Shown: in pieces, positions 1-64,000 of the stretch | Layout of the letters: each line of letters starts with the position of its first letter | Position numbering within the stretch: the first letter of the stretch is position 1 | Source: Candidatus Omnitrophota bacterium | GTDB taxonomy: Bacteria; Omnitrophota; Gorgyraeia; Zapsychrales; Fredricksoniimonadaceae | DNA length: 64,000 bases | Direction: 5' to 3' | Assembly (NCBI GenBank): GCA_044225175.1 | Contig: JBGAJA010000002.1 | Coordinates: 408,991 to 472,990, forward strand | Made by a program: the position numbers and the translations under genes | Notes under the pieces: model-generated | What the model saw: only the letters and a program-made list of their open reading frames with translations | Told to the model about the DNA's origin: nothing | Database searches by the model: none

Positions 1-51
1 ATTCCTGAAAGTTCCATTATCTATAAAGCTATTGAACAAGTATTGCTTAAG

Positions 52-459
52 ATGCCATATCAAGACTTTCTTTATGTGACCAACCGTCATAGGCCGATAC
101 TTTTTATTGATTATTATGATTCAGGAACAGCGCGCTTTGCTGGTTCCCAGGAGTTCTTCGTTAATCCTAATACTCCTCCATGCTGTCAGGAGGGATTTAC
201 TATAATCAAATTAGGTCAAGGTCTAGGAATTGCGAAAACACCTGAAGCCATCGAAGGAATCGTTGCTCACGAAATTGCTCATCGAGTCCTTGAACATATT
301 AAGAACGGTAATGTCAATTGTGACGCGGAACGTGAAGCCAATCGATTGATTAAGAAATGGGGATTTGAAAAAGAGTTCCAAGAAGCTAAAAAGATATTTG
401 GTACAAGAAAAGGCGACCCGGTTGGGTGCCAGGAAAAACCTAAAGGTAAGGACCTATGA
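52..459 (+). CDS. Hypothetical HExxH (HEIAH) metallopeptidase-like protein. The ORF track starts at a TTG at 43; the first ATG is at 52.
   Basis: The ORF contains HEIAHRVLEH, a zincin HExxH motif. No further homology was recognised. Confidence 0.35.
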   Translation: MPYQDFLYVTNRHRPILFIDYYDSGTARFAGSQEFFVNPNTPPCCQEGFTIIKLGQGLGIAKTPEAIEGIVAHEIAHRVLEHIKNGNVNCDAEREANRLIKKWGFEKEFQEAKKIFGTRKGDPVGCQEKPKGKDL

Positions 460-683
460 TTAAAAACAAGGGACAGTTCATTTTAGGGATATTTTATTCT
501 CTTTTGATCTTCTTTTTTGGGTATTTATCCTATTTTAAGAATTTAGCTTTCTCCCTCACAGTGCTCATTTCATTAATTATGGCCATGATGTTCTGGCGAA
601 AGAATAATAGCCTTGCGGTCGGAATATTATTCAGTGTGATTATTCAGATTGCAGTTTTTTTCTTAATTAATGCCAAGAGTTAA
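456..683 (+). CDS. Small hydrophobic membrane protein with two predicted TM helices.
   Basis: Hydrophobic composition. The start overlaps the upstream stop, and the gene is convergent with thiF. Confidence 0.3.
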   Translation: MIKNKGQFILGIFYSLLIFFFGYLSYFKNLAFSLTVLISLIMAMMFWRKNNSLAVGILFSVIIQIAVFFLINAKS

Positions 684-1271
684 ATCGAGCACTACTTCTG
701 CCATCATAGAAGCACAAGCAGTGACGCGTGGGGCCATAGGGGGATGGCCTTGATGGGAGTCGGTGGATCTATCTCCGCAGATGTACATGTTTCCAATTTT
801 CTTAACAGACATCGGTTGTTTCTGAGTTAAGCCTGCCATTCCAACCCCGCTGACAACTACAGGGAATCTAGAAGAGTAGTACTGGGCAAATCGGTATTTC
901 CAATCGGCCACATCGAAAGCTTCCACAATAAAATCGAACCCTCGAAAGAATTGATCGGCGTTTTGTTCATTCCATTCTTTTTGATGAATGATGATTTCCG
1001 CTTGAGGATTGATTTTTAAAAGACGCTTCTTAGTCATTTCAACTTTAGAAAGTCCAATCTCATCCAAGAAGTATTGCTGGCGATTTAAGTTTGAGGGGTC
1101 AATGACATCTTTATCAATGATTTCAAAGTGTTTGAAGCCGGTGCGAATCAGCATCATGGCACAATTCGAGCCAAGTCCTCCAGCCCCGCCAATACCAATC
1201 TTCTTGGATTGAATGGTCTGCAATTGTTCAGGTTTTAGGTACTTTAGCAGGCCTTGTTCAAAGATGTTCAT
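663..1271 (-). CDS. thiF: ThiF/MoeB-family sulfur-carrier adenylyltransferase (E1-like).
   Basis: GIGGAGGLGS nucleotide-binding motif, short ThiF-size protein, last gene of the thiSGH-thiF operon. Confidence 0.8.
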   Translation of the reverse strand: MNIFEQGLLKYLKPEQLQTIQSKKIGIGGAGGLGSNCAMMLIRTGFKHFEIIDKDVIDPSNLNRQQYFLDEIGLSKVEMTKKRLLKINPQAEIIIHQKEWNEQNADQFFRGFDFIVEAFDVADWKYRFAQYYSSRFPVVVSGVGMAGLTQKQPMSVKKIGNMYICGDRSTDSHQGHPPMAPRVTACASMMAEVVLDLTLGIN

Positions 1272-2326
1272 AGCGCATTCTCAATTCTTCGCCAGTCTGT
1301 AAAGATTGGATCAAAGTTCTTGGATTTAAGAAGGGCAATCACCTGGGCTACTGAACGCTCGTCTTTGATATCAAATTGGGGGTCTTGGTCGTCTTCTTCA
1401 ATGAGTGAATAGCCGCCTACGGATGTATTGGAGCCAGCAGACATACGTGTGATGCCAATTTCTAAGAGATGATCGCGAAGATTCGCATCTTCACGAGTTG
1501 AAAGATTGATTCCAACTCTGGGGAAAAGAATTCGGGTTAAAGCAACGATCTTGGTTAGTTTAATATCATCTACATCACAGTGGGCAAACTCTTGTGTCTT
1601 GATTGTACGCATTCTAGGGAATGATACGCTGTATTCCACTCCAGGATAATTCTTTTCCATTTCACGTAAGTGATTGTAGAGTTCAAACAAGTCTGTTGCG
1701 GTATCACTTAATCCCAAAAGAATCCCAATGGCAATCTGACGCATGCCAGCTTCCGCTGCCCTTTGGGGAGTGCCACGACGGAAATCATAATCTTTTTTAT
1801 AACCAGATAAATGCACTTGAGCATAACGGATGCGGTCATATGTTTCTTGATAGACTGTAATCCCATCAACACCTGCCGCAAAAAGCTCTTTATATTCATC
1901 TGTCTTCATAGGATGAACTTCCAGGGCAATGCCTTGGAAATAATTGGAAGCAATCTGGGCTGCTTCTTTTAAGTATTCTACAGGTGTGTGTTTATATGAT
2001 TCGCCGGTTAGCATTAAGAGATTGCGGATTCCTTGAGAATGGATGAATTCCATTTCCTTTTGGTATTGTGCTGGTTCAAGTTTGATACGAGTAATTTTAT
2101 TATTGCTATGAAATCCACAATAGGTGCAATGACTAGAGCAGTAATTCGATAAATATAAAGGGGAATACAAGCCAATCGTTCGTCCGAATTGCTGGCGAGT
2201 AATACGGGATGCTTCCTGAGCTAATTCTTCTAAGGATTCAGGTCTTTGATCATCTAAGAGATCTTTAATTTTTTGCAGTTGTATCATACAAAAATCCAGT
2301 GAGAGGAGAAGAGGGATTTGCTGCAT
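1268..2326 (-). CDS. thiH: 2-iminoacetate synthase ThiH (radical SAM).
   Basis: [10 protein letters not shown], i.e. a CxxxCxxC radical-SAM motif. Overall ThiH-like sequence. Overlaps the thiG 3' end, consistent with translational coupling. Confidence 0.85.
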
Positions 2327-3053
2327 CTTGTTGAGCAGGTAGTTGGCTTAAATAAGCCATATGCCCCGCTTCAACGGCTTGGGCAAAGGCTTTGGCTAAC
2401 AAAGGAGGATTCTGCGCACTTGCAACCGCTGTGTTGCAAAGAATAGCATCAGCTCCCATTTCCATAGCTTCAGCTGCTTGAGAAGGAGCGCCAATGCCTG
2501 CATCCACGACGATAGGAAGATCAATTTCATCGATTAGAATTTTGATAAATTCTTTGGTTTTAAGCCCTTGATTGCTTCCAATTAAAGACCCCAAAGGCAT
2601 GATCGTTGCCGCGCCAGCTTTCACGAGTGCGCGTGCCGTATAAAGATCAGGGTACATATATGGTAGGACTATAAATCCTTCTGCTGCTAGGATTTCGGTT
2701 GCTTTGATTGTTTCAACATTATCTGGCAGTAAGTATTTGCTGTCATTGATGACTTCAATCTTGACCCAGTTGCCACAGCCGGACGCTTTAGCTAGGCGTG
2801 CAATTCTAACAGCTTCCTGTGCTGTACGCGCGCCAGAAGTATTTGTTAAAAGTGTTACATTTTTAGGGATATATTCGAGGATATTGTCTTCGTGGCGTTC
2901 TAAGTCAATACGGCGAAGGGCCACGGTCACAATTTCACTTTCCGAAGCCAGAATTGTATCAGAGAGATCTTTTTTGTTTTTAAATTTACCGGTGCCTAAC
3001 AAAAAGCGGCTTTTGAATTGTTTACCAGCTATAATTAAAGGGGAGTCGTTCAT
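2265..3053 (-). CDS. thiG: Thiazole synthase ThiG. The start was trimmed to [11 protein letters not shown]; the ORF track extends it to 3122.
   Basis: Conserved ThiG sequence with the KFKN..GTGK region and a TIM-barrel ThiG C-terminal half. Confidence 0.85.
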
Positions 3054-3055
3054 TG

Positions 3056-3256
3056 TTAACCGCCTCCAACAAAGGCGACTAATTCGATAGTATCTCCGTC
3101 TTTGATGGGAGTTGTCGTCCAATTGCCAGAGACAACAATATTTCCATTAACTTCAGTGATGATATGTTTTGGTTCTTTACAAAATTGGCTCACCAGATCA
3201 GAAAGATGAGGGGTATTAGAAAATTCTTTGACTGTTCCGTTGATTGTGACTTTCAT
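3056..3256 (-). CDS. thiS: Sulfur carrier protein ThiS.
   Basis: 66 aa, ends in GG, lies immediately upstream of thiG. Confidence 0.75.
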
Positions 3257-3527
3257 AAAAATCCTCCAGTTAAGGTGTCCATTGTAGAGGATTTGGTTTG
3301 AAAAATCAAATATCTCATGGGTGAGGGAAAATTAAAAAAATTTCTCATTTTTAGTTTTGATTTGGTATAAAATAAGGCTATCAAATTAGAGAAGTTACCT
3401 CAGAAAAAACACTTTTATTTTGGAACGATTTTTGTATAATACACTGTTTTTTCGAAAGATTTATTAACAGACCCAACAGGTCGTCAAGATCTGTTCGCCA
3501 GAGTGAGGCTGGCATAAGGAGCATAAA

Positions 3528-3956
3528 ATGGGCAAACCTGGAGTATTCGGGTACGAGTTGTTGTTGGACCTCTATGATTGTAAGGCGGGTGTTTGTGATG
3601 ATTTAACCGTTTGTTACAACTTTCTAGATGAAGTTGTTGGATTTCTAGGAATGGAAAAACAAGCGCCACCATCAATCTTTCGTTCTGACGCCTCACGCTT
3701 TCCAGATAAAGCAGGTCTTTCTGGTTGGGTGCCATTGATTGAAAGTTCGATCGTCATTCACACACTGACTCCTAAGGACTTTATTACGGTCGACATTTAT
3801 TGTTGCCGTGCCTTTGATCAGAAAAAAGCAGAAGAATTTTGCCGTAAGTTTTTCTCTCCAAAACGCGTTGAAACACAATTTGTAGAACGTGGTTTGAGTT
3901 ATTACAGCAAAGAAGAAGTAGCCGCACTCAAAGAAAAAGAGTTGGTACATAAATAA
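3528..3956 (+). CDS. speD: S-adenosylmethionine decarboxylase proenzyme (small bacterial, pyruvoyl type).
   Basis: Size about 125-140 aa, an LIESS self-cleavage motif (Glu-Ser), and family-like sequence. Confidence 0.75.
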   Translation: MGKPGVFGYELLLDLYDCKAGVCDDLTVCYNFLDEVVGFLGMEKQAPPSIFRSDASRFPDKAGLSGWVPLIESSIVIHTLTPKDFITVDIYCCRAFDQKKAEEFCRKFFSPKRVETQFVERGLSYYSKEEVAALKEKELVHK

Positions 3957-4024
3957 AATTCCTGATTTAGGAATAGAAATAATAAAGGGGATTGGCTAAT
4001 AACTAATCCCCTTCACTTTTTAAC

Positions 4025-6547
4025 ATGCCCTATACTACAAACGATATTAAAGCAATTGAAGCCAAGTGGCAGAAATTCTGGGATGATCAGAAGACCTTTA
4101 AGGTTGAAGCGGATCCTTCTAAGAAGAAGTATTATGTCTTGGAAATGTTCCCATATCCCTCCGGCAAAATCCACATGGGCCATGTGCGCAATTACACAAT
4201 TGGCGATGTGATTGCCCGTTACAAAATGATGCAAGGTTTTAATGTACTACATCCCATTGGCTATGATGCCTTTGGACAACCCGCCGAAAACGCAGCAATC
4301 AAACACAAAACAAATCCCTCTGACTGGACATACAAATGCATTGAACAAATGCATGACGAATTAAAGAAGATGGGATTTTCTTATAACTGGGACCGTGAAT
4401 TCTCGACCTGTGATAGTGAATACTACAAATGGAATCAGTGGATTTTTATTAAGATGTATGAGAAGGGCTTAGCTTATAAGAAAGCTTCTTCCGTTAATTG
4501 GTGCCCTAGTTGTCAGACGACACTCGCCAATGAAGAAGTGATTGATGGGGCTTGTTGGCGGTGCAAAACAGTTGTGGATCAAAAAGATTTGGATCAATGG
4601 TATCTGAAGATCACTCAGTATGCTGAAAGCTTACTGGAAGATTTGAAACAGTTGGATCAATGGCCTTCACGTGTGCGTGCCATGCAAGAGAATTGGATTG
4701 GTAAAAGCTTTGGTGTGGAGATTTATTTCAAAATTGTAGGGGTGGGTTCCAAACCCACCCAACAAAAGGCAGGTTTAGAACCTGCCCCTACAGATGATGT
4801 AATCAAGGTTTTCACCACACGTCCGGATACTATCTTTGGTGCAACCTACGTCGTACTTGCCCCTGAACATCCCTTAGTTAAGAAATTGGTTAAAGGAACT
4901 CCTCAAGAAAAAGATGTTTTAGCATTTATCGAAAAGACGGCTAATAAAAGCAAGTCTATGCGTATGTCTGGTGGAGAACGTAAAGAAGGAATAGCTCTTG
5001 GGATTCATGCGATTAATCCAGTGAATGGAGAATCTATTCCAGTATTTATAGGGGACTATGTTCTCATGGATTATGGAACGGGTGCCATTATGGCAGTTCC
5101 AACACATGATCAGCGTGATTTCGAATTTGCCAACACGCATAAGCTTCCCATGCGCATTGTTATTCAGCATCCCAAAGAAGCCTTTACATTAGAAAGCATG
5201 TCTCAAGCCTATGAGGATCCAGGTGTTCTTGTGAATTCCAAGGAATTTGATGGCATTGGTAATGAAGAAGCTAAGAAGAAAATTGGCGAATGGATGACTC
5301 AAGAAAAAATGGGTAAGATCACTGTCCACTGGCGCTTGCGTGATTGGCTTATTTCTCGTCAGCGTTATTGGGGAACGCCCATTCCTATGATCTATTGTGA
5401 TAGTTGCGGGGTTGTACCTGTTCCTTATGAACAATTGCCCGTTGAATTGCCTAAGAATGTTGAGATTACAGGTCAGGGAGGCAGTCCATTAAATCGTGTG
5501 TCAGAATTCGTGAATGTGTCTTGTCCTAAATGCAAGAAAGCAGCCCGTCGTGAAACAGACACGATGGCCACATTCTTTGATTCTTCTTGGTATTTCTTAA
5601 GATTTTGCTCCGCACATAATGATAAAGAGGTGTTTAATAAGAATAATGCCAAGTATTGGATGACAGTTGATCAATACATTGGGGGGATTGAACATGCCAT
5701 TCTTCATTTGCTCTATTCTCGTTTCTTCACCAAGTTCTTTAAAGATTTAGGATTGATTGACTCAAGCGAACCTTTTAACCGTTTACTGACTCAAGGGATG
5801 GTGCTTAAAGATGGGGAGGTCATGTCTAAGTCTCGGGGCAATACGGTGGATCCAGATGAAGTCTTAAGCAAATATGGTGCAGATACACTTCGTTTGTTCA
5901 TTCTTTTTGCAGCTCCTCCAGAAGATCAACTGGAGTGGAATAGCGACGGGCTAGAAGGTTCTTGGAGGTTCTTGAATCGTGTGTATCAAATGGTTGAGAA
6001 ACGTTATGTGAAAGATGTAAAAGAAGAGGGTAAGGATCAGGTATTGGAACGAGCCCGTCATTCTGCCATCAAACAAATCACTCAATCGTTTGAAGAAGGA
6101 TATAAATTTAATACCGCTATCAGCCAGATGATGATTTTGGCAAATGCCATTGATAAATATAAGCCAGAATCCACGAGCACATTGAATCAAGCCATCGAAA
6201 CGCTCGTCTTATTATTAGGCCCTTTTGCGCCTCACATGTGCGAAGAGCTTTGGCAAATGATGTCCGCCAGAGGCGGATCCGCCTTTGGCGGAGGTCAAGA
6301 CTATTCTAGTATTAGCCGTGTTGCCTGGCCCAAATTCGATGAAGCAGCCCTTATCCAAGATGAAATCACATATGCCATTCAAATCAATGGTAAGGTCAGA
6401 AGCGAAGTCAAAGCCTCAGTCACAGCCACCCAAGAAGACTTGCAGAAGTTAGTCTTAGCCGATGCCAATGTCGCCCGCTATTTAGAGGGCGCCACCATCA
6501 AAAAATTCATTGTCGTCCCAAAGAAATTAGTTAGTATAGTCATTTAG
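4025..6547 (+). CDS. leuS: Leucyl-tRNA synthetase.
   Basis: HMGH motif (PSGKIHMGHVRNY), a KMSKS-like SKSRGN motif, 840 aa. The gene carries two in-frame palindromic insertions (4736-4791 and 6266-6299). Confidence 0.95.
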   Translation: MPYTTNDIKAIEAKWQKFWDDQKTFKVEADPSKKKYYVLEMFPYPSGKIHMGHVRNYTIGDVIARYKMMQGFNVLHPIGYDAFGQPAENAAIKHKTNPSDWTYKCIEQMHDELKKMGFSYNWDREFSTCDSEYYKWNQWIFIKMYEKGLAYKKASSVNWCPSCQTTLANEEVIDGACWRCKTVVDQKDLDQWYLKITQYAESLLEDLKQLDQWPSRVRAMQENWIGKSFGVEIYFKIVGVGSKPTQQKAGLEPAPTDDVIKVFTTRPDTIFGATYVVLAPEHPLVKKLVKGTPQEKDVLAFIEKTANKSKSMRMSGGERKEGIALGIHAINPVNGESIPVFIGDYVLMDYGTGAIMAVPTHDQRDFEFANTHKLPMRIVIQHPKEAFTLESMSQAYEDPGVLVNSKEFDGIGNEEAKKKIGEWMTQEKMGKITVHWRLRDWLISRQRYWGTPIPMIYCDSCGVVPVPYEQLPVELPKNVEITGQGGSPLNRVSEFVNVSCPKCKKAARRETDTMATFFDSSWYFLRFCSAHNDKEVFNKNNAKYWMTVDQYIGGIEHAILHLLYSRFFTKFFKDLGLIDSSEPFNRLLTQGMVLKDGEVMSKSRGNTVDPDEVLSKYGADTLRLFILFAAPPEDQLEWNSDGLEGSWRFLNRVYQMVEKRYVKDVKEEGKDQVLERARHSAIKQITQSFEEGYKFNTAISQMMILANAIDKYKPESTSTLNQAIETLVLLLGPFAPHMCEELWQMMSARGGSAFGGGQDYSSISRVAWPKFDEAALIQDEITYAIQINGKVRSEVKASVTATQEDLQKLVLADANVARYLEGATIKKFIVVPKKLVSIVI
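4736..4791. repeat. REP-like nested palindrome, family A, with outer stem GTAGGG...CCCTAC. It lies in frame inside leuS.
   Basis: The sequence is gtaggggtgggttccaaacccacccaacaaaaggcaggtttagaacctgcccctac. It contains two internal hairpins, GGTGGGTT/AACCCACC and GCAGGTTT/AACCTGC. Its translation within leuS is VGVGSKPTQQKAGLEPAPT. Confidence 0.85.
6266..6299. repeat. 22-bp perfect palindrome CCAGAGGCGGATCCGCCTTTGG plus flanks, family D. It lies in frame inside leuS.
   Basis: A nearly identical 34-nt stretch is found at 29555-29588 inside the second large secreted protein gene. Within leuS it translates as ARGGSAFGGGQ. Confidence 0.7.
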
Positions 6548-6553
6548 TTGTCC

Positions 6554-6578
6554 CCGTAATCCCCTTACGGTTTAAATA
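6554..6578 (+). terminator. Candidate rho-independent terminator after leuS.
   Basis: A CCGTAA/TTACGG stem with a tcccc loop, followed by tttaaat. Confidence 0.3.
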
Positions 6579-6619
6579 AAAATTCCCCAAAAATCCCAAA
6601 AAATCCACGAGGGGAACCT

Positions 6620-7171
6620 ATGTCTGAAAGAAAGCAATTACGGTTAAAGAATTATGAATATTCTGCGGCGGGGTATTATTTTGTGACGATTTGTGTTCAG
6701 GATCGTGTTCGTTTGTTTGGGGAAATAATAAATAATGAAATGATTTTAAACGAAACCGGAGAAATTCTAAAATTTACATGGTTTGATTTGGTAAATCATA
6801 ATGCAAATATTATATTGGATCATTTTGTGATCATGCCGAATCATATTCATGGAATTATACAAATCGTAGGGGCGGGTTCTGAACCCGCCTTTATGCCCAA
6901 TGGGGCAGGTTTGGAACCTGCCCCTACGACATTGGCAGAAATTGTTCGTCAATTTAAAACATTTTCATCAAAACGAATCAATAAATTATGCAATACGCCG
7001 GGCACAAAAATCTGGCAACGCAATTATTATGAACGTGTTATCAGAAATGAAAAAGAATTGAATAATATTCGACAATATATACAAGACAATCCTATAAATT
7101 GGGAATTTGATGAAAATTATTGTAGAGGTGGGTTCCAAACCCACCTTTTATGCGTAATAGGGCAGGTTTAG
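6620..7171 (+). mobile_element. REP-associated tyrosine transposase (RAYT, IS200/IS605-like TnpA_REP). It carries an internal REP insertion and a 3' end encoded by a REP.
   Basis: HuH motif (PNHIHGII) and the RAYT signature WQRNYYERVIRNE. A REP copy lies in frame between these two motifs, and another overlaps the last 16 codons. Confidence 0.85.
6866..6927. repeat. REP-like palindrome, family A, in frame inside the RAYT gene.
   Basis: The sequence is gtaggggcgggttctgaacccgcctttatgcccaatggggcaggtttggaacctgcccctac. It translates as VGAGSEPAFMPNGAGLEPAPT. Confidence 0.85.
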
Positions 7172-7184
7172 AACCTGCCCCTAC
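7122..7184. repeat. REP-like palindrome, family A, overlapping the RAYT 3' end and stop codon.
   Basis: The sequence is gtagaggtgggttccaaacccaccttttatgcgtaatagggcaggtttagaacctgcccctac. Confidence 0.85.
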
Positions 7185-7226
7185 GTAGATATTGTAAATA
7201 TTAATTGATTGGAATATACTGTCTTC

Positions 7227-8513
7227 ATGAAATTTTACGCTGACCTTCATATTCATTCCAAATACTCCCGTGCTACATCCAAAGATCTTGATTTAGAACA
7301 CCTTTACCTGTGGGCCCAATATAAGGGGATTCACGTCGTGGGGACAGGGGATTTTGTGCATCCGGCTTGGCTTAAAGAGATGGAAGAGAAGTTAGAGCCG
7401 GCTGAAGAAGGGTTATTTAAGCTTAAAGATCAATTTGCTAAAGAGATCGATAAAATTGTCCCAAAATCCTGCCAAATGCCCGTCCGATTTATGCTGACGG
7501 TTGAGATTTCTAATATTTATAAGAGGTTAGATAAGGTACGTAAGGTCCATAATTTGATTTGGGCGCCTTCGATTGAATCAGCTAAGAAGATTCAGGCCAA
7601 GCTTGGCAGCATTGGTAATATCAAATCCGACGGGCGACCTATTCTGGGCCTTGATTCTAAAGATCTGCTGGAAATTACACTCGAAGCAGATCCCAAAAAC
7701 ATCTTTGTTCCAGCCCATATCTGGACGCCTTGGTTTTCTGCACTTGGTTCAATGGGTGGCTTTGATCGTATGGAAGATTGCTTTGCAGATCTAACCAAGC
7801 ATATCTTTGCCGTTGAAACTGGTCTTTCATCAGATCCTTTGATGAATTGGCGGCTTAAGCAATTGGATTCATTTATTCTAGTCTCTAACTCTGATGCTCA
7901 TTCTCCTGGCAAATTAGGACGCGAGTGTAATGTATTTGATACAGAATTATCTTACCCTGCCATTTATAGTGCTTTATCCAATGAGAATGATAAGGGATTA
8001 GTGGGAACACTTGAGTTTTTTCCTGAAGAAGGAAAGTATCACTACGACGGACATCGTAATTGCCATGTGCGCTGGCATCCGAAACAAACAATTGAGAATC
8101 AGGGAATATGTACAGGTTGCGGGAAACCTGTCACTGTGGGCGTCATGGCTCGTGTCGAGCAATTAGCGGATAGACCCGAAGGACAAAAAGGCAAACGCCA
8201 TCGTCCTTATTGGAATTTAGTGACTTTACCGGAAGTCATTGCGGGAGCTAAAGGTGTTGGTTCCTCTAGTAAAGCCGTTCAAGCCGTGTATATGAATATG
8301 CTTAGCCAGATTGGCAATGAGTTCTATATCTTACTTGATGCTTCGATCGATGAAATTCGCTCTGTTGCAGGAGAGGTTATTGCAGAGGGAATTAGCCGCA
8401 TGCGAAAAGGTGATATTAAGATTGCAGCTGGATATGATGGTGAGTATGGAACGATTGAAATCTTCAAAGACGGCGAGCGCGATTTAATCGAAAAGCAATT
8501 GGCACTCTTCTAA
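7227..8513 (+). CDS. PHP-domain phosphoesterase/nuclease, EndoQ-like (TIGR00375-type). The ORF track starts at a TTG at 7209.
   Basis: N-terminal MKFYADLHIHSKYS PHP motif, additional His/Asp clusters, and a C-terminal CTGCGKP zinc-finger-like motif. The stop overlaps the start of the helicase gene (TAATG). Confidence 0.6.
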   Translation: MKFYADLHIHSKYSRATSKDLDLEHLYLWAQYKGIHVVGTGDFVHPAWLKEMEEKLEPAEEGLFKLKDQFAKEIDKIVPKSCQMPVRFMLTVEISNIYKRLDKVRKVHNLIWAPSIESAKKIQAKLGSIGNIKSDGRPILGLDSKDLLEITLEADPKNIFVPAHIWTPWFSALGSMGGFDRMEDCFADLTKHIFAVETGLSSDPLMNWRLKQLDSFILVSNSDAHSPGKLGRECNVFDTELSYPAIYSALSNENDKGLVGTLEFFPEEGKYHYDGHRNCHVRWHPKQTIENQGICTGCGKPVTVGVMARVEQLADRPEGQKGKRHRPYWNLVTLPEVIAGAKGVGSSSKAVQAVYMNMLSQIGNEFYILLDASIDEIRSVAGEVIAEGISRMRKGDIKIAAGYDGEYGTIEIFKDGERDLIEKQLALF

Positions 8514-10156
8514 TGAATTTCCCAAGACCAACAGATTTAAATGATGCACAGTGGAATGCCGTTTCCCACGATGATTCCCACCTTATGATCGTCGCAGGAC
8601 CAGGCACAGGAAAGACGCACACAATCACCTATCGTATTATTCGCACCATTCAAAAATTAAAACAAGATCAAAAGATCCTAGCGATCACATTTACCAATAA
8701 AGCAGCCAATCAGATGCGTGAGCGTTTGGAGGCAAAGATTCCCAATTATTGGAGACAGGTAAATGTAGGTACATTTCATCGTTTTGCTTTGAGTTTACTG
8801 CGGGAGTTTAGTCAGTACTTGCCTTTGCCAAAAGATTTTCAAATTGCTCTTCCTGAAGATATTCAGGAATGTCTAAGTGAGATTTTCCCTCAGAAAAGCC
8901 CCTTGCAGCGCAAAGAAACGCTGGAGGCAATATCTTGGATGAAATCCACTCAATTGGCTATTGATCCCTCCGAAGACTTCCAGAAATACCACCGCTTCTT
9001 AAGAGCCAAAGGTATGATTGATTTTGATGATATCTTACGAGAAGTTTTGATGCTTTTGGAGAATGAAGAGGTGTTACATAAGGTGCAAGGCAGATATCGT
9101 TACATCTTTGTGGACGAATATCAGGATGTGAATATTGTTCAGAATGCGTTGTTGAAATTGATTGTAGGGGTAACCCCCTGTGGTTGCCCTGAAGATAAGG
9201 GCAGGCACGGGGGCCTGCCCCTACTGACGGTTATCGGTGACCCTAATCAATCGATCTATGGCTTTCGTGGTTCTCAGGTGAAATTCTTTAATCGTTTCGA
9301 AGAAGATTTTCCAGGAGCTGCCAAGCTATACCTAAATGAGAATTATCGTTCAACAGCTAATCTTCTAACGGCCAGTTCTCAGGTCATCAATAAAGACCCT
9401 GGAGGCAAAGTTCCAGAGGCCATTGCCAAGATCTACGACGAGGGAAGACTTGTTATTCATGAAGCAGCAACTGACAGAGCAGAAGCTGAGTATGTGGCTC
9501 ATCAGATTGAACAATTGATTGGCGGAGTGAGCATGTTCTCTCAAGACTCCAATCGTGTTGAAACATATAGGCAGGCGCACCGTAGTTTTGGCGATATCGC
9601 TATTTTGTATCGCCTTAACACCCAAAAGAATGTATTGATTGAAGCGCTTGATCATTTAGGAATTCCTTATAGTGTGTCTTCTAAACCTAAGGTAGGGGCG
9701 GCTCTTGCAGACGCCCTTTTAGGGCAGGGGCAAGCCCTGCCCCTACAGACACAGGAACAGAAAGATGAACAGATATTAAATTGTTTCGAAGAATCCTTGG
9801 ACTACAAAGTAGAAAAGGTCTCTCTTTTAACATTACATGCTGCCAAAGGTTTGGAATTTCCTGTTGTTTTTATTGTCGGATGCGAAGCAAAGCTAATTCC
9901 CTTGGACATCAACGATCTTAAAGGCGACATCCAAGAAGAACGCCGGCTTTTTTATGTGGGGATGACACGAGCAAAAGAACATTTGTTTTTAACTAGAGCA
10001 GGACGGCGTCAAATCTTTGGAACCACGGTATTTAATCCACCCTCTATGTTTTTAGCTGACATTGAAGAAGACCTTAAAGCCTATGAGAATTCCAAGCTTC
10101 GCCGAAAATTATCTAAAAGCAAGGAAGCCGAGAAACAGCAGTTGAAATTGTTTTAG
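8513..10156 (+). CDS. Short UvrD/PcrA/Rep-family SF1 DNA helicase.
   Basis: Walker A (AGPGTGKTHT), motif II (FVDEYQD), motif III (VIGDPNQSIYGFRG), and a C-terminal segment LTLHAAKGLEFPVVF..FYVGMTRAK. It carries two in-frame REP insertions. Confidence 0.8.
   Translation: MNFPRPTDLNDAQWNAVSHDDSHLMIVAGPGTGKTHTITYRIIRTIQKLKQDQKILAITFTNKAANQMRERLEAKIPNYWRQVNVGTFHRFALSLLREFSQYLPLPKDFQIALPEDIQECLSEIFPQKSPLQRKETLEAISWMKSTQLAIDPSEDFQKYHRFLRAKGMIDFDDILREVLMLLENEEVLHKVQGRYRYIFVDEYQDVNIVQNALLKLIVGVTPCGCPEDKGRHGGLPLLTVIGDPNQSIYGFRGSQVKFFNRFEEDFPGAAKLYLNENYRSTANLLTASSQVINKDPGGKVPEAIAKIYDEGRLVIHEAATDRAEAEYVAHQIEQLIGGVSMFSQDSNRVETYRQAHRSFGDIAILYRLNTQKNVLIEALDHLGIPYSVSSKPKVGAALADALLGQGQALPLQTQEQKDEQILNCFEESLDYKVEKVSLLTLHAAKGLEFPVVFIVGCEAKLIPLDINDLKGDIQEERRLFYVGMTRAKEHLFLTRAGRRQIFGTTVFNPPSMFLADIEEDLKAYENSKLRRKLSKSKEAEKQQLKLF
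9164..9224. repeat. REP-like palindrome, family A variant, in frame inside the UvrD-like helicase.
   Basis: The sequence is gtaggggtaaccccctgtggttgccctgaagataagggcaggcacgggggcctgcccctac. It translates as VGVTPCGCPEDKGRHGGLPLL and lies immediately before motif III. Confidence 0.8.
9692..9746. repeat. REP-like palindrome, family A variant, in frame inside the UvrD-like helicase.
   Basis: The sequence is gtaggggcggctcttgcagacgcccttttagggcaggggcaagccctgcccctac. It translates as VGAALADALLGQGQALPLQ. Confidence 0.8.
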
Positions 10157-10168
10157 ATTTTTACTATA

Positions 10169-10257
10169 GTGTCATTGCGAAGCCGATGTTTTTGTCGGCT
10201 GAAGCAATCTTACATGACAGATTGCTTCGTCGCAAAAAGCGCTCCTCGCAATGACAC
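10169..10257. repeat. Complex nested palindrome, family B, with outer inverted repeat GTGTCATTGCGA...TCGCAATGACAC.
   Basis: Homologous copies are at 14454-14535 and 18603-18687. The GTG start proposed for comEA by the ORF track lies inside this element. Confidence 0.8.
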
Positions 10258-10318
10258 TGTACTTATAAGCCAATCCCCTGGCTTTTTTAATAACTTCCCA
10301 ACCATATATTATTTTCCC

Positions 10319-10654
10319 ATGATTCATTTAACACCTCAGGAAAAATCTGTAGTTATATGTCTTTGTGTGATTACTCTATGCGGATCACTCGTTCATGTGG
10401 GTTTGCAGAAAGAGATACGTGTGTTTGATTGGCTGCACACAGCCCAGAAGAAGTCATTTGCAACCACGATCAATATTAATAAAGCCTCAATGGAGGAGTT
10501 GTTAAGGGTTCCTGGCATTGGGCCCAAGACAGCAGAATTCATCTTAGATTATCGAACCTCAAAGGGAAAATTCACCAATCTGAATCCTTTGCAAGAGGCT
10601 AGAGGCATGAGCCCGGAGCGTTATGAACGTATTAGCAAATATCTTAAAATTTGA
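10319..10654 (+). CDS. comEA: ComEA-like helix-hairpin-helix DNA-binding protein. The start was trimmed to MIHLTPQEK after the repeat; the ORF track starts at a GTG at 10169.
   Basis: N-terminal TM/signal-like segment, and ASMEELLRVPGIGPKTAEFILDYR, a tandem HhH motif typical of ComEA. Confidence 0.65.
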   Translation: MIHLTPQEKSVVICLCVITLCGSLVHVGLQKEIRVFDWLHTAQKKSFATTININKASMEELLRVPGIGPKTAEFILDYRTSKGKFTNLNPLQEARGMSPERYERISKYLKI

Positions 10655-12173
10655 TTCAAAAATCCATAGGCCCTGTTTCTTTTTGAGCGTAGCCATGGCA
10701 TTAGGAATTCTCCTGGGACGTTTTTTTCATTGTCCTTGGATGATCTGGGTCATATTAACTGTGGTTTTACTTTATCTGAGTTGTTTGATAGGGAGATTCT
10801 CCGTCGTACTACTTCATATTGCAGTTGTATTTCTAGGGGCTTTCTATTATCAGAGTTATTATCTATTTCCCTCCAACCATATCGCCTTTATGTCATTTTA
10901 TGATCAGAAAAAGATCTCGGAAGTGGAAGGGGTGATTGATTCGGATATTCAAGTCAAGTCTACCCCCTATGGAACGAAGAGGGTTTTTGAATTGGATCTA
11001 AAAGAGATTAATTTTGACGGCACAAGGCAAAAAGCAACCGGCAGAATACTTATTAATATGTTTCAGCGCATAGATTTGAATTACGGAGATCGTCTTAGAA
11101 TAGAAGGCGTTTTATTTAAGCCTAAGAGTGATCCAAGTGAGAAATTTTCCTACCAACGATATTTGGAAGATCATGGCCTCTTTTTTATCCTTAGTGTTGG
11201 TAAACGAAAAGGAGTGGTGATAGTTAGTCACAATGAAGGGCATTGGTGGATCAAAGCATCGTTAAAGATTAGAGAGAGATTTAAGCGTGTTCTTGAGAAA
11301 TATTTGGAACCTCAAGAAGTGGGGATGATCCAAGCGATGACCCTTGGCGATAAATCCACAATGAGTAAGGATATGTATGAATTATTTAGTAAGACAGGGA
11401 CCGCACATATTATTGCAATTAGCGGCATGAATATGGCGATCATTGGGGCAATTATTCTCTTTATACTTAAAGTAATGCATTGTTCTCGCCGCTGGCAGCT
11501 GATTTTAACAGCATTATTCTTATTATGTTATGCGGTTATTTGTGGTTGGTCAGCTTCGGTCGTACGTTCTGTCATTATGGCGTCCGTCATTTTGAGTAGT
11601 TTTTGCCTCGAACATGAGTCGGATGGAATCAATTCCCTCGGATTTGCAGCAATTATCCTGTTTCTTTTTAATCCGTCTAATCTTTTCGATATCGGTTTTC
11701 AATTATCTTTCTTGTGTGTGTTCATTATCATGATTTTCTATCCAAAGTTTCAGCCAATGGTTGAAAAGACTATAGAAAATACATTCCTTAAGTATGTAAC
11801 CCAGGTCTTATTGATATCCGTAATCATCTGGATTGGAATCACGCCTTTAATTGCCTATCAATTTGGAATTATTTCGTTTATTTCGATCATTGCTAATATT
11901 CCAATTGTTGTCCTATCGGACATGATCATAGCTTTGAGTTTAGGTCTAATGATGATCGGGTTATGTTGTGCCCCTCTGGCGGTTATATTTGCAGGTTCTC
12001 TCAAAGCAGTCTTTAATTTAACCCTTCTTTTAGTTTTTGGTTTTGCTCAGATCCCCGGAGGATATGTGTATATCATGAACATACAACAATGGTGCGTGAT
12101 CTTGTATTACGCATTTTTGCTCACAATTATATTTATTGTGATGAATAAAAGAGCTTCTTTTAAAAAGCATTAA
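10623..12173 (+). CDS. comEC: ComEC/Rec2-family DNA internalisation channel, lacking the C-terminal metallo-beta-lactamase domain.
   Basis: Polytopic membrane protein with a DUF4131-like N-terminus and a competence-domain core (AHIIAISGMNMAI). 516 aa, compared with about 750 aa for full ComEC. Confidence 0.7.
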   Translation: MNVLANILKFDSKIHRPCFFLSVAMALGILLGRFFHCPWMIWVILTVVLLYLSCLIGRFSVVLLHIAVVFLGAFYYQSYYLFPSNHIAFMSFYDQKKISEVEGVIDSDIQVKSTPYGTKRVFELDLKEINFDGTRQKATGRILINMFQRIDLNYGDRLRIEGVLFKPKSDPSEKFSYQRYLEDHGLFFILSVGKRKGVVIVSHNEGHWWIKASLKIRERFKRVLEKYLEPQEVGMIQAMTLGDKSTMSKDMYELFSKTGTAHIIAISGMNMAIIGAIILFILKVMHCSRRWQLILTALFLLCYAVICGWSASVVRSVIMASVILSSFCLEHESDGINSLGFAAIILFLFNPSNLFDIGFQLSFLCVFIIMIFYPKFQPMVEKTIENTFLKYVTQVLLISVIIWIGITPLIAYQFGIISFISIIANIPIVVLSDMIIALSLGLMMIGLCCAPLAVIFAGSLKAVFNLTLLLVFGFAQIPGGYVYIMNIQQWCVILYYAFLLTIIFIVMNKRASFKKH

Positions 12174-13804
12174 TGAGAGTATGTTAGCGGAGAAATATCT
12201 TTTGCTTGCTGCAGATATTCTTGAGACTTCTTAGAGTCGCCTAATTCTTTGGAGATATTGCTTAGTATAAAATATGTTTTATGAGACAAAGGAGATAGAC
12301 GGGCAGCTTCAAGAAAATCTTGCTCGGCTTGTTTGAGGAAGGAAGTATCTTTGGCTATGAAATACTTTCTGATGTTGAGAGATCCCAAGGCAGAAGGATA
12401 GCGAAACTCTGTTGGGTCTAATAATCTGGCCTTTTCAAAATAAACTTCTGATTGCGTTATCTTTCCTGAACTAAAGAAAACCATCCCTTTATTGTAATCT
12501 AAGAGAGCTAAAGAAATTCGTGTGCCTAATATTAATAGGCTAATGATGAGAATGGCTAAGAATCCAAAGATCCATTGGTCTCGTTTTGTTGATTTTAGTG
12601 ATTCTTGGTTTATTTTATAAGAGTTAATGAATGCCCCAAAGCCTGCTAATACAATCCAAAAGAATAAACTCACGTTTGGTCTAAGTAGGGTAAAGTTGCT
12701 TAAATTGTCGATAAAAAAGAAGCTTAATGACCAAATAAAGGCAATCAGTACTATTCTGCGACTATATTCGTTTTCTTTTCTTAAGGCGAACAAGCTCTCT
12801 TTGATAAATAATCCAACCATACACAGGCCAGCTAGAAATCCCAACACGCCTGTTTCTATCCACAGTTGTAAATAGCTGTTGTGCACATAGGCGCTGTATC
12901 CAAAAAGATAGGTGATGTATTTTTTACTGACTAAACTAAAAGTATCGAGCCCGCTTCCAATCCATGGATGATCTTTGAGGACTAAAAACGTACATCTAAG
13001 GTAGTCCCATCGGGCCCCTAGTGAGAAATCTTTTCGAAGAAGAAGGATGAGAATACAAAAGGCAAGGGTTGCGACGATAATGCCAAAGAAATATTTCCTA
13101 TTCTCTGGTTTATTCGACCATTGTTTAAAGATTAATGGAGTGAGAATGAGAGTTGTGATGATGAAATTGAGCGTACATAGGAACGCAAAGGTCAACAGAA
13201 ACAAACCTAAGCAAACACATAAAAGTAAGATGAATGCTCTTTTTTTCCACTGATTTTTCGTTAGCGTAATCGTGGCCCACAGAAAGGGGGTTAAAAGCAT
13301 TAAGAACCCAGCTAAAACATTAGGAAGCTGAAATATAGATCCGACCCGTTTGACTGATCCACTCACGGGATCTTTAAGAAAGAAATACTCCCAGAATCCA
13401 AAGAGGATAACCAAAACAAGACTTATCTGCATATAGCTCCACACATCTAAGATTTGTTTTGAATCTTTTAGAGTGGCAGCCAATATATAAAATAAAGCAA
13501 TATAAGAAATGGTAACAATAAAGAAATTAACAGAAGCCGATGCATCCACGCTTGAGCTTAAGGATAAACACAATGCTCCCACCAAAAGATAAATGGATAG
13601 ATCAAAAGGAGTGCGTGGAAACTTAGCTTGTGCTCGGATTTGATTAAAGATCCAGATTAAAGAAAGAACGAATATAGAACCTGCAATAACCAGGTCTGAG
13701 AGGCGTTCTTTAGTGTAAACGTAGTTATCTGGAAAAAGGTGCACAATGATGAGTCGTAATAAAACAATGGCGCCGCATGCACGAATAAAAAAGGTATAAT
13801 TCAT
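12170..13804 (-). CDS. O-antigen ligase (Wzy_C) family membrane protein with a C-terminal TPR region.
   Basis: Multi-TM protein with a YVHNSYLQLWIETGVLG ligase motif and C-terminal TPR-like repeats. Confidence 0.55.
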   Translation of the reverse strand: MNYTFFIRACGAIVLLRLIIVHLFPDNYVYTKERLSDLVIAGSIFVLSLIWIFNQIRAQAKFPRTPFDLSIYLLVGALCLSLSSSVDASASVNFFIVTISYIALFYILAATLKDSKQILDVWSYMQISLVLVILFGFWEYFFLKDPVSGSVKRVGSIFQLPNVLAGFLMLLTPFLWATITLTKNQWKKRAFILLLCVCLGLFLLTFAFLCTLNFIITTLILTPLIFKQWSNKPENRKYFFGIIVATLAFCILILLLRKDFSLGARWDYLRCTFLVLKDHPWIGSGLDTFSLVSKKYITYLFGYSAYVHNSYLQLWIETGVLGFLAGLCMVGLFIKESLFALRKENEYSRRIVLIAFIWSLSFFFIDNLSNFTLLRPNVSLFFWIVLAGFGAFINSYKINQESLKSTKRDQWIFGFLAILIISLLILGTRISLALLDYNKGMVFFSSGKITQSEVYFEKARLLDPTEFRYPSALGSLNIRKYFIAKDTSFLKQAEQDFLEAARLSPLSHKTYFILSNISKELGDSKKSQEYLQQAKDISPLTYSH

Positions 13805-13867
13805 AAGATAAAAAAGAATACCACCATCTTATAAAGTCAACAATCAAATTAACCTAAAAATTGATAC

Positions 13868-13895
13868 TTGACAAAATCGATGGATATGCTATCTT
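13868..13895 (+). promoter_or_regulatory. Sigma70-type promoter: TTGACA, 16-nt spacer, TGcTATCTT (extended -10).
   Basis: Consensus -35 and an extended -10. The same architecture (..ATGCTATCTT) recurs at 21696-21723 and 26643-26671. Confidence 0.55.
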
Positions 13896-13920
13896 ATCAC
13901 TCAGAAGAAGCGAGTGCTAG
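13894..13920 (+). promoter_or_regulatory. CIRCE (HrcA operator) inverted repeat TTATCACTC-N9-GAGTGCTAG.
   Basis: Differs from the consensus TTAGCACTC-N9-GAGTGCTAA at two positions. It overlaps the -10 and lies upstream of hsp20, and hrcA is present in the window. Confidence 0.65.
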
Positions 13921-14031
13921 AATATGTAAAGATGAGAGGAGAAATCCTCATTTTTTAGGTTTAATAATTAGCAGTCATAAAGTATGAGTGATAATTCTTA
14001 TTAATGTTAACTTAATAACAAGGAGGGTAAT

Positions 14032-14445
14032 ATGTCATTAGTCAGATTCTGTGGTAATCCGGTTACATCTTCATTTTGGCCAACTTTGGAGGAAGCTTTA
14101 TCCCAAAATTCTCTGCCTTGGTTACCTGAGGTTGATATTTTGGAAGAAAAAGATCATTATAAGATCAAAGCTGATCTTCCGGGTGTTAAGAAAGAGGATG
14201 TTAAGCTATCTTTTGAAGATGGTGTGCTGACCTTGGATGGTGAGCGTAAGAATGAAACAGAACAAAAAGAGACAAACTATCATCGTGTAGAACGCAGTTA
14301 TGGTCGTTTTGTTCGCTCTTTCAATCTGGGGCACGAAGTTGATGCTAATAAGATCCAGGCTAGTTACAAAGATGGAGTTTTAGAAATCACTGTACCTAAA
14401 ACTGAAAAAGCTCAACCAAAAGCCATTGATATAAGGGTAGAATAA
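14032..14445 (+). CDS. Hsp20/alpha-crystallin small heat shock protein.
   Basis: Alpha-crystallin domain (DHYKIKADLPGVKKEDVKLSFEDGVLTLDGER), 137 aa. Confidence 0.9.
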   Translation: MSLVRFCGNPVTSSFWPTLEEALSQNSLPWLPEVDILEEKDHYKIKADLPGVKKEDVKLSFEDGVLTLDGERKNETEQKETNYHRVERSYGRFVRSFNLGHEVDANKIQASYKDGVLEITVPKTEKAQPKAIDIRVE

Positions 14446-14453
14446 TAATTCAC

Positions 14454-14535
14454 GTGTCATTGCGAGCGAACGCAGTGAGTGTGGCAATCTCTCACGATCA
14501 AGATTGCTTCGTCGCTTCGCTCCTCGCAATGACAC
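14454..14535. repeat. Family B nested palindrome between hsp20 and clpB.
   Basis: The sequence is gtgtcattgcgagcgaacgcagtgagtgtggcaatctctcacgatcaagattgcttcgtcgcttcgctcctcgcaatgacac. Confidence 0.8.
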
Positions 14536-14553
14536 AAAGAAAAAGGTGAACAT

Positions 14554-16677
14554 ATGCAAATGGAACAACAACCCAAACCACTAGAAGCATACGGCAAGGA
14601 TTTAACTGATTTAGCCAGCAAGGGGAAGCTTGATCCTGTTATTGGACGGGATGAAGAGATTCGTCGTGTCATTCAAGTGCTGTCACGTAGGACTAAGAAT
14701 AATCCTGTGCTTATTGGTGAGCCAGGGGTTGGAAAAACAGCCATTGTTGAAGGTTTAGCACAAAGAATATTTCTAGGTGACGTTCCTGAAGGCTTAAAGC
14801 ATAAGAAAGTGATTGTTTTAGACATGGGAGCCTTAGTGGCTGGTGCAAAATTCAGAGGAGAATTTGAGGAACGTTTAAAAGCAGTTTTGAAGGAGGTTGA
14901 AAGTAGTGATGGATCCATTATTTTATTCATTGATGAGTTACATACAATTGTTGGAGCAGGACGAGCGGAGGGAAGTGCAGATGCCGCCAATTTACTTAAA
15001 CCTGCTTTAAGTCGTGGCATGTTGCGCTGCGTGGGTGCTACCACATTAGATGAGTATCGCCAATATATTGAGAAAGATGCTGCTTTAGAGCGTCGTTTTC
15101 AACCTGTTATGGTGAATGAACCAACGGTTGAAGATACGATTGCTATTTTACGTGGTTTAAAAGAAAAATATGAAGTGCATCATGGGGTGCGTATTCAAGA
15201 TTCCGCTATCATCGCGGCCGCCACTATGAGCCAACGCTATATTACAGAACGTTTCCTTCCAGATAAGGCGATCGACCTGATTGATGAAGCAGCATCCAAG
15301 CTTCGTATTGAAATCGACAGCATGCCTCAAGAGCTAGATCAGAATGAAAGAGAAATTCGTCGACTTGAAATTGAGCGTCAGGCCCTTAAGAAAGAGTCTG
15401 ATGCTGCATCTAAAGAGAGAGTCAAAGGAATCGAAGATGAGCTTACGACTTTAAAAGAAGAAAATAAAAAGATGCGAGCCCAATGGCAAGCTGAGAAGGT
15501 CGTGATTGACCAAATCCGCAAAATTAAAACCGAAATCGAGTCTGCCAAATTAGAAGAAACAAAAGCTGAGAAGACAGGAGACCTCAATAAGGTAGCCCAG
15601 ATCCGCTATGGCGTTCTAGTTGATTTAGAAAAACAATTAGTAGCTAAGAACAAGGAGCTTGCCAAGCAACAAAAAGATGGAGGTATGCTAAAAGAAGAAG
15701 TTGACGATCAAGACATTGCTGAAATCATCTCCAAATGGACTAAGATTCCTCTTTCAAAGCTTATGCAGGGTGAAACAGAAAAACTAGTTTCCATGGAAGC
15801 TGAGCTTAAGAAAAGGGTTGTGGGTCAAGATAAGGCTATTGACGCTATTTCTGCCTGTATCCGTCGAAGCCGAACAGGTTTAAGTGATCCAAACAGACCC
15901 TTAGGTTCATTTATCTTTGTTGGGCCTACGGGGGTAGGAAAAACCGAACTTGCCAAGGCGCTTGCCGGCTTTTTGTTTGATGATGATAACTCTGTGATTC
16001 GTATTGATATGAGTGAATACATGGAGAAGCACAGCACATCTCGTTTGATTGGAGCGCCTCCAGGATATGTGGGTTATGATGAAGGCGGGCAATTGACAGA
16101 AGCTGTCCGTCGAAGACCATTCTCTGTTGTGCTCTTTGATGAAATCGAAAAGGCCCATTCAGATGTGTTCAATGTGCTTTTGCAGCTCTTGGATGATGGT
16201 CGCCTGACGGATTCCCAAGGAAGGGTTGTGAACTTCAAGAATACGATTGTGATCATGACATCTAACATCGGAACAGCCGAGCTTTCTGAGATGACCAATC
16301 AAAAAGAAATGGAAGACCATATTCAAAAAGCCCTACGTGCTCACTTCCGTCCAGAATTCTTAAATCGTGTGGATGAGATTGTAGTCTTCTCACGTTTAAA
16401 AGAAGAGCAGATCAAGAAAATTGTTGGTCTTCAGTTGGATATTTTGACAGAGCGTTTGAGTCAGCGAAAGATATCTTTGCATGTTTCTGATAAAGCAAAA
16501 GCTTTGCTTGCTCGTCAAGGATATGATCCTATTTATGGGGCTAGACCCTTAAAGAGAGCTATTCAAACCTTGGTGCAAGATCCAATTGCTTTGCGTCTTT
16601 TGCAAAATGAAGCTAAAGAAGGTGACACCATTGATGTGGATGCGCAAGGTGAAGATTTGGCAATTGAGGTTAAATAA
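14554..16677 (+). CDS. clpB: ClpB-type AAA+ disaggregase lacking the N-terminal domain.
   Basis: Two AAA+ modules (GEPGVGKT and GPTGVGKT), a coiled-coil middle domain, and a C-terminal ClpB signature. At 707 aa it is shorter than the usual roughly 860 aa. The family-B repeat directly upstream leaves no room for an N-domain. Confidence 0.9.
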
Positions 16678-16706
16678 TTATTAACTGTTCATCGGGAGGA
16701 GGACAT

Positions 16707-17336
16707 ATGAACACAATGACATTATCTAAACTCGTTCTAGCTTCAACATTAGCCTGCACTATGATTAGTGCGCCAGTTTATGCAGATGAAAATGAGGATT
16801 TGAGAAATCAAGTCAAGGCTCTGCAAGATAAGGTAAGTCAACTAGAACAGCAAGCTGCTATTCAAAGATCTCAAAGAGAACCATCTAGGACTGACTCCCA
16901 AACATCGAATGCAGATGTATATGATCCATGGGACCCATTTCAAGAAATGCGAATGATTGAGCGACAAATGAATCAACTCATGAAAGCAAACATGGTCGAT
17001 TTTAATCCTAGGGAAGATATCAAGCAGACTGCAGATCATTATATTGTCAGTATGGATATTCCAGGAATGGAGAAAGATAAGATCAATGTTGAAGTTAAAT
17101 CAGGGATGCTTATTGTTTCAGGTGAAAGAAAAAGTGAAGTTAAAGAACAGAAACCAAATCAGTTCTATCGCCAAGAACGTTCTTTTGGCCATTTTTTAAG
17201 AACAATGCCCTTACCATCTGATGCCAAGGCGGATCATATTGAAGCCAAATACACCAATGGTGTTCTGACGGTTACAGTTCCTCGTGAGAAGGCGTCCAAG
17301 GAAAAGAAAGTAGGACAAAAAGTAGTTGTGAAATAA
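16707..17336 (+). CDS. Secreted (signal-peptide) Hsp20-family protein.
   Basis: N-terminal signal peptide (LVLASTLACTMISAPVYA), an alpha-crystallin domain (ADHYIVSMDIPGMEKDKINVEV), and an RBS-like GGGAGGAGG upstream. Confidence 0.7.
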   Translation: MNTMTLSKLVLASTLACTMISAPVYADENEDLRNQVKALQDKVSQLEQQAAIQRSQREPSRTDSQTSNADVYDPWDPFQEMRMIERQMNQLMKANMVDFNPREDIKQTADHYIVSMDIPGMEKDKINVEVKSGMLIVSGERKSEVKEQKPNQFYRQERSFGHFLRTMPLPSDAKADHIEAKYTNGVLTVTVPREKASKEKKVGQKVVVK

Positions 17337-17348
17337 ATTGGAGGAGCT

Positions 17349-17870
17349 ATGAAATTAAAAGGCCAAAAGATTCTGATGTTTGTGGATGACATTTATGAAG
17401 ACATGGAACTTATGTATCCTAAGTATCGTTTGATTGAAGAAGGAGCTCAAGTGGTGGTAGCGGGTCCCAAAGCGGGACAGATTTATAAAGGGAAACATGG
17501 TTATCCTTGCAAAAGCGATGAGGCAATTGCAAATATTCAGTCTAAAGATTTCATAGCTCTAGTCATACCAGGGGGTTTTGCACCTGATCAATTAAGACGG
17601 GATCCAAAAGTATTAAGTCTCACAAAGGAATTCCATCAGGCTGGAAAACTGGTAGCTCATATTTGTCATGCCGGATGGATTCCAATCTCAGCTGGAGTAG
17701 TTAAGGGTATTAAATGCACATCCACTCCTGGGATTAAAGACGATCTAGTCAACGCTGGAGCCACATGGGTAGATGAGACTGTTGTGGTTGATAAGAACCA
17801 TATTACAAGCCGTAAACCAGATGATTTGCCTATTTTTTGTAAATCGATTATAGACTTCCTTTCTAGATAA
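17349..17870 (+). CDS. DJ-1/PfpI-family protein (protease/deglycase-like).
   Basis: PfpI-like fold sequence with a nucleophile elbow, AHICHAGW. Confidence 0.8.
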   Translation: MKLKGQKILMFVDDIYEDMELMYPKYRLIEEGAQVVVAGPKAGQIYKGKHGYPCKSDEAIANIQSKDFIALVIPGGFAPDQLRRDPKVLSLTKEFHQAGKLVAHICHAGWIPISAGVVKGIKCTSTPGIKDDLVNAGATWVDETVVVDKNHITSRKPDDLPIFCKSIIDFLSR

Positions 17871-17938
17871 CGGTTTTTTTTCAATATAGCCTCACAGGAC
17901 TTGATTTTTCATGTTTATATGGTTTACTTTATATAAAT

Positions 17939-20900
17939 ATGAGAAAACAAACCACAATGACCTACATCAGCCGAAGGCTGATCAGCCTCTGGCTGACAGC
18001 TGCTTTTATAGTTGGCCCTTTGCCCAGGGCTCAGGCGCAAGATTTTACCTTACCTAAGCCTGGTGTCATGGTGCATCTAAGCCCTGAATTTACACCTGCT
18101 CATTTACAGGGCATGACCATTCATCCTGGTAATGCCTTACAATTCGATTTCTTAATTCACAAAGGCGATAAGAATTTACAAGCAGATCAGAAGAAAGAAG
18201 AATATAAGAAACTGATCAAGTATTTCCTCGCTTCTTTGACCATTCCTGATGAAGATCAATGGGTGAACCTTTCTCCCTATGAGAAGGATCGGATCATTAA
18301 GGATGATTTTGGTAAGACTGAGATGGGCCGAGATCTTTTAGCTCAGGATTATCTATTAAAACAAATTACCTCTAGCCTCATTTATCCCGAAGATAGTTTA
18401 GGACAGAAGTTCTGGGACAAGATCTATGAACGTGCCTGGAAGGAATATCATACGACCAATATCCCAGTGAATACGTTTAATAAGGTCTGGATTGTTCCGG
18501 ATGAAGCGATTGTGTATGAGAGTGGCAATAGCGCTTACATTCTCAAAAGTCATTTGAAGGTCATGCTAGAGGAAGATTATTTGTCATTAGAAAAGCATTC
18601 TGGTGTCATGGCGAACCACAAAGGGGTGAAGCAATTTTTTAAATCTGAAAAGATTGCCCCGTCGCCTTCGGCTCCTCGCAATGACACAAGTTCTCTTGGT
18701 TCGCAGGTAGTCCGCGAAATTGTACTTCCTGCTCTTGAGAAGGAAGTTAATGAAGGGGAGAATTTTTCTAATCTTCGTCAAATGTACAGCGGGATGGTTC
18801 TGGCGACATGGTACAAGAAAGCCCTTAAAGAATCTTTACTGGGAAAGTTTTATACTGATAAAGCCAAGGTCAAAGGAGTTAATCAGGATCCACAAAATAA
18901 TCAAGCCATTTACCAACAGTATCTCAAAGCTTTCAAGAAGGGCTGTTTTAATTATATCAAAGAAGATGTAGACAAATACACCAAGGAATCGGTTCCTAGA
19001 AAATATTTCTCCGGCGGTTTTCACCGCCCTATGTTCAGAAATGGATCCGAAGTAACCTTTATCCCTGCAGGGAAGTTGAATAGAACCTTAGCGATGGCAG
19101 CTATAGTTTCATCGCAAGAATCTCTAGAGCAGGCCACTGTTGCGTTTAATGCAGCAGGAGAGATAAGGAACAGTGCTCAATCGGCAGGCGATCAGGCGAT
19201 GATGGAAAATCCTCCGAAAGACTCCAATGCGGGAAGAGAAACATTAACCTTAGAAGCTTTGGAGAGAATTATGAGCTCCTATATCCAATCGAATGAAAAA
19301 TCGATCTATGGGTTTATTCAAACTTTGATACATAGCGTAGGAGGGGAAGCAAACATAACTGCGGATCCTAAAGGAATCGAACAAGGCGCTACAATTAGCT
19401 TTGCTTTTAGTTTTCGCAGAAATATTGAGTTATCAGGCAAAACATATAGTGCCCTTGAAGTGTCAACATTTATCCTAACCGAACTTGAAAGAAAGCTTAA
19501 TGAAGAATATGGCCGCAACTATAAAGTTGAAAGCCATATCATAGACAACCACGAGAGAGAATTGCATGATGACAGGAATTTTCAACTTGTGGTTGATATC
19601 GATAGAAGAACATTTGAAAAGGCGAAAATGCGCTATAAACAATTAATGTCCTTTTCGGATATTCTTAGTCGAATTGATGAAATACCCAGAACAGCACGCC
19701 CTAATATTTTATTTATGGTGCCTAGAGACGGCAACAGCCCAATTTATTTGATGCTTCAAAATACCGGACGATACATATTCTTTGACCATGTCACTGCCTT
19801 TAGTGTATTTAATGAAGAGCTTTATTATTCTTATTTGGATCCACAGGAACAAGGCAATGTAATTTTTGTTTGTTTGAATGCAAAAGGTGTTATTAGGCAA
19901 TTAAGACCAAATGAGGTCCCAAAGAGCCTCAGAGAAGAATTTGGTATACAAGAATCTGATTTGATGGATTTAAATGGTAATTATAAGGCCAGTTTTATTA
20001 TTGGCGGGTTCAATGATAATAATGTAATTGATTCCTTAACTCAGCTAAAAGGCGTCAAAATGGAAGATGTTGAGAATAAGATGAAAGAAACTTCACAAAC
20101 AGATGCAAAATCGATTAAGGATTTATTAAAAGATCAAAACACAAAGGTAACAAAGAGAGGATTTACACATCAAGAAATAGCTGAAGCGCTTTTTATAGCT
20201 ATGCAAAATATACCTGGAAAATATTTTAAAATTGCCAACTATGATTTCTTAATTGAAAAATCAACAAGTGATTCAAATAAAGATCCTGTATTCATAAACC
20301 CCAACAATTTTCTATCGCCAGACGCACGAAAAGTCCAATATACGCTAAGGAACATCTCATTGGATAGATCAATTACATTTTTTGCATCAACTGCTTACGA
20401 TATTGCGAATTTTGGTTTTTACGGGGACCTTGATCCATTAAATATGATCGAAGTATTAGGATTAAAACCTGTGGGAAGAGATACTGGCTCTTCTGAGGAT
20501 CAGCCAAATATTATCGATGGTAAAGCTCGAATCAATCCTGATGCAAGGATGCCAGATATTAAGAAAAAGATGCGAGCAAGTAACGAAGAGTTAGAGCGAT
20601 ATCATGCTGGGATTACAGCGGCATTAACGGCCGTAGTGAAGATTAATTTAGGCAAAGATGATATAGGAGAGACAAAAATTATTAATTTTGGATCAACATC
20701 AAGAGATACGCACATCGATAATTTTTCTAATGAAGGTTTAGATATTGATTATCTTATTCAATTTAGTACTGAAGATGAGTTGAAGCTGTTTAGACGAAAC
20801 CTGAAAACATTCGGTTTTTCTGCTGCAAAGGTTATTTTTCAAGATAAAGGTTTTGAATTTGCGCAGGGACAGAGAGGTTTGACTCCTGAAGGTCAATATT

Positions 20901-21661
20901 TACAGTCGTTTTATGTTAGAGAAAAGGGTCAAAAGATATGGATTCTATTGCATGTAAAATTTGCAGTAACGAAAAAAGATTTAATTTATATAGATTGGTT
21001 TGACCGGCAAATGACTCAAATTGAAAATTTAGGAGAAAGCCGTGAACAAATTGCCAGAGAAATTCGTAAGATGAAAAGCGTTATTCAAGATATGCGAAAG
21101 GGAAAAACTTATAAGCGTCGTGCTATTTCTATTGCCTTTGAGCAATTGGTTATTCAATCAGCGGGTGCTTCAGATTATGGGCGCACAATATTAGGAGTTG
21201 GAAGTTTTCAAAAGGCCATCGATCGAGTTTATGAGGCAGGTTATGATAAGCTAAATAAACGTGTAATCCCTCTTCAAGAAGTTCAAGATACTTTTCAAAT
21301 TTTTGATCCGGAGAAGAGAACTAATTATATAGCTACTTTTACAGTTCAGGAATGGAATGATTTAGTCAATTTAGTTATAAAAATTAAAGAAACACCAGAT
21401 TTTCTTAAGGAGATTATCGTAGGCAACCCAGGGAACTTGACAGATTCAAACAAAGCGATGACAGCAAAAGGTGGTGTTGACTTTAACTCTGCGAATTTGA
21501 ATTTACAAATCAAGCGTGATGGCCGTGGGGTGCCGCTGCCTTTAGCCCAGCAGGATATGGCCCAACTAAACGCCATTGAAGGTTTTGAAGTTAATATCTT
21601 GGAAATTAAACCTGCTGTTAATGTTTCCATCATTTCTGAATTAAAAACCATTGCAAAATAA
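17939..21661 (+). CDS. Large secreted modular protein, paralog 1 (1240 aa). It has a conserved N-terminal domain, a putative pol-beta-like nucleotidyltransferase motif in the middle region, and a conserved C-terminal domain.
   Basis: Signal peptide. The N-terminal roughly 330 aa and C-terminal roughly 90 aa are homologous to the 26711 and 63512 ORFs (KLIKYFLASLTIP..WVNLSPYEKDRI). A GS..(15)..DID motif lies near 20690-20749. Confidence 0.6.
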   Translation: MRKQTTMTYISRRLISLWLTAAFIVGPLPRAQAQDFTLPKPGVMVHLSPEFTPAHLQGMTIHPGNALQFDFLIHKGDKNLQADQKKEEYKKLIKYFLASLTIPDEDQWVNLSPYEKDRIIKDDFGKTEMGRDLLAQDYLLKQITSSLIYPEDSLGQKFWDKIYERAWKEYHTTNIPVNTFNKVWIVPDEAIVYESGNSAYILKSHLKVMLEEDYLSLEKHSGVMANHKGVKQFFKSEKIAPSPSAPRNDTSSLGSQVVREIVLPALEKEVNEGENFSNLRQMYSGMVLATWYKKALKESLLGKFYTDKAKVKGVNQDPQNNQAIYQQYLKAFKKGCFNYIKEDVDKYTKESVPRKYFSGGFHRPMFRNGSEVTFIPAGKLNRTLAMAAIVSSQESLEQATVAFNAAGEIRNSAQSAGDQAMMENPPKDSNAGRETLTLEALERIMSSYIQSNEKSIYGFIQTLIHSVGGEANITADPKGIEQGATISFAFSFRRNIELSGKTYSALEVSTFILTELERKLNEEYGRNYKVESHIIDNHERELHDDRNFQLVVDIDRRTFEKAKMRYKQLMSFSDILSRIDEIPRTARPNILFMVPRDGNSPIYLMLQNTGRYIFFDHVTAFSVFNEELYYSYLDPQEQGNVIFVCLNAKGVIRQLRPNEVPKSLREEFGIQESDLMDLNGNYKASFIIGGFNDNNVIDSLTQLKGVKMEDVENKMKETSQTDAKSIKDLLKDQNTKVTKRGFTHQEIAEALFIAMQNIPGKYFKIANYDFLIEKSTSDSNKDPVFINPNNFLSPDARKVQYTLRNISLDRSITFFASTAYDIANFGFYGDLDPLNMIEVLGLKPVGRDTGSSEDQPNIIDGKARINPDARMPDIKKKMRASNEELERYHAGITAALTAVVKINLGKDDIGETKIINFGSTSRDTHIDNFSNEGLDIDYLIQFSTEDELKLFRRNLKTFGFSAAKVIFQDKGFEFAQGQRGLTPEGQYLQSFYVREKGQKIWILLHVKFAVTKKDLIYIDWFDRQMTQIENLGESREQIAREIRKMKSVIQDMRKGKTYKRRAISIAFEQLVIQSAGASDYGRTILGVGSFQKAIDRVYEAGYDKLNKRVIPLQEVQDTFQIFDPEKRTNYIATFTVQEWNDLVNLVIKIKETPDFLKEIIVGNPGNLTDSNKAMTAKGGVDFNSANLNLQIKRDGRGVPLPLAQQDMAQLNAIEGFEVNILEIKPAVNVSIISELKTIAK
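18603..18687. repeat. Degenerate family B palindrome, in frame inside the paralog-1 gene.
   Basis: The sequence is gtgtcatggcgaacc...gaagattgccccgtcgccttcggctcctcgcaatgacac. It translates as SGVMANHKGVKQFFKSEKIAPSPSAPRNDTSS and lies exactly in a segment that is hypervariable between paralogs. Confidence 0.7.
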
Positions 21662-21695
21662 GAGAGTATGAAACACTTAGAGGTCAAATGTGGTC

Positions 21696-21723
21696 TTGAC
21701 AAAGAAATAGCTCATGCTATACT
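21696..21723 (+). promoter_or_regulatory. Sigma70-type promoter: TTGACA, 16-nt spacer, TGcTATACT.
   Basis: Consensus -35 and an extended -10, upstream of hrcA. Confidence 0.55.
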
Positions 21724-21724
21724 T

Positions 21725-21751
21725 CTAGCAGTCAAACATTGAGAGTGCTAA
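21725..21751 (+). promoter_or_regulatory. CIRCE (HrcA operator) CTAGCAGTC-N9-GAGTGCTAA.
   Basis: Perfect right arm and a 9-nt spacer. It lies between the promoter and hrcA. Confidence 0.65.
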
Positions 21752-21812
21752 TCCTGCTGCGCTCCAAAACTTCCGTTTGGGAGCTTCGCAGAGATGAGTC
21801 TCAGGAAAACAT

Positions 21813-22547
21813 ATGGCAGCTAAACATTTAGATATCAAACAACGTAAAGATCGAATCCTGGCTATTGTCGTTGGGCAATATATCAAGACAATTACGCCGG
21901 TTGGGTCTCATTTTTTGACTGCTGAATACAATTTAGATGTTTCTCCCGCCACTGTCAGGAACATCTTGGCAGAGTTAGAAGAACAAGGTTATTTGACACA
22001 TCCTCACACATCCGCGGGCCGCATTCCGACCCAGCGCGGTTATCGGTACTATGTAGATCACTTAATGAATGAAATTCAGCTTTTGGAAGAAGAAAAGCGG
22101 CGAATTCAGTCAGAACACAAGCAATATACTAATCAGTTAGAAGCTTTAATGGAAAAAACGTCTGAAACCCTTTCAGACTTAACACATTGCACCAGTATCA
22201 TTTCAATTGATGGCTGGGGAAGTAAAATTATTTTAAAAGGGACGAGCCATGTGGTTGGCTATCCTGAACAAGTAGATGTTTTGAAGATTCAGGCGATCTT
22301 GAGGATTCTTGAAGAGAAGGAACGTTTATTATCTTTGATTAATCGTGATTTGGAACACAAAACGGAGATCTTTATCGGCCATGAAATGGCCTTGAAAGAA
22401 ATGGAAAGCTGTTCTTTAGCTGTCTCAAGCTTTGAACAAGAGGGTGTCACAGGACGCATTGCAGTTTTGGGACCAACTCGTATGGACTATGACCGCGTAG
22501 TTTCTGCTCTTGAGTATATCTCCGATTTGTTAAGTCATAGAAAATAG
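21813..22547 (+). CDS. hrcA: Heat-inducible transcription repressor HrcA.
   Basis: N-terminal winged HTH and HrcA-like sequence. It lies upstream of grpE-dnaK. Confidence 0.9.
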   Translation: MAAKHLDIKQRKDRILAIVVGQYIKTITPVGSHFLTAEYNLDVSPATVRNILAELEEQGYLTHPHTSAGRIPTQRGYRYYVDHLMNEIQLLEEEKRRIQSEHKQYTNQLEALMEKTSETLSDLTHCTSIISIDGWGSKIILKGTSHVVGYPEQVDVLKIQAILRILEEKERLLSLINRDLEHKTEIFIGHEMALKEMESCSLAVSSFEQEGVTGRIAVLGPTRMDYDRVVSALEYISDLLSHRK

Positions 22548-22565
22548 AAAAGGACACAATAAGGT

Positions 22566-23105
22566 ATGGACGAAAAAGTTCAACAACCTCAAGAAGAAAT
22601 TTTGTCACAAGAACAACATCCTCAAGAGCCCAGCGCTTCACAAGCTAGTGAAGTAGATGTGTTAAAGAATTTGTTGAGTATTGAGAAAGATAAATATGTT
22701 CGTCTCTTAGCTGAATTCGACAATATGAGAAAACGTCATGAGCGCGATCGCATGGAATTGATTAAATATGCTCATGAGGAAGTTATTATTGAATGTTTAA
22801 AGCTTTATGATAATCTTGAACGCTCTTTGAACGCTTTTAAGGCAAAAGAAGGAACTGATCCAAACTTGGTCAAAGGTCTTGAAATGGTTTTTAATACGAT
22901 GAAAGAACTGATGACTAAATATGAGGTTAAACCAATAGAAGCTGTTGGTAAACCTTTTGATCCAAACACACAAGAAGTGTTGATGCAGCAAGAAACAACG
23001 GATTTTCCCGACGGTGTTGTCATGGAAGAATTTGAAAAAGGATATACCCTAGGTGGTAAGGTTGTGCGGACCCCTAAAGTTAAAGTAGCGAAGAACAATA
23101 CGTAG
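22566..23105 (+). CDS. grpE: Nucleotide exchange factor GrpE.
   Basis: GrpE coiled-coil and C-terminal beta domain, in the conserved operon position. Confidence 0.9.
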   Translation: MDEKVQQPQEEILSQEQHPQEPSASQASEVDVLKNLLSIEKDKYVRLLAEFDNMRKRHERDRMELIKYAHEEVIIECLKLYDNLERSLNAFKAKEGTDPNLVKGLEMVFNTMKELMTKYEVKPIEAVGKPFDPNTQEVLMQQETTDFPDGVVMEEFEKGYTLGGKVVRTPKVKVAKNNT

Positions 23106-23163
23106 AGACGTAGCAGTGCTGCGTCTGTACAGGAAATATTAATCAAGAATCAAGGAGGAATAT

Positions 23164-25092
23164 ATGGGTAAAGTCATTGGAATCGATTTAGGTACATCAA
23201 ATTCAGCTGCAGCTGTGATGGAAGGCGGCAGACCAGTCATCATCCCTTCAGCAGAAGGGGCTGGGGTTGCATCGGGTAAGGCATTTCCATCATTTGTTGC
23301 CTTCACCAAAGACGGGCAATTACTCGTCGGAGAACCTGCACGTCGTCAGGCTCCTATCAATTCAGAAGGAACCATTTATGCTTCCAAGCGTAAAATGGGT
23401 ACAGATTTTAAATTTAAAGTGTTCGGTAAGGAATACACTCCTCAACAAGTCGGATCATTTATCTTACAAAAAATCAAAGCAGATGCTGAGAAGTTTTTAG
23501 GCGAAACAGTTGATGGCGTTGTCATCACCGTTCCTGCTTACTTCAATGATAATCAGCGTCAAGCCACAAAAGATGCTGGTGAAATCGCTGGCTTAAAAGT
23601 TCTTCGTATTATCAACGAACCAACCGCTGCTTGCTTGGCTTATGGTTTGGATAAAGTCGGCAAAGAACAAAAGGTCATGGTTTTCGATCTTGGCGGTGGA
23701 ACATTGGATGTCACCATCCTTGAAATGGGCTGGGATGAAGCAGCTAAAGCAGCTACATTTGAAGTATTATCGACGAGTGGTGACAATCAACTAGGCGGTA
23801 CTGATATGGATAACGCTTTGATTGATCATATCGTTAACGAATTCAAAAAAGAAAGCGGTATTGATTTGCGTAACGATAAAATGTCATTCCAACGTTTACG
23901 CGAAGCTGCTGAAAAAGCTAAGGTGGAGTTATCTAGCACTGTTTCCACTGAAGTGAATCTACCTTATATTACGGCTGATGCCACAGGGCCAAAGCATTTA
24001 AATATGAAGATCGATCGTGCCAAATTAGAAAGTTTGATTGGGCCAATCGTTGATCGTTGTAAAGGGCCTGTTCGTCAAGCCATTAAAGATGCTTCTTCCA
24101 AATTAGGCGAAGAGGTGAAGGTTGACCGCATTGTCTTAGTCGGCGGTCCAACACGTATGCCAGTTGTTCAACAATTCTTGGAAAAAGAAGTTGGACAAAA
24201 AATCGAAGGTGGTATTGATCCAATGGAATGCGTGGCCTTAGGAGCTGCAATCCAGGGCGCTATCATCACTGGAGATGCTAAAGAAGTTCTTTTACTCGAC
24301 GTGACACCACTCTCTTTAGGGATTGAAACCATGGGTGGAGTTTTTACCAAGATGATTGAACGAAACACCACAATCCCAACTAAAAAAGCAATGCCATTCT
24401 CAACGGCTGAAGATAATCAGCCTGCGGTGACAATCCGTGTCCTGCAAGGTGAACGTCAAATGGCTAATGACAATACAGAGCTTGGAAGATTTGATTTAGT
24501 AGGGATTCCTCCAGCTCCTCGAGGCGTTCCTAAGATCGAAGTCACATTCGACATTGATGCCAACGGTATTGTTCACGTGACGGCTAAGGACACAGCAACC
24601 AACAAAGAACAAAAAATTCAAATCACAGCAAAGACCAAGTTGTCCGACGACGAAATTCAGAAAATGGTCAAAGAAGCAGAGAAATTTGCTGAAGAAGATA
24701 AAAAACGCCGTGAAGAAGCTGAGCTTCTTAATCAAGCCAATACATTGCTTTATTCTACAGAAAAGTCATTGAAAGATTATGGTGATAAAGTTTCTGCTGA
24801 TGATAAAGCTAATATCGAGAAAGAATTGGCTGCTTTAAAAGAAGCTATCGAAAAGAAAGATCAAGAAAAAATCAAATCATCTATGGAATCATTGCAAAAG
24901 GTCAGCCACAAGCTAGCTGAAGAAATGTACAAGGCTACAGCTGCCCAGCAACAAGGTGCTCCTGGAGCAGATGCAGGAGCTCAGCCTAATGATGCGGGTC
25001 CTTCACAAGATCAAGGTGGCGCATCAGATGAAGGTTCTAAACCAAAGGATGATGTAATCGACGCTGATTTTAAGGCGACGGATAAAAAATAA
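23164..25092 (+). CDS. dnaK: Chaperone DnaK (Hsp70).
   Basis: Highly conserved Hsp70 sequence with GIDLGTSNS and DLGGGTLD motifs. Confidence 0.97.
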
Positions 25093-25114
25093 TAAAATGA
25101 ATGCGGAATTTATC

Positions 25115-25173
25115 GTAGGGGCGGCCCCCTGTGGCCGCCCTTAATAAGGGCCGGCACAGGGGCCTGCCCCTAC
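25115..25173. repeat. REP-like palindrome, family A variant, in the dnaK-dnaJ intergenic region.
   Basis: The sequence is gtaggggcggccccctgtggccgcccttaataagggccggcacaggggcctgcccctac. Confidence 0.8.
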
Positions 25174-25183
25174 AAAAATTATT

Positions 25184-26302
25184 ATGAAAAAAGATTATTA
25201 CGAAATATTAGGCGTCGCCAAAACTGCAACTTTAGCTGAAGTTAAAAAAGCTTATCGATCACTGGCCCTCAAATATCATCCAGACCGTGTTGCAGAGGCT
25301 GAGAAAAAAGATGCTGAGGCAAAGTTTAAAGAAATCTCTGAGGCCTATGGTGTCCTTTCAGATCCACAGAAAAGACAAACTTACGATCAATACGGCCATC
25401 AAGGAATTGATCAGACATATACGTCAGAAGATATTTTTAAAGGCGCTGATTTTTCAAGCATTTTTGAAGGAGCTGGTCTTGGAGATATTTTAGGTCAAAT
25501 GTTTGGAGGTAGTTTTGAAGGCGGTGGTCGTTCAAGTCGACGCGCGCGCGGTCGCGATATTCAATATGAAGTAGAGCTTACTCTGGAAGATGCTTATAAA
25601 GGCGTTCACAAAGAAATCAAAGTTCCTCGTCATGAATATTGCAAGCAATGCGATGGGACAGGGGCTAAGAATGGCACTGCTTTAAAGACTTGCCCAACAT
25701 GTCATGGTCAAGGACAAGTTGTGATGTCATCGGGTTTTTTCCGTATGGCTCAAACATGCGGGCAATGTCAAGGTCGTGGTAAGACAATCACAGAAAGCTG
25801 TCTTGAATGTTCAGGCCAAGGTGTTAAACGGGTCGTTAGAAATATTGACGTCACAATTCCAGCTGGTGTTGACAATGATTCTCAGCTTCGTGTGCGTGGA
25901 GAAGGTGAAATAGGCCAAGGTGGAAGTGGGGACTTGTATTTATTTATCAAAGTCAGAGACCACCAGGTCTATCGACGAGATGGGGATGATTTATATATGG
26001 ATGTCCCAGTGAGTTTTGTGAAGGCGACATTGGGTGGAGATGTGCTTGTTAAGACATTAAAAGAATCCGTTGAGATGAAGATCCCAAGCGGTACTCAAGG
26101 TGGAAAGATGTTTAGGCTCAAAGGCCAAGGAATGCCTTCTGTTCATGGGCATGACCATGGAGATTTATATGCAAGAGTTATGATTGAAATACCCACAAAC
26201 CTAAATACACGCCAGAGAGAAATTCTGGAAGAATTCGCCAAAGAATCTGGGGAATCCGTCAAAGGTTCATTAAAAGATCGATTCAAGAAAGCATTTAAAT
26301 AA
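25184..26302 (+). CDS. dnaJ: Chaperone DnaJ.
   Basis: J-domain HPD motif (YHPDR), Gly-rich linker, and four CxxCxGxG zinc-finger repeats. Confidence 0.95.
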   Translation: MKKDYYEILGVAKTATLAEVKKAYRSLALKYHPDRVAEAEKKDAEAKFKEISEAYGVLSDPQKRQTYDQYGHQGIDQTYTSEDIFKGADFSSIFEGAGLGDILGQMFGGSFEGGGRSSRRARGRDIQYEVELTLEDAYKGVHKEIKVPRHEYCKQCDGTGAKNGTALKTCPTCHGQGQVVMSSGFFRMAQTCGQCQGRGKTITESCLECSGQGVKRVVRNIDVTIPAGVDNDSQLRVRGEGEIGQGGSGDLYLFIKVRDHQVYRRDGDDLYMDVPVSFVKATLGGDVLVKTLKESVEMKIPSGTQGGKMFRLKGQGMPSVHGHDHGDLYARVMIEIPTNLNTRQREILEEFAKESGESVKGSLKDRFKKAFK

Positions 26303-26303
26303 T

Positions 26304-26585
26304 ATGCCAACATATCAATACCAATGCGAAGCCTGTGGTCATGAATTTGAAGAACTTCAATCCATGACTGATAAGAAATTAACGAAATGTCCTAAGTGTA
26401 AAAAGCCTAAGCTAGTTCGTTTAATCGGAAGCGGCGCCGGCATGATTTTCAAAGGCAGCGGCTTTTATGAAACCGATTATAAGAAAAAATCACCATCTTC
26501 TGATTCAAAGCCTGCATCAAAACCCTCTTCGCCTGCTTCAAGCACTGGTAGTTGCGGAGGCGGGTGTGCCTGCCATCCTGCATAG
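26304..26585 (+). CDS. FmdB-family zinc-ribbon protein.
   Basis: N-terminal YQYQCEACGHEFE...CPKCK zinc ribbon and an S/P-rich tail. Confidence 0.6.
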   Translation: MPTYQYQCEACGHEFEELQSMTDKKLTKCPKCKKPKLVRLIGSGAGMIFKGSGFYETDYKKKSPSSDSKPASKPSSPASSTGSCGGGCACHPA

Positions 26586-26642
26586 TTAAGGGATTAATAG
26601 CCAATTTAGATTATAACTCATTTCATATCAATGGGTTATAAG

Positions 26643-26671
26643 TTGGACAACTTTTCTTTATATGCTATCTT
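26643..26671 (+). promoter_or_regulatory. Sigma70-type promoter: TTGGAC(A), about 17-nt spacer, TGcTATCTT.
   Basis: Shares the ATATGCTATCTT -10 region with the hsp20 promoter. No CIRCE follows it. Confidence 0.45.
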
Positions 26672-26710
26672 TTCTTTAAATCTTATCTAGTCCTATTTAA
26701 GAGGTGAATT

Positions 26711-29700
26711 TTGTTTCAACGCGGGACATCATTAGGTGTACTTCTAGCTTTCTGTCTATCCTTGATTGCTCCTTATCAAACGGTTTGGGCTAAAGATGCG
26801 GGATTGATTTTGCCGAAACCCGGGGCAATGGTTAATTTAAGCCCTGCTTTTGAGCCTGTGATGATGAAGGGATTGAAGGTTGATCCGAAGAATCCGTTTC
26901 GGTTTGAATTCATTTTGGATCCAGGTGACGTAGGGGTGGGTTCTAAAACCATCCCTACGGATTTGAAAATCGAATCCACCAAATTAATCAAATATTTCCT
27001 CGCCTCTTTAACCATCCCCGAAAAAGACCTTTGGGTCAATTTATCTCCTTATGAAAAAGATCGAATGATTCCTTCCACCTTGGCCCAGACTGAGATGGGA
27101 CGTGATATGTTGTCCCAGGATTACATCCTCAAACAGCTAACAGCCTCTTTGATCTATCCTGAGAAAGAACTGGGAAAGGCGTTCTGGGATAAGGTCTATT
27201 CCAAAGCTCAAGCAATCTACGGAAGCACCCAGATTCCAGTGAACACCTTTAACAAGGTTTGGATTGTCGCAGACAAGGCAGATGTATTTGAGAGGGGAAA
27301 TGTAGCGTATGTGGTGGGGGCACATTTGAAGGTGATGCTAGAAGAAGACTATTTAGCGAATTCGAAAAATCAATTGCCAGCCAGGGGACATGTTCCGGAC
27401 AAAACCAACAGGAACGTGTCCCCCAGCACTTTGCCAAGCCATGTCGGGTTGGAAATGAAAGCAACCCAGGGACAATCACCAAACGTATTAGGAAACCAAA
27501 TCATCCGCGAAATTGTCCTTCCTGCTCTCGAACAAGAAATCAACACCGGCAAGCATTTCGCCCTCTTACGCCAGATGTTTTATTCCATGATCCTAGCCAG
27601 TTGGTACAAAATGGCGCTCAAGGATGCACTCATTTCTAAAATTTACGGCAATCAAAGTAAGGTCAAGGTGGGCATTAACCAGAAAGATATTAAAACCAAC
27701 GACGAAATCTTCAATCAATACCTGAAAGCTTACAAGAAGGGAGTGTTTAATTACATCAAGGAAGACATTTCCGCCATAGGCGGAACCGCCTCTGGCGGAG
27801 ATCACACTCGTCAACAACGTATCCCTAGGAAATATTTTTCAGGTGGAGAGCACGTTTGGCAATACCTAGATCATGCTCGGGTGGTCCATATGATCCCTAG
27901 AGGAACAAGTTTTGCAAATCAAGCCATGATTGCAGTGGTGGATATGACGCCTAAATCTAAAAATTCCGCCATGGCTTCAAAATTGACCCCTAATCAAATC
28001 ATCAATTTATTTAATCAAAAGTTTCCAGATAAGCATAAGCAGATTGCAGGGCTTCCTATTGCTGATGTTCAAAGCATAATAAATCCTACTACACAAAGAG
28101 CGTTTTATAGGGACTTTAAGAATAGAACAGAAAGAGATGGGATAGTGTTTAGCCGTTCCGCGACTAATCCTGTTTTTCTTAACAACTATATTAATCATAT
28201 TATGAAATTTGTTAAACCAGGTCAGAAAATTCTGTGTGTGGGAGAAGGCAGGGGCCATGTGGCTGCGGAATTAAAGAAAAGAGGGATAGATGTTTATGCC
28301 ATTGATCTGAGTGAGGAAAATACTGTTATTTCAAAAAGAAAAGGTGTTAACCAAATGGTTGGAGATGCCAGGGATTTACTTAAGCTGTACGGTCCAGAAA
28401 ATTTTGATATTGTGCTTTTTAGCGAATCCATAGGAGCAATGCCTATGGAGGACGTTTTAAAACAGGCCCATCTTGTGTTAAAACAAGGCGGAAATCTTCT
28501 GATCGGCGCTTATCCATCAACAGAAGAACGGGTGAAGATATCTCATCGGAGTAAATTCGTATATTATTCCACCCTTGAAATTAATGAAGCCCTCACTAAA
28601 GCTAAGTTTTCACATTTTCATCATGAACCCGTTTATGAAAATCCTGTCAATTTCTTTGATCTAGATGAAATGCCTGCAACATATCTTAATTTATTCGTAG
28701 CAACTAAACCACAAACAATGGATCTGCAATCCAGACAGGATCGTGCGATGGGAGTTCTTCAAGAAGATATTTCAAGGGAATTCTTATTGCTTCAAAGAAA
28801 AGTTCAGGAGTTACTTCAATATATTTTAATTGATGAAAATTGGGCAACATCACAACCAGTTACCTCAGAAATTTTTGAGGGGTTAGATTTAGATGCAAAC
28901 AGTCTTTTGAATGATTTAAGGACAAATGGTTATCTGAATGCAGCTAATGTCATGACAACAAAGCTTCAGGATCTTGAGTTTTCTTCCTTAATGCAATTTA
29001 CAAACCCCGTTTTTTCAGCCAAGAAATATGAGATTCACCAGAGAATTAAGAAGTTAAGACCGCTTATGGACTTTCGCGATATCACCCATCATGCTTTAAC
29101 AGGCCTTCTTTATTTTATGCTGATTTTAAGTACGGAAGACCTTCAAATCCTAGAAAAATTCAAAACAGACGAATTGGATGATATTGCGCATCTTTTATCG
29201 GGTTTGGGGGCTTCTTTAGGAAACCTTAATCAATATGAGATTCCAGGTGAATTAAGTACCAAGGATTTTATGTTTGCAACTCAATTGGGTAGGGTCGTGG
29301 GGGGGGTGCAACGAGCTTTGAAGGATCGAGTCTTTTTAGAAGAACATCAACAAGCAATCGCAGAAGTTGTCCAAAGGATTGAATTGATAAGCGAGCAAAC
29401 TAATCAAATCATTAAGCAAATCAGAGACCAGGCCATGAGTAATACCCCAGTTGATTCCACCAAACGTACAACACCAGGAGGTATTGACTTTGATCGCTCT
29501 AAAATGCAAATGAATGTGTCTAAAGAAGGCCAGGGAGTTCAAATGGATGCTCCAGCCAGAGGCAGGTCCGCCTTTGGCGGAGATCAAGCTATGATCGAAC
29601 GCATTCAGCGGGAGGGTTTTGATGGTTTAGAGTTTACTATTCGATCTCTTGAACCAGTGAAAGATTTGGAGTTGTTTTTGGGACTAAAAGAAAAGCCCCT

Positions 29701-29722
29701 AAGTCTTGCCGTTGCAAAATAA
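26711..29722 (+). CDS. Large secreted modular protein, paralog 2 (1003 aa), with a class I SAM-dependent methyltransferase module.
   Basis: Signal peptide. The N- and C-terminal domains are shared with paralog 1. A KILCVGEGRGHVAAE...IDLSE...GDARDL..FDIVLF Rossmann methyltransferase motif lies near 28226-28450. Confidence 0.6.
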   Translation: MFQRGTSLGVLLAFCLSLIAPYQTVWAKDAGLILPKPGAMVNLSPAFEPVMMKGLKVDPKNPFRFEFILDPGDVGVGSKTIPTDLKIESTKLIKYFLASLTIPEKDLWVNLSPYEKDRMIPSTLAQTEMGRDMLSQDYILKQLTASLIYPEKELGKAFWDKVYSKAQAIYGSTQIPVNTFNKVWIVADKADVFERGNVAYVVGAHLKVMLEEDYLANSKNQLPARGHVPDKTNRNVSPSTLPSHVGLEMKATQGQSPNVLGNQIIREIVLPALEQEINTGKHFALLRQMFYSMILASWYKMALKDALISKIYGNQSKVKVGINQKDIKTNDEIFNQYLKAYKKGVFNYIKEDISAIGGTASGGDHTRQQRIPRKYFSGGEHVWQYLDHARVVHMIPRGTSFANQAMIAVVDMTPKSKNSAMASKLTPNQIINLFNQKFPDKHKQIAGLPIADVQSIINPTTQRAFYRDFKNRTERDGIVFSRSATNPVFLNNYINHIMKFVKPGQKILCVGEGRGHVAAELKKRGIDVYAIDLSEENTVISKRKGVNQMVGDARDLLKLYGPENFDIVLFSESIGAMPMEDVLKQAHLVLKQGGNLLIGAYPSTEERVKISHRSKFVYYSTLEINEALTKAKFSHFHHEPVYENPVNFFDLDEMPATYLNLFVATKPQTMDLQSRQDRAMGVLQEDISREFLLLQRKVQELLQYILIDENWATSQPVTSEIFEGLDLDANSLLNDLRTNGYLNAANVMTTKLQDLEFSSLMQFTNPVFSAKKYEIHQRIKKLRPLMDFRDITHHALTGLLYFMLILSTEDLQILEKFKTDELDDIAHLLSGLGASLGNLNQYEIPGELSTKDFMFATQLGRVVGGVQRALKDRVFLEEHQQAIAEVVQRIELISEQTNQIIKQIRDQAMSNTPVDSTKRTTPGGIDFDRSKMQMNVSKEGQGVQMDAPARGRSAFGGDQAMIERIQREGFDGLEFTIRSLEPVKDLELFLGLKEKPLSLAVAK
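27384..27424. repeat. Hairpin GGGGACATGTTCC-(15)-GGAACGTGTCCCC, in frame at the hypervariable site of paralog 2.
   Basis: A 13-bp inverted repeat with one mismatch. It occupies the same variable segment where paralog 1 carries the family-B element. Confidence 0.55.
29555..29588. repeat. Family D palindrome copy (CCAGAGGCAGGTCCGCCTTTGG), in frame in paralog 2.
   Basis: About 32 of 34 nt identical to 6266-6299 in leuS. It translates as ARGRSAFGGDQ. Confidence 0.7.
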
Positions 29723-29751
29723 CTCAGGGGCTTAAGCTAGTATTAACTTGT

Positions 29752-29857
29752 TTTCTTAGGGGGATGTTTGGCGCGCCATAAATCAATGCACCATACAATA
29801 CCTAGGAAACCAGTGAAGGTTAATAACCCATAAAGGGCAACATCGGCCATTTTATTT
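29752..29857 (-). CDS. Small hydrophobic protein of about 35 aa (MADVALYGLLTFTGFLGIVWCIDLW...).
   Basis: Single TM helix. It overlaps the upstream small ORF, forming a likely two-gene minus-strand unit. Confidence 0.25.
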
Positions 29858-30049
29858 CTCCTTTTCTGTTGGACAAACAAAGAATCCTAGAATTCCTGTT
29901 AACCCTATGACAGTGAAAATTATTAAACGTATTGGTGGGTTAAAGTTTGGAAAAAACCAACTCGCACAAAGTGCAACCGTGGTTAGCTTAAATATATCAA
30001 AAAAAGCCTTAGCGATTAAATCACGCCTATTACGATGAAAAATCAGCAT
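29852..30049 (-). CDS. Small membrane protein (65 aa).
   Basis: Two predicted TM helices. A strong RBS, AGGAGG, lies upstream on the minus strand at about 30055. Confidence 0.3.
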   Translation of the reverse strand: MLIFHRNRRDLIAKAFFDIFKLTTVALCASWFFPNFNPPIRLIIFTVIGLTGILGFFVCPTEKEK

Positions 30050-30260
30050 AACATGTTCCTCCTTTCGTCAAAATTGGGGATCAATCAAACCCATACGTGG
30101 GGGAAACACATATGCTTGTAATTCGTTTCAAGTATAGCAATTCAGGATAAAAAGTCAACGACGGCACCCCTTTAGAAGAACAAAATTTTAATTTCCATTT
30201 TAACGAGGATTCTGATATCATTTCTGTCTTATATTACTCAAATAAACAATTAGAAGAGGG

Positions 30261-31532
30261 TTGAAAATGCCAGCAATTAAGCCATTTAACGCAGTTTTCT
30301 ACAACAAAGAGAAGATCGAAAACCTTTCCTCAGTCATTTGTCCACCTTATGACGTTATTTCCAAAGAGCAGCAGGAAAGTTACTATAAGCAGCATCCTTC
30401 CAATTTTATTCGCCTTGAATTAGCTAAAGAAACCCCCAAAGATACAGCCAAAGACAATAAATACACCCGCGCCAAGAAAACATATGAAGATTGGCTGGCC
30501 AAGGGTGTTTTAAAGCAAGATGAAGCCTATTGCATCTACTTCTATAAGCAGGATTATCACTATTTAGGTCAAAAATATACAAGAACCGGGTTTTTGGCTT
30601 TGTTAAATCTTAATGAAGATTCCGGCGTTAAGATTTTGCCCCACGAACACACTCACTCGGCCGCTAAAACTGATAGACATACTCTTTGGACCACCCTTAA
30701 AAGCAATCTAAGTTCCATTTTTGTGGGATATAGCGACAAAATGAATGTCATTGAGAAGATGTTTCTAAAGGAACTAGCCAGCCAAAAGCCTTATTTGGAA
30801 GCTGTCGACCAAGATAAAGTCAAACATATGATTTGGCGTTTGGCTGATCCAGACAAGATTCAAATGATCGTAGATATTATTGATGGTCAAAATCTCTTTA
30901 TCTGCGATGGTCATCATCGTTTTGAAGTCGCTAGTCAAATTAGGCGTGATGCGCTAAAAAAACAAAAGAATCACACAGGTAAAGAACCATATAATTATGT
31001 GATGAGTTACTTTACTAATTTGGACTCCAAAGATCTTCAAATTTTCCCTATTCATCGTATTGTTAAGAAATTTTCTATCAGTGTTAATCTTCTAGAGCAA
31101 TATTTTCGTATCGACAAAATTAAAACTAAGACCGACTTAATGGTTCTTTTGGCCCGCGCTGGACAAAATGAACATTCTTTTGGACTCATCAAGAAAGAAG
31201 GGATGTTTCTTCTTCGCTTAAAGAGTAAGACATTAATTGATAAAGTTGTTCATGAAGGGTCTAAGGATTATAAAAGCCTTGATGCGGCAATTTTAAAAGC
31301 ATTTATTTTTGATCAAGTAGGTGTTAAATCAGAAGACATTGTATATTCTAAAGATCCTTCAGAGGTCATAAGTGCTGTCCATGAAGGTCAGGCGGATGCA
31401 GGATTCATCTTAAATCCCGTATTAATCAGCCAGCTGAAAGCCATCGCCCTTAATGATGAACGTATGCCTCCTAAGACCACATATTTCTATCCAAAGGTTT
31501 TATCAGGTTTAACCATGTACAAGATGGATTAA
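30261..31532 (+). CDS. DUF1015-family protein.
   Basis: N-terminal IKPFNAVFYN...SSVICPPYDVIS, characteristic of DUF1015. It lies immediately upstream of accD. Confidence 0.55.
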   Translation: MKMPAIKPFNAVFYNKEKIENLSSVICPPYDVISKEQQESYYKQHPSNFIRLELAKETPKDTAKDNKYTRAKKTYEDWLAKGVLKQDEAYCIYFYKQDYHYLGQKYTRTGFLALLNLNEDSGVKILPHEHTHSAAKTDRHTLWTTLKSNLSSIFVGYSDKMNVIEKMFLKELASQKPYLEAVDQDKVKHMIWRLADPDKIQMIVDIIDGQNLFICDGHHRFEVASQIRRDALKKQKNHTGKEPYNYVMSYFTNLDSKDLQIFPIHRIVKKFSISVNLLEQYFRIDKIKTKTDLMVLLARAGQNEHSFGLIKKEGMFLLRLKSKTLIDKVVHEGSKDYKSLDAAILKAFIFDQVGVKSEDIVYSKDPSEVISAVHEGQADAGFILNPVLISQLKAIALNDERMPPKTTYFYPKVLSGLTMYKMD

Positions 31533-31533
31533 C

Positions 31534-32376
31534 ATGTCCCTATTTGGAAAATCCAACTACACTTTTATCAAAGTTAAGCGTAAAGAAATCCCGACGGGGG
31601 TATGGACCAAATGCCCTGGTTGTGAATCTCCTGCTTATTCCAAAGAACTTCGCAACAATTTCAATGTATGTCCCAAATGTGGGTACCATTTGGTTTTAAA
31701 CGCTCCTGAGCGTATTGAGCATTTGATGGATGAAGGAACGTTTGTCGAGCTTGATCGAGAAATGCTTTCTGGTGATCCTCTTCATTTCGAAGGACCAAAG
31801 ACATATAAAGATAAACTCAAAGCTGATCAGGAAGCAACAGATCTCGTGGATGCGGTTATTACAGGTTATGGAAAAATTGCAGGACATAAGGCTGTTTTAG
31901 CTGTTACAGATTCTAGATTCATTATGGGTTCTATGGGTTCTGTTGTAGGGGAGAAAATTACACGTGCAGTTGAATACGCAACCAAGCATAAATTGCCCGT
32001 TATTATTATCTCAGGTTCTGGTGGTGGGGCCCGTATGTATGAGGGTGCTATTTCTCTTATGCAAATGGCAAAGACATGCGCTGCTTTAGCCAGACATGCC
32101 AAAGCCAATCAACTGTACATTTCCGTATTAACGAATCCCACCATGGGTGGGATTATGGCTTCCTTTGCAGGGGTGGGTGATATTATTATGGCAGAACCGA
32201 AAGCGCTCATTGGATTCGCAGGCCCCCGAGTTGTTGAGCAGACCATTCGACAGAAACTCCCAGCTGGTTTTCAACGCTCTGAATTCCTTTTGGCTCATGG
32301 CATGATCGATATGATTGTCGAAAGGCAAGATTTAAAGAGTGTCATTGCGCATACGATTGATTACTCAGAAAACTGA
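31534..32376 (+). CDS. accD: Acetyl-CoA carboxylase carboxyltransferase beta subunit.
   Basis: N-terminal C4 zinc finger (CPGCESPAY..CPKCGYH) and a carboxyltransferase domain. Confidence 0.9.
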   Translation: MSLFGKSNYTFIKVKRKEIPTGVWTKCPGCESPAYSKELRNNFNVCPKCGYHLVLNAPERIEHLMDEGTFVELDREMLSGDPLHFEGPKTYKDKLKADQEATDLVDAVITGYGKIAGHKAVLAVTDSRFIMGSMGSVVGEKITRAVEYATKHKLPVIIISGSGGGARMYEGAISLMQMAKTCAALARHAKANQLYISVLTNPTMGGIMASFAGVGDIIMAEPKALIGFAGPRVVEQTIRQKLPAGFQRSEFLLAHGMIDMIVERQDLKSVIAHTIDYSEN

Positions 32377-32451
32377 TTGCGCATTTAGATCACAGATAAT
32401 ACAATACGCCTTTATTTGACACACCAATCTTTTCAGAAACTGATTGCTTCT

Positions 32452-33558
32452 ATGGCAAGAATCCTTATAAAAAATCTTCATAAAACATACAAAGGCAGCA
32501 TTCCAGAAGCTGTTAATAATGTTAGATTAGAAATTGCCGATAAAGAATTTTTAGTTTTAGTTGGCCCCTCCGGATGTGGAAAATCAAGTATTTTACGAAT
32601 GATTGCAGGATTAGAAGAGATCACTTCCGGCGAAATTTGGATTGATGATCGATTAGTTAATGATGTTCCTGCTAAGGACCGCAATATTGCCATGGTTTTC
32701 CAAAACTATGCGCTTTATCCTCACATGACTGTTTTTGAAAACATGGCTTTTGGTTTAAAATTGCGAGGGTATCCTAAGCCAGAAATAGAAAAACGTGTTC
32801 ATGAGGCAGCTGACATATTGGGAATTAGAAAGTATCTGGATCGACGTCCACGTCAGCTCTCTGGTGGTGAACGTCAGCGTGTTGCTTTAGGCCGGGCTAT
32901 TGTTCGTAAACCTTCCGTATTTCTTTTCGATGAACCTTTAAGTAACCTTGATGCTAAGATGCGCGTTCAAATGCGCACCGAAATCCATAAGCTCCGCTTA
33001 AAACTACAGACCACTTTTATTTACGTAACCCACGATCAAACAGAAGCTATGACGATGGGAGATCGTATTGTTGTCATGAAAGACGGTGTCATCCAACAAT
33101 GTGCTGACCCCATGAGCATTTATGACAATCCAAGTAATAAATTTGTGGCATCATTTATCGGTTCTCCTCCAATCAATCTTTTTAAGGGTCGTATCATTAA
33201 GCGTGAGAGAAAATATTATTTCGATGAGGGTAAGTTTCAGGTTAAATTGATTGAAGATATGTTTGTCAGGATGTCCAAATATGAAGGCAAGGATGTAACA
33301 ATGGGGGTTCGTTCAGAGGATATTTATGATAAACTTTTTGCTTCTGAAGCTTCTGATGACAATACAGTCAAAGCCACATGTGAAGTAGTTGAACCTTTGG
33401 GTTCTGAAGTGTATTTGTATTTAAACTCAGGCAACCATACTTTTATCGCTCGTGTCGGTGCACACGATAGACCTGAGGTCAACCGTGAGATGGACTTGGT
33501 TTTTGACATGAGTAAGGTGCATTTCTTTGACGTCCAAACCGAAGAAACCATTATTTAA
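32452..33558 (+). CDS. ABC transporter ATP-binding protein, MalK/UgpC-like, with a C-terminal TOBE domain. The start was trimmed to MARILIKNL.
   Basis: Walker A (GPSGCGKSS), ABC signature (LSGGERQR), Walker B (FLFDEPLSNLD), and a C-terminal regulatory domain. Confidence 0.85.
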   Translation: MARILIKNLHKTYKGSIPEAVNNVRLEIADKEFLVLVGPSGCGKSSILRMIAGLEEITSGEIWIDDRLVNDVPAKDRNIAMVFQNYALYPHMTVFENMAFGLKLRGYPKPEIEKRVHEAADILGIRKYLDRRPRQLSGGERQRVALGRAIVRKPSVFLFDEPLSNLDAKMRVQMRTEIHKLRLKLQTTFIYVTHDQTEAMTMGDRIVVMKDGVIQQCADPMSIYDNPSNKFVASFIGSPPINLFKGRIIKRERKYYFDEGKFQVKLIEDMFVRMSKYEGKDVTMGVRSEDIYDKLFASEASDDNTVKATCEVVEPLGSEVYLYLNSGNHTFIARVGAHDRPEVNREMDLVFDMSKVHFFDVQTEETII

Positions 33559-34822
33559 GTTGTACCTTTTAGTGGTCTTTAGTTTTTTGATCCCACTCGT
33601 GGGTTTCTTTGTTTACGCCGCAAAATATCATGCGGCGTTTTTCTTTCTAGCCGCAGTACTTATCATTAATATCATTGTTTTGATTTCCTTTAATAAGCGA
33701 TTATCCAAGAAACAAGCGCACATTGTTCTGCAAAAAGAAGAGTATTTTGAAAAAGCCAATATGCTTAAGGCAGAATTAAGTAATGAGTGGCAATCCATCG
33801 AAGCTCTCCGTCATAAGATCGTTAACTACTCGCATCTTAAAGATATTACAGAAAAACTTAATATGTGTTTGAGTTTAGAGGATACTTCAAATACCCTTTC
33901 CGTTGAGGTTAATAAACTCTTTGGGCATAAAGATGTCACTGTTATTTTGTATTTATTCCATTCCAAGTTAGGGGAATTGGGGATATCTTCTTCCCAAAAA
34001 GCTCAGATGAATATTAATTTGAAAGCTAAAAGAGGAGATTTGTATGATCAATGGGTAGTCAAGACATTGCATCCTCTTTTAGTTGAAGATGCTAATAATG
34101 ATTTTCGTTTTGATGTGGATAAGCTCTCCTCAGAAGATTCACGAGAAATTAGATCCGTAATGAGCGCTCCTTTAATGGATGGCAATAAGATTCTTGGCAT
34201 CCTGCGAGTAGATAGTCCCTTGCCTCTACATTTTACAACGGATGATTTACGCTTTCTTAGGACCATAGCTGATTTAACTTCAATTGCTGTTGAAAATGCT
34301 CAGCTTTATCAACGCTTGCAGGAATTAGCCATCCGTGATGGTCTGACGGGCCTTTATTTGAGACGGTTCTTGATGAGTCGTATTGAAGAAGAAATGGCTA
34401 GAAGCTTGCGAAGTAATAATAAGCTAGCGTTCATGCTCATAGACTTAGATCATTTTAAGAAATACAACGATACATTTGGTCATACTGCAGGAGATATCGT
34501 CCTTCGCAATGTGGCCGAAATCTTGAGCGAACATTTTAAAGAACCTGGACAATTGGTTTGTCGATATGGAGGAGAGGAATTTTGTGTTCTTTTGCCTGAT
34601 TGCAGCAAAACTAAGGCCACGACACTAGCAGAAGAATTACGTGTAAAAGTTTATAATCGGCAAATTCTATTGCGCCGCCAGAAAACAAATGTATCTATTT
34701 CCGTTGGGATCGCTATCTTTCCAGAACATGGTCGCTTGAAGGAAGAACTTATCCTTAAAGCTGATGAAGCTTTGTATCAAGCGAAAAAACAAGGACGAAA
34801 CCAGGTATGCTTAGCTTCCTAA
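33527..34822 (+). CDS. Membrane-anchored sensor diguanylate cyclase (GAF-like domain plus GGDEF).
   Basis: Two N-terminal TM helices, a GGEEF active site (RYGGEEFCVLL), and the RxxD I-site region. Confidence 0.8.
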   Translation: MTSKPKKPLFKLYLLVVFSFLIPLVGFFVYAAKYHAAFFFLAAVLIINIIVLISFNKRLSKKQAHIVLQKEEYFEKANMLKAELSNEWQSIEALRHKIVNYSHLKDITEKLNMCLSLEDTSNTLSVEVNKLFGHKDVTVILYLFHSKLGELGISSSQKAQMNINLKAKRGDLYDQWVVKTLHPLLVEDANNDFRFDVDKLSSEDSREIRSVMSAPLMDGNKILGILRVDSPLPLHFTTDDLRFLRTIADLTSIAVENAQLYQRLQELAIRDGLTGLYLRRFLMSRIEEEMARSLRSNNKLAFMLIDLDHFKKYNDTFGHTAGDIVLRNVAEILSEHFKEPGQLVCRYGGEEFCVLLPDCSKTKATTLAEELRVKVYNRQILLRRQKTNVSISVGIAIFPEHGRLKEELILKADEALYQAKKQGRNQVCLAS

Positions 34823-35823
34823 TCATTTTAATGATTGTTTTTGTTGGTGTTATTTTCTACTTAGTGAAGACCTTTGTCTTTCAATCTGAGCAAAATGCTG
34901 ATGAAGATGTGTTAAAGGTCAAACAGGGCCTGCAAAATATTATTGAACAAAAAGAAAAAGCTCACGCGGAAAAGGCTAAGCTTGAGAAGGAAGCCAAACA
35001 GATATTTACACTTTACGAGATTACCAAGGACATTAATCGCCAAATGAATGAAAAAGAGGCTTTTGAGCTCTTTCGTACCAAGTTAAAAGACAATATTGCG
35101 TTAGAGGACTGCCAATTGGTATCTGATTTTGGGGTAGAATCTCAGGAGAAGGTTCTTCCTAAAGATTACTCTATTTTTCCTCTTAAAAGTAAAGATGAAA
35201 ATCTTGGATATCTCATTTATAAAGGCGTCTCTCCTAAAGACATTGAGAAATTCATGATTCTAGCCAATCAATTCGCTTTGACTCTTCGCAGAAGCAAGCT
35301 TTATAAAGATGTGGAGCGCTTGGCCATTACAGATAGTTTAACTGATGTTTATACCCGAAGGTACTTCTTAGAGAGATTTGAGGAAGAAATCAAGCGCGCG
35401 GCTGCTAAGAAAATCAAATTATCCTTTATTATGTTGGATGTGGACCATTTTAAGATGGTGAATGATCAGTTCGGACATTTGACAGGAGATTATGTCTTAA
35501 AAGAGATTAGTTTAATTATTAAAGAAAATATTCGTGAGATAGATTTCGTAGGAAGGTATGGAGGAGAAGAGTTTTGTATTGTTCTTCCTGAAACAGATTT
35601 AGAAGGGGCCTTTCTTGTAGCTGAGCGTATTCGAAAATCAGCGCAAGATAGACTAATTAAAGCTTATGATGCCTCTGTTCGTATTACTTTAAGTCTTGGA
35701 ATTTCTACATTTCCATCTCACGGTAAACAAACGGATGAACTTATTGATAAGGCAGACTGGGCTCTGTATCGCGCTAAAACACAGGGACGCAATCGAATTG
35801 TGGCTTTTGGCCAATACTCATAG
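34807..35823 (+). CDS. Diguanylate cyclase (GGDEF), a tandem paralog.
   Basis: N-terminal TM helix, a GGEEF motif (RYGGEEFCIVLP), and DHFKMVND. Confidence 0.8.
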   Translation: MLSFLIILMIVFVGVIFYLVKTFVFQSEQNADEDVLKVKQGLQNIIEQKEKAHAEKAKLEKEAKQIFTLYEITKDINRQMNEKEAFELFRTKLKDNIALEDCQLVSDFGVESQEKVLPKDYSIFPLKSKDENLGYLIYKGVSPKDIEKFMILANQFALTLRRSKLYKDVERLAITDSLTDVYTRRYFLERFEEEIKRAAAKKIKLSFIMLDVDHFKMVNDQFGHLTGDYVLKEISLIIKENIREIDFVGRYGGEEFCIVLPETDLEGAFLVAERIRKSAQDRLIKAYDASVRITLSLGISTFPSHGKQTDELIDKADWALYRAKTQGRNRIVAFGQYS

Positions 35824-35930
35824 ATTTAAGATTTTTCAGATTTATTACTATCATCCTGCTTGAATCCTAAAGCTCTTTCAGTTAAAATATCGCATCTTAT
35901 TAAGAACTCCCCCTCAATTTAAAGGAATTT

Positions 35931-36854
35931 ATGAAGAAGTATGTAGTTGGCGTGGATGTTGGCGGTACCAATATCAAGTTGGGTTTAGTGCATCCGCAGG
36001 GACATGTGATTGCCCGAAGCCATTTCTCCACAAGGCCTTTTACCTCTTCTAAAATGCAATTGATTGAAGGACTCTCCAGTGAAATTAAGAAAATTATTGA
36101 ACAACAGAATCTTAAGTTTAACCAAATTGCTGGGGTTGGCATTGGTCTTCCTGGTCTTATCGATTATTCCAAAGGAATAGTCACTTTTTTACCCAATATT
36201 CCAGGCTGGAAAAATGTTCCTTTAAAATCTATTTTAGAAAAAAAACTAAACTTGCCTGTTTTTATTGATAATGATGTTAAGTTAATTACATTAGCAGAGT
36301 GGAAATTAGGTGCTGGAAAAGGTATCCAAAACCTGATCTGTTTAACGTTAGGAACGGGCGTAGGCAGCGGTTTGATCTTAAATAACCAACTTTATCGGGG
36401 CATTCTTAATGCTGCGGGAGAGTTAGGCCACATGCCTCTTACTCAAGAAAAACGTCCATGCAATTGTGGTGGATATGGTTGTTTTGAGACATATGTAGGC
36501 CATCATCGTTTAGCCATATTAGCTAATCACATCATGAGGAAAAATGAAATGACTATCCCAAAGATGTTTGCTTTAGCAAATGAGGGGAATATTAAAGCAT
36601 TACGTTTCTGGAAAGAGGCTGGCACGCTTATAGGTAATGGTCTAGTAGGAGTAGTTAATTTATTGAATCCTGAACTTATTATTATTGGCGGAGGAATTGC
36701 TAATAATGAGAAATACTTATTTCCAACAATCAGAGAAGTCATTAAACATAGAGCCATGACATTACAGGGATCTATGGTCAAAATCAAAAGAGTAAAATTT
36801 GGGGATGATGCTGGTATTATCGGCGCCTACGTTTTAGTTGCTAATGCAAAATAA
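35931..36854 (+). CDS. glk: ROK-family glucokinase.
   Basis: N-terminal VGVDVGGTNIKLGLV and a CNCGGYGCFE zinc motif typical of ROK kinases. Confidence 0.8.
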   Translation: MKKYVVGVDVGGTNIKLGLVHPQGHVIARSHFSTRPFTSSKMQLIEGLSSEIKKIIEQQNLKFNQIAGVGIGLPGLIDYSKGIVTFLPNIPGWKNVPLKSILEKKLNLPVFIDNDVKLITLAEWKLGAGKGIQNLICLTLGTGVGSGLILNNQLYRGILNAAGELGHMPLTQEKRPCNCGGYGCFETYVGHHRLAILANHIMRKNEMTIPKMFALANEGNIKALRFWKEAGTLIGNGLVGVVNLLNPELIIIGGGIANNEKYLFPTIREVIKHRAMTLQGSMVKIKRVKFGDDAGIIGAYVLVANAK

Positions 36855-39054
36855 ATATAAAATCTTTATTTGTATATTCTGTACTGTCTTTGTTTGCGGC
36901 AGTTTCTTTTTAATTTATTCTCCTTCCCTAGCGTCCATTAATCCATTTAGTGGTATGAGCACGAGCACAATCAATACTAAAGACATTAAACAGGTCCAGC
37001 TTGAAGCTGATCAGGTGCAATTTTCTAAAGATAACGGTAAAGCCAATGCTAAAGGAAACGTTGTTGTCACCTCCAATGACACCATTCTTTATGCTGACCA
37101 AATGGAACTTGCTAAAGCCGTAGGAGAGGGGATTGCCAGCGGACATGTGTTTATTGATTCTCCCAATATGAAGGTGGATGCGGATTCCGTTAAGTTTAAT
37201 TTTAATAATTCTACCGGCGAGTTTCAAAATGCCAGAGTATTTAATGATCCTTTTCAAATCAAAGGGGCCATCATAACAAAAGTCTCAGAGAACCATATGA
37301 TCATGCAAAATGGGTATTTGACTACGTGTGACCATGATCAACCTCATTTTCGCATGTCTACGCGTCGAATGGATTATTATCCTGGAGATCAAGTTGTTGC
37401 TCGTGGAGTGAAGTTGTATTTAGGCAATCTTCCTCTGATCTATCTACCCAAATTTTCTCAAGATTTAAAAGATCGTCCTATTTTTACAGTCATACCTGGT
37501 TATAAAAAAGATTTTGGTGCATTTTTGTTAGGTACCCTGAGATTAAAGTTGTCAGATAATGTTAAATTAGTTGTCCATACTGATTTTCGTGAACGCTTAG
37601 GGTTGGGAGAAGGTTTTGATTTGAAATATAAGACCCCACAATTTGGGTCAGGCCTTTTGAGGACCTATTACACGCATGAACGAGAAATTGCCTCTAAACA
37701 TTTATGGAATATGGAGAATTCAGACGGTACAAAAAAAGGACCTACCATTCGACATGAGCTTTATCGCATTCAATGGCGTCATTTCTGGCAGATTGATAAA
37801 GATACGAATGCCATTTGGCAGTATTACAAAGTTCATGACTATAACTTAGCAAACATGGGATTCATTAAGCGATATTTCGAAAAAGAATATCGTAGAGGTC
37901 CGGATGTGAACACCTACTTCTTATTGACCAGAAACTTACCTGAAGGAAGTTTGTCTTACCGTATCGACGTAAGCCGTATTAACCCAGCTATCCGTACGGT
38001 GGAACGCTTGCCAGAAATTCAATATCAACTCAGTGGAAAAAAGCTAGGAGACTCTAACTTCTATCTTAAATCAATTGAGACTTTCTCTAATCTTCAAAAT
38101 ATGCCTGGTAATGTAGGTCCTCATATGAAAACGATGCGCCTGGACGTAGATAATGAGATTTCTTATCCTATGAAGATATCTTTTATTGAATTTAGACCTT
38201 TTGCTGGCGGAGAACATACATACTATAGCCGCACGAACAATACTAATTTCAATAACATTATTCGAGGACAATTCAAAACAGGTTCAGATATAACCACTCA
38301 CTTCTATCGCATGTGGAATTATCGTAATAGTAATTTTTTTGGTACAGAGATTAATGGTTTGCGTCATGTCGTTACTCCGACTGTGACATATTCCTATTCC
38401 CATCGCCCAACGTTAAGTAACTCTTACCTGAATCAATTTGATAGCATTGATTCAAGGGGACTAATCAATAATGTCCATTTTTCTGTAGAAAATAAAATAC
38501 AAACAAAAAGAAACAAACAATCCGTAGATTTGTTGCGTGCAATTTTTGAAACAGATTATTCATTGATCAGAAGTGATAAGAACCCTGGCTTTAGGCTGAT
38601 CACCTCAAAGATAGAATTTAATCCAAATGATTGGCTGACTTTTTCTTCGGATAGTATTTATGATAATCATGAGAAACACTGGAATGAGTTTGATTTTGAT
38701 GCGTACATTCATAAAAGCGATAAATGGGCCTTTGGATTAGGGAAGCGTTATGCGAGAGATCAAGATGATCAATTAACTACGCAATGGAAATATAAGATCA
38801 ATCCTAAGTGGAAATTTACTCTTGATGATAGGTTCTTATTAAATACAGGAGAGCTCAAGGAAGAAAATTATATTTTTACCCGGGATCTGCATGAATGGGA
38901 AATGGATCTCCAGTATCATCAAGAAAGAGGTAATGGTGTAGGATTCTTTATCATCTTTAGACTAAAAGCTTTTCCTGATATGGCCCTTGATTTGTTCTCA
39001 AGCACTTTCAATGCGCCTAAGGCAGGATCTCAAAATTCAACTAGCAGCAAATAA
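36838..39054 (+). CDS. lptD: LPS-assembly protein LptD (OstA family).
   Basis: Signal/TM segment, an OstA-like N-terminal domain (LEADQVQFSKDNGKANAKGNVVVTSNDTILYADQMEL), and a large beta-barrel-like C-terminal region. Confidence 0.65.
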   Translation: MLMQNKYKIFICIFCTVFVCGSFFLIYSPSLASINPFSGMSTSTINTKDIKQVQLEADQVQFSKDNGKANAKGNVVVTSNDTILYADQMELAKAVGEGIASGHVFIDSPNMKVDADSVKFNFNNSTGEFQNARVFNDPFQIKGAIITKVSENHMIMQNGYLTTCDHDQPHFRMSTRRMDYYPGDQVVARGVKLYLGNLPLIYLPKFSQDLKDRPIFTVIPGYKKDFGAFLLGTLRLKLSDNVKLVVHTDFRERLGLGEGFDLKYKTPQFGSGLLRTYYTHEREIASKHLWNMENSDGTKKGPTIRHELYRIQWRHFWQIDKDTNAIWQYYKVHDYNLANMGFIKRYFEKEYRRGPDVNTYFLLTRNLPEGSLSYRIDVSRINPAIRTVERLPEIQYQLSGKKLGDSNFYLKSIETFSNLQNMPGNVGPHMKTMRLDVDNEISYPMKISFIEFRPFAGGEHTYYSRTNNTNFNNIIRGQFKTGSDITTHFYRMWNYRNSNFFGTEINGLRHVVTPTVTYSYSHRPTLSNSYLNQFDSIDSRGLINNVHFSVENKIQTKRNKQSVDLLRAIFETDYSLIRSDKNPGFRLITSKIEFNPNDWLTFSSDSIYDNHEKHWNEFDFDAYIHKSDKWAFGLGKRYARDQDDQLTTQWKYKINPKWKFTLDDRFLLNTGELKEENYIFTRDLHEWEMDLQYHQERGNGVGFFIIFRLKAFPDMALDLFSSTFNAPKAGSQNSTSSK

Positions 39055-39064
39055 GGGAGTTCGT

Positions 39065-40387
39065 ATGAATATTGCCATTATCGGTTCTGGATATGTTGGT
39101 CTAGTGACCGGAGTTTGTTTGTCTCACATTGGTCATCATGTAATCTGTGTGGATAATAATCCAGATAAGATCAAAAAGTTAAAAAGAAGTGAGGTTCCTA
39201 TTTATGAACCTGGCCTACAGGAATTAATGCAAAGTTGTATTAAGAAAAAGAGGTTAGTGTTTAGTGGGTCGATTAAAGAAGCCTGTCACAAAGCACAGGT
39301 CATTTTTCTGGCCCTGCCAACTCCACCAAAAGCTAACGGCGATGCGGATTTAACATATATTGAAAACGTATCCCGAGAGATTGCTTTAAATATGGATTCC
39401 TATAAGTTAATTGTAGAGAAATCTACGGTCCCTGCAGAAACAGGAAAGAAAATTCGAAGGACTATTCAATTAAATCTGCCAAAGAAATTTAAAAAAGGTA
39501 CTAAGGTCCTTTTAGATTTTGATGTGGCCTCGAATCCTGAGTTTTTAAAAGAAGGTTCTGCCGTCCACGATTTCATGAACCCTGATCGAGTTGTTTTTGG
39601 TGTGGAAAGTAAGAAGGCTGAAAAGCTCTTGCGAGAGATTTATCAGCCCATTAAAACGAAGATCTTAGTTACTAACACAGCTTCCTCAGAAATGATTAAA
39701 CACGCATCGAATTCATTCTTAGCAACAAAGATTTCTTTCATTAATGCTGTAGCGCAGATTTGTGATCATGTTGGAGCTGATGTCTTAAAAGTAGCTGAGG
39801 GAATGGGTATGGATAAAAGAATTGGCCGACAATTCCTGGATGCAGGAATAGGATATGGTGGAAGCTGTTTTCCAAAGGACGTGGATTCTTTTATTCGTTT
39901 GGCTGAGAAGAATCGTTATGATTTTAGTCTGTTAAAGGAAGTCCGACGTATCAATGACCATCAACGTAAAACGTTTCTTCACTTAGTGGAAGAAAAGCTT
40001 TGGAATGTTAAAGATAAGACCATAGGTGTTCTTGGCCTGGCTTTCAAACCAAACACAGATGATATGAGAAGCGCTGCATCACTAGACATCATTACGATTT
40101 TAAAAGCAGAAGGTGCTAAGATCAAAGCGTATGATCCAAAATCTATGCATAATGCAGCTCAAATGCTTAAAGGTATTAAATTATGTGACGATCCTTATGC
40201 TGTGGCTGAAGATGCTGATGCTCTTTTGATCTTAACAGAGTGGCCTGAGTTTAAAGAATTAGATTTTGTGCAAATCCGTGATTTCATGCGTCAGGCGATC
40301 ATTTTTGATGGCAGAAATATGCTTGATCCAAAGAAATTACGAGGTATAGGGTTTGAATACTTTGGAATTGGAAGAGGACGTATTTGA
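39065..40387 (+). CDS. ugd: UDP-glucose 6-dehydrogenase. The start was trimmed to MNIAIIGSGYVG; the ORF track starts at a TTG at 38987.
   Basis: Rossmann motif (GSGYVG), the catalytic Cys in GYGGSCFPKD, and the UDPGDH central and C-terminal domains. Confidence 0.85.
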   Translation: MNIAIIGSGYVGLVTGVCLSHIGHHVICVDNNPDKIKKLKRSEVPIYEPGLQELMQSCIKKKRLVFSGSIKEACHKAQVIFLALPTPPKANGDADLTYIENVSREIALNMDSYKLIVEKSTVPAETGKKIRRTIQLNLPKKFKKGTKVLLDFDVASNPEFLKEGSAVHDFMNPDRVVFGVESKKAEKLLREIYQPIKTKILVTNTASSEMIKHASNSFLATKISFINAVAQICDHVGADVLKVAEGMGMDKRIGRQFLDAGIGYGGSCFPKDVDSFIRLAEKNRYDFSLLKEVRRINDHQRKTFLHLVEEKLWNVKDKTIGVLGLAFKPNTDDMRSAASLDIITILKAEGAKIKAYDPKSMHNAAQMLKGIKLCDDPYAVAEDADALLILTEWPEFKELDFVQIRDFMRQAIIFDGRNMLDPKKLRGIGFEYFGIGRGRI

Positions 40388-40391
40388 TTGT

Positions 40392-41687
40392 ATGAAACAT
40401 GTTGATGTGCTTAAAAAGAAAATTATTTCAAAGAATGCCAAGATAGCAGTGATTGGCTTAGGGTACGTTGGACTTCCTTTAGCGATTAGCTTTGCCAAAA
40501 AAGGTTTCCATGTCTTTGGTGTAGACATTAACTTACAGCACATTGAAAGACTTAAAAAAGGTGAAAGCTACATCACGGATGTTAAAAGCACACACTTTGT
40601 CGGTCTTATCAGAAATGGGAAGCTTAATGTATCTTCTGATTTTGAGGCTCTTAATCATTGTGATGTAGTCATCATATGCGTCCCAACACCCATTAAGCGT
40701 AAATATACTCCTGATATTTCTTATATTCTTTCTTCTGTTAAAAGCATTAGCCAGTATCTTCGTTCGGGAATGTTGGTTGTTCTTGAAAGCACAACATATC
40801 CTGGGACCACAGAAGAGCTCATTAAACCTCAGTTAGAGAAAAAAGGCCTTAAAGCGGGACGTGATTTTTGTTTGGCGTTCTCTCCAGAACGTATTGATCC
40901 TGGTAATAAAAGTTTTGATGTGACTCATATCCCTAAGGTAGTTGGAGGTTTAACTCAACAATGCTGCGATCTGACGGTCTTACTCTATAGTTCCATTATT
41001 AAGAAAATTCATCCTGTTTCTTCACCTAAAGCGGCAGAAATGACGAAGTTATTAGAGAACTCTTTTCGTATTGTTAACATTGGCTGGATCAATGAAATAG
41101 CTCAGGCTTGTCACAAGATGGGAATTGATGTTTGGGAAGTCATCGATGCTGCTAAAACAAAACCATTTGGTTTTATGCCCTTTTATCCTGGGCTTGGGGT
41201 GGGTGGGCACTGTATTCCAGAAGATCCTTTATATCTCTATTGGAAAGCTAAGCGATATGGTTTTAATTCCAAATTTATTAAATTAGCAGCCGACACAAAC
41301 AGCCACATGCCCCATTATATTGTTCATCGATTGGAGGAATTCTTATCGAAGAGTATCTCTAAATCAAAGATTTTAATATTAGGTGTAACGTATAAAAAAG
41401 ATGTGAAAGATTTAAGAAAGTCTCCATCTGTTAAACTGATAGACCTTCTTAAACAACAAGCAACGGTAGATTATTATGATCCTTTGGTGCCTTTCTTAAA
41501 GATTGGTCCAATTGATATGAAAAGGGTTTCTTTAGATGCAAGTACCCTTAAGAAATATGATTGTGTTGTGCTAGCAGTGGACCATAGCCATGTGGATTAT
41601 CAATTGATTTATAAGAATTCAAAACGAATATTTGATGTCAAAAATGTATATAAGAACCAGAAAGATTCGAAGATAGAAAGGTTATAA
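40392..41687 (+). CDS. UDP-N-acetyl-D-hexosamine (ManNAc/GlcNAc) dehydrogenase family nucleotide-sugar dehydrogenase.
   Basis: IAVIGLGYVGLPLA Rossmann motif and GVGGHCIPEDP catalytic Cys motif, WecC/WbpA-like. Confidence 0.75.
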   Translation: MKHVDVLKKKIISKNAKIAVIGLGYVGLPLAISFAKKGFHVFGVDINLQHIERLKKGESYITDVKSTHFVGLIRNGKLNVSSDFEALNHCDVVIICVPTPIKRKYTPDISYILSSVKSISQYLRSGMLVVLESTTYPGTTEELIKPQLEKKGLKAGRDFCLAFSPERIDPGNKSFDVTHIPKVVGGLTQQCCDLTVLLYSSIIKKIHPVSSPKAAEMTKLLENSFRIVNIGWINEIAQACHKMGIDVWEVIDAAKTKPFGFMPFYPGLGVGGHCIPEDPLYLYWKAKRYGFNSKFIKLAADTNSHMPHYIVHRLEEFLSKSISKSKILILGVTYKKDVKDLRKSPSVKLIDLLKQQATVDYYDPLVPFLKIGPIDMKRVSLDASTLKKYDCVVLAVDHSHVDYQLIYKNSKRIFDVKNVYKNQKDSKIERL

Positions 41688-42629
41688 ATGGCCGTATCTA
41701 AAACTGTTTTAGTCATTGGAGGAGCAGGTTTTATTGGAAGTCATCTGTGTGACTGGTTTATTCAAAGAAATTACAAAGTCATTGCTCTGGATAATCTCAT
41801 CACAGGTTCCAAGAGTAATATTTCTCATTTAATGAAGAATAAAAAATTCAAATTCATTAAACATGATATTACTAAACCTATTAAGATTGCAGGACAGATT
41901 CACTATGTTCTTAATTTTGCTTCACCCGCGTCTCCCATTGATTATTTAGAGCTGCCTATTCAAACGATGAAAGTAGGCTCGCTTGGGACTCATAATGCTT
42001 TAGGAATTGCTAAAGCTAAGAAAGCTGTTTTTTTTATGGCTTCTACATCAGAAGTGTATGGAGATCCATTGGAACATCCTCAGAAAGAGACATATTGGGG
42101 AAACGTTAATCCTATTGGTCCGCGGGGAGTTTACGATGAGGCCAAGCGTTTTTCAGAAGCTTTGACTCTGGCTTACAAAAATGTACATAAACTTGATGTA
42201 AAAATTATCCGAATTTTTAATACATACGGCCCACGCATGCGTCTTAAAGATGGCCGTGTTGTTCCAAACTTTATCGATCAGATCTTACATGGTAAGCCAT
42301 TGACGATTTATGGGGATGGCAAACAAACAAGATCGTTCTGCTATGTAGATGACTTAGTGGATGGAATTACAAAACTTTTATTCTCAAAATTAACAGGTCC
42401 AGTCAATATGGGCAATCCCAGAGAGTTTACGATTGGAGAATTTGCTGATTTAGTCATGAAGACATATGGAAGTAAATCCAAGCTTATATATGAGCCTCTT
42501 CCTAAAGATGATCCCAAGCAGAGAAAGCCGGATATCACATTGGCACGCAAGGAATTAGGCTGGGAACCCAAGATTCCTTTAGAAGAAGGTCTGAGATCAA
42601 CCATGGAATGGTTTAGGAGCCAAAGGTAA
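41688..42629 (+). CDS. UDP-glucuronate decarboxylase (UDP-xylose synthase)-like SDR.
   Basis: GGAGFIGSH, the YDEAKR catalytic motif, and UXS/ArnA-C-terminal-like sequence. Confidence 0.8.
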
Positions 42630-42633
42630 AGAT

Positions 42634-43245
42634 ATGATGACAAAAGAAGATATAGTAGCCTTCGAAAAAGAAATTGCAGATGTTTTTGCAACTGGGGTCA
42701 TTCGAGCTCCTGTTCATCTGCGAGCTGGTCGGGAAGACCAGTTGATTAAGATTTTTCAGGACCACAACATAGGTGATGACGATTACATCTTTGGCTTCTG
42801 GGATTCTCATGAGCTGGCCCTTCTAAAAGGAGTTCCTCGGGAAGAATTGAAACAAGCGATTATTGATGGAAAAAGTATTGCGCTTTGTTTTCCCAAATAT
42901 AAGGTCCTTTGTTCAGGGATCGTTGGATCATTAATGGGAACTGCAGCAGGGGTGGCATGGTCTTTAAAGAACCAAAATAAAAAAGGTCATGTGTATCTTT
43001 TTTGTGGAGACATGTCTGCAGAGACAGGTATTTTTCATGAGGCTGTCAAATATGTATATAACTTTGATTTGCCAGCTACTTTTGTGGTCTGTGACAATGG
43101 GGTGAGTGTTATGACGAATACTCGGGAAACTTGGGGGGCGCCTGAACCATGGTTTACAGGGACTAAATATGAGAAGAAAATTATCTATTTTAAATATACT
43201 AATGGGTACCCACATTCGGGACTCGGAAAACTGATTAAATTCTAA
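42634..43245 (+). CDS. TPP-dependent enzyme, PP-domain subunit (split transketolase/E1-alpha-like).
   Basis: TPP-binding GD..(about 27)..DNG motif (CGDMSAETG...VVCDNG). Confidence 0.5.
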   Translation: MMTKEDIVAFEKEIADVFATGVIRAPVHLRAGREDQLIKIFQDHNIGDDDYIFGFWDSHELALLKGVPREELKQAIIDGKSIALCFPKYKVLCSGIVGSLMGTAAGVAWSLKNQNKKGHVYLFCGDMSAETGIFHEAVKYVYNFDLPATFVVCDNGVSVMTNTRETWGAPEPWFTGTKYEKKIIYFKYTNGYPHSGLGKLIKF

Positions 43246-43247
43246 CT

Positions 43248-43823
43248 ATGACAACTACAGCCCAATTAAAATACTTCGATGAATTAAAACGTACTATGGA
43301 ATGGTTGGCCCAGCAGCCAAAGGTTATGTTTGTCGGACAAACAGTCGCTGGTCCTGGAACATTTATGTTTCAAACCTTACGAGATTGCCCTAAAGATAGG
43401 GCCCTTGAAATGCCAATCAATGAAAGTTTTCAAATGCAGTTTACAATTGGCATGGCCCTGGCGGGATATATTCCTGTATCTGTTTATCCTAGACAGAATT
43501 TTCTGTTATTAGCGACGGGAGATATGGCCAACATGCTGGATAAAATCCCTGATATCAGTGAAGGCAAATGGCCCCTTAAAGTGATCATTAGAGTAGCCAT
43601 TGGTCCTGATTTTCCCGTTCATCCAGGGCATCAACACATTGGAAATTTTGCCCAGGCGTTCAAGAAGTTATTTGACCATATTGAGGTCGTTGAACTCAAT
43701 CGTGCAGAAGATATTTTTCCAGCTTATAAGAATGCTTTGGAACGCACGGATGGAAAAGCAACGTTAATCATTGAGCATGGTAATTATTACAACGAAGAAT
43801 ATTATGCTAAGCATGCAGCGTAA
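43248..43823 (+). CDS. TPP-dependent enzyme, Pyr-domain subunit (split transketolase/E1-beta-like).
   Basis: Pyrimidine-binding-domain-like sequence (PINESFQMQFTIGMALAG), directly downstream of the PP-domain subunit. Confidence 0.5.
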   Translation: MTTTAQLKYFDELKRTMEWLAQQPKVMFVGQTVAGPGTFMFQTLRDCPKDRALEMPINESFQMQFTIGMALAGYIPVSVYPRQNFLLLATGDMANMLDKIPDISEGKWPLKVIIRVAIGPDFPVHPGHQHIGNFAQAFKKLFDHIEVVELNRAEDIFPAYKNALERTDGKATLIIEHGNYYNEEYYAKHAA

Positions 43824-44739
43824 CAGCCGTATTTTTATTGTTGGCCATCAGGATAGTTTAGAAAATTCTCTTTGGAATTATTTCTCATCTAAAGGCTTTT
43901 CTCACGTTTACACAAATAGTCGTAATCGTTTGGATGTTGTTTCTCAGGCAAAAGTAGAGAAGTTTTTTAAAGACGTGTGTCCTGAGTATGTTTTTTTAGG
44001 TTCAGTACGATCTGGTGGTATTGTGGCCAATCAAAAGCATGCTGCAGAATTCATTTATGAGAATCTTCAATCTCAGAGCAATGTTATTCATAGTGCCTAT
44101 AAAGCAGGCGTAAAGAAATTTGTTTTCTTTGGTGCCTCCTGTGCATATCCCAAAGAAGCTAAGCAGCCAATCAAAGAAGATTCACTTTTAACAGGGTTAA
44201 TGGAAGAAACGAGTGAACCTTATTCAGTTGCTAAATTAGCTGGAATCAAAATGTGTCAGACTTATCGCAAACAGTATGGGTTAGATGCCATGGTGATAGT
44301 TCCGGCCACTCTTTATGGCCCAGGAAGCGATACCAATCTTGAAACAGCTCATGTCATGGGAGCTCTGATGGCCAAATTTCATAAGGCAGTCAGTGAGAAT
44401 CAAAAAGAAGTGCAAGTGTGGGGCACAGGTAAGGCACGACGAGAATTCTTATATGTTGATGATTTTGTGAATGGCGTTCTTTTTTTGATGAAGAATTATA
44501 AGGGTGATGAAATTATTAATTTGGGTGTTGGATCAGATATCACCATTTCTCAGTTAGCTCACCTTATGTCCAAAATGACAGCATTTAAGGGTAAGATTAT
44601 TTTCGATCGAACTAAGCCTGATGGCACTATGCGTAAACTATTGAACAGTAATCGTGTTCGCAATTTAGGATGGAAGCCCAAGGTTGATTTGGAAATAGGG
44701 ATTCGTAAGACATATCAATGGTATAAAAATTTATCATAA
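43813..44739 (+). CDS. GDP-L-fucose synthase (Fcl/ColC)-like bifunctional epimerase/reductase. The ORF track starts at a TTG at 43771.
   Basis: SDR with a YSVAK catalytic motif and LYGPGSD, resembling GDP-4-keto-6-deoxymannose 3,5-epimerase/4-reductases. Confidence 0.6.
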   Translation: MQRNSRIFIVGHQDSLENSLWNYFSSKGFSHVYTNSRNRLDVVSQAKVEKFFKDVCPEYVFLGSVRSGGIVANQKHAAEFIYENLQSQSNVIHSAYKAGVKKFVFFGASCAYPKEAKQPIKEDSLLTGLMEETSEPYSVAKLAGIKMCQTYRKQYGLDAMVIVPATLYGPGSDTNLETAHVMGALMAKFHKAVSENQKEVQVWGTGKARREFLYVDDFVNGVLFLMKNYKGDEIINLGVGSDITISQLAHLMSKMTAFKGKIIFDRTKPDGTMRKLLNSNRVRNLGWKPKVDLEIGIRKTYQWYKNLS

Positions 44740-44750
44740 GAAAGGAATGT

Positions 44751-45683
44751 ATGAAAATTTTAGTCACCGGCGCCGCAGGTTATATCGGCTCAATTTTTGT
44801 TCCACGTTTATTGCAAGAAGGACATGAAGTCATCGCTTTAGATAATTTTATGTATAATCAAAGTTCGCTGTTAGATGTTTGTTATCATGATAAATTGACT
44901 GTTGTCCGAGGAGATACGCGTGATAAACAGGTGATGACGAAATTGATGAAGGACGCTGATGCGATCTTTCCCTTAGCGTGTTTAACGGGTGCTCCTTTAT
45001 GTGCGAAAGATCCAGTAGGTGCCCAAACTATTCTTTTGGATGCCGTTAATATGATCATTCAATTACGTAGTAAAGACCAAAGGATTATTTTCCCAACAAC
45101 GAATAGTGGTTATGGCGTTGGAGAGAAGGGCAAACATTGCACAGAAGAAACAACGCTTCGTCCAATTTCTTTGTATGGAAAACTAAAGGTTGATGCTGAG
45201 AATGCTATTTTGGATGCTGGAAACTCGATCACATTTCGTTTAGCTACCGCTTTTGGTGTAGCTCCTAGAATGCGTTTGGATTTATTGGTCAATGATTTCG
45301 TTTATCGAGCAGTATATGATCGATTTGTGGTTCTATTTGAAGCCCATTTCAATAGAAATTTTATTCATGTTCGTGATATCTCAAAAGCTTTCATCCATGG
45401 ATTGAATAATTTTGATAAAATGAAGAACCAGCCATATAACGTTGGACTGAGTGATGCGAATTTGACAAAATTACAGCTATGTCAGGAAATAAAGAAATTC
45501 GTCCCTGATTTTTATTTTGTGGAAGCAACCATTGGCGAAGATCCGGATAAACGGGATTACATTGTTAGTAATGAAAAGATTGAGAAAACAGGGTTCAAGC
45601 CTGATGTGAGTCTCCAAAAAGGAATTCAAGAGTTAATCAAGGCTTATCAAGTTATCAAGAGAAATCAATATGCCAATATCTAA
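44751..45683 (+). CDS. NAD-dependent epimerase/dehydratase (SDR).
   Basis: VTGAAGYIGS Rossmann motif and YGKLK catalytic motif. Confidence 0.7.
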   Translation: MKILVTGAAGYIGSIFVPRLLQEGHEVIALDNFMYNQSSLLDVCYHDKLTVVRGDTRDKQVMTKLMKDADAIFPLACLTGAPLCAKDPVGAQTILLDAVNMIIQLRSKDQRIIFPTTNSGYGVGEKGKHCTEETTLRPISLYGKLKVDAENAILDAGNSITFRLATAFGVAPRMRLDLLVNDFVYRAVYDRFVVLFEAHFNRNFIHVRDISKAFIHGLNNFDKMKNQPYNVGLSDANLTKLQLCQEIKKFVPDFYFVEATIGEDPDKRDYIVSNEKIEKTGFKPDVSLQKGIQELIKAYQVIKRNQYANI

Positions 45684-47184
45684 AATCGACGCACTATTCA
45701 TTCATCCGAATGCTTCCAAGAAAATCTATCAAGATTTAGCCAAAGATTTTTCTGCAATTGAACCTCCCATTTGGGCGGGAATGCTGGCTAATCATTGTCG
45801 AATTAAAGGATTTTCAGTCAATATTCTAGATTGCGAAGCTTTGCATTTATCTGAAGAACAGTCCTCGCAACACATCATTGACGAGCGTCCTAAACTTGCC
45901 TGTTTTGTTGTCTATGGGCAACAGCCTTCTGCCAGTTCCCAGAACATGGAGGGGGCTCTTGCGGTTGCTCAGATGGTTAAAGATATGAACGCAGATATCA
46001 AGATTCTTTTTGTAGGCGGTCATATTGCAGCGTTATCCAGAGAAGTCTTGGAGAAACATTCATGTGTTGATTTCGTTTGTCAGAACGAAGGCGTTTATAC
46101 CATTTCCAATTTATTAAAAACAAACCTTAGCGATCATTTAGATAAAGTGCTGGGTCTAGGCTACAGAAAAGATGGCGGGATCATTTTGAATCCTCCCTCG
46201 CCCATTGTAGAGAAAGCAGATCTCCCAAAAGAAATGCCGGGTATTGCTTGGGATTTACTACCTATCAAGAATTATCGTACAGCCCTTTGGCATTCTTATC
46301 CTAATAACTCACAACGTCAGCCTTTTGCGGCATTGTATACGAGTCTTGGCTGCCCGATGAAATGTTCTTTTTGTATGATTAACATTATTAATCGCCAGGA
46401 AAATGAATACTCTGATGGGTCAGCTGTGTTTCGTTACTGGGATCCTGAACATATCATTAAAGAGTTTGATTTCTTTGCTTCTCAAGGGATCACTAATATT
46501 AAAATTGCTGATGAACTCTTTGTTCTAAACGCCAATCATTTCATGAAGCTTTGCGAATTAATTATTGCTCGAGGTTATAAATTTAACATTTGGTGTTATT
46601 CAAGGGTGGATACAGTTAAAGATCATTTCCTCGCTACTTTAAAGAAGGCTGGGGTTAATTGGTTAGCCTTGGGAATCGAAAGCGGAAATACCAGAGTTCG
46701 TAAAGATGTGACTAAAGGCCGTTTTGAAGATGTTGATATTCGATCCGTTGTTAATAAAATTCGTGCCCATGGGATAAATGTCATAGGTAATTATATTTTT
46801 GGTTTGCCTGAAGATGATTTCGAAAGCATGCAGATGACCCTAGACTTAGCTATCGAGATGAACACGGAAGAAGCTAATTTTTATTCAGCGATGGCTTATC
46901 CAGGAAGCCCTTTGCATGGGATTGCAAGAAAAGAAGGTTGGAAATTACCAGAAACATACAGTGGGTACTCTCAGCATTCCTATAATTGTCAACCCCTACC
47001 AACCAAATATCTGACTTCTGCTCAAGTTTTAGGTTTTAGAGACGAGGCCTGGATGAAATACCATACCAACCATAATTTTCTAGATTTGCTTAAGACCAAA
47101 TTTGGTCAGATAGCTGTAGATGAAACTTTAAAATCTACTCAAATTAAACTTAAACGTAAGATTTTAGAAGGCGTGAGTGTCTAA
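45670..47184 (+). CDS. B12-binding radical SAM enzyme (class B; likely sugar C-methyltransferase or epimerase).
   Basis: N-terminal cobalamin-binding-like region and the radical-SAM CxxxCxxC (CPMKCSFC). Confidence 0.75.
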   Translation: MPISKIDALFIHPNASKKIYQDLAKDFSAIEPPIWAGMLANHCRIKGFSVNILDCEALHLSEEQSSQHIIDERPKLACFVVYGQQPSASSQNMEGALAVAQMVKDMNADIKILFVGGHIAALSREVLEKHSCVDFVCQNEGVYTISNLLKTNLSDHLDKVLGLGYRKDGGIILNPPSPIVEKADLPKEMPGIAWDLLPIKNYRTALWHSYPNNSQRQPFAALYTSLGCPMKCSFCMINIINRQENEYSDGSAVFRYWDPEHIIKEFDFFASQGITNIKIADELFVLNANHFMKLCELIIARGYKFNIWCYSRVDTVKDHFLATLKKAGVNWLALGIESGNTRVRKDVTKGRFEDVDIRSVVNKIRAHGINVIGNYIFGLPEDDFESMQMTLDLAIEMNTEEANFYSAMAYPGSPLHGIARKEGWKLPETYSGYSQHSYNCQPLPTKYLTSAQVLGFRDEAWMKYHTNHNFLDLLKTKFGQIAVDETLKSTQIKLKRKILEGVSV

Positions 47185-48185
47185 TGATCATTTCTCGTAC
47201 ACCCTTTAGGGTATCTTTTTTTGGCGGCGGAACAGATTATCATGGCTGGTATCACTCGAATAAAGGGGCGGTTCTTGCCACAACGATTGATAAATATTGT
47301 TATATCACTTGTCGCTATTTACCTCCTTTTTTTGAACACAAATCACGCATTATATATTCCAAGATGGAACATGTTCAAAAATCGATCAATGAAATTGATC
47401 ACCCTTCCGTTAGAGAAGTATTACGATATTTGAAGATTCATCAGGGTATTGAAATCCACCATGATGGCGATTTACCTGCTCGAACAGGTTTAGGCTCCAG
47501 TTCTTCTTTCACGGTGGGTTTGTTGAATTCTTTATATGCTCTCAAAGGTCAAATGGTCACCAAAGAACAATTGGCCAACGAAGCCATTTATATTGAACAC
47601 GAAATGATTAAAGAAAATGTGGGATGTCAGGACCAGACTTTGGCAGCACACGGAGGGTTTAATCTGATTGAATTTGGGGGGCCGAATCACTTAAGAGTTC
47701 AACCGCTTACAATTTCCATAGATAAACTTAATTTATTACAAAGTCATTTGATGTTGTTTTTCACTGGTTTTTCCAGAACAGCTTCTCAAATTGCTTTGCA
47801 TCAGATCAAGAACATTCCCAACAAGAAAAAAGAATTACAGCGTATGTATGAAATGGTTTATGAGGCAGTTGAGATTCTTAATGGAAAGAATATTGTTAAA
47901 TTTGGCCGCCTTTTAGATGAAAGTTGGAAATTAAAGCGCACGCTTTCTGATAAGATCTCAACAGAACATATTGATGACCTTTATAAAACTGCAATTCGTG
48001 CTGGTGCTCAAGGCGGAAAACTCTTAGGGGCAGGTGGAGGAGGATTTATACTTTTTTTTGTTGAACCTCATAAACAAGAAAAAGTACGCCAATCGTTAAA
48101 AAAGTTAGTTGAAGTCCCTATTAAGTTTGAAAACCTTGGTAGTCAGATCATTTTCTTTCAACCTGCAACCGGTATTGTTAAATAA
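47184..48185 (+). CDS. hddA: GHMP kinase, D-glycero-alpha-D-manno-heptose 7-phosphate kinase (HddA)-like.
   Basis: N-terminal RTPFRVSFFGGGTDY and the GHMP motif PARTGLGSSSS. Confidence 0.7.
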   Translation: MIISRTPFRVSFFGGGTDYHGWYHSNKGAVLATTIDKYCYITCRYLPPFFEHKSRIIYSKMEHVQKSINEIDHPSVREVLRYLKIHQGIEIHHDGDLPARTGLGSSSSFTVGLLNSLYALKGQMVTKEQLANEAIYIEHEMIKENVGCQDQTLAAHGGFNLIEFGGPNHLRVQPLTISIDKLNLLQSHLMLFFTGFSRTASQIALHQIKNIPNKKKELQRMYEMVYEAVEILNGKNIVKFGRLLDESWKLKRTLSDKISTEHIDDLYKTAIRAGAQGGKLLGAGGGGFILFFVEPHKQEKVRQSLKKLVEVPIKFENLGSQIIFFQPATGIVK

Positions 48186-48193
48186 TTTAATCC

Positions 48194-48925
48194 ATGAAGA
48201 CCCTAAAAGATACAGATGTGGTGATTCTAGCAGGAGGTTTGGGTAAAAGGCTTCAGTCTGTGACGGGCGGTTCACAGAAGATCCTTGCTCAGATTGATGG
48301 TAAACCTTTTATTAGCATCTTAATTGACTATCTTGCAGCCCAAGGTGCTTCGCGCTTTATCTTATGCACTGGCCATGATGCAAAGAATGTTGAAGAGACG
48401 TTAGCTAATGCCCACAGAGGACTCACTGTTTTATTTTCCAGAGAAGATGAACCTTTGGGTACGGGGGGAGCAATTAAAAAAGGGGCAGGCTTAGTTGAAA
48501 GCGACTTATTTCTGGCTATGAATGGAGATTGTTTTTGTGTGATTGATTATAATCGTATGATTCAAGAGCATCAAATGAACAAAGCCCAAGCCACTATTGC
48601 AATAACACAAATTGCAGATGCTCGAGAATATGGAACAATTGAAATTAATTCGAATAAAGAAATTATTACTTTTAAAGAAAAACAACCAATCTTGCAAAAA
48701 GCTTTGATCAACACTGGTACATATTGTTTGAATCGAAATATATTTAATGTAGGGGTGGGTTCTAAACCCACCCAAGGAAAATTTTCCATCGAATACGATT
48801 TTTTCCCTTATTTGGTTGGGAAAGGTTTTTTTGGGTTTGAAGTAGAAAATAAATTTATAGACATCGGTACGCCTGAGAGATATCAATGGGCGCAACAACA
48901 TTTAGCAGGATTAAATGGAAAATAA
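48194..48925 (+). CDS. hddC: Sugar-1-phosphate nucleotidyltransferase, D-glycero-alpha-D-manno-heptose 1-phosphate guanylyltransferase (HddC)-like.
   Basis: N-terminal VVILAGGLGKRL. The gene carries a half REP (48749-48773) in frame. Confidence 0.65.
   Translation: MKTLKDTDVVILAGGLGKRLQSVTGGSQKILAQIDGKPFISILIDYLAAQGASRFILCTGHDAKNVEETLANAHRGLTVLFSREDEPLGTGGAIKKGAGLVESDLFLAMNGDCFCVIDYNRMIQEHQMNKAQATIAITQIADAREYGTIEINSNKEIITFKEKQPILQKALINTGTYCLNRNIFNVGVGSKPTQGKFSIEYDFFPYLVGKGFFGFEVENKFIDIGTPERYQWAQQHLAGLNGK
48749..48773. repeat. Partial family-A REP (first hairpin only), in frame in the hddC-like gene.
   Basis: The sequence is gtaggggtgggttctaaacccaccc. It translates as VGVGSKPTQ, the same peptide as the leuS insertion. 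Confidence 0.7.
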
Positions 48926-48938
48926 GAAGGAAAGGAAT

Positions 48939-50120
48939 ATGGATTTTAATAAAACGACAGCCATTCGTGAAGGCCAGGAAGCTAAAAAAGCTGGTTACAA
49001 AGTCCCCTTTGGAACTGTTTCTATCACACAAAAAGCAGAACAACTTATAGCGGAATCTCTTCGTACAAAATGGGTCACTAAGGGTGCGTACGTCGCAGAA
49101 TTTGAGTCAAAATTTGCCGCTCTTTTTGGTGTCAAGCATGGTATTGCTGTTTCCAGTGGAACGGATGCGGATGCCATTGCGTGTGCTGTTCTCTATGATT
49201 TTGGCGCACAACGTGGAGATGAGATTATTATTCCAGCTCTGACATTTGTAGCGACAGGAAATGCTGTGTTACAGGCAGGTTTTAAGCCGGTGTTTGTGGA
49301 TGTTAATCGTGAAACTTTAAACATTGATCCAGTTAAAATTGAAGCCGTCATCACAAGCAAAACCCGCGCGATTATGCCTGTGCATTTGATGGGCAAGCCA
49401 GCTGCAATGGACCAGATTATGGCGATTGCCAAGAAATATAAACTTCATGTGATTGAAGATGCGGCAGAGGCTCATGGGGCAGAATATAAAGGCAAAAAGA
49501 TTGGTGCTATCGGAGATATGGCATGCTTTTCATTGTATGCTGCACATATTATTACTTCCATTGAAGGAGGTATGATTATTACAAACAATGACCAAATGGC
49601 TGAAGCTGCCAAATCATTGCGTAATCATGGAATAGACGGTAAGTTTCGTTTCAAACGAATAGGATTTTCGGCCAAGATGAATGAAATTGAAGCGGCTGTT
49701 GGGTTAGGTAATATTGATATTTTTCATGAGATACTCGAAAAACGTCGACGTAATGTTAGATATTTGATTAAGCACTTTGCCCCTTTTGAAAAATATTTCT
49801 GGTATTTAAAAGAAGATGCTTACGAGGTCTTAGGACCACACGCATTTTCCATGATTCTAAAGCCCGGACTTAATTTCACTAAAGATGAATTCGTGACATA
49901 CCTTGAACGAGAGGGTGTGGATTCACGAAATTTATTTTATTCCATTCCTACCCAAACTCCCAGTTATGAATTCATGGGATATAAGCTTGGTGATTTTCCT
50001 GAAACAGAATATTGTTCTGATCATGGAACGCATATTGGCTGCCATCAAGACATTGAATTATCCCATTGTGATTATGCCATTGAGACAGTCGTTAAATTTT
50101 TAAAAAGCAAAGGTTATTAA
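48939..50120 (+). CDS. DegT/AHBA-synthase-fold sugar 3-dehydratase (ColD/E1-like), with His in place of the PLP lysine. The ORF track ATG is at 48915.
   Basis: AAT-fold. The active-site segment CFSLYAAHIITSIEGG has His where aminotransferases have Lys. Compare the paralog at 55088, which has SFYPTKSLG. Confidence 0.5.
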   Translation: MDFNKTTAIREGQEAKKAGYKVPFGTVSITQKAEQLIAESLRTKWVTKGAYVAEFESKFAALFGVKHGIAVSSGTDADAIACAVLYDFGAQRGDEIIIPALTFVATGNAVLQAGFKPVFVDVNRETLNIDPVKIEAVITSKTRAIMPVHLMGKPAAMDQIMAIAKKYKLHVIEDAAEAHGAEYKGKKIGAIGDMACFSLYAAHIITSIEGGMIITNNDQMAEAAKSLRNHGIDGKFRFKRIGFSAKMNEIEAAVGLGNIDIFHEILEKRRRNVRYLIKHFAPFEKYFWYLKEDAYEVLGPHAFSMILKPGLNFTKDEFVTYLEREGVDSRNLFYSIPTQTPSYEFMGYKLGDFPETEYCSDHGTHIGCHQDIELSHCDYAIETVVKFLKSKGY

Positions 50121-50129
50121 GGTTCTTAA

Positions 50130-51119
50130 ATGAGTTCTTCATCAAAGATCAAGAAAGTCTTGGTTATTGGTGGGACAGGTTACATCGGCTCCCATATGAC
50201 AAAATTACTTCTGGAGAAGGGGTGTAAGTCTATTATTTTTGACCGGGCCAATCTAAAACCATCCCAGAAATTACCTAATGTCAAAATTATTAAAGGGGAT
50301 CTAAGAAAATATAAAGATATCAGTTTAGCCTTACAGGAAACCCAACCAGATCTCATTATGTATTTTGCCGGTCTTATTGTTGCCCCTGAGTCCAATGTAA
50401 AACCTGTGCAATACCTGGATCATAATGTATTGGGAGCAGTGAATTTACTTAAAGCGATGCAGGAAACAGGAATCAAAAGAATTATTTTCTCATCGACAGC
50501 GGCTGTTTATGGAAACGCTTCTAATAAGACCATTACTGAGGAAACTCCATTGCTGCCGATTAATACCTATGGTTATACAAAATTGATGTTTGAACAAATG
50601 TTAGAACGTGTGGCTTGTGCAGATCAAGAATTTGCTTATATCGCTTTGCGATATTTTAATACCGCAGGGGCCCATCATTCCGGAACGTTAGGGGAATGCC
50701 ATGAACCTGAAACACATCTGATTCCTAACGTCTTACGCACGATCAAAGGTCAATTGAAAGAACTCGTTATTTACGGCGATGATTATCCGACAAAAGATGG
50801 CACCTGCATCCGGGATTATATTCATATTGAGGATCTTGTTGAAGCGCATTGGTTAGCCATACAGGCCTTAGGTAGGGGATTATCTAATCAAGCCATTAAT
50901 CTAGGAACAGGGCATGGTTATTCTGTAAAAGAAATTATCGCTGTGTCGGAAAAAATTACAGGAGCTAAGGTGAATGTGCGAATTTCTGATCGACGACCTG
51001 GAGATCCTGCAGTCTTAGTCGCTTCTTATAAAAAGGCCAAGAAATTTTTGGGATGGCAGCCTAAAAGAAATCTCACTCAAATTATCCATTCCGCTTGGCA
51101 ATGGGAGAAAAACTTGTGA
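50130..51119 (+). CDS. galE: UDP-glucose 4-epimerase.
   Basis: GGTGYIGSH, the YGYTK catalytic motif, and GalE-like length and sequence. Confidence 0.85.
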   Translation: MSSSSKIKKVLVIGGTGYIGSHMTKLLLEKGCKSIIFDRANLKPSQKLPNVKIIKGDLRKYKDISLALQETQPDLIMYFAGLIVAPESNVKPVQYLDHNVLGAVNLLKAMQETGIKRIIFSSTAAVYGNASNKTITEETPLLPINTYGYTKLMFEQMLERVACADQEFAYIALRYFNTAGAHHSGTLGECHEPETHLIPNVLRTIKGQLKELVIYGDDYPTKDGTCIRDYIHIEDLVEAHWLAIQALGRGLSNQAINLGTGHGYSVKEIIAVSEKITGAKVNVRISDRRPGDPAVLVASYKKAKKFLGWQPKRNLTQIIHSAWQWEKNL

Positions 51120-52075
51120 TTCCAAAAGAAATTCCTGTTGTCATTGCTCATTTTGGAACGAAACCAAATTATTTAAAACTGGCCCTGAAATCTGCTGCTC
51201 GCTTTAATCAAAAAGTCGTGCTTATTGGTGATGAAGCTAATAAAGATGTTTGGATAGATCATTGGGACACGAAACCTTCTGAAATTGGGAAATTTCAAGA
51301 ATTTTTAAAATCCTATACCCATATGTCTAGCTTTTCTCAAGAATACGAGATTTCATGTTTTAAGCGTATGTTTGCCATGGAAGTATGGATGAAACAAAAT
51401 GGTCTTAAGGAAGCTTTTCATTTAGACAGTGATATCATGACCTTTGCTAATTATTCTAAAGAAATCCTTCCGATCCTTCCCAATGGTTGTATGGCGACTC
51501 TCATGGCTGTCGAAAAAGAACAACATGATTATTTATGGGTGAAATCTTGTCATTTTTCATATTGGACCATCGAGGCCTTGGAGGATTACACCAATTTTTG
51601 TATTCAGGCATACCGCGATTCCAAAATAAGAAATATGTTAGAGGCTAAATGGAAGTGGCATTGTGATCATCATAAAGGTGGTGGTATATGCGATATGACA
51701 GTCTTATATTTCTGGGCTAAGGGGAATCCGCATATTTTGTATATGACCAAGGTGCACAATGGGCTTACGGCGGATCATAATTTTAATCAATCGGCCCAAT
51801 ATTACGACCATGAATATCAGATGGAGTTTGGTCTTAAGAAATTTGTTTTTAAAGAGGGCCTTCCTTACGGTTACAATCAATTGGCCAAACAATGGATTAG
51901 ATTCTTGTGCGTTCATTGTCAGGGAGCAGGTAAGTGCACAATGCCTTTCTTAAGCAATGATTACTTAAGATCTTATTACGTGGTTTCTCGTATCTATCAT
52001 CGAATTAAATCAAAATATCTTAGGTTCTCCTTTCGAAAGTTTAAAAAACTGATAGAAAAGAACAAAAAGAAATAA
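51095..52075 (+). CDS. Hypothetical protein in the glycan cluster (possible novel transferase).
   Basis: No recognisable motifs. It is conserved-looking, soluble, and sits between galE and a GT4 gene. Confidence 0.35.
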   Translation: MAMGEKLVIPKEIPVVIAHFGTKPNYLKLALKSAARFNQKVVLIGDEANKDVWIDHWDTKPSEIGKFQEFLKSYTHMSSFSQEYEISCFKRMFAMEVWMKQNGLKEAFHLDSDIMTFANYSKEILPILPNGCMATLMAVEKEQHDYLWVKSCHFSYWTIEALEDYTNFCIQAYRDSKIRNMLEAKWKWHCDHHKGGGICDMTVLYFWAKGNPHILYMTKVHNGLTADHNFNQSAQYYDHEYQMEFGLKKFVFKEGLPYGYNQLAKQWIRFLCVHCQGAGKCTMPFLSNDYLRSYYVVSRIYHRIKSKYLRFSFRKFKKLIEKNKKK

Positions 52076-52099
52076 TTTGGGTTATCGGGAGATAAGGAA

Positions 52100-53212
52100 T
52101 TGAATCATGTGTTATTTATCAATCATGTGTCTTTTTTAGGGGGGGCCGAACGGAATTTATTATCACTCATTGAAGCGTTAGACCAAAAGTTCAAAGTTTT
52201 TTTTATTTGTCAAGAACCTGGGCCTTTACCTGAAGCCTTAAAAAAAATAGGTGTAGTAGTTGAGTACATGCCATTAGGGGCATGGCGTAAGCCGATCAAT
52301 ATTATTAAGAATCATTTTACAGTTCGAAAGATCCGTCAATTTTGCAAGAGTCATCGGATCAATCTCATCTGCAGTAATAATTATCGGGTTAGTTCCTATG
52401 CCGTTCTTCCGGCCCAGTCGTTAAAGATTCCTTCCATCACAATCATTCAAGATTTTGTGGATGAAAATAAATTGCGTAAATTTAATGCTTTTGAATCAAC
52501 AGCGTTAATCACTGTTTCCGATAGTGTGACTAACTCCATTAACAAGTTTTACAAGAAAAAAATTTATAGAATCTATAATGGACTGGACACTCATCAATAC
52601 ATTCAAGAGGCAGGTATTCATGAGAAATTAGGTGAGGAATTCCCAATATTGAGAAATAAGCGTGTGATAGGAATGATCGCTCAAATTGTTCCTGTGAAAG
52701 GCCATAAATTCTTCTTTAGAGCAATGAAAAGAATTGCGGATGAATTTGATGATGTCATGTTCTTTATCATTGGAGACTCCCCGCAAGTGGCAAAAGCATC
52801 ACTGATAGAAATTAAAAATTATGTCACTGCACTCCATTTAGAAGATAAAGTTATTTTTGCTGGTCCGCGGGAGGACGTTCCGAATTTACTCAAATCTTTT
52901 GATCTGCTGGTTGTGCCATCATCATTGGAACCTTTCGGTAGAGTTGTTATTGAATCCATGGTTTTAAGAGTGCCTGTTGTCGCTACAATGAGCGGAGGAC
53001 CATCGGAGATTATTCAACACGATACTAATGGATTATTGGTGCCTGTAGATAATGAACAAAGTTTAACTAATGCTGTCCGGATATTATTAACAGATGACAC
53101 CAAGCGAAAGATGTTTGGTGAAAAAGCGCAAAAGCATATCCAAGATCAGTTTGACCTGAAACATACCGTTGTCCATATTAACCAAGTTGTGTCAGAGGTT
53201 TTATCCAAATGA
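52100..53212 (+). CDS. Glycosyltransferase family 4.
   Basis: GT-B fold with the GT4 C-terminal motif (EPFGRVVIESM). Confidence 0.75.
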   Translation: MNHVLFINHVSFLGGAERNLLSLIEALDQKFKVFFICQEPGPLPEALKKIGVVVEYMPLGAWRKPINIIKNHFTVRKIRQFCKSHRINLICSNNYRVSSYAVLPAQSLKIPSITIIQDFVDENKLRKFNAFESTALITVSDSVTNSINKFYKKKIYRIYNGLDTHQYIQEAGIHEKLGEEFPILRNKRVIGMIAQIVPVKGHKFFFRAMKRIADEFDDVMFFIIGDSPQVAKASLIEIKNYVTALHLEDKVIFAGPREDVPNLLKSFDLLVVPSSLEPFGRVVIESMVLRVPVVATMSGGPSEIIQHDTNGLLVPVDNEQSLTNAVRILLTDDTKRKMFGEKAQKHIQDQFDLKHTVVHINQVVSEVLSK

Positions 53213-54045
53213 AGATCAGTGGTTTTACCATTGTCCGAAATGCTATTAAGCTCAGATACCCCGTGATTGAATCCATCCATTCGATTCTATCGATTTGTGA
53301 CGAATTTATTATCAATGTGGGAGATTCACAAGATGGCACCTTGGAATTAATTCAGGGAATGGCTAATCCTAAAATCAAGATTATTCAGACAGAATGGAAC
53401 ATGGAGCAGGGGGCTGCAGTGCTTTCCGAGCAAACCAATAGAGCACTTAAAGAGTGTACAGGAGATTGGGCTTTTTATTTACAAACGGATGAAGTCATTC
53501 ATGAACATGATTTACCAAGACTTGTCAAATGTATGAAGGAGAACTTAAATAATCTTGAGGTGGACGCATTAAGATTTAAATGGTTTCATTTTTATGGAAG
53601 TCATTACCGATATCGGATTGATCGAGGATGGTATCAAAAACAAGATCGAATAGTCCGTAATAATGGAACGATTCGTTCCCTGGGGGATGCCTTTGCTTTT
53701 GAAAGATATGATGGAAAACCTTTAAGATCTAAAAATACAGGATGTTTTCTGTATCATTATGGATGGGTCCAAATCCCCGAAGATATGGCCAAACGAAAAG
53801 AAAATGCTCAGGCGATTGGTTATGCGGCAGATATGGTCAAAAGTACAAAGCATGATTATGGTGATTTAAATCGTTTTCCTATTTATTTTGGAACACATCC
53901 TTTAGTGATGAGAGATTTAATCAGTTCTCATCCTCTGAGCCAGCAAGACTTAAGAGAAATACATCAAAAACATTGGTGGAATCCGCTTAGAATTTTTCAA
54001 GTACGCTATAAAACGGGAAGACGCATTAAAGAAAAGATTCTATGA
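53209..54045 (+). CDS. Putative glycosyltransferase (GT2-like) or hypothetical.
   Basis: N-terminal GT-A-like segment (FTIVRNAIKLRYPVIESIHS). Weak evidence. Confidence 0.35.
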   Translation: MKISGFTIVRNAIKLRYPVIESIHSILSICDEFIINVGDSQDGTLELIQGMANPKIKIIQTEWNMEQGAAVLSEQTNRALKECTGDWAFYLQTDEVIHEHDLPRLVKCMKENLNNLEVDALRFKWFHFYGSHYRYRIDRGWYQKQDRIVRNNGTIRSLGDAFAFERYDGKPLRSKNTGCFLYHYGWVQIPEDMAKRKENAQAIGYAADMVKSTKHDYGDLNRFPIYFGTHPLVMRDLISSHPLSQQDLREIHQKHWWNPLRIFQVRYKTGRRIKEKIL

Positions 54046-55091
54046 AGATTCTTATTATTAATTCCTTTGGTATTGGGGATGTTCTTTTTACCACCCCATT
54101 GGTCAGCAATTTGAGGCTGGCTTATCCCGATGCTTTTATTGGTTATATTGCCAATCTTCGGGCTCTTCCTGTTTTGCAAAATAATCCCAAGATTAATCGT
54201 GTCTATGTTTATGATCGAGATGAATTTCAAAAGGATTTTTATCGTTCTTGGTTAAAGTTGTTTCAAGAGATTCGAAAAGAACAATTCGATGCGGTCTTCG
54301 ATTTTTCTTTGAATCCCTCTTTTGGTTTTTTCGCATTGATCTGTGGAATTAAACGTCGTATTGGATATGACTATCGCAACAGAGGCCGATTTTTGACAGA
54401 CAAGATTGTTTTAGAAGGCTATGAAGCTCGGCATGTGGTTGATTATTATTTAAATTTACTGAAGAAATTGGATCTGCCTACTACGTCACAGTCTTTAGAA
54501 ATATATATTGGACAAGATAGTCACCAATGGGCCCAAGAGTGGATTAAACTCAAAGGAATTGATCTACAGAAACCTTTGATTGCTGTAATTCCTGGAGGTG
54601 GAGCTAGCTGGGGTAAGAATGCCAACCAAAAGCAGTGGCCTGTCGAGCAATACGCCTCTTTAGTGGATAAAATCGTTGCAAAAACAAAGGCCACCATTAT
54701 ACTGATGGGCGATTTGAAGGATCAAAAATTGTGCCAAGAATTGACCCATCAATGTGCTTATCCCGTCTATGATGCGGTGGGTATTACAAGCCTTCACCAA
54801 ATGGCTGCTTTATTGAAATTATGTCGTTTTGCTATTGTTAATGATGGCGGTCCTTTACATGTGGCGGTGGCGGCACAAACGAAAACTGTATCAATTTTTG
54901 GTCCTGTCGACCCCTTGGTTTATGGACCTTACCAAGGAAATCAACAAGCAATTGAGCATCTCGTGATCCAGAATCATGTGCCTTGTCAGCCTTGTTACCG
55001 ACAATTTCGAAAAGCAAATTGTGATCATTTAAGTTGTTTGAATTTATTATCAGCCAATCAAGTTTTTAATCACATAGAAAGGTTATTATGA
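54042..55091 (+). CDS. ADP-heptose:LPS heptosyltransferase (GT9).
   Basis: KILIINSFGIGDVLFTTP N-terminus and the C-terminal GT9 motif (NDGGPLHVAVA). Confidence 0.8.
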   Translation: MKILIINSFGIGDVLFTTPLVSNLRLAYPDAFIGYIANLRALPVLQNNPKINRVYVYDRDEFQKDFYRSWLKLFQEIRKEQFDAVFDFSLNPSFGFFALICGIKRRIGYDYRNRGRFLTDKIVLEGYEARHVVDYYLNLLKKLDLPTTSQSLEIYIGQDSHQWAQEWIKLKGIDLQKPLIAVIPGGGASWGKNANQKQWPVEQYASLVDKIVAKTKATIILMGDLKDQKLCQELTHQCAYPVYDAVGITSLHQMAALLKLCRFAIVNDGGPLHVAVAAQTKTVSIFGPVDPLVYGPYQGNQQAIEHLVIQNHVPCQPCYRQFRKANCDHLSCLNLLSANQVFNHIERLL

Positions 55092-56188
55092 ACGTATCAT
55101 TTATTGATTTTAAACAACAAAACTTGCTAATCAAAGATGAGATTGATGCTGGATTTAAGAAGGTTTTTGAAAAAGGCGATTATATTCTTGGTGAACAAGC
55201 TCAAATCTTTGAAAAATCTTTTGCGCAATACTGTGACGTTCAATATGGGGTAGGAGTTAATTCAGGTACAGATGCCCTGCATTTAGCTCTTCAAGCCATT
55301 GATATTCAAGAAGGTGATGAAGTCATTGTTCCAACCCACACATTTATTGCAACAGCCCTATGTGTTTCCTTTTGTCGTGCTAAAGTCGTCTTCGTAGATA
55401 TTGAAGAGAAAACTTACAATATTGATCCCAAATCAATTGAAAAAGCCATCACTAAGAAAACTAAAGCCATTATTCCAGTTCACATTTATGGTCAACCTGC
55501 CAACATGGACGAGATTGTGGCGATTGCACGTAAACATGGGATAAAAGTTGTTGAAGATGCCGCGCAAGCACATGGTTCACGTTATAAAGGCAAGCGTGTC
55601 GGTTCTTTAGGAGATGTGGCTTGCTTCTCATTCTATCCGACTAAAAGTTTAGGAGCTTGTGGGGATGCTGGGATGATTGTGACTAATAATAAAGAAATTT
55701 ACGAAAAAGCCCTTATGCTCCGTGATTATGGCCGCAAAGGTCGTTATGAGCATAAGATTAAGGGAACAAATTCTAGATTAGATACTCTTCAAGCTGTAGT
55801 TCTTAATGCAAAACTCAAGCATCTTGATCAATGGAATGAAATGAGAGCTAAAAGCGCAGCTATGTATGCCAAATTATTAAGTTCTATTCCAAGTGTTGTG
55901 ACTCCAATTACTGAGAATGATCGTACACATGTTTTCCAAACATATGCTGTACGTGTGCCAAATCGAGATAAAGTTGTTGAAGCCATGAAAGCCAAAGGAA
56001 TTGGTGTATTAATTCATTATCCTATTCCTTTACATATGCAGGAAGCTTATGCGGATTTAGGGTACAAACAAGGGGATTTTCCTGTAGCAGAACATGTGGC
56101 CCAAAACATTTTAAGTCTTCCGATGTTTCCACATATAACACAAGAACAAATTGATATGGTGGTCAAGGCTTTGAAAGAATCTTTATGA
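55088..56188 (+). CDS. DegT/DnrJ/EryC1/StrS PLP-dependent sugar aminotransferase.
   Basis: PLP lysine motif (SFYPTKSLGACGDAG). Confidence 0.85.
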   Translation: MNVSFIDFKQQNLLIKDEIDAGFKKVFEKGDYILGEQAQIFEKSFAQYCDVQYGVGVNSGTDALHLALQAIDIQEGDEVIVPTHTFIATALCVSFCRAKVVFVDIEEKTYNIDPKSIEKAITKKTKAIIPVHIYGQPANMDEIVAIARKHGIKVVEDAAQAHGSRYKGKRVGSLGDVACFSFYPTKSLGACGDAGMIVTNNKEIYEKALMLRDYGRKGRYEHKIKGTNSRLDTLQAVVLNAKLKHLDQWNEMRAKSAAMYAKLLSSIPSVVTPITENDRTHVFQTYAVRVPNRDKVVEAMKAKGIGVLIHYPIPLHMQEAYADLGYKQGDFPVAEHVAQNILSLPMFPHITQEQIDMVVKALKESL

Positions 56189-57567
56189 TAAAAGCTGTAA
56201 AAAATTGCGATCAAGTCATGTTTTTTGGACTTTTGATTTTGGTGATTTTTATTCCATATTCTTCGGCAATGATTCAAGGCAGTCTGTTTCTTATTATGCT
56301 TGCTTGGTTAAGCAAGCATATTTTTTTGTGGAAAAATCCATCTACAAGGAATTCTGCTTTTGTTTTTAATTTTCCCTTCAAGAGTATTTTCCTGCCATTA
56401 GTTTTAATCAGCCTGCTTATTCTATTAACAATTCCTTGGAGCCATGCTCCTGTTTTAAGTTTAAAGAAGTTTTTCTCTCGATTCGTCCAGCAAGTTTTTT
56501 TGATGTATGTGACGGTTGAGATCATTAATTCATCCAAGCGTTTATATTTATTGATGACTATGCTTCTTTGGACACTGCTTGTAGTTAATGCCGATGTTGT
56601 TTTTCAAATATTCTCTGGCAAGAGTTTTATTTTTAGCAATCACATGATTTTTGAGAGAGTTTCTGGTCCTATGCGTCATCCTAATGATCTGGGGACTGTG
56701 TTGATCACGGTCATTCCCATCATGGTGATTTTAATGATGACAAGAAGTTTTTGGGTTCCGATTATATTTCCCCAGAAATTTCAGAAATCAATAGGGGTCT
56801 GTGTTTTTGTTTTATTGGTACTTTCTTTGATTGCTTTGGGTTTAACCTCTTCACGAGGGGCATGGGTAGGCTTTGTCGTGTCGATGGTTGGAGCTAGTAT
56901 TTATTTAAGAAAGAAGCGTTGGATCGTTATGGTTGGTCTTTTTCTTGTTTTCTTTATTTGGGTATCAGGAATACACTTTGCTAACACTCGCAGCGATATT
57001 TTTATTAAAGAAACCCATAAAGAAACCCATAAGGAAACTCCCAAAGAGGGCCCTAAAGAAACCTATAAAGAAGTGCATGAGGCCGTAGTTGAGAATAAAA
57101 GCCAGGCTCAATATCCCATTGATCAATTCTTTACTCCGTCACGGAGAATTCAATATTGGAAGACAGCGTCAAGTGTTATAAAGGAATATCCTTGGTTTGG
57201 ATGCGGCTATAATGCATATATTCAAACCCTTCTAAAATTGAATAGGGAGCCTGTCGAATATCCTCATAATGGTATTTTACACATTGCTGCAGAATTAGGC
57301 CTTATTGGACTTTTGCTGTATATATTCTTTTTTGTAGGAGTGTTTTATCAAGGATTAAAAATTTTAAAATCAGTTTCAAAACAGTATGAGATTTATTTAT
57401 TAGGAGTGAGTATATTTTTTGGCCTTATTGCGTGGCTAATTCATTGTTTTTTAGACACCCCGTGGGAATCTTTACAACTAAGCATTTTATGGTGGTTATT
57501 AATAGGTGTCTTAATGAGTTTAAATAATATCGCTGTCTCTACAAAGGTAAGTACAGGAGGGAAATAA
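56185..57567 (+). CDS. O-antigen ligase/polymerase (Wzy_C) family membrane protein, with an internal KETH tandem repeat.
   Basis: Polytopic. YPHNGILHIAAELGLIG Wzy_C motif. Confidence 0.6.
   Translation: MIKAVKNCDQVMFFGLLILVIFIPYSSAMIQGSLFLIMLAWLSKHIFLWKNPSTRNSAFVFNFPFKSIFLPLVLISLLILLTIPWSHAPVLSLKKFFSRFVQQVFLMYVTVEIINSSKRLYLLMTMLLWTLLVVNADVVFQIFSGKSFIFSNHMIFERVSGPMRHPNDLGTVLITVIPIMVILMMTRSFWVPIIFPQKFQKSIGVCVFVLLVLSLIALGLTSSRGAWVGFVVSMVGASIYLRKKRWIVMVGLFLVFFIWVSGIHFANTRSDIFIKETHKETHKETPKEGPKETYKEVHEAVVENKSQAQYPIDQFFTPSRRIQYWKTASSVIKEYPWFGCGYNAYIQTLLKLNREPVEYPHNGILHIAAELGLIGLLLYIFFFVGVFYQGLKILKSVSKQYEIYLLGVSIFFGLIAWLIHCFLDTPWESLQLSILWWLLIGVLMSLNNIAVSTKVSTGGK
57007..57075. repeat. Tandem 12-bp repeat (aaagaaacccat, about 5.7 units) encoding KETHKETHKETPKEGPKETYKEV.
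   Basis: Direct repeats seen in the sequence. They are in frame and lie in a predicted loop of the ligase-like protein. Confidence 0.7.
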
Positions 57568-58367
57568 TGGCTTTAGAATTAAGTGTGGTCATCCTAGCAA
57601 AGAATGAACAAGCCCGTATTAAAGACTGCCTTGAGAGTATTAAGGGGTGGGCCAATGAAATTATTATTGTGGATGATGGAAGCACAGATGCCACTATTTC
57701 GATAGCCAAAGAATATACGAAATCCATATTCTCCCGTCAAATGGATTTGGAAGGAAAACAAAGAAACTTTGGGGCTTCTCATGCAAGTAATGATTGGATA
57801 TTAATCCTTGATTGTGATGAACGCATGACCAAAGAGTTGAAGGAAGAGATTTCTAATTCTTTGCCTAATGCTCCCAAAGAGGTGGTTGCCTATTGGGCAT
57901 CTCAATTTAATTATTTCGGTGATATTTATTTAGAACATGGAGGATGGTCTACTCCTCATATCCGATTATACAATAAGAAGCATGTCCGCTGGTCTGAAGC
58001 TGATTTTGATGTCGTGCATCCTGGAATAAAAATCGAACCTGGGTTTAAGGGCGGTCATTTTAAAGGCAAAACGATCCACTATAGTTTCAAGAACATGGAA
58101 GACTTTATCCATAAAATTAACCGCTATTCAACTTTGGAAGCCACCAAATGGTATCTAGATAAACGTAAAATGTCTTTAGGCAAGGCTGTATGGCGTACGG
58201 TTGATCGATTCTTTAGACGTTTTGTTGGTAAAAAAGGATACAAGGATGGGTATTATGGTTTTGCAGCTGCTTTACTGAGCGGCCTTCATGAATATTTCGC
58301 ATATAGTAAGTACAAAGAAATCAAAGAAAAGGGTTATTATTTAAAGAATAAAAACAGTGGGAGTTAA
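57567..58367 (+). CDS. Glycosyltransferase family 2.
   Basis: VVILAKNEQARI...IIIVDDGSTD and an LDCDE (DxD) motif. Confidence 0.8.
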   Translation: MALELSVVILAKNEQARIKDCLESIKGWANEIIIVDDGSTDATISIAKEYTKSIFSRQMDLEGKQRNFGASHASNDWILILDCDERMTKELKEEISNSLPNAPKEVVAYWASQFNYFGDIYLEHGGWSTPHIRLYNKKHVRWSEADFDVVHPGIKIEPGFKGGHFKGKTIHYSFKNMEDFIHKINRYSTLEATKWYLDKRKMSLGKAVWRTVDRFFRRFVGKKGYKDGYYGFAAALLSGLHEYFAYSKYKEIKEKGYYLKNKNSGS

Positions 58368-58368
58368 G

Positions 58369-59121
58369 ATGGGAAACTTTTATAAAAGTCATTTGTATCA
58401 ATATTATTTTAGTTTGATGTCAACGGTCATTAAAACGGCCAGACGAAACTGTGAAAACAGAAAATTTGAGCCAGAAGTTGAGGTCTTAAAGAAAATCATA
58501 AAACCTGAAAGTATTTGTATTGATATAGGAGGAGCATATGCTCGTTATGCATTTCCTCTATCTAAGATGGTTGGCCCAAAAGGCAAAGTTTATAGTTTCG
58601 AGCCAGGCAGCTATAGTTATGGGGTGTTTTGGTGGATCAAATTTCTTTTTAATCTGCGCAATGTTGTCATCACTAAGAAAGCTGTGTCTGATTCTCCCGG
58701 ACAAATTCAATTGTGCCTGCCCCTTAAAGCCTCGGGTAAACTGGGACCTTCTCTGGCTTATATCAATACACAGAAGGAAGAGAATAATTACTGCGAAACG
58801 GTTGAAAGAATTACTTTAGATGACTTTAATAAAGAAGCAAAACTTCCTCGTTTAGATTTCATGAAGTGTGACACGGAAGGTTCAGAATTGTTGGCTTTTC
58901 GAGGAGCAAAGGGGCTTATTGAGCGATTTAGACCGCTCGTTTTGGCAGAAGTGGATGCTAACAACATGAACCGTTATCAGTTAAAACCTTCAGATATTGT
59001 TAAATTCTTTACTGATTTGAATTATCGATTGATGGTCTGGGAGAATGATCAATTTGTTCTTAAGTCTTCCGCGGATGTTTCTTCAAACTATTTCTTTGTT
59101 CCTGAGCACATGAAGTTATAA
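58369..59121 (+). CDS. FkbM-family SAM-dependent methyltransferase. The ORF track starts at a GTG at 58357.
   Basis: CIDIGGAYARYAF and CDTEGSELLAF, as in FkbM domains. Confidence 0.7.
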   Translation: MGNFYKSHLYQYYFSLMSTVIKTARRNCENRKFEPEVEVLKKIIKPESICIDIGGAYARYAFPLSKMVGPKGKVYSFEPGSYSYGVFWWIKFLFNLRNVVITKKAVSDSPGQIQLCLPLKASGKLGPSLAYINTQKEENNYCETVERITLDDFNKEAKLPRLDFMKCDTEGSELLAFRGAKGLIERFRPLVLAEVDANNMNRYQLKPSDIVKFFTDLNYRLMVWENDQFVLKSSADVSSNYFFVPEHMKL

Positions 59122-59126
59122 CTTTT

Positions 59127-59717
59127 ATGAAGATTGTTTGTTTAGATAGAGATGGCATCATCAATCAATATCCAGGTCATGGGGATTATGTTACAAGGGT
59201 TAAAGATTTCCATCTTCTTAAAGGCGTTTTAGATGGTATTAAACGTTTGAATGACGCTCAGTTTAAAGTCTTTGTTATTTCTAATCAGGCATGTGTGGGT
59301 TGTGGTATAATTTCACAAAAGAAATTAGATCAAATCACGGCTAAACTTCTTAAAGCGGCCAAACAAAAGCATGTTAAGTTCAACGGGATTTTTTATTGCA
59401 CGCATAAGCCGGATGAAGGTTGTGATTGCCGAAAGCCAAAGATAGGTAATATTAAGAAAGCATTGTCTAGTGTTGGGAGTACTCTTTCAACAGTTCGTAG
59501 TGGTTTTTTCGTCGGAGACACAGATAAGGACATTGAGGCAGGGCATAACGCAGGATTAGTAACCATTTTGGCTGAAACTGGCCGTGATCGCCTGAAAGAT
59601 TTTAAGCATAAGAAATTTAAGCCTCATTATGTAGTTTCTGATTTTAATAGAGCGGTGGAGATTATATTAAATTATGAAAATTCTCATCATTCACGCAACC
59701 GCAGGCGCAGGGCATAA
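59127..59717 (+). CDS. gmhB: D-glycero-D-manno-heptose 1,7-bisphosphate phosphatase (HAD, GmhB-like).
   Basis: HAD motif I (VCLDRDGIIN), VISNQ, and the Zn-binding CxHx...CDCRKP. Confidence 0.75.
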   Translation: MKIVCLDRDGIINQYPGHGDYVTRVKDFHLLKGVLDGIKRLNDAQFKVFVISNQACVGCGIISQKKLDQITAKLLKAAKQKHVKFNGIFYCTHKPDEGCDCRKPKIGNIKKALSSVGSTLSTVRSGFFVGDTDKDIEAGHNAGLVTILAETGRDRLKDFKHKKFKPHYVVSDFNRAVEIILNYENSHHSRNRRRRA

Positions 59718-60765
59718 GAAGGCTGCAGAAGCTATCCACGATGGCCTGCAGAGGCATACCACCCACCAAGTCACAAGTATTGACTGTCTTGATTACACGA
59801 ATCCTTTTTTTAAAAAATCCTATCCCGCAGCATATGTGTTTATGGTGACCAAGGCCCCTGCGTTATGGGGATTTTTCTTTGGGCTGGTGGGGCTTCCTTT
59901 TATGCAGCCTTTAGTACGTTTGGTCCGCCGATGTTACCATAAGATCAATGCAGGTGCCCTTGAGAATTTCATAAGAAAAGAACAGTTTGATGTCATCATA
60001 ACCACCCACTTTATGTCAGCTGAGGTGAGCGGATATTTAAAACGCACACATCAGATTAAATCCAAAATCATTTGCTGTGTAACGGATTTTGATGTCCATC
60101 CTATTTGGATCAATCGAGGGGTTGATGTATATACAGGTGCCTGTGATTTTACGAGAGAAAAGATCATCAGTTTGGGCGTTCCATCCCACAGAGTTTTTGT
60201 AACGGGTATTCCTACAGATGAGAAATTCTCTGAGCTTGTTGACCGTAAAGTCATGCGTGAGAAATTAAAGATTAATAAAGAAGGCTTTACAGTGCTTTTA
60301 GCCACAGGTTCTTTTGGTATGGGACCTTTGGAAGAATTGATTGATTCATTGGCAGGATATCAATTGTTGGTCGTTTGCGGCCACAATAAAGCACTCTATG
60401 AACGTTTAAAATCAAGGAATGATGATCGTGTGCATATTTATGGATTGGTGCACAATATGCATGAACTGATGTCTGCAGCCGATGTCATGATTACCAAACC
60501 TGGAGGATTGTCCATTGCGGAAGCCTTAGTTAAAAAACTCCCTATGATTTTCTTTAGTGCCATTCCAGGCCAAGAAACAGGTAATATTAATGTGCTTAAG
60601 AAATATGAAGCAGCAGAAGATCAAAGTAATGGAATTATGGACATCATCAATAGACTTGATGATTTAAGTACTCATCCTCAAACTTTTGAAAATCTGCAGA
60701 AGAAGCTTGGAATTCTCTCTAAACCGAACGCTGTGAAAGATATTATCTCACTGGTCACTAAATAA
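59674..60765 (+). CDS. MGDG-synthase/UgtP-like glycosyltransferase (GT28).
   Basis: N-terminal KILIIHATAGAGHKKAAEAI and a C-terminal GT28 domain. Confidence 0.7.
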   Translation: MKILIIHATAGAGHKKAAEAIHDGLQRHTTHQVTSIDCLDYTNPFFKKSYPAAYVFMVTKAPALWGFFFGLVGLPFMQPLVRLVRRCYHKINAGALENFIRKEQFDVIITTHFMSAEVSGYLKRTHQIKSKIICCVTDFDVHPIWINRGVDVYTGACDFTREKIISLGVPSHRVFVTGIPTDEKFSELVDRKVMREKLKINKEGFTVLLATGSFGMGPLEELIDSLAGYQLLVVCGHNKALYERLKSRNDDRVHIYGLVHNMHELMSAADVMITKPGGLSIAEALVKKLPMIFFSAIPGQETGNINVLKKYEAAEDQSNGIMDIINRLDDLSTHPQTFENLQKKLGILSKPNAVKDIISLVTK

Positions 60766-60775
60766 GTCCTTTCTT

Positions 60776-62512
60776 ATGTTTGCCCAAGTTGTTTTTGACC
60801 TTCCTTTAGAAAAATCTTTTGACTATTCTGTTCCTTTAAACTTGGAAAAAGATCTGACCGTTGGCATGTGTGTGCATGCGACACTTGGTCCTAAGAGAGT
60901 CTCAGGAATCGTGACTAAGATCTCAGATCAAAGTGATTTTGAGAACTTGAAGTCTCTTAAATTGATCGATACGCAATATTCTCCTCTAGATTCAGCCCAA
61001 ATATCCTTGGCTTCAAAAATATCTATTTATTATGGTTGTTCTCTAGGTCAAGCCTTGTTTGCCATTGCCCGAGGTTCTCAGGGACAGCTGATTTTACAAT
61101 CCAGATCAGCCAAAAGCATATCCCATAAGGCCCTCTATATGGTGCCTGGAGAGTCCTATTGTGAGACGATAGAAGAGCTCATTCATCCTTTGGCTCAAGA
61201 TAAAAAACGACTTTTGATCTTAGTCCCAGACCAAGGGTATGTTTCTATTCTTGAGGAAAGATTAAAGAAATATTTGCTCTCAGAAACTATTGTGATTGGA
61301 ACAAGGTCAATGGTATTTCGTTCTTTTCTTGATATCTCACTTGTCATCATGATCGATGAGAACAATTCTTCTTATAAACAAGAGCAGACCCCTATGTATG
61401 AAACGCGTGATGTTCTACTCATGCGGGCTGCCCAAGAATATGTGGATATTGTTTTTGTAAGTACAACTCCGACTGTTGAGCTGATGGATTTGGTCAATAA
61501 GAAAGAAGTTTTGCTGCAATCCCCGCCTAATGCGACACAAGTCAGAGCACAAATCGTTGATTTGACCAACTACAATATCATTTGGAAGGGGATCCTCTCG
61601 CCGGCGGTCATGTCTTCGGTAGAAAGCAATATCCTTAAGAAATTTCCATCCATTCTGGTCTTTAATCATCGCGGATCATTTGCCATCACGCGTTGTCCAG
61701 AATGTAATTTTGTCCTTAAATGTGAGAGATGCGATAGTCCAATGACGTATTCAAGAATTAAGAAACAGTATCTTTGTCGTCACTGTTCATTTCATTTTCC
61801 TGGAGATAAACTTTGTCCTAATTGTAGAAAACCTTCATGGAAATCATTTGGGTTGGGGGTAGAACAGCTTCAGAAAGCATTGAAGGAGAAGTATCCATTG
61901 GCACGAATTTCTGCATTTGAACGAGGAATGGAAGAGCCGCCTGAGAATTTTGATATCATTATAGGTACGGTTGCACTGTTGCGATTTAAGATGTTTATGA
62001 AAGCAAAATTTGTGGCCCTTTTGGATATCGATTCAGAACTTAATCGATTGGATGCCCGCTCTTGTTTTAGAGCCTTTGCTTTGGCCCAAGACTTCAGGAA
62101 TATGGCGCAGGAACAATTTCTTATTCAGACACGTAATCCACATCATTATGTGATTGATTCATTAATGAAGGGGAATCCTGAACTGTTTTATTTAGAAGAC
62201 ATGAAGGTTCGCCATGAATTTGGATTTAGTCCTTTTGGTCATCAGGTATTGATTCAAATGCGCCACAAGACTCAAGCAGCAGTTGAAAAAAAGGCTCAAG
62301 AGTTGTTTATTGTTTTAAAGGAAGGAATGTCCCCAGAAATGCAAGTTCATGCACCTGCCATTGAAGCAACAACCAAGAAACGAGACTTATTTCGAGTGAA
62401 TATTCTACTGCAGGGAAAAGACGTTGCTGGTATGATAACTTTCATTAAAGAAGCTTTCAAAAAGCTAAAACGGTCACCTCAAGTGATTACAACTTTTAAT
62501 GTAGATCCATAG
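60776..62512 (+). CDS. priA: Primosomal protein N' (PriA)-like, with degenerate Walker A and DExH motifs.
   Basis: PriA N-terminus. The Walker-A position reads GESYC instead of GSGKT. DEEH is replaced by DENN. The Cys-rich zinc module is intact (CPECN..CERCD..CRHCS..CPNC). Confidence 0.6.
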   Translation: MFAQVVFDLPLEKSFDYSVPLNLEKDLTVGMCVHATLGPKRVSGIVTKISDQSDFENLKSLKLIDTQYSPLDSAQISLASKISIYYGCSLGQALFAIARGSQGQLILQSRSAKSISHKALYMVPGESYCETIEELIHPLAQDKKRLLILVPDQGYVSILEERLKKYLLSETIVIGTRSMVFRSFLDISLVIMIDENNSSYKQEQTPMYETRDVLLMRAAQEYVDIVFVSTTPTVELMDLVNKKEVLLQSPPNATQVRAQIVDLTNYNIIWKGILSPAVMSSVESNILKKFPSILVFNHRGSFAITRCPECNFVLKCERCDSPMTYSRIKKQYLCRHCSFHFPGDKLCPNCRKPSWKSFGLGVEQLQKALKEKYPLARISAFERGMEEPPENFDIIIGTVALLRFKMFMKAKFVALLDIDSELNRLDARSCFRAFALAQDFRNMAQEQFLIQTRNPHHYVIDSLMKGNPELFYLEDMKVRHEFGFSPFGHQVLIQMRHKTQAAVEKKAQELFIVLKEGMSPEMQVHAPAIEATTKKRDLFRVNILLQGKDVAGMITFIKEAFKKLKRSPQVITTFNVDP

Positions 62513-62521
62513 GGGATTTGA

Positions 62522-63445
62522 ATGAATATTGTATTTTTTGGCAGTGATGATTTTGCAGGGGAGTGTTTGAAAGAGATCTTGAAGAGTTCTCATATGGTGG
62601 TGGGGTGTGTTACCCAGCCGGATGCTCGTCAGGGTAGGGGGATGAATTTGACTTTTTCTCCTATCAAAGAGCTTGCTCTTGAGCATGATTTGATTTGTAT
62701 TCAGCCGGAATCATTAAAAGGCCAGGCAGTCATTGATGCCTTAAAGTTTTTTAATGCTGATGTATTTGTGGTTGTGGCTTACGGCAAAATACTTTCCCAA
62801 GCTGTTTTAGATATCCCTAAGCTTTTATGTGTTAATGTGCATGGATCTTTGCTTCCTAAGTATCGCGGTGCAGCACCTATCAATTGGGCCATTATTAATG
62901 GGGACAAAGAAACAGGTGTGACGATCATGAAGATGAATGCTCAAATGGATGCGGGAGATATTATTGCCCAAGAAGTGATGCCTTTAGACGAAAGCACGAC
63001 AGCAGATGTATTGAGGCCAGAAATGGCAAAAGTAGGGGCCAAGCTTCTGGTTAAAACTTTAGGTAATATTGCGTCGGGAAATTACACGTGTGAGTCTCAA
63101 AACGAAGCCCATGTGACGATCGCCCACAAGTTAACCAAAGAAATGGGACGTATTGACTGGAATCAACCCGCAGCCACAATTGAACGCCAGATCCGAGGGC
63201 TTAAGCCATGGCCAGGGACATTTTGTTCATTTAAAAATAAGACCCTTAAAATTCTGCAGGCGAGTGTTGTTTCAGAGACTGGAGAACCAGGCATGATTCT
63301 TGGAACCAGCAAAGATGGCTTTACCATTGCCTGCGGTAAAGATGCTCTCTTAATTAAAGAAGTCCATTTGGAAGCCTCCAAACCTACCTCAGCCTATAGT
63401 TTCACACAAGGCCACCGTTTAGTTTTAGGTCAAAAATTACTCTAA
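62522..63445 (+). CDS. fmt: Methionyl-tRNA formyltransferase.
   Basis: IVFFGSDDFA N-terminus, the HGSLLPKYRGAAPI formyltransferase motif, and the C-terminal Fmt domain. Confidence 0.9.
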   Translation: MNIVFFGSDDFAGECLKEILKSSHMVVGCVTQPDARQGRGMNLTFSPIKELALEHDLICIQPESLKGQAVIDALKFFNADVFVVVAYGKILSQAVLDIPKLLCVNVHGSLLPKYRGAAPINWAIINGDKETGVTIMKMNAQMDAGDIIAQEVMPLDESTTADVLRPEMAKVGAKLLVKTLGNIASGNYTCESQNEAHVTIAHKLTKEMGRIDWNQPAATIERQIRGLKPWPGTFCSFKNKTLKILQASVVSETGEPGMILGTSKDGFTIACGKDALLIKEVHLEASKPTSAYSFTQGHRLVLGQKLL

Positions 63446-63450
63446 AAGCT

Positions 63451-63479
63451 GTCAAAAAGGTGTCTGACACCTTTTTGAC
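63451..63479. terminator. Bidirectional rho-independent terminator hairpin.
   Basis: Perfect 14-bp inverted repeat GTCAAAAAGGTGTC-t-GACACCTTTTTGAC. An A-tract and a T-tract flank a GC core. It lies right after the fmt stop. Confidence 0.6.
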
Positions 63480-63511
63480 AATTATATATATACATGGCAT
63501 ACTTTTGCCAT

Positions 63512-64000
63512 CCTATGTTTAAACGTCTTATTGCCTCTATTGTCTGTCTTTGCTTTATTTCTTCAACTGTTCACGTTTCCTATGCCCAGACAGGTTTTAA
63601 ACCTGTCTCTACGTTAAATTTGCCAGAACCAGGCACTATGGTAGGCCCCTCAGTACCTTTTACACCTTTGTCCTTAAAAGGCCTAGTAATTAACCCTAAA
63701 AAGCCTTTGGAATTTCAATTCATTGTGGATACGGGTACAAATCATACCCCTCCAGATATTCAATCCGAATCCACCAAATTAATCAAATACTTCCTAGCCG
63801 GCCTAACGATTCCTGAAGGAGACCTGTGGGTGAATTTAAGCCCCTATGAGAAGGAACGAATCACCCCCCAAGCCTTAGGCCAGACCGAGTTAGGGCGAGA
63901 TTTGCTGGCGCAAGACTATATCTTAAAGCAGTTAACTGCCTCTTTGATCTATCCTGAGCGTGACCTAGGTAAGGAGTTCTGGAGCCGGGTGTATCAACAG
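63512..64000 (+). CDS. Large secreted modular protein, paralog 3 (N-terminal fragment only; it continues past the window).
   Basis: Signal peptide and the conserved N-terminal domain, including KLIKYFLAGLTIPEGDLWVNLSPYEKERI...LLAQDYILKQLTASLIYPE. Confidence 0.6.

Follow-up and report, generated by a model that had tools for sequence, protein, structure and literature searches.

The DNA analysed here is a 64-kb window (the whole stretch, with a G+C content of 37-43%) of an Omnitrophota contig that is also found in Logan run SRR28480385. Three palindromes of approximately 85 bp are dispersed in it, at positions 10169-10257 (copy 1), 14454-14535 (copy 2) and 18603-18687 (copy 3), and sequence, motif matches and folds place them where the original prediction had claimed them. 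Copies 1 and 2 begin 13 and 9 nt past the stop codons of a UvrD-like gene and of hsp20, respectively, and each lies between co-directional genes, with comEA and clpB next in line. Copy 3 is located in frame in an ORF on the + strand (17939-21661) coding for a 1240-aa protein with a signal-peptide-like N-terminus, which belongs to a family whose homologues carry the names Candidatus Omnitrophica or Omnitrophota. The window further encodes a RAYT (6620-7171) with a Y1_Tnp domain and the HIH and YY motifs, which is flanked by, and itself contains, REPs of the GTAG type (GTAGGGGCAGG-type).

Sequence, fold and sites of the three copies

All three copies start with GTGTCAT(T/G)GCGA and end with CTCCTCGCAATGACAC, a 16-mer with exactly three + strand occurrences in the window, these being the exact right ends of the copies, and with a degenerate inverted partner at two of the three left ends. 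With up to three mismatches permitted, the 16-mer has five matches in the window against 0.31 expected, a number reached in 0 of 100 shuffles, and an internal motif, GATTGCTTCGTCGC, marks exactly the same three places. The copies had been described as mutually alignable, especially in their right halves, and they do align, with a mean column identity of 75%; near-identity is seen in the right halves, whereas the left ones are dissimilar. The right unit takes in each case the canonical "long" form GATTGC(T/C)(T/C)CGTCGC..GCTCCTCGCAATGACAC, and the left unit is idiosyncratic. TGTC is found at both outer ends of the copies and their tails are CT, CT and TT. Direct repeats flanking the three copies were not found.

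Copy 1 (89 bp; no strand is assigned to any of the three copies as a whole) is a complete HH heterodimer, that is, one with the tags outside, of TGTC-tagged REPs, as judged from sequence, fold and motif matches. Its left unit, on the + strand (10169-10210), consists of the tag (G)TGTC, ATTGC, GA, the mini-hairpin AGCCGA-TGTTTTTG-TCGGCT, GAA, GCAAT and the tail CT, and is separated by an 8-nt spacer (TACATGAC, 10211-10218) from a right unit on the - strand (10219-10257), an 'L-type' half that reads GTGTC ATTGC GA GGAGC-GC TTTTT GC-GAC GAA GCAAT CT. Copy 2 (82 bp) is likewise a complete HH heterodimer, with the canonical right half GATTGCTTCGTCGCTTCGCTCCTCGCAATGACAC, and copy 3 (85 bp) is a visibly degenerate one, with the left end GTCATGGCGA and the inner stem GCAATT/ATTGCC. 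All three form a long hairpin or cloverleaf of much greater stability than shuffled sequences reach, with free energies of -44.9 kcal/mol for copy 1 (z -7.3; a 12-bp outer stem plus three inner hairpins), -41.8 kcal/mol for copy 2 (z -6.1) and -29.3 kcal/mol for copy 3 (z -3.7). When the 64-kb window was searched generically for hairpins and dimers with a tag, and scanned for the motif, neither additional copies nor singletons nor YGTC-type REPs of another kind were detected. A possible extra copy at 8235 (GTCATTGCGGG) forms no hairpin and is considered a chance match.

Copy 1 is localised upstream of the terminator-like hairpin of the UvrD-like gene; this hairpin, with its T-run (10267-10284, in the interval 10267-10290 of the + strand), lies just 3' of the element and is separate from it. 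The element provides the GTG that opens ORF 10169-10654, the first 30 or so codons of which are element sequence and which reads through the terminator-like hairpin. The HHH_3 domain of the predicted product occupies residues 98-159 only, and the ATG at 10319, which precedes a hydrophobic segment, is a plausible comEA start. The location of the terminator-like hairpin between copy 1 and this ATG argues against a true start of the ORF at the GTG of the element, and the GTG-initiated extension of comEA, which had been called spurious, is very probably an artefact. For annotation, the element accounts for spurious ORFs and N-terminal extensions, of which this GTG start is an example. A promoter-like site (TTGAAA-17-TATAGT, 10/12 matches) at 10142-10170 extends into the beginning of copy 1; if it is real, the element would form part of the 5' leader of comEA-comEC.

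Copy 2 is separated by 9 nt from the preceding hsp20 stop (14445) and by 19 nt from the clpB ATG that follows (14554), so that its reported position between these two genes holds. The additional claim that it replaces the ClpB N-domain is unsupported and implausible in view of the sizes, since 82 bp of element in a spacer of 108 bp are no substitute for approximately 450 bp. The domain is truly absent: ClpB (14554-16677) is 707 aa long and lacks Clp_N, its nearest relatives are 845-900 aa long, and residue 4-10 or so of the query aligns with residue 155-160 or so of the relatives, leaving out an N-domain of approximately 150 aa. A few ClpB proteins without the N-domain are also found among the top 150 representatives, and nothing ties the loss to the element. 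The clpB gene belongs to a heat-shock cluster, hsp20-clpB-hsp20-DJ-1 ... hrcA-grpE-dnaK.

Unit structure and distribution of the element family

The family was traced by an exact-pattern scan (GTCATTGCGA-N40-70-CTCGCAATGAC, a pattern that demands a dimer) of viral contigs and of a species-representative genome collection. It is present in at least 120 viral contigs and in at least 120 genome contigs, the latter from Alpha-, Gamma- and Deltaproteobacteria, Bacteroidota, Chloroflexi, Patescibacteria, Planctomycetota, Nitrospirota and Cyanobacteria. Many of the genome matches listed come from Bradyrhizobium, and Micavibrio, sphingomonads (Sphingomonadales), Flavobacterium and Pedobacter are also represented; further copies occur on plasmids of Methylosinus, Methylocystis and Fischerella. 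The pooled viral and genome matches listed comprise 299 copies, most of them 72-91 bp long.

The element is composed of two inverted units and a short spacer, which together form a palindrome of approximately 80-90 bp with the tags outside. The grammar of the unit was derived from 543 half-units among the matches listed and reads, from 5' to 3', (C/T)GTC, ATTGC, GA, a variable segment, one of (G/C)GAA, GCG or GTG, then GCAAT, and finally CC or CT. The body begins with ATTGC and ends with GCAAT in all copies, the first pair of the stem thus being A-T. In a flank logo of 112 oriented copies among the matches listed, the position before GTC is C in 65% and T in 34%, from which the tag is read as YGTC, and position +1 is G in 57% and A in 33%; beyond this Y/R extension of the tag, neither conservation nor duplication of the flanks is observed in the same copies. 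GCAAT is followed by CC in 189 and by CT in 109 of 311 half-units among the matches listed. Tag and tail of the window copies are of the low-GC variants (TGTC, CT), like those of a Patescibacteria copy, and a Bradyrhizobium copy has CGTC and CCAG.

Only five base pairs (ATTGC/GCAAT) pair perfectly in the outer stem of a unit; they are followed by an internal loop, GA/GAA, and then by a second, variable stem-loop that ranges from GC-GNA-GC to stems of 8 bp. In the GC-GNA-GC form the N is free (A 36, C 25, G 11 and T 8 among the commonest forms of the matches listed). Longer variable hairpins include GCCC-AAA-GGGC, GGCTGAC-GAA-GTCAGCC and GCCCGCC-TA-GGCGGGC, and a perfect stem of at least 5 bp is found in 40 of 178 distinct long variable segments among the matches listed, against approximately three expected. 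These mini-hairpins have at least 60 different stem sequences, with the loops GAA, GCA or AAA, and such a variety of stems that nevertheless pair indicates that structure, rather than sequence, is maintained in this part of the unit.

The two halves of a dimer are mostly unequal, 189 of the 236 dimers among the matches listed being heterodimers. Their 2-nt tails are the same in 196 of the 236 dimers, against 114 expected. The triplet before GCAAT shows no co-variation between the halves of these dimers (130 observed against 126 expected), so the halves vary independently at that position. The tags lie outside in the three window copies and in every match to the dimer pattern. One singleton CGTC unit was seen (CGTCATTGCGAGCGGAGCGCAGCAATCTC), at 9544-9576 of locus L242, another Omnitrophota contig, within the queA (Queuosine_synth) gene. 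The length of the copies modulo 3 gives no signal when copies in long ORFs are compared with intergenic ones, spurious long ORFs being abundant in high-GC contigs. In related phage contigs (L001, L007, L010, L014, L020 and other viral loci) the REP dimer is located between the terminase and portal genes or directly 3' of the major capsid gene. The near-identical core across phyla and phages is unlike vertically inherited REPIN-RAYT systems and may point to horizontal transfer or to a role in the host.

The in-frame copy and the loop that contains it

The third copy had been reported to lie in frame in the 1240-aa protein and to add about 28 aa. It is indeed in frame, where it encodes G VMANHKGVKQFFKSEKIAPSPSAPRND T (residues 222-250), but the net excess of the loop over uninserted homologues is smaller, at approximately 17-25 aa. 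This loop, delimited by KVMLEEDY and (R/K)E(I/V)xLP, has a length of 19-72 aa (median 27) in 106 homologues and of 44 aa in the window protein. When the N-domain is modelled with AlphaFold2 (mean pLDDT 72), residues 226-244 have a pLDDT below 50 and are positioned between confident helices at 211-225 and 250-272, and the segment encoded by copy 3 is accordingly modelled in a tolerant, flexible loop.

Elements of the same family occupy the same loop in five other homologues (P0014, P0021, P0059, P0098 and P0099). At the DNA level, identical junctions (GGT|GTCATTGC ... AATGAC|ACAAGT) are found in the window gene and in three loci on other Omnitrophota contigs (L242, L243 and L245), the context being ...CAT (TCT) GGT|GTC ATT GC ... 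AAT GAC|ACA AGT ... GGC TCC CAA. In L242 the dimer is complete and its right mini-hairpin is enlarged by a further insertion, L243 has one unit left, as expected of a deletion between two direct ATTGC repeats, and L245 retains only a 15-nt remnant, GTCATTGCAAACACG, although a second paralogue in L245 has the full dimer at the same place. These common junctions rule out a fresh insertion and show copy 3 to be old and decaying. The neighbourhoods of the window, L242, L243 and L245 genes differ and three paralogues are encoded in the window alone, which suggests that the insertion predates part of the diversification of the protein family or, alternatively, that it was copied among paralogues. 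A natural decay series is thereby available in a single protein loop, from full dimer through single unit to 15-nt remnant, for following how palindromes decay in coding sequence. Odd low-complexity peptides (VIAS..KQS.., ..SAPRNDT) that occur within genuine proteins, in Omnitrophota as in many further phyla, are likewise accounted for by the element.

The loop following KVMLEEDYLSLxKH is a hotspot of palindrome insertion, with at least four palindrome families across the homologues, namely the TGTC-tagged one and three of other peptide types: VIPAKAGIQ (CGTC-1-like), VILSEAKDL..PQND and QPGDMF..KAPQGN. Loops that are visibly derived from repeats account for at least 25 of the 106 homologues. 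A more speculative and rather unlikely reading is that the loop serves as a recurrent landing pad into which four or more unrelated palindromic families insert, collapse and become recoded; if true, REP-type elements would generate surface-loop diversity, and even 'ordinary' loops of 26-28 aa (for example KHSGITASPSANNTHAIGSQ) might have arisen through decay of REP units.

The three paralogues in the window (17939-21661, 26711-29722 and 63500-64000) have in common an N-terminal domain of approximately 360 aa without a Pfam match. This domain has 1862 homologues, seems specific to Omnitrophota and is followed by fused C-terminal domains of various kinds (methyltransferase, CheY, GGDEF and others), many of the proteins ending in GGIDxNxANL..IKRDG.GVPLP. 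In the paralogue at 26711-29722 a palindromic insert (GGGGACATGTTCC...GGAACGTGTCCCC; approximately 27372-27470) is located in exactly the same loop as copy 3 and encodes PARGHVPD..VSPSTLPS..KATQGQ, and the related QPGDMF..KAPQGN is found in seven homologues. Repeats of other kinds also occur inside coding sequences of the window. REPs of the GTAG type (GTAGGGGCAGGTT..AACCTGCCC and variants) interrupt no reading frame and are apparently in frame in the intact ORFs of leuS (4735-4794), the UvrD-like gene (9195-9224 and 9723-9749), the RAYT ORF (6890-6930) and the N-terminus of the third paralogue (63589-63615); the RAYT gene thus contains a REP of the type that it presumably mobilises. A third palindromic family, GCCAGAGGCGGATCCGCCTTTGGCGGAG, is found in the 3' part of leuS (6266-6299), twice in the paralogue 26711-29722 (27773-27806 and 29555-29588) and, degenerate, at 17970-18003; outside leuS its translated copies read in frame as ..GGTASGG.. 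and ..RSAFGG...

Mobilisation and relation to known repeat systems

The three elements are likely to be HH heterodimers of TGTC/CGTC-tagged REPs, REPIN-like and non-autonomous, that belong to the CGTC super-family described by Di Nocera, De Gregorio & Rocco (2013, BMC Genomics 14:522; PMC3733652). They are filed under this super-family on its text description, at the level of the super-family rather than of one of the sub-families CGTC-1 to -4. The original prediction had set the family apart from the RAYT-associated REP of the same window and had spoken of a second, independent miniature-element system. The first point is borne out, the tag being YGTC rather than GTAG. In 80 metagenomic loci encoding relatives of the window RAYT, hairpins tagged GTAG/GTGG occur in 74, with 243 matches against 43-75 for control tags; in the same 80 loci YGTC-tagged hairpins are at background level (54) and GTCATTGCGAG units of the present family number zero. 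The RAYT clade of the window goes with GTAG REPs, not with the TGTC-tagged family. Of the second point, the independence of the repeat family stands, but a genome-specific system is not supported, as the family is pan-bacterial and phage-borne and no transposase is found beside 240 copies.

A cognate transposase, for which a search had been suggested, was sought in the surroundings of the 240 listed copies (120 viral and 120 genome loci, approximately 2 Mb), and none adjoins them. A phmmer search with the window RAYT against all ORFs of at least 90 aa in these 240 loci gave no match. All-against-all clustering of the ORFs recovered only phage structural genes (terminase, portal, major capsid) in the viral loci, and in the genome loci two multi-locus clusters (17 and 15 loci, without annotation) and otherwise small ones, none of them recurrent and transposase-like. 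In the text of the 2013 survey, CGTC REPs are presented as lacking a dedicated transposase, and no tyrosine transposase flanked by CGTC units is reported for any CGTC-positive species (PMC3733652). No later paper giving these REPs a transposase was found, and literature searches with sequence strings of the element returned chance primer matches only.

These results bear on the possibility that another RAYT, located elsewhere in the chromosome and flanked by these units, replicates them as a second dedicated REPIN-RAYT system. A dimer of inverted REPs has the architecture of a REPIN (PMC3116915, PMC3337134), and the RAYT in the window shows that the host supports such systems. Such a second system is nonetheless improbable, given that the window RAYT and 74 of its 80 relatives are flanked by GTAG/GTGG REPs and none by the present family, that CGTC-positive species lack the tyrosine transposase in the survey cited above, that the same core is found in many phyla and in phages, unlike the lineage-specific populations of REPINs, and that the three copies are not near-identical.

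Somewhat more doubtful still is a structured RNA or DNA signal of benefit to the host (an mRNA 3'-end stabiliser, an attenuator or a protein-binding site) that is kept by selection rather than by selfish spread. The very stable folds, the compensatory variation in the mini-hairpin and the sites 9-13 nt past stop codons between co-directional genes, as well as 3' of phage major-capsid genes, are in its favour, and such roles are proposed in the REP literature, as the text of PMC3733652 relates. A signal of this kind is at odds with the lack of a significant orientation bias relative to transcription among the matches listed (16 copies in the same and 28 in the opposite orientation to flanking genes when intergenic, 22 and 13 when inside ORFs) and with the presence of copies inside coding regions. 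Rfam gave no match over the whole window at gathering thresholds and none even at E<=5 over 10100-18800, copies 1 and 2 are without a T-run of their own, the terminator after copy 1 being a separate hairpin, and copy number is described in PMC3733652 as highly variable and the distribution among taxa as patchy. The least likely origin is a classical MITE, a deletion derivative of an IS with a DDE transposase that binds 12-13-bp terminal inverted repeats (GTGTCATTGCGAG) and moves it by cut-and-paste, for although the size of approximately 85 bp, the terminal inverted repeats, the several dispersed copies and the existence of in-frame MITE insertions elsewhere (PMC5896051) would fit, none of 112 oriented copies among the matches listed has a target site duplication (TSD), the conservation of their flanks being the palindromic Y/R tag extension only, no IS or transposase with these ends is encoded in the 240 loci (approximately 2 Mb), and each half is a hairpin with a tag of its own, whose mini-hairpin varies freely but with compensation, which is the grammar of a REP and not of a transposase-binding repeat.

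For dimers of CGTC-type REPs, the most likely route would be mobilisation in trans of a single-stranded DNA hairpin, in view of the tag-plus-hairpin grammar, the GNA mini-hairpins, the dimer form and the lack of TSDs. As in the analogous case of GTAG REPs and RAYTs, the units would be cut and rejoined by a structure-recognising enzyme (HUH/Y1-type or other) not encoded adjacently. More speculative and rather unlikely, like the landing-pad reading of the loop, is that CGTC REP dimers are moved by one enzyme common to phages and their hosts in different phyla. Widespread as it is, the family is here clearly uncoupled from the co-resident RAYT/GTAG-REP system. In the genome studied here it is probably old and essentially inactive, since the likeness of the three copies is only approximately 75% and the one within a gene is in decay. 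Intergenic copies may persist just past stop codons because this position is harmless, and as transcribed hairpins they may protect mRNA 3' ends from decay, and the in-frame copy may persist because a disordered surface loop tolerates the extra residues.

Like REPINs (Bertels & Rainey 2011; Nunvar et al. 2010), the elements consist of two inverted REPs in one long hairpin of approximately 80-110 bp, are non-autonomous, lack a TSD and have a presumed single-stranded DNA hairpin as substrate. They differ from them in the tag, which is YGTC and not GTAG/GTGG, in that no RAYT is flanked by these units, and in that the same sequence occurs across phyla and phages rather than as a lineage-specific, vertically inherited population. 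With the Rickettsia palindromic elements (RPE; Ogata et al. 2000/2002) they have in common that palindromes lie in frame in coding genes, are tolerated in surface-exposed segments and are inherited among homologues; sequence family and host are different, and the likeness to RPE-4 and RPE-6 is one of type, not of compared sequence. The Neisseria dRS3 (ATTCCC-N8-GGGAAT) shares the grammar of the super-family, a tag and an AT-initiated stem, but has another stem sequence, and its units occur in clustered arrays; of integration by phages or IS elements into the present copies no sign was seen. dRS3 is the integration target of filamentous prophages and of IS110-type enzymes. Such units are thus usable by site-specific enzymes.

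The closest resemblance is to the CGTC/TGTC REPs, with which the elements share a (C/T)GTC tag, an A-T-initiated stem and a CC(A)-type tail. According to the text of PMC3733652, the CGTC tag is "changed to TGTC" in many repeats, CCTC also being permitted, the stems start with a complementary A-T, and the tail is short and unpaired with the consensus CCA. Rickettsia RPE-4 (CGTC-4) and RPE-6 (CGTC-1) and Neisseria dRS3 (CGTC-1) are listed there as members (PMC3733652). HH dimers predominate and heterodimers are frequent in the published family, as here, where most dimers are heterodimers; the published family has no associated transposase, and none was found beside the 240 listed copies of the present one. 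Published CGTC REPs are placed between unidirectional or convergent ORFs, near the 3' end of the upstream ORF (PMC3733652), and window copies 1 and 2, at a short distance from the stop codon of the first of two co-directional genes, are similarly placed. Both include intragenic copies that encode 20-30 aa in frame, in the published case as units and as dimers, and the survey also records REPs in UvrD/Rep helicases and tRNA synthetases (PMC3733652). The taxa overlap in Bradyrhizobium, Micavibrio, sphingomonads and Bacteroidetes. The supplements of the survey contain neither ATTGCGAG strings nor peptide motifs of the element. The published unit is a plain stem of 8-9 bp with a 4-5-nt loop, bulged or complex stems being drawn in a modular manner (PMC3733652), and the present body, in which a stem of 5 bp is followed by the GA/GAA internal loop and the variable mini-hairpin, does not obviously match it; the dimers have a short spacer of mostly 14-30 nt. 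The 2013 survey did not include Omnitrophota, Patescibacteria or phage contigs, and the elements described here would extend the CGTC-tagged REP super-family to these two phyla and to phage genomes, with a unit body that is unusually bipartite.

Follow-up and report, generated by a model that had tools for sequence, protein, structure and literature searches.

A large Omnitrophota-labelled family of modular proteins in which interchangeable cargo lies between conserved N- and C-terminal modules

A 64,000-nucleotide stretch of DNA from a Candidatus Omnitrophota bacterium (the window) holds two large, related genes that sit among heat-shock genes and encode proteins with matching ends and dissimilar centres; a third related gene begins at its far edge. 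The locus raises the question of what these proteins are, whether their position among chaperone genes says anything about their role, and where their variable centres act. Omnitrophota have been described as ultra-small, host-dependent or predatory bacteria (PMC10066038). Here we show that the three genes are members of a large, Omnitrophota-labelled and phylum-restricted family of modular proteins, which is previously undescribed, and we argue, at a probability of roughly 40%, that these proteins are Sec-exported modular carriers whose cargo is freed or displayed outside the producing cell.

Three paralogs and the family to which they belong

The coordinates of the three genes and their modules are given in Table 1. 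A preliminary description of the window had placed the open reading frames at 17939 (1240 aa), 26711 (1003 aa) and 63512; the first two stand as described, while the third starts with an ATG at 63515 and runs past the end of the window. The TTG start of paralog 2 is preceded by a Shine-Dalgarno-like sequence (AGAGGTG). Paralogs 1 and 2 are identical to two database proteins (P0001 and P0121) encoded on the same 793-kb NCBI contig, which carries at least six copies of the family in this organism.

Table 1. Family genes, modules and motifs in the window, with positions numbered from its first nucleotide.
Feature	Position	Strand	Remarks
Paralog 1, complete gene, 1240 aa	17939..21661	+	Signal peptide, N-module, orphan middle, type A C-module
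Signal-peptide-like segment of paralog 1, aa 1-33	17939..18037	+	From sequence; predicted cut AQA / Q34, cleavage inferred
N-module of paralog 1, ~aa 34-390	18038..19108	+	Invariant WVNLSPYE at 18260, KYFSGG at 19001-19018
DQAM junction motif of paralog 1, aa 418-421	19190..19201	+	C-terminal to N-module
Middle of paralog 1, aa 422-1170, orphan sequence	19202..21448	+	
GS-x15-DID motif of paralog 1, aa 918-937	20690..20749	+	Candidate pol-beta / CD-NTase-type active site
NKAM junction motif of paralog 1, aa 1171-1174	21449..21460	+	Directly ahead of C-module
C-module of paralog 1, type A (GGVDFNSANLNLQIKRDGRGVPLPL...IEGFEVNILEIKPA...)	21461..21658	+	HMM 112 bits
Promoter-like TGGACA-16-TATCTT with TG, 5' of paralog 2	26644..26671	+	Consensus match only
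Paralog 2, complete gene, 1003 aa, TTG start	26711..29722	+	Signal peptide, N-module, methyltransferase, helical module, type B C-module
N-module of paralog 2, ~aa 28-400	26792..27910	+	KYFSGG at 27830; HMM 463 bits
NQAM (27917-27928) and NSAM (27962-27973) of paralog 2	27917..27973	+	Junction motifs C-terminal to N-module
Methyltransferase module of paralog 2, class I SAM-dependent, aa 495-619	28193..28567	+	GxGxG at 28238
DRAM junction motif of paralog 2, aa 677-680	28739..28750	+	Between methyltransferase and next module
Second middle module of paralog 2, aa 681-905	28751..29425	+	Without recognisable family
DQAM junction motif of paralog 2, aa 906-909	29426..29437	+	Ahead of C-module
C-module of paralog 2, type B (GGIDFDRSKMQMNVSKEGQGVQM...DQAMIERIQREGFDGLEFTIRSLEPVKDLELFLGL)	29438..29719	+	HMM 50 bits
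Paralog 3, N-terminal 162 aa only	63515..64000	+	Signal-peptide-like segment and start of N-module; HMM 172 bits

The N-modules of paralogs 1 and 2 share 49% identity over 412 aa in pairwise alignment (E 5e-112), and the family N-module HMM matches paralogs 1, 2 and 3 at 612, 463 and 172 bits, respectively. A conserved N-terminal domain is common to all three copies, as had been proposed, with a length of ~350 aa rather than ~330 aa. Pairwise, the C-modules of paralogs 1 and 2 are only weakly similar (23% identity over 81 aa, E 0.001); the family C-module HMM matches them at 112 and 50 bits, so that the postulated C-terminal domain is real in both complete proteins, although at ~65-80 aa it is shorter than the 90 aa first assigned to it. 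The two C-module types, A and B, align end to end, type B occurs with N-modules like that of paralog 2, and one pilin-like protein (L080) also has a C-module.

Both complete proteins begin with the features of a predicted signal peptide, in agreement with the preliminary description: a positively charged n-region, a hydrophobic core and a terminal AQA/Q (paralog 1) or VWA/K (paralog 2). Of 188 evaluable relatives, a simple heuristic scored 177 as signal-peptide-like at the N-terminus, with AxA as the commonest motif before the predicted mature start across the family; no second transmembrane segment was found. The earlier failure to place the conserved modules in a named family also holds in database searches, as scans of both full proteins against Pfam and NCBIfam up to E=1 returned no model for them and the N-module model has no structural relative in the PDB or among viral structures. 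This model, which is moderately confident (pLDDT 74), is mainly helical with two hairpins. The C-module modeled alone with AF2 gave a pTM of 0.22, with almost no secondary structure and no strands, as would suit a segment that depends on a partner.

A profile search among 1.84 billion cluster representatives retrieved 6,704 of them at E<=1e-30, a number that grows to 10,014 at E<=1e-3. Taxonomic labels were taken from metagenome-assembled genome (MAG) records; the source names are of Omnitrophota type, with some records labeled 'Planctomycetales', 'Elusimicrobia' or 'Elulimicrobium'. Genomes carry several copies each: species-representative genomes contain at least 592 family stretches, and a single MAG contributes up to seven of the 80 loci that we fetched. 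In 119 of the 120 best relatives the N-module anchors are accompanied by one C-module motif lying 56-81 aa from the C-terminus, and the middles enclosed in this way are 266-1643 aa long and fall into 79 BLAST clusters from 119 proteins. Most members have 560-2,600 aa; one (L061) has at least 3,693. Divergence of the N-module is correlated with that of the C-module (Pearson 0.85, a value reached by none of 500 permutations), which may be due in large part to the shared ancestry of two sampled subfamilies and not to physical interaction between the modules. The layout of the family is a Sec-type signal peptide, an N-module of ~350 aa, interchangeable cargo in one or several modules and a C-module of ~65 aa; the terminal modules diverge together and the cargo between them is swapped.

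Cargo modules and the motif that brackets them

The middle of paralog 1 is an orphan: a search of 5.8 billion proteins at E<=1e-3 found no homologue other than itself, and no Pfam model matched above its cut-off. The GS-x15-DID motif on which a pol-beta-type nucleotidyltransferase had been proposed is present, and profile support for it is only marginal. The PADLOC CD-NTase 'Cyclase' model matches 46 aa (aa 913-958) at E 8.9e-4, and Pfam SMODS scores 13.5 bits (E 0.086), below its cut-off of 26.5; the putative nucleotidyltransferase identity of this middle is a weak lead. The class I SAM-dependent methyltransferase of paralog 2 is by comparison secure, as Methyltransf_11 matches aa 508-598 at 42.6 bits (E 9.7e-11; curated cut-off 21.2), Methyltransf_25 and MetW also exceed their cut-offs, NCBIfam methyltransferase models match too, and motif I (VGEGRG, aa 510-515) is followed downstream by AIDLSEE. 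The second middle module of the same protein has no Pfam match up to E 10.

Precomputed Pfam domains are present in 59 of 240 relatives, and no toxin domain is among them. The receiver domain occurs in 19 of the 240; other cargo domains are DnaJ, cNMP-binding, HATPase, HPr, HD, HTH, methyltransferase, RNA polymerase alpha CTD and sigma-54 AAA+. Two relatives match the SMODS-associated NUDIX domain. Metabolic cargo comprises complete hexokinase together with phosphoglucose isomerase (PGI), and also phosphofructokinase (PFK) and transaldolase, and a cargo PGI scores 673 bits against Pfam and 640 bits against Vibrio and E. coli PGI structures. As judged from these matches, the recognisable cargo is made up of cytoplasm-type signaling, regulatory and central-metabolic modules.

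The modules are bracketed by a short motif, [D/N/S]-x-A-M, that is new in this analysis. No dipeptide is more enriched than AM in any of the inter-module regions; it reaches 4.6-5.9 times expectation at the two junctions and is preceded two positions earlier by D, N or S in ~85-90% of cases. The D-x-A-M count has a median of three per protein and rises with the length of the middle; motif density is 7 times that of adjacent non-family open reading frames. Of 60 motifs, 58 lie outside Pfam envelopes and two on the edge of one; the distance to a domain end is often 4-14 aa. D-x-A-M is absent from one long relative (L061), and the motif is therefore not universal.

Gene neighborhood and the function of the family

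The genes of the locus run in the order hsp20, clpB, hsp20, pfpI, paralog 1, hrcA, grpE, dnaK, dnaJ, a Zn-ribbon gene and paralog 2. The preliminary description was accurate in that both paralogs are embedded among these heat-shock genes and in the 68-bp gap that separates paralog 1 from the hsp20-clpB-hsp20-pfpI group, and it implied a link to heat shock that the data do not support. Membership of a heat-shock regulon, where position would point to a chaperone-linked role, would accord with the location of paralog 1 between two CIRCE-controlled operons, where no terminator-like site follows pfpI and transcription may read through into paralog 1, with the place of paralog 2 after dnaJ, and with the J-domains of a few relatives. 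However, the only CIRCE-like sites, at 13894, 13968 and 21725, precede hsp20 and hrcA, and none lies directly 5' of paralog 1 or paralog 2; the third copy follows priA-fmt; and dnaK, grpE, hrcA, clpB and hsp20 are found within 10 kb of none of the 80 related loci. The -10 region said to be shared by the promoters of paralog 2 and hsp20 does exist as a 12-mer, ATATGCTATCTT, at 13884 and 26660, but five of 100 shuffles contained at least two matches of this kind, which is compatible with chance, and promoter-like sites are not enriched relative to shuffled sequence. We consider regulon membership very improbable; the heat-shock location of paralogs 1 and 2 is incidental.

The reading that we favor, at the probability given above, is that of a modular effector or cargo-delivery family. 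The proteins would be exported by Sec, after which the N- and C-modules would carry out a shared step, in which a further partner for export, translocation or docking would recognise them, and might also take part in processing. The D-x-A-M sites would serve as recognition or cleavage points at which cargo modules are set free. The recognisable cargo (ATP-dependent kinases, receivers, DNA- and RNA-polymerase-binding domains, J-domains) needs a cytoplasm; its most likely site of action is therefore in or on a host or prey cell and not in the producer. Paralog 1 would deliver an orphan cargo in which there may be a nucleotidyltransferase site, and paralog 2 a SAM-dependent methyltransferase together with a helical module. 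An effector or delivery role is plausible on these grounds. Against it, no toxin or classical effector domains were seen, and the 80 loci contain no conserved adjacent secretion, protease or receptor gene. A more far-reaching version, which we regard as unlikely, is that Omnitrophota possess an undescribed, phylum-specific system of protein delivery or processing in which ordinary cytoplasmic enzymes and regulators, strung between an N-module of novel fold and a docking tail, would be exported by Sec, cut at D-x-A-M, possibly by the N-module, and would reprogram the metabolism and signaling of host or prey; the same grammar may underlie the giant proteins of the phylum.

Several of these observations would also fit the display of enzymes in the envelope or on the surface by proteins that remain with the producer after Sec export, with the N-module as a periplasmic or surface anchor, the C-module docked to a scaffold in the manner of dockerin and cohesin, multi-enzyme assemblies at the face in contact with the host, and D-x-A-M as the signature of flexible linkers. 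That many different enzymes end in one small conserved module, and that a genome has many such copies, follows the logic of the cellulosome; the C-module appears to need a partner to fold and is also found on the pilin-like L080; and passages on Omnitrophota giant proteins mention dockerin-bearing and scaffold-like examples. We nevertheless find such display doubtful, since Pfam and NCBIfam reveal no dockerin, cohesin, SLH, LysM-type or other known anchor signature in the N- or C-modules, the 80 loci offer no scaffold partner, and most of the cargo (receiver, HTH, sigma-54 AAA+, J-domain, ATP-dependent kinases) has no obvious extracytoplasmic use. The conserved, co-varying termini, the hypervariable centre and a C-module that is not an autonomous domain might alternatively belong to a self-assembling polymer, in which the terminal modules pack within or between subunits into a filament, sheet or coat that displays the middle on its outside, as in flagellins; flagellins with enzymatic central domains are known. 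This is improbable: there is no relation in sequence or fold to flagellins, pilins or S-layer proteins, neither flagellin domain (PF00669, PF00700) was found, a regular polymer would not readily accommodate middles that reach more than 3,000 aa and hold several enzyme domains, and the motif that brackets the modules is left without explanation.

The toxin flavor that the preliminary description had given to its delivery-scaffold-plus-variable-enzyme architecture finds no support, while the architecture itself stands, with a signal peptide and N- and C-modules framing swapped cores in 119 of the 120 best relatives. A polymorphic toxin system for interbacterial competition, pairing swapped toxic enzymes with cognate immunity proteins, would draw on the many paralogs with exchanged cores, the possible CD-NTase-like site of paralog 1 and the two SMODS-associated NUDIX matches. 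It is made highly improbable by a variable part that is internal and a C-terminus that is conserved, the reverse of CdiA, Rhs and LXG proteins, by the lack of TPS, RHS, PAAR, LXG or toxin Pfam domains, and by signaling and metabolic cargo of which PGI, PFK, transaldolase and receivers are not toxic. Nor is there an immunity-like gene downstream of either complete gene: hrcA follows paralog 1, and paralog 2 is followed by two small opposite-strand open reading frames and then a DUF1015 gene. Lastly, the N-terminal segment might be no working export signal at all, and the N- and C-modules might cluster housekeeping and signaling enzymes in the cytoplasm or on the inner face of the membrane. All recognisable cargo is of cytoplasmic type, and the genes are co-directional with housekeeping genes (chaperones, priA-fmt and, in locus L082, tpiA-secG). 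The chance of this seems slim, given that members throughout the family retain the positive n-region, the hydrophobic core and AxA, that the positive-inside rule would put the rest of the protein outside, and that no second transmembrane segment follows. Furthermore, most genomes of the phylum lack hexokinase and PGI, according to one study (10.64898/2026.06.07.730766), and such cargoes are therefore not core metabolism.

Omnitrophota are widespread, ultra-small and dependent on or preying on other microbes, and the family offers a testable handle on how they act on their partners. D-x-A-M predicts exact points of cleavage or recognition that can be searched for in existing metaproteomes and in the one available culture. 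With the N- and C-modules as queries, the entire exported repertoire could be sought out, and it could be asked whether the giant proteins follow the same building plan. Should the modules prove to be a general carrier, a tool for the export of arbitrary proteins might be made from them.

Comparison with known systems

In MARTX toxins, conserved N- and C-terminal regions frame interchangeable effectors, short linker sites separate the modules, and the effector sets differ between strains and paralogs. The present family resembles MARTX (Vibrio RtxA) in its conserved termini, interchangeable modules and short inter-module motif, with cleavage at D-x-A-M as a prediction. It differs in its Sec-type N-terminus and in lacking, by Pfam, glycine-rich repeats, Peptidase_C80 and a type I secretion signal; its termini are a novel module of ~350 aa and a non-globular tail of ~65 aa, and its cargo consists of metabolic and signaling domains in contrast to cytotoxic effectors. 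With CdiA, Rhs/YD, LXG and MafB proteins it shares multiple copies and a conserved trafficking part joined to swapped modules. Unlike them it has an internal variable part and no toxin at the extreme C-terminus with an immunity gene, and Pfam and NCBIfam scans of both full proteins to E=1 gave no match to TPS/Haemagg_act, RHS/YD repeats, LXG or PAAR. There is likewise no Pfam match to an autotransporter beta-barrel or TPS domain, and the N-module model is mainly helical.

The C-terminal modules of cellulosomal and type IX secretion system (T9SS) proteins are common to dozens of proteins per genome and serve in docking or sorting. Dockerin-bearing enzymes and T9SS cargo are similar to this family in combining a signal peptide, diverse enzymes and a small conserved C-terminal module, and are unlike it in that a conserved N-module of 350 aa is present here. 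The C-module has no Pfam match to dockerin (PF00404), its consensus has no duplicated DxNxDG loop and no F-hand pair is predicted; Por_Secre_tail is matched in neither Pfam nor NCBIfam, and the strandless AF2 model shows no Ig-like sandwich. Microsporidia secrete hexokinases and Chlamydia secretes glycogen enzymes, parasites in both cases exporting ordinary enzymes of sugar metabolism into a host compartment. They set a precedent for exported hexokinase, PGI and PFK cargo, although theirs are single enzymes with a signal peptide or type III signal, aimed at eukaryote hosts and without common carrier modules.

Lastly, the family can be set beside the giant proteins of its own phylum. The passages on these giants in two reports (West-Roberts et al. 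2023 preprint; 10.64898/2026.06.07.730766) contain no mention of the N-module, the C-module or D-x-A-M, and the giants, at 10,000-147,000 aa, are far longer than the members described here. The same passages list methyltransferase, HATPase, HAD, HD, receiver and hexokinase among giant-protein domains, and state that 94% of Omnitrophota giants have a signal peptide or transmembrane segments (10.64898/2026.06.07.730766). In both groups, within one phylum, cytoplasm-type domains are carried on polypeptides that mostly bear a signal peptide or transmembrane segments.

Conserved ends and variable middles

The preliminary description had proposed three ORFs with a common N-terminal domain, the two complete ones with a common C-terminal domain and different centres. 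All three ORFs exist, the third starting three bases past the position first assigned to it. Paralogs 1 and 2 both begin with a positive n-region and a hydrophobic core, followed by AQA/Q or VWA/K, and are 49% identical over 412 aa at their N-termini (pairwise comparison, E 5e-112) and just 23% identical over 81 aa at their C-termini (pairwise, E 0.001). The C-module occurs as type A, as in paralog 1 ('IKRDGRGVPLPL...IQGFxPEIIEIKPA'), and as type B, as in paralog 2 ('VRKEGxGVQMQFDPAMIERIKREGFDGLEFKIQSIVPV..LLLGL'); the two types align end to end, so the weak C-terminal match reflects real homology, as the description of a common C-terminal domain had it.

A search with paralog 1 retrieved more than 4,800 relatives, all matching through its N-terminal third at 55-75% identity, and the source names among the matches shown are all Candidatus Omnitrophica or Omnitrophota; paralog 2 retrieved a similar set of relatives, with largely different members. 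Conserved ends around swapped cores are borne out by the 120 best relatives, 119 of which keep a three-part plan: a signal-peptide-like start, an N-module ending with an invariant KYFSGG, a middle of 266-1643 aa, and a single C-module that begins GGID[FL]N 56-81 aa from the C-terminal end. Among 1.84 billion cluster representatives, a profile search recovered 6,704 proteins at E<=1e-30 and 10,014 at E<=1e-3, and species-representative genomes hold at least 592 copies. Tandem copies occur in about 14 of 80 fetched loci, a single MAG accounts for up to seven of the 80, and the 793-kb contig of the source organism carries at least six. By a simple heuristic, 177 of 188 evaluable members have a signal-peptide-like N-terminus; those without look like mis-called starts. 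The relative P0239 was rejected as an orthologue of paralog 2, with which it shares only the N- and C-modules and not the genomic context.

Pfam and NCBIfam gave no match in paralog 1 or in the N-terminal region common to the paralogs, in agreement with the earlier statement that the conserved modules match no named family. The N-module of paralog 1 was modelled (AF2) as mostly helical with two beta hairpins (pLDDT 73.9, pTM 0.71), and a Foldseek search of this model against viral models returned nothing at E<=1e-3. Some 50 positions are invariant, many of them polar, for which a role in binding or catalysis would fit; the invariant polar residues include S80, E83, R99, D105, K109, E162, D181, E237, R248 and K261 (numbered as in the model). 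Modelled alone, the C-module reached a pTM of 0.22 and showed hardly any secondary structure, although 67 sequences were aligned; we read it as a segment that would need a partner, not a compact domain in isolation. N- and C-module identities correlate strongly (Pearson 0.85, 214 proteins, reached in 0 of 500 permutations), such that the two modules have a history in common which the middles do not share, with part of the correlation coming from two sampled subfamilies. Full-text literature searches, among them searches by term within Omnitrophota papers, gave no description of the family. The family is real, very large and previously undescribed, and its conserved head, tail and module-bracketing motif are all new.

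A 531-aa ORF in the related locus L080, flanked on both sides by family genes, has a type IV pilin or pseudopilin-like N-terminus (...LAFTIIELVIVISVLA...) and ends with the family C-module (GGIDLSSAGMNLQ...APGFVPVIINIQPVTDLRNFLG; 47.6 bits), without an N-module. This suggests that the C-module is usable with another kind of export head. Many type B members (e.g. P0123, P0124, P0129 and P0130) end in ...LAGV, ...LAKV or ...LASV, and 51 of 297 members terminate in valine, for which the background is 6.5%; PDZ-domain proteins or tail-specific proteases recognise hydrophobic C-terminal tags of this kind. The last residues of paralogs 1 and 2 are ...TIAK and ...LAVAK, respectively.

Coordinates of features in the window, in related loci and in relatives of the paralogs
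Feature	Position	Strand	Remark
Paralog 1	17939-21661	+	ORF, 1240 aa
Paralog 1, motifs	19190; 21449		DQAM, after N-module; NKAM, before C-module
Paralog 1, GS-x15-DID	20690-20749		
Paralog 2	26711-29722	+	ORF, 1003 aa; TTG start with AGAGGTG upstream
Paralog 2, motifs	27917; 27962; 28739; 29426		NQAM; NSAM; DRAM; DQAM
Third copy	ATG at 63515	+	ORF, partial, past window end
CIRCE-like repeats	13894, 13968; 21725		upstream of hsp20; upstream of hrcA
ClpB ORF	14554-16677	+	707 aa
Two small ORFs	29743-30049	-	45 and 65 aa
LPS/O-antigen-type block	53209-60765	+	co-directional
Inverted repeat	63451-63479		perfect, 14 bp: GTCAAAAAGGTGTC T GACACCTTTTTGAC
L061, long member	9869-20947	+	at least 3,693 aa, up to end of fetched locus
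L080, pilin-like ORF	15684-17279	+	
L082 (JGI Ga0209824_10000003), hexokinase + PGI member	10001-14707		
P0008, receiver	526-632		motifs at 515, 639
P0159, hexokinase; PGI	353-781; 842-1331		motifs at 343, 786, 1363
P0228, transaldolase	758-1162		motifs at 732, 1171

Cargo domains and the D-x-A-M motif

The middles of 119 proteins fall into 79 BLAST clusters; a search of 5.8 billion proteins with the paralog 1 middle (aa 400-1170) returned just that sequence itself, and only 59 of 240 relatives carry any precomputed Pfam domain. The recognisable cargo domains are of cytoplasmic type. Among the 240 relatives, a response-regulator receiver is present in 19 proteins and a J-domain in five, with cNMP-binding and HATPase domains too; further cargo comprises HPr, HD, HAD, HTH, RNA polymerase alpha CTD, sigma-54 AAA+, TPR/HEAT repeats and methyltransferases. 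Residues 495-619 of paralog 2 form a class I SAM methyltransferase above curated Pfam cut-offs, which makes the earlier assignment solid at the domain level. Some relatives carry central-metabolism enzymes in complete form: PFK is found in P0146 and transaldolase in P0228, and P0159 and P0241 combine a eukaryote-type hexokinase with a full PGI (673 bits against Pfam, 640 bits against Vibrio/E. coli structures), behind a start that in P0241 is clearly signal-peptide-like. According to a complete-genome preprint of 2026, hexokinase and PGI are absent in most Omnitrophota genomes, and giant Omnitrophota proteins carry the same kinds of domain, mostly with signal peptides or TM segments (10.64898/2026.06.07.730766).

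The nucleotidyltransferase proposed for paralog 1 is no more than a lead: its GS-x15-DID motif is present, the region matches a CD-NTase 'Cyclase' model marginally over 46 aa (E 8.9e-4) and SMODS below threshold (E 0.086), and no PDB relative was found by sequence. A SMODS-associated NUDIX domain (PF18167) is listed for the relatives P0137 and P0141; on rescanning, P0137 (E 3e-5) reached 24.4 bits, slightly short of the 25-bit cut-off. These matches in paralog 1, P0137 and P0141 hint that the cargo includes nucleotide second-messenger domains.

With no motif chosen beforehand, AM came out as the dipeptide with the strongest over-representation in each of the three inter-module regions, with 349 occurrences against 75 expected within the 100 aa that follow the N-module (in 204 of 222 proteins), 132-152 against about 24 within 30 aa before the C-module, and 522 against 212 in the middle core. 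Two residues before the A stands D (52-65%), N or S. This D-x-A-M motif is absent in only 7 of 296 proteins, has a median of three copies per protein (rising from 2.6 to 6.5 as the middle lengthens) at a median spacing of 145 aa, and is seven times as dense as in neighbouring non-family ORFs. Of 60 motifs in 15 proteins for which Pfam gives coordinates, 58 fall outside the domain envelopes and two on an envelope edge, often within 4-14 aa of domain ends; the motifs of paralog 2 split the protein into N-module, methyltransferase module, helical module and C-module. We read the motifs as putative sites of recognition or cleavage between modules. Internal translation starts were rejected as an explanation, a Shine-Dalgarno-like sequence preceding 13% of motif ATGs vs 18% of control Met codons. 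No paper was found when full texts were searched for the motif strings. The long member in L061, which has a normal signal peptide, an N-module and an AAA_5 domain, contains zero D-x-A-M motifs.

Genomic setting

The gene order is hsp20, clpB, hsp20, pfpI, paralog 1, hrcA, grpE, dnaK, dnaJ, Zn-ribbon, paralog 2, DUF1015, a setting from which the preliminary description had implied a link to heat shock. CIRCE-like repeats are confined in the window to the hsp20 and hrcA upstream regions, and neither paralog has one of its own. Neither a promoter-like nor a terminator-like site lies between pfpI and paralog 1, so that transcripts of the CIRCE-controlled operon may run on into paralog 1. Upstream of paralog 2 lies a promoter-like TGGACA-16-TATCTT; the 12-mer that it shares with the hsp20 promoter is compatible with chance, because two or more matches also arise in 5 of 100 shuffles. 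None of the 80 related loci has dnaK, grpE, hrcA, clpB or hsp20 within 10 kb of the family genes, and a tblastn search of these loci with DnaK, DnaJ, GrpE, HrcA, ClpB, Hsp20 and PfpI from the window gave one DnaJ-like match only. Heat-shock linkage was accordingly rejected as a property of the family, and we regard the location of paralogs 1 and 2 as incidental.

Family genes are scattered, co-directional, among housekeeping genes. The third copy follows priA-fmt, downstream of LPS/O-antigen genes, and P0241 has tpiA-secG, opp genes, smc and dnaG-rpoD as neighbours. Clustering of all ORFs of the 80 loci revealed no conserved secretion or protease partner; the recurring clusters are antisense artefacts, stand-alone receivers (14 loci) and an ABC ATPase (10 loci) only.

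Several further features of these loci were recorded. In L082, the hexokinase and PGI gene lies 10 kb downstream of tpiA-secG, among housekeeping genes, and adjoins a glgC-like nucleotidyltransferase. The LPS/O-antigen-type block, followed by priA-fmt and the third paralog, encodes a GT2, a heptosyltransferase (GT9), a DegT aminotransferase, a Wzy_C O-antigen ligase-like protein, an FkbM methyltransferase, a HAD phosphatase and an MGDG-synthase-like GT28. The inverted repeat, located between fmt and the third paralog, may act as a terminator or operator; a TTGACA hexamer overlaps it. The 538-bp gap 3' of paralog 2 holds two small ORFs, both with hydrophobic, membrane-like stretches and without family annotation from the searches run. 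ClpB has two AAA modules and a D2-small domain; with no Clp_N match and its short length, it is N-terminally short. For HrcA (244 aa), the match covers just the C-terminal end of the HrcA profile. No RNA families were found at 13000-31000 of the window.

Proposed action and comparison with known systems

We infer that the family proteins would be exported via Sec, that the N- and C-modules would do the handling shared by all members, be it docking, processing or a further step of export or translocation, and that D-x-A-M would be the candidate separating site between modules. To work, the recognisable cargo depends on ATP, DNA, RNA polymerase, Hsp70 or phosphodonor kinases, and once exported it cannot return to the producer cytoplasm, which makes action in or on another cell the most economical reading. 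Such action fits the biology of the phylum, reported as host-dependent and predatory (PMC10066038).

Besides a heat-shock role, four rival readings were considered. A non-exported cytoplasmic scaffold would suit the cytoplasmic type of the cargo and has to be set beside the signal-peptide-like starts; a flagellin-like polymer would suit conserved ends around a variable middle and has to be set beside the enzymes found there. Surface display would take the C-module as a dockerin-like tail, and cellulosomal or T9SS cargo is also close in that many enzymes share one small C-terminal module. A true polymorphic toxin system, the likeness originally drawn, would account for a constant scaffold with exchanged parts, but the family differs in that its variable part is internal and that no toxin domains or immunity genes were seen. 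The structural insight of the preliminary description holds; its toxin and heat-shock colouring does not.

All defining features of MARTX, cellulosomal and T9SS systems that are testable in the family are absent. MARTX toxins come nearest in logic, with conserved ends, a swappable effector array and linker processing, the counterpart of which here would be the putative cleavage at D-x-A-M. Searches by term within the giant-protein papers brought up no mention of the N- and C-modules or of D-x-A-M; the giant proteins of Omnitrophota have phylum and domain repertoire in common with the family, and the L061 member may link the family to these very long proteins.

Follow-up and report, generated by a model that had tools for sequence, protein, structure and literature searches.

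The analysed window, a 64,000-nucleotide stretch of an Omnitrophota genome, encodes two members of a paralogous protein family and the start of a third. Paralog 2 (26711–29722, + strand) begins with a signal-peptide-like N-terminus, which is followed by an N-terminal domain of about 380 residues (N-domain), a methyltransferase domain (residues 495–620), and a C-terminal GGIDF module. Paralog 1 (17939–21661, + strand) contains the N-domain and a C-terminal module as in paralog 2, and the two proteins are 49% identical over 412 residues (E = 5e-112). Paralog 3 (63516–64000, + strand) leaves the window at approximately residue 162, before the variable segment described below as site 2. The N-domain is common to more than 1,500 Omnitrophota proteins, and the closest protein and locus matches to sequences from the window are at most 65% identical. 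A previous sequence-only reading of the window regarded the family as secreted, and the N-termini of the paralogs, judged by eye, do resemble signal peptides. The open reading frames (ORFs) listed from 4 kb onward lie almost all on the + strand, with one exception at 12170–13804.

The same reading proposed that a hypervariable site within the conserved N-domain is occupied by different palindromes in different copies. Paralogs 1 and 2 can indeed be aligned up to the sequence KVMLEEDYL and again from (V/I)REIVLPALE, and are unrelated over the 41 and 48 residues, respectively, in between. In paralog 2, this segment, which we call site 2, spans positions 27356–27499 (+ strand) and residues 216–263, between KVMLEEDYL and IIREIVLP. 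In paralog 1, it spans positions 18584–18706 and contains an in-frame family-B element (18603–18687, + strand) encoding the peptide ..VMANHKGVKQFFKSEKIAPSPSAPRNDT. Among 86 aligned homologs, site 2 is a gap with 0–43 extra residues and a standard deviation of 11.9, compared with at most 2.9 for every other gap of the N-domain. At site 2, sets of 99 and 63 homologs contain peptides characteristic of no fewer than eight palindromic repeat families. Hairpins with stems of at least 10 bp occur there at 2.16 per kb, versus 0.05 per kb in the conserved core, which is a difference of about 40-fold. The best stem was reached by no more than 5% of shuffles in 16 of 35 long segments, versus 2 of 28 short ones. 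An AF2 model calculated from 86 sequences (pLDDT 76, pTM 0.72) predicts residues ~220–255 as coil with pLDDT below 50, preceded by strand and helix with pLDDT of 83–96 and followed by a helix with pLDDT of 88–95. The model thus predicts a disordered loop at site 2, flanked by well-modelled elements, where the sequence-only reading had supposed a surface loop, and the remaining insertion points are predicted as coil too.

Site 2 of paralog 2 carries a hairpin on the + strand (27384–27423), with the arms GGGGACATGTTCC (27384–27396) and GGAACGTGTCCCC (27411–27423) separated by a 14-nucleotide loop (27397–27410). The stem has thirteen pairs, one of which is a T/U·G wobble (CATG opposite CGTG). The 13-bp-stem hairpin reported before is therefore present, but it ends at 27423, one base short of the end given for it. 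A repeat search with exact seeds overlooks this hairpin because the wobble pair interrupts the 9-nucleotide exact seed. The sense RNA of a 61-nucleotide stretch folds with −27.4 kcal/mol, compared with −15.2 ± 2.9 kcal/mol for dinucleotide shuffles (n = 200); the z-score is −4.24, and none of the 200 shuffles folded equally well. The identical stem sequence was found again in dozens of other genomes. A search of the complete window against Rfam 15 at gathering thresholds gave no matches, nor did one of positions 27300–27560 at E ≤ 10.

A dispersed repeat of about 110 bp (27376–27485, + strand) has the 40-nucleotide hairpin as its conserved core; the ends of the repeat were set by alignments of 14 and 69 copies. 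The element consists of the 5′ sequence GCCAGCCA, the hairpin, AGCACTT-TGCCAAGC, and a conserved, non-palindromic tail of about 60 nucleotides, which includes a tail motif at 27456–27471 and ends with TGAAAGCAACCCAGGG-ACAATCACCAAACG. The copy in paralog 2 encodes the peptide LPARGHVPDKTNRNVSPSTLPSHVGLEMKATQGQSPN. The window contains no other copy of the element, and the one present may, in this genome, be long inherited and not an active element. The stem structure, including its interior, is maintained by compensatory change. In the 14 copies from protein-selected loci, which form an unbiased set, 92% of the stem cells are paired and seven of the thirteen pairs have changed on both sides; a score as high as the observed one was not obtained in any of 500 shuffles. 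The 69 copies contain 50 distinct stem interiors, some consisting of an A-rich loop and the others of an additional stem, for which C-GAA-G is a frequent cap; 66 of the 69 copies fold into a single hairpin. A direct repeat GCCAA(C/G)C of 7–8 nucleotides lies on both sides of the hairpin module and is part of every copy. In two loci, L062 and L017, the hairpin is missing and the tail is joined at this repeat. The ends of the 110-bp unit do not form terminal inverted repeats; on the + strand the element and its flanks read CCA-GGGGACATG...CGTGTCCCC-AAG, with neither GTAG nor CGTC on either strand. A search of the outer flanks of the insertion sites for a target motif or a target-site duplication yielded none that was convincing or consistent.

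The dispersal of the element was followed in two censuses. An exact-pattern scan of metagenome contigs identified 66 copies, and a relaxed pattern applied to 757 kb of protein-selected loci gave 17 hairpin matches, which include copies of the element as well as terminator-like hairpins with the same stem. Genes of the N-domain family hold 47 of the 66 copies, distributed among three loops: 34 at site 2, eight at site 1, and five at site 3. Five other copies are internal to unrelated proteins, among them a class II aldolase with the copy located after its domain, an E2 acyltransferase with the copy in the linker between the lipoyl and E3-binding domains, and an SMC protein with the copy in a linker (all three confirmed by Pfam). 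Other ORFs carry two copies at their C-terminal ends, and twelve copies are extragenic. With 54 of the 66 copies inside ORFs, the predominantly extragenic placement of REP-type repeats is not observed. The element shares with Rickettsia palindromic elements (RPEs) its palindromic core, its dispersal in multiple copies, and its in-frame insertion into unrelated coding genes, and probably also its placement in loops and linkers, as indicated by the AF2 prediction and the position of the E2 copy. Each of the 52 internal genic copies has the sense orientation, and all twelve extragenic copies are co-oriented with transcription; eight of the latter begin −1 to +6 nucleotides from the upstream stop codon. 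The antisense frames are open in 33–47 of the 69 copies, which argues that insertion is filtered or directed by more than the avoidance of stop codons. Stop-codon content was accordingly dropped as the cause of the orientation bias. Two of the protein-selected loci, L022 and L065, each have a gene with two complete elements at different loops; the loop-3 copy of L065 has two sense-strand wobbles instead of the conserved U·G. Loci L143 and L118 have flanks that are 87% identical, with the element present in one and absent from the other. Partial forms exist as the hairpin alone, the tail alone, or remnants. A homology search with a profile of the 38–43-residue peptide returned two matches, and an exhaustive search of representative proteins was used instead. 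It detected the peptide in 118 proteins, 96 of which belong to the N-domain family, and some of these carry three copies.

The genome is rich in elements of this kind and contains machinery for at least one family of them. Paralog 2 has in-frame palindromic repeats at four places. In addition to the hairpin at site 2, there is a family-A-like, GTAG-tagged palindrome CGTAGGGGTGGGTTCTAAAACCATCCCTACG (26929–26959, + strand) in the loop of site 1, translated as VGVGSKTIPT; tandem family-C mini-palindromes, TCCGCCATAGGCGGA followed by ACCGCCTCTGGCGGA (27770–27799, + strand), in a fourth loop, translated as SAIGGTASGG; and a single family-C palindrome (29567–29581, + strand) in the C-terminal module, translated as RSAFGGD. 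Tandem palindromes resembling family C are located in the signal-peptide region of paralog 1 (17967–17996, + strand). Family B also has intergenic copies directly after a UvrD-like helicase gene (10169–10257, + strand) and upstream of ClpB (14454–14535, + strand). The leucyl-tRNA synthetase gene (ORF 4025–6547) contains a family-A REP doublet (4736–4791, + strand) and a family-C tandem (6263–6292), both in frame. Family A follows the pattern GTAG plus GGGYGGGTT..AACCCRCCC, often arranged as inverted doublets. A gene for a REP-associated tyrosine transposase (RAYT; 6620–7171, + strand) encodes the HUH motif NHIHGII and the catalytic-tyrosine region RNYYERVIR. Its product matches Pfam Y1_Tnp (E = 2e-7) and NCBIfam REP_Tyr_transpos (E = 1.2e-18); the latter match, at 67 bits, is under the 80-bit cut-off and is split into two stretches. 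GTAG-REP doublets lie in frame within the RAYT gene (6864–6929) and across its stop codon (7122–7184). It is thus family A, and not the ~110-bp element, that flanks the RAYT of the window. A tblastn search with this RAYT against 1.3 Mb of fetched loci detected no other RAYT.

The level at which the element is conserved can be deduced from its copies in different frames. One frame is read as PTRGHV..VSPSTLPS..GLNVKAPQG, and the two others as QPGDM..CPQAGCQA.. and ANQGTC..RVPKQ... Copies share 71% identity over the 50-nucleotide tail, which lay outside the pattern used for the search, compared with 47% for the neighbouring third codon positions and 45% for shuffled tails. The identity is 0.713 for same-frame pairs and 0.692 for different-frame pairs, and it is uncorrelated with the divergence of the host genes (r = 0.01). 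Since nucleotide identity is independent of both frame and host-gene divergence, conservation acts at the level of DNA or RNA. It is therefore very improbable that the element encodes a functional linear motif (..VSPSTLPSELGLNVKAPQG..) to which the palindrome is incidental. The recovery of the peptide from more than 100 representative proteins would fit such a motif, but three frames of the same DNA yield unrelated peptides, pairs of copies are equally similar whether or not they share a frame, and some copies are outside ORFs. We dropped this reading as contradicted by the frame data. The short variants of the segment, which are plain linkers without significant stems, would be in keeping with a hairpin that arose by chance within a low-complexity linker. 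The z-score of −4.2 relative to shuffles, the identical stem in dozens of genomes, and the covariation within it speak against chance, to which we assign a negligible probability; it was dropped because the hairpin recurs across genomes.

We considered two further explanations, both of which are unlikely. A targeted hotspot is unlikely, although several observations speak for it. In this reading, the loop would be a preferred site of integration or recombination, and the repeats would be cassettes exchanged to diversify, adaptively, an exposed loop of secreted proteins. At the DNA level, 47 of 66 copies lie in the N-domain family, at only three loops; of the 118 representative proteins bearing the peptide, 96 belong to this family, and some hold three copies. 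Many unrelated repeat families meet at site 2, the 5′ flank of which is frequently AAA(A/C)ACCAA, and many segments finish in (R/Q/K)ND(T/V/I)..LGSQ regardless of the repeat family. The GCCAA(C/G)C repeats around the hairpin module, at which the tails lacking the hairpin in L062 and L017 are joined, also suit recombination. Against targeting, sites 1, 2, and 3 and the sites outside the family have no common target motif, and the counts are inflated by the duplication of paralogs. In many homologs the site is just a short plain linker, and the insertion points in unrelated proteins are flexible linkers as well, which fits tolerance better than targeting. Of the integration or recombination hotspot suggested previously, the accumulation of many repeat families at one site thus stands, but a shared target motif or a clear target-site duplication does not accompany it. 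Loop tolerance, together with inheritance through the expansion of the paralogs, explains much of the pile-up at site 2. It is rather improbable that the hairpin is kept for a cis-acting role in the sense transcript, possibly as a translational pause between sub-domains, as a site for an RNase or RNA-binding protein, or as a 3′-end stabiliser after a stop codon. Such a role is consistent with the uniform orientation of the genic and extragenic copies, the start of eight extragenic copies next to a stop codon, and the preservation of the stems by compensation. The U·G wobble, a pair confined to the sense strand, is kept in every copy of the unbiased set, and the sense strand folds better than the antisense strand in 66 of 69 copies, which was partly forced by the search pattern. 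The literature on REPs also draws the conclusion of an RNA role from G·T pairs and a location 3′ of ORFs (PMC3733652). However, most homologs have no element at site 2, truncated and remnant copies are common, other, unrelated palindromes occupy the same place, and Rfam has no match. The orientation bias and the conserved mismatch are also expected from strand-specific transposition of single-stranded DNA (ssDNA), given the strong gene-strand bias. We regard as doubtful a combined scheme, in which the element would have a functional link with the secreted N-domain family. It would then be a strand-specific hairpin "loop cassette" copied among paralogs and among the three loops by hairpin-directed recombination or ssDNA transposition, varying the exposed loops of host-interaction proteins in ultra-small, possibly host-dependent bacteria, and the same hairpin, as RNA, would also be a cis signal of the mRNA.

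We consider it probable that the hairpin belongs to selfish repeats, similar to RPEs or to intragenic REPs, that are kept in permissive loops. According to this mechanism, the element would be a non-autonomous ~110-bp repeat widespread in Omnitrophota and functionally grouped with RPEs and intragenic REPs. We infer that it is mobilised by a strand-specific ssDNA hairpin mechanism of the Y1/HUH type, and that it is retained chiefly through tolerance and not through benefit. Copies would arrive by landing or by recombination in many places and persist where they are harmless. Harmless places would be those immediately 3′ of stop codons and those within genes, the latter on condition that the inserted copy keeps the reading frame, contains no stops, and lies where the protein has a disordered loop or an inter-domain linker. 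Within the large secreted paralog family, the loop following KVMLEEDYL may be the most permissive of such places. It would have gained many palindromic repeat families over time and then lost or degraded them, and this turnover would produce its hypervariable length and sequence. Some observations run counter to selfish repeats held in tolerant loops. No transposase is linked to the ~110-bp element among the fetched loci (1.3 Mb), and the element has neither a GTAG/CGTC tag nor terminal inverted repeats. The share of DNA-level copies in one protein family, 71%, is far above random insertion, and paralog expansion may not account for all of this concentration. Not a single genic or extragenic copy is antisense.

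In-frame palindromic "selfish" repeats tend to be viewed as a curiosity of Rickettsia, with a few exceptions among REPs. Here, they prove pervasive in a candidate phylum for which metagenomes are the only source, and they account for most length variation within an unannotated secreted protein family of very large size. Housekeeping genes (those of leucyl-tRNA synthetase, SMC, and E2) and a RAYT gene also host them. For annotation, the sequences PTRGHV..VSPSTLPS.., VGAGSKPA.., VIPAKAGIQ.., and ..IASSP.APRNDT should be treated as repeat-derived peptides and not as domains. For evolutionary studies, the repeats provide a large natural data set on the protein positions that tolerate insertions of 20–40 residues. 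With a bias toward the sense strand that is complete and a wobble that is conserved, the question arises whether the repeats act as ssDNA or as RNA.

Among the known systems, RPEs, which are inserted in frame into many Rickettsia genes (Ogata et al. 2000, summarised in PMC10969869), are similar in being dispersed repeats of ~100–150 bp with a palindromic core. Many copies of both are in frame and translated as an extra peptide compatible with the fold, and intergenic copies occur too. RPEs are from Alphaproteobacteria, whereas the element is from Omnitrophota, and the likeness claimed here concerns functional class and does not extend to membership in RPE-1 to RPE-10. About 70% of the copies of the element are in three fixed loops of one paralogous secreted family and all are sense-oriented, whereas RPEs are scattered over unrelated metabolic genes. 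REPs tagged with GTAG or CGTC are also found inside genes, including those of tRNA synthetases, and are most abundant in Opitutus terrae and R. conorii (Di Nocera et al. 2013, PMC3733652). Like the element, they are short imperfect palindromes with G·T pairs. Most of them are located just 3′ of co-oriented ORFs, as are the extragenic copies of the element, and the minority within genes (tRNA synthetases, repair genes) add 20–30 residues, probably in linkers or loops. Family A of the window fits the GTAG-REP class directly, whereas the ~110-bp element differs from it by the lack of a tag, the conserved ~60-nucleotide non-palindromic tail, and the mostly intragenic location. MITEs (PMC10969869) resemble the element in being small, non-autonomous, multi-copy, and capable of in-frame fusions, but the element does not have their terminal inverted repeats, and its outer flanks do not show a consistent duplication. 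PARCELs (2010, PMC2996958) are likewise dyad-symmetric coding sequences that vary membrane-targeted or surface proteins and apparently move between genes. They form tandem arrays of a 25-residue amphipathic motif, whereas each loop here has a single insertion, from one of several unrelated families, and no array. The REPIN-RAYT system (Bertels & Rainey 2011, PMC3116915) has a counterpart in the RAYT of the window, with REP doublets in and beside its gene. REPINs are described as extragenic (PMC3116915), whereas doublets of the window are translated inside leucyl-tRNA synthetase and the RAYT itself, and no RAYT was linked to the GGGGACATG element in the window or in the 1.3 Mb of fetched loci. 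Hairpin-dependent, strand-specific mobilisation as in REPIN-RAYT would account for both the imperfect conserved stem and the orientation bias of the element.

The conserved N-terminal domain (N-domain) of the secreted-type paralogs contains a hypervariable site, as the sequence-only reading had proposed. Paralog 1 (17939–21661, 1240 amino acids) and paralog 2 (ORF 26711–29722, 1003 amino acids) are 49% identical across their first ~410 residues (E = 5e-112) and can be aligned through KVMLEEDYL and then anew from (V/I)REIVLPALE. The sequences between these anchors, at site 2, are unrelated and comprise 41 amino acids in paralog 1 (18584–18706) and 48 in paralog 2 (27356–27499). Both palindromes described at the site from the sequence alone are present. 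The segment of paralog 1 holds a copy of the palindromic repeat family B (18603–18687), two more copies of which are intergenic (10169–10257 and 14454–14535). The segment of paralog 2 holds a hairpin with a stem of 13 pairs and a loop of 14 nt, in which GGGGACATGTTCC (27384–27396) pairs with GGAACGTGTCCCC (27411–27423); the single T·G pair of the stem is U·G in the sense RNA. The 61-nt stretch with the hairpin reaches −27.4 kcal/mol, compared to −15.2 ± 2.9 in 200 dinucleotide shuffles (z = −4.24), none of which was as good. Paralog 3 starts at 63516 and runs out of the window ahead of site 2.

More than 1,558 relatives of the N-domain are in the protein database, and no Pfam domain was found in the N-domain region of any; all named ones belong to MAGs of Candidatus Omnitrophota. 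A scan of species-representative genomes identified at least 590 N-domain loci, often several per MAG. The distance between the site-2 anchors ranges from 14 to 63 amino acids in 99 homologs and from 14 to 59 in 63 genes from loci selected via protein homologs. The site-2 gap contains 0–43 additional residues in an 86-sequence alignment (standard deviation 11.9), whereas the next most variable gaps have standard deviations of at most 2.9. AlphaFold2 models were calculated from input alignments of 14 sequences (pLDDT 65) and 86 sequences (pLDDT 76, pTM 0.72). Residues of about 220–255 are coil with pLDDT below 50 in both models, flanked by a β-hairpin/helix (pLDDT 83–96) on one side and a helix (88–95) on the other. 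Site 2 is thus predicted to be a low-confidence coil between well-modelled elements, and the other three gap positions of the N-domain are likewise modelled as coil. No fold match for the N-domain model was found in the PDB. Paralogs 1 and 2 and homologs P0012, P0018, P0023, P0038, P0063, P0104 and P0116 share a modular build of a signal-peptide-like N-terminus, the ~380-residue N-domain, a highly variable middle and a short common C-terminal module beginning with GGIDF or GGIDL. The middle includes a methyltransferase domain in paralog 2, and homologs have receiver, HEAT and dehydrogenase domains there.

The hairpin of paralog 2 is the core of a dispersed ~110-bp repeat, the GGGGACATG element. 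Peptides of the element occupy site 2 in about a fifth of the homologs, and the same DNA is read there in different frames, as P(T/A)RGHV..NVSPSTLPS..GL.VKA.QG, as QPGDM..VSPSTLPS.. or ..CPQAGCQA.., and as ANQGTC..RVPKQ... The consensus derived from nucleotide alignments with 14 and 69 copies reads (A)ACGCCAACCA | GGGGACATGT(TC) - variable interior - (GA)ACGTGTCCCC | AAGCA(C/G)GT TGCCAAGC .. GTTGAATGTGAAAGCA(A/C)CCCAGGGAAAC.ACC.AACG, the counterpart of which in the window is located at about 27376–27485. No Rfam family matches the element. A single hairpin is the predicted fold of 66 of the 69 copies, whose stem interiors come in 50 versions. These interiors consist of an A-rich loop of 14–17 nt, as in the window copy, or of an extra stem, capped by C-GAA-G in 17 copies. 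The stem is maintained by compensatory changes: 92% of the cells in the unbiased alignment of 14 copies are paired and 7 of 13 pairs have changed on both sides, values reached by none of 500 shuffles and by no slid register. The copy at locus L030 has a largely different, fully compensated stem. A CATG/CGTG wobble is present in all copies save the loop-3 copy of L065, which has two sense-strand wobbles in its place, and that of L030, where the sole wobble of the rewritten stem is at another position. The 50-nt tail of the element, which was outside the search pattern, is 71% identical between copies, compared to 47% at third codon positions in the conserved core next to it and 45% for shuffled tails. 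Since the tail identity is independent of frame (0.713 for same-frame and 0.692 for different-frame pairs) and uncorrelated with host-gene divergence (r = 0.01), the constraint or spread of the element acts at the nucleotide level and not through vertical descent of the peptide.

An exact-pattern scan of metagenome contigs detected 66 copies of the element. N-domain genes contain 47 of these in three loops: 34 at site 2 (after KVMLEEDYL), eight at site 1 (after FDFILDxGD) and five at site 3 (before IYQQYL). Five copies are internal to other proteins, including, according to Pfam, a class II aldolase, where the copy follows the domain, a 2-oxoacid dehydrogenase E2, where it is in the linker between the lipoyl and E3-binding domains, and an SMC protein; two more are at the C-terminal ends of other ORFs. 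The remaining 12 are extragenic and co-oriented with the upstream ORF, and eight of them start −1 to +6 nt from its stop codon. All 54 copies within ORFs are likewise in the sense orientation. Two protein-selected loci (L022 and L065) contain the complete element twice per gene, in different loops. A profile of the element peptide matched 124 representative proteins at E ≤ 0.001 among 1.84 billion; the N-domain family accounts for 96 of the 118 new matches, three of the 96 with three copies. There are also hairpin-only copies (L020, L097, L111 and L113), tail-only copies (L017 and L062) and short remnants such as 'TLPSEL' and 'RNDTHS'. A direct repeat of 7–8 nt, GCCAA(C/G)C, is on both sides of the hairpin module and forms the exact junction in the tail-only copies. 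The N-domain genes of L118 and L143 are ~87% identical in flanking DNA; site 2 is a full element in one and an unrelated 25-residue segment in the other.

The first inter-domain linker of the E2 protein (L093; ..PLPSETTTEGESTPGKPTS..) resembles a decayed third-frame copy. The SMC protein (L092) has a second, different palindromic-repeat peptide, DSRFRGNDS, directly after the element. Intergenic hairpins at L018 (2893–2919), L055 (1032–1058) and L061 (5888–5909) have the same outer stem, GGGGACAYGT...ACRTGTCCCC, with A-run and T-run flanks; they resemble bidirectional intrinsic terminators, and the hairpin of the element may be related to them or derived from them.

The occupation of site 2 by different palindromes in different copies extends from the element and family B to several other families among the homologs: VIPAKAGIQ-type palindromes, VGAGSKPA..GLEPAPT, which represents GTAG-REP doublets, VILSAAKDL..SSATPQNDV, PPLVGG..LPTKGEG, FPPL..KEGVRG, GTVPW..KGQSPF with a stem of 22–23 bp, ..PGFPTKAFGNDK, and further ones. 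Under a strict stem criterion (Watson-Crick pairs, at most one mismatch), the best stem was reached by at most 5% of shuffles in 16 of 35 long site-2 segments (28 amino acids or more) but in only 2 of 28 short ones. Counted over 59 genes, hairpins with stems of at least 10 bp occur 12 times in the 5.6 kb of site 2 (2.16 per kb) and once in 19.3 kb of conserved core (0.05 per kb). The long variants owe their length to palindromic repeats inside them; the short segments amount to plain linkers. Segments with different repeat families, and short ones too, frequently end in (R/Q/K)ND(T/V/I)..(L/I)(G/A)SQ, an ending that matches the 3' termini of repeats from several families (..CGCAATGACAC, ..CAGAATGACG). 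It may be a remnant that the segments have in common, or a microhomology that served insertion.

Paralog 2 contains three additional in-frame palindromes, all at other variable points: a GTAG-tagged one at site 1 (26929–26959), tandem TCCGCCnnnGGCGGA palindromes (27770–27799) and a single TCCGCCnnnGGCGGA copy in the C-terminal module (29567–29581). A related tandem is located in the signal-peptide region of paralog 1 (17967–17996). The leucyl-tRNA synthetase (4025–6547) has two in-frame repeats, a doublet of family A, the GTAG-tagged REPs, where the editing-domain region begins (4736–4791) and a tandem of family C, the mini-palindromes, in the anticodon-binding domain (6263–6292). A single GTAG-tagged REP (GTAGGGGTGGGTTCTAAACCCACCC, 48748–48775) is apparently in frame inside ORF 48194–48925. 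The ORF 6620–7171 encodes a REP-associated tyrosine transposase (RAYT; Pfam Y1_Tnp) with HUH and Tyr motifs visible in the sequence. One GTAG-REP doublet (6864–6929) is translated in frame directly after the HUH motif, and a second (7122–7184) overlaps the stop codon. The RAYT matches NCBIfam REP_Tyr_transpos in two stretches (E = 1e-18) with 67 bits, below the 80-bit cut-off, probably because of the in-frame insert. Five of the 13 elements of families A, B, C and the hairpin are within ~2.75 kb of N-domain sequence, 4.3% of the window (binomial about 1e-4, by our own count and arithmetic). In 757 kb of other Omnitrophota loci, families A, B and C have only 1–3 copies, compared to 17 of the GGGGACATG element and 30 of the VIPAKAGIQ type; the window contains the GGGGACATG element only once. 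Therefore, the hairpin of paralog 2 may be an inherited copy in the host genome, and families A–C the locally abundant ones. The paralogs are interleaved with a heat-shock cluster (14554–29722) in the order ClpB, Hsp20, DJ-1/PfpI, paralog 1, HrcA, an unannotated ORF of 179 amino acids (22566–23105), DnaK, DnaJ and paralog 2.

Based on these observations, a mechanism can be proposed. The element and its co-resident families are probably small non-autonomous palindromic repeats of the kind of REPs and Rickettsia palindromic elements (RPEs), and family A at least has a RAYT available. The element family is presumably mobile and served by an enzyme, and its insertions are presumably neutral. Copies would survive downstream of stop codons, and intragenic ones only where an insertion of 20–40 residues is harmless, that is in frame, stop-free and in a disordered loop or inter-domain linker. 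Within the very large paralog family, site 2 may be the position that tolerates insertions best and would therefore gain and lose repeats over time, resulting in its hypervariability.

Tolerance alone accounts neither for the 71% of copies in one protein family nor for the absolute sense orientation, as antisense frames of the element are often open, and these two observations keep two alternatives under consideration. The sequence-only reading had interpreted the site as a preferred integration or recombination hotspot that diversifies a surface loop. The pile-up of palindrome families and the predicted loop agree with that reading; the concentration in one family would fit a hotspot, either targeted or due to recombination, at which loops are diversified adaptively, an explanation that we nevertheless regard as unlikely. 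The orientation of all copies, intragenic and extragenic, would fit a hairpin acting in cis in the sense transcript, but the same bias is also expected from strand-specific single-stranded DNA transposition in a genome with strong gene-strand bias, and we give a cis-acting hairpin slightly less credence still.

The behaviour of the element agrees with that of RPEs, for which in-frame insertion is unusually frequent (PMC10969869). It also agrees with the intragenic GTAG/CGTC REPs of Di Nocera et al., which reach their highest numbers in Opitutus terrae and R. conorii, have tRNA synthetases among their host genes and are thought likely to be located in flexible linkers (PMC3733652). No papers linking Omnitrophota to in-frame palindromic repeats were found in the literature searched. 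Family A of the window belongs to the REP/REPIN-RAYT class, whereas the element falls outside it because it lacks a GTAG or CGTC tag, has a conserved non-palindromic tail, is mostly intragenic and had no RAYT linked to it in the window or in 1.3 Mb of homolog loci. By sequence, the element forms a new family among the already known in-frame palindromic selfish repeats, and what distinguishes the case is the pile-up of several repeat families in a single loop of a huge family of secreted paralogs, together with the total strand bias of the element.
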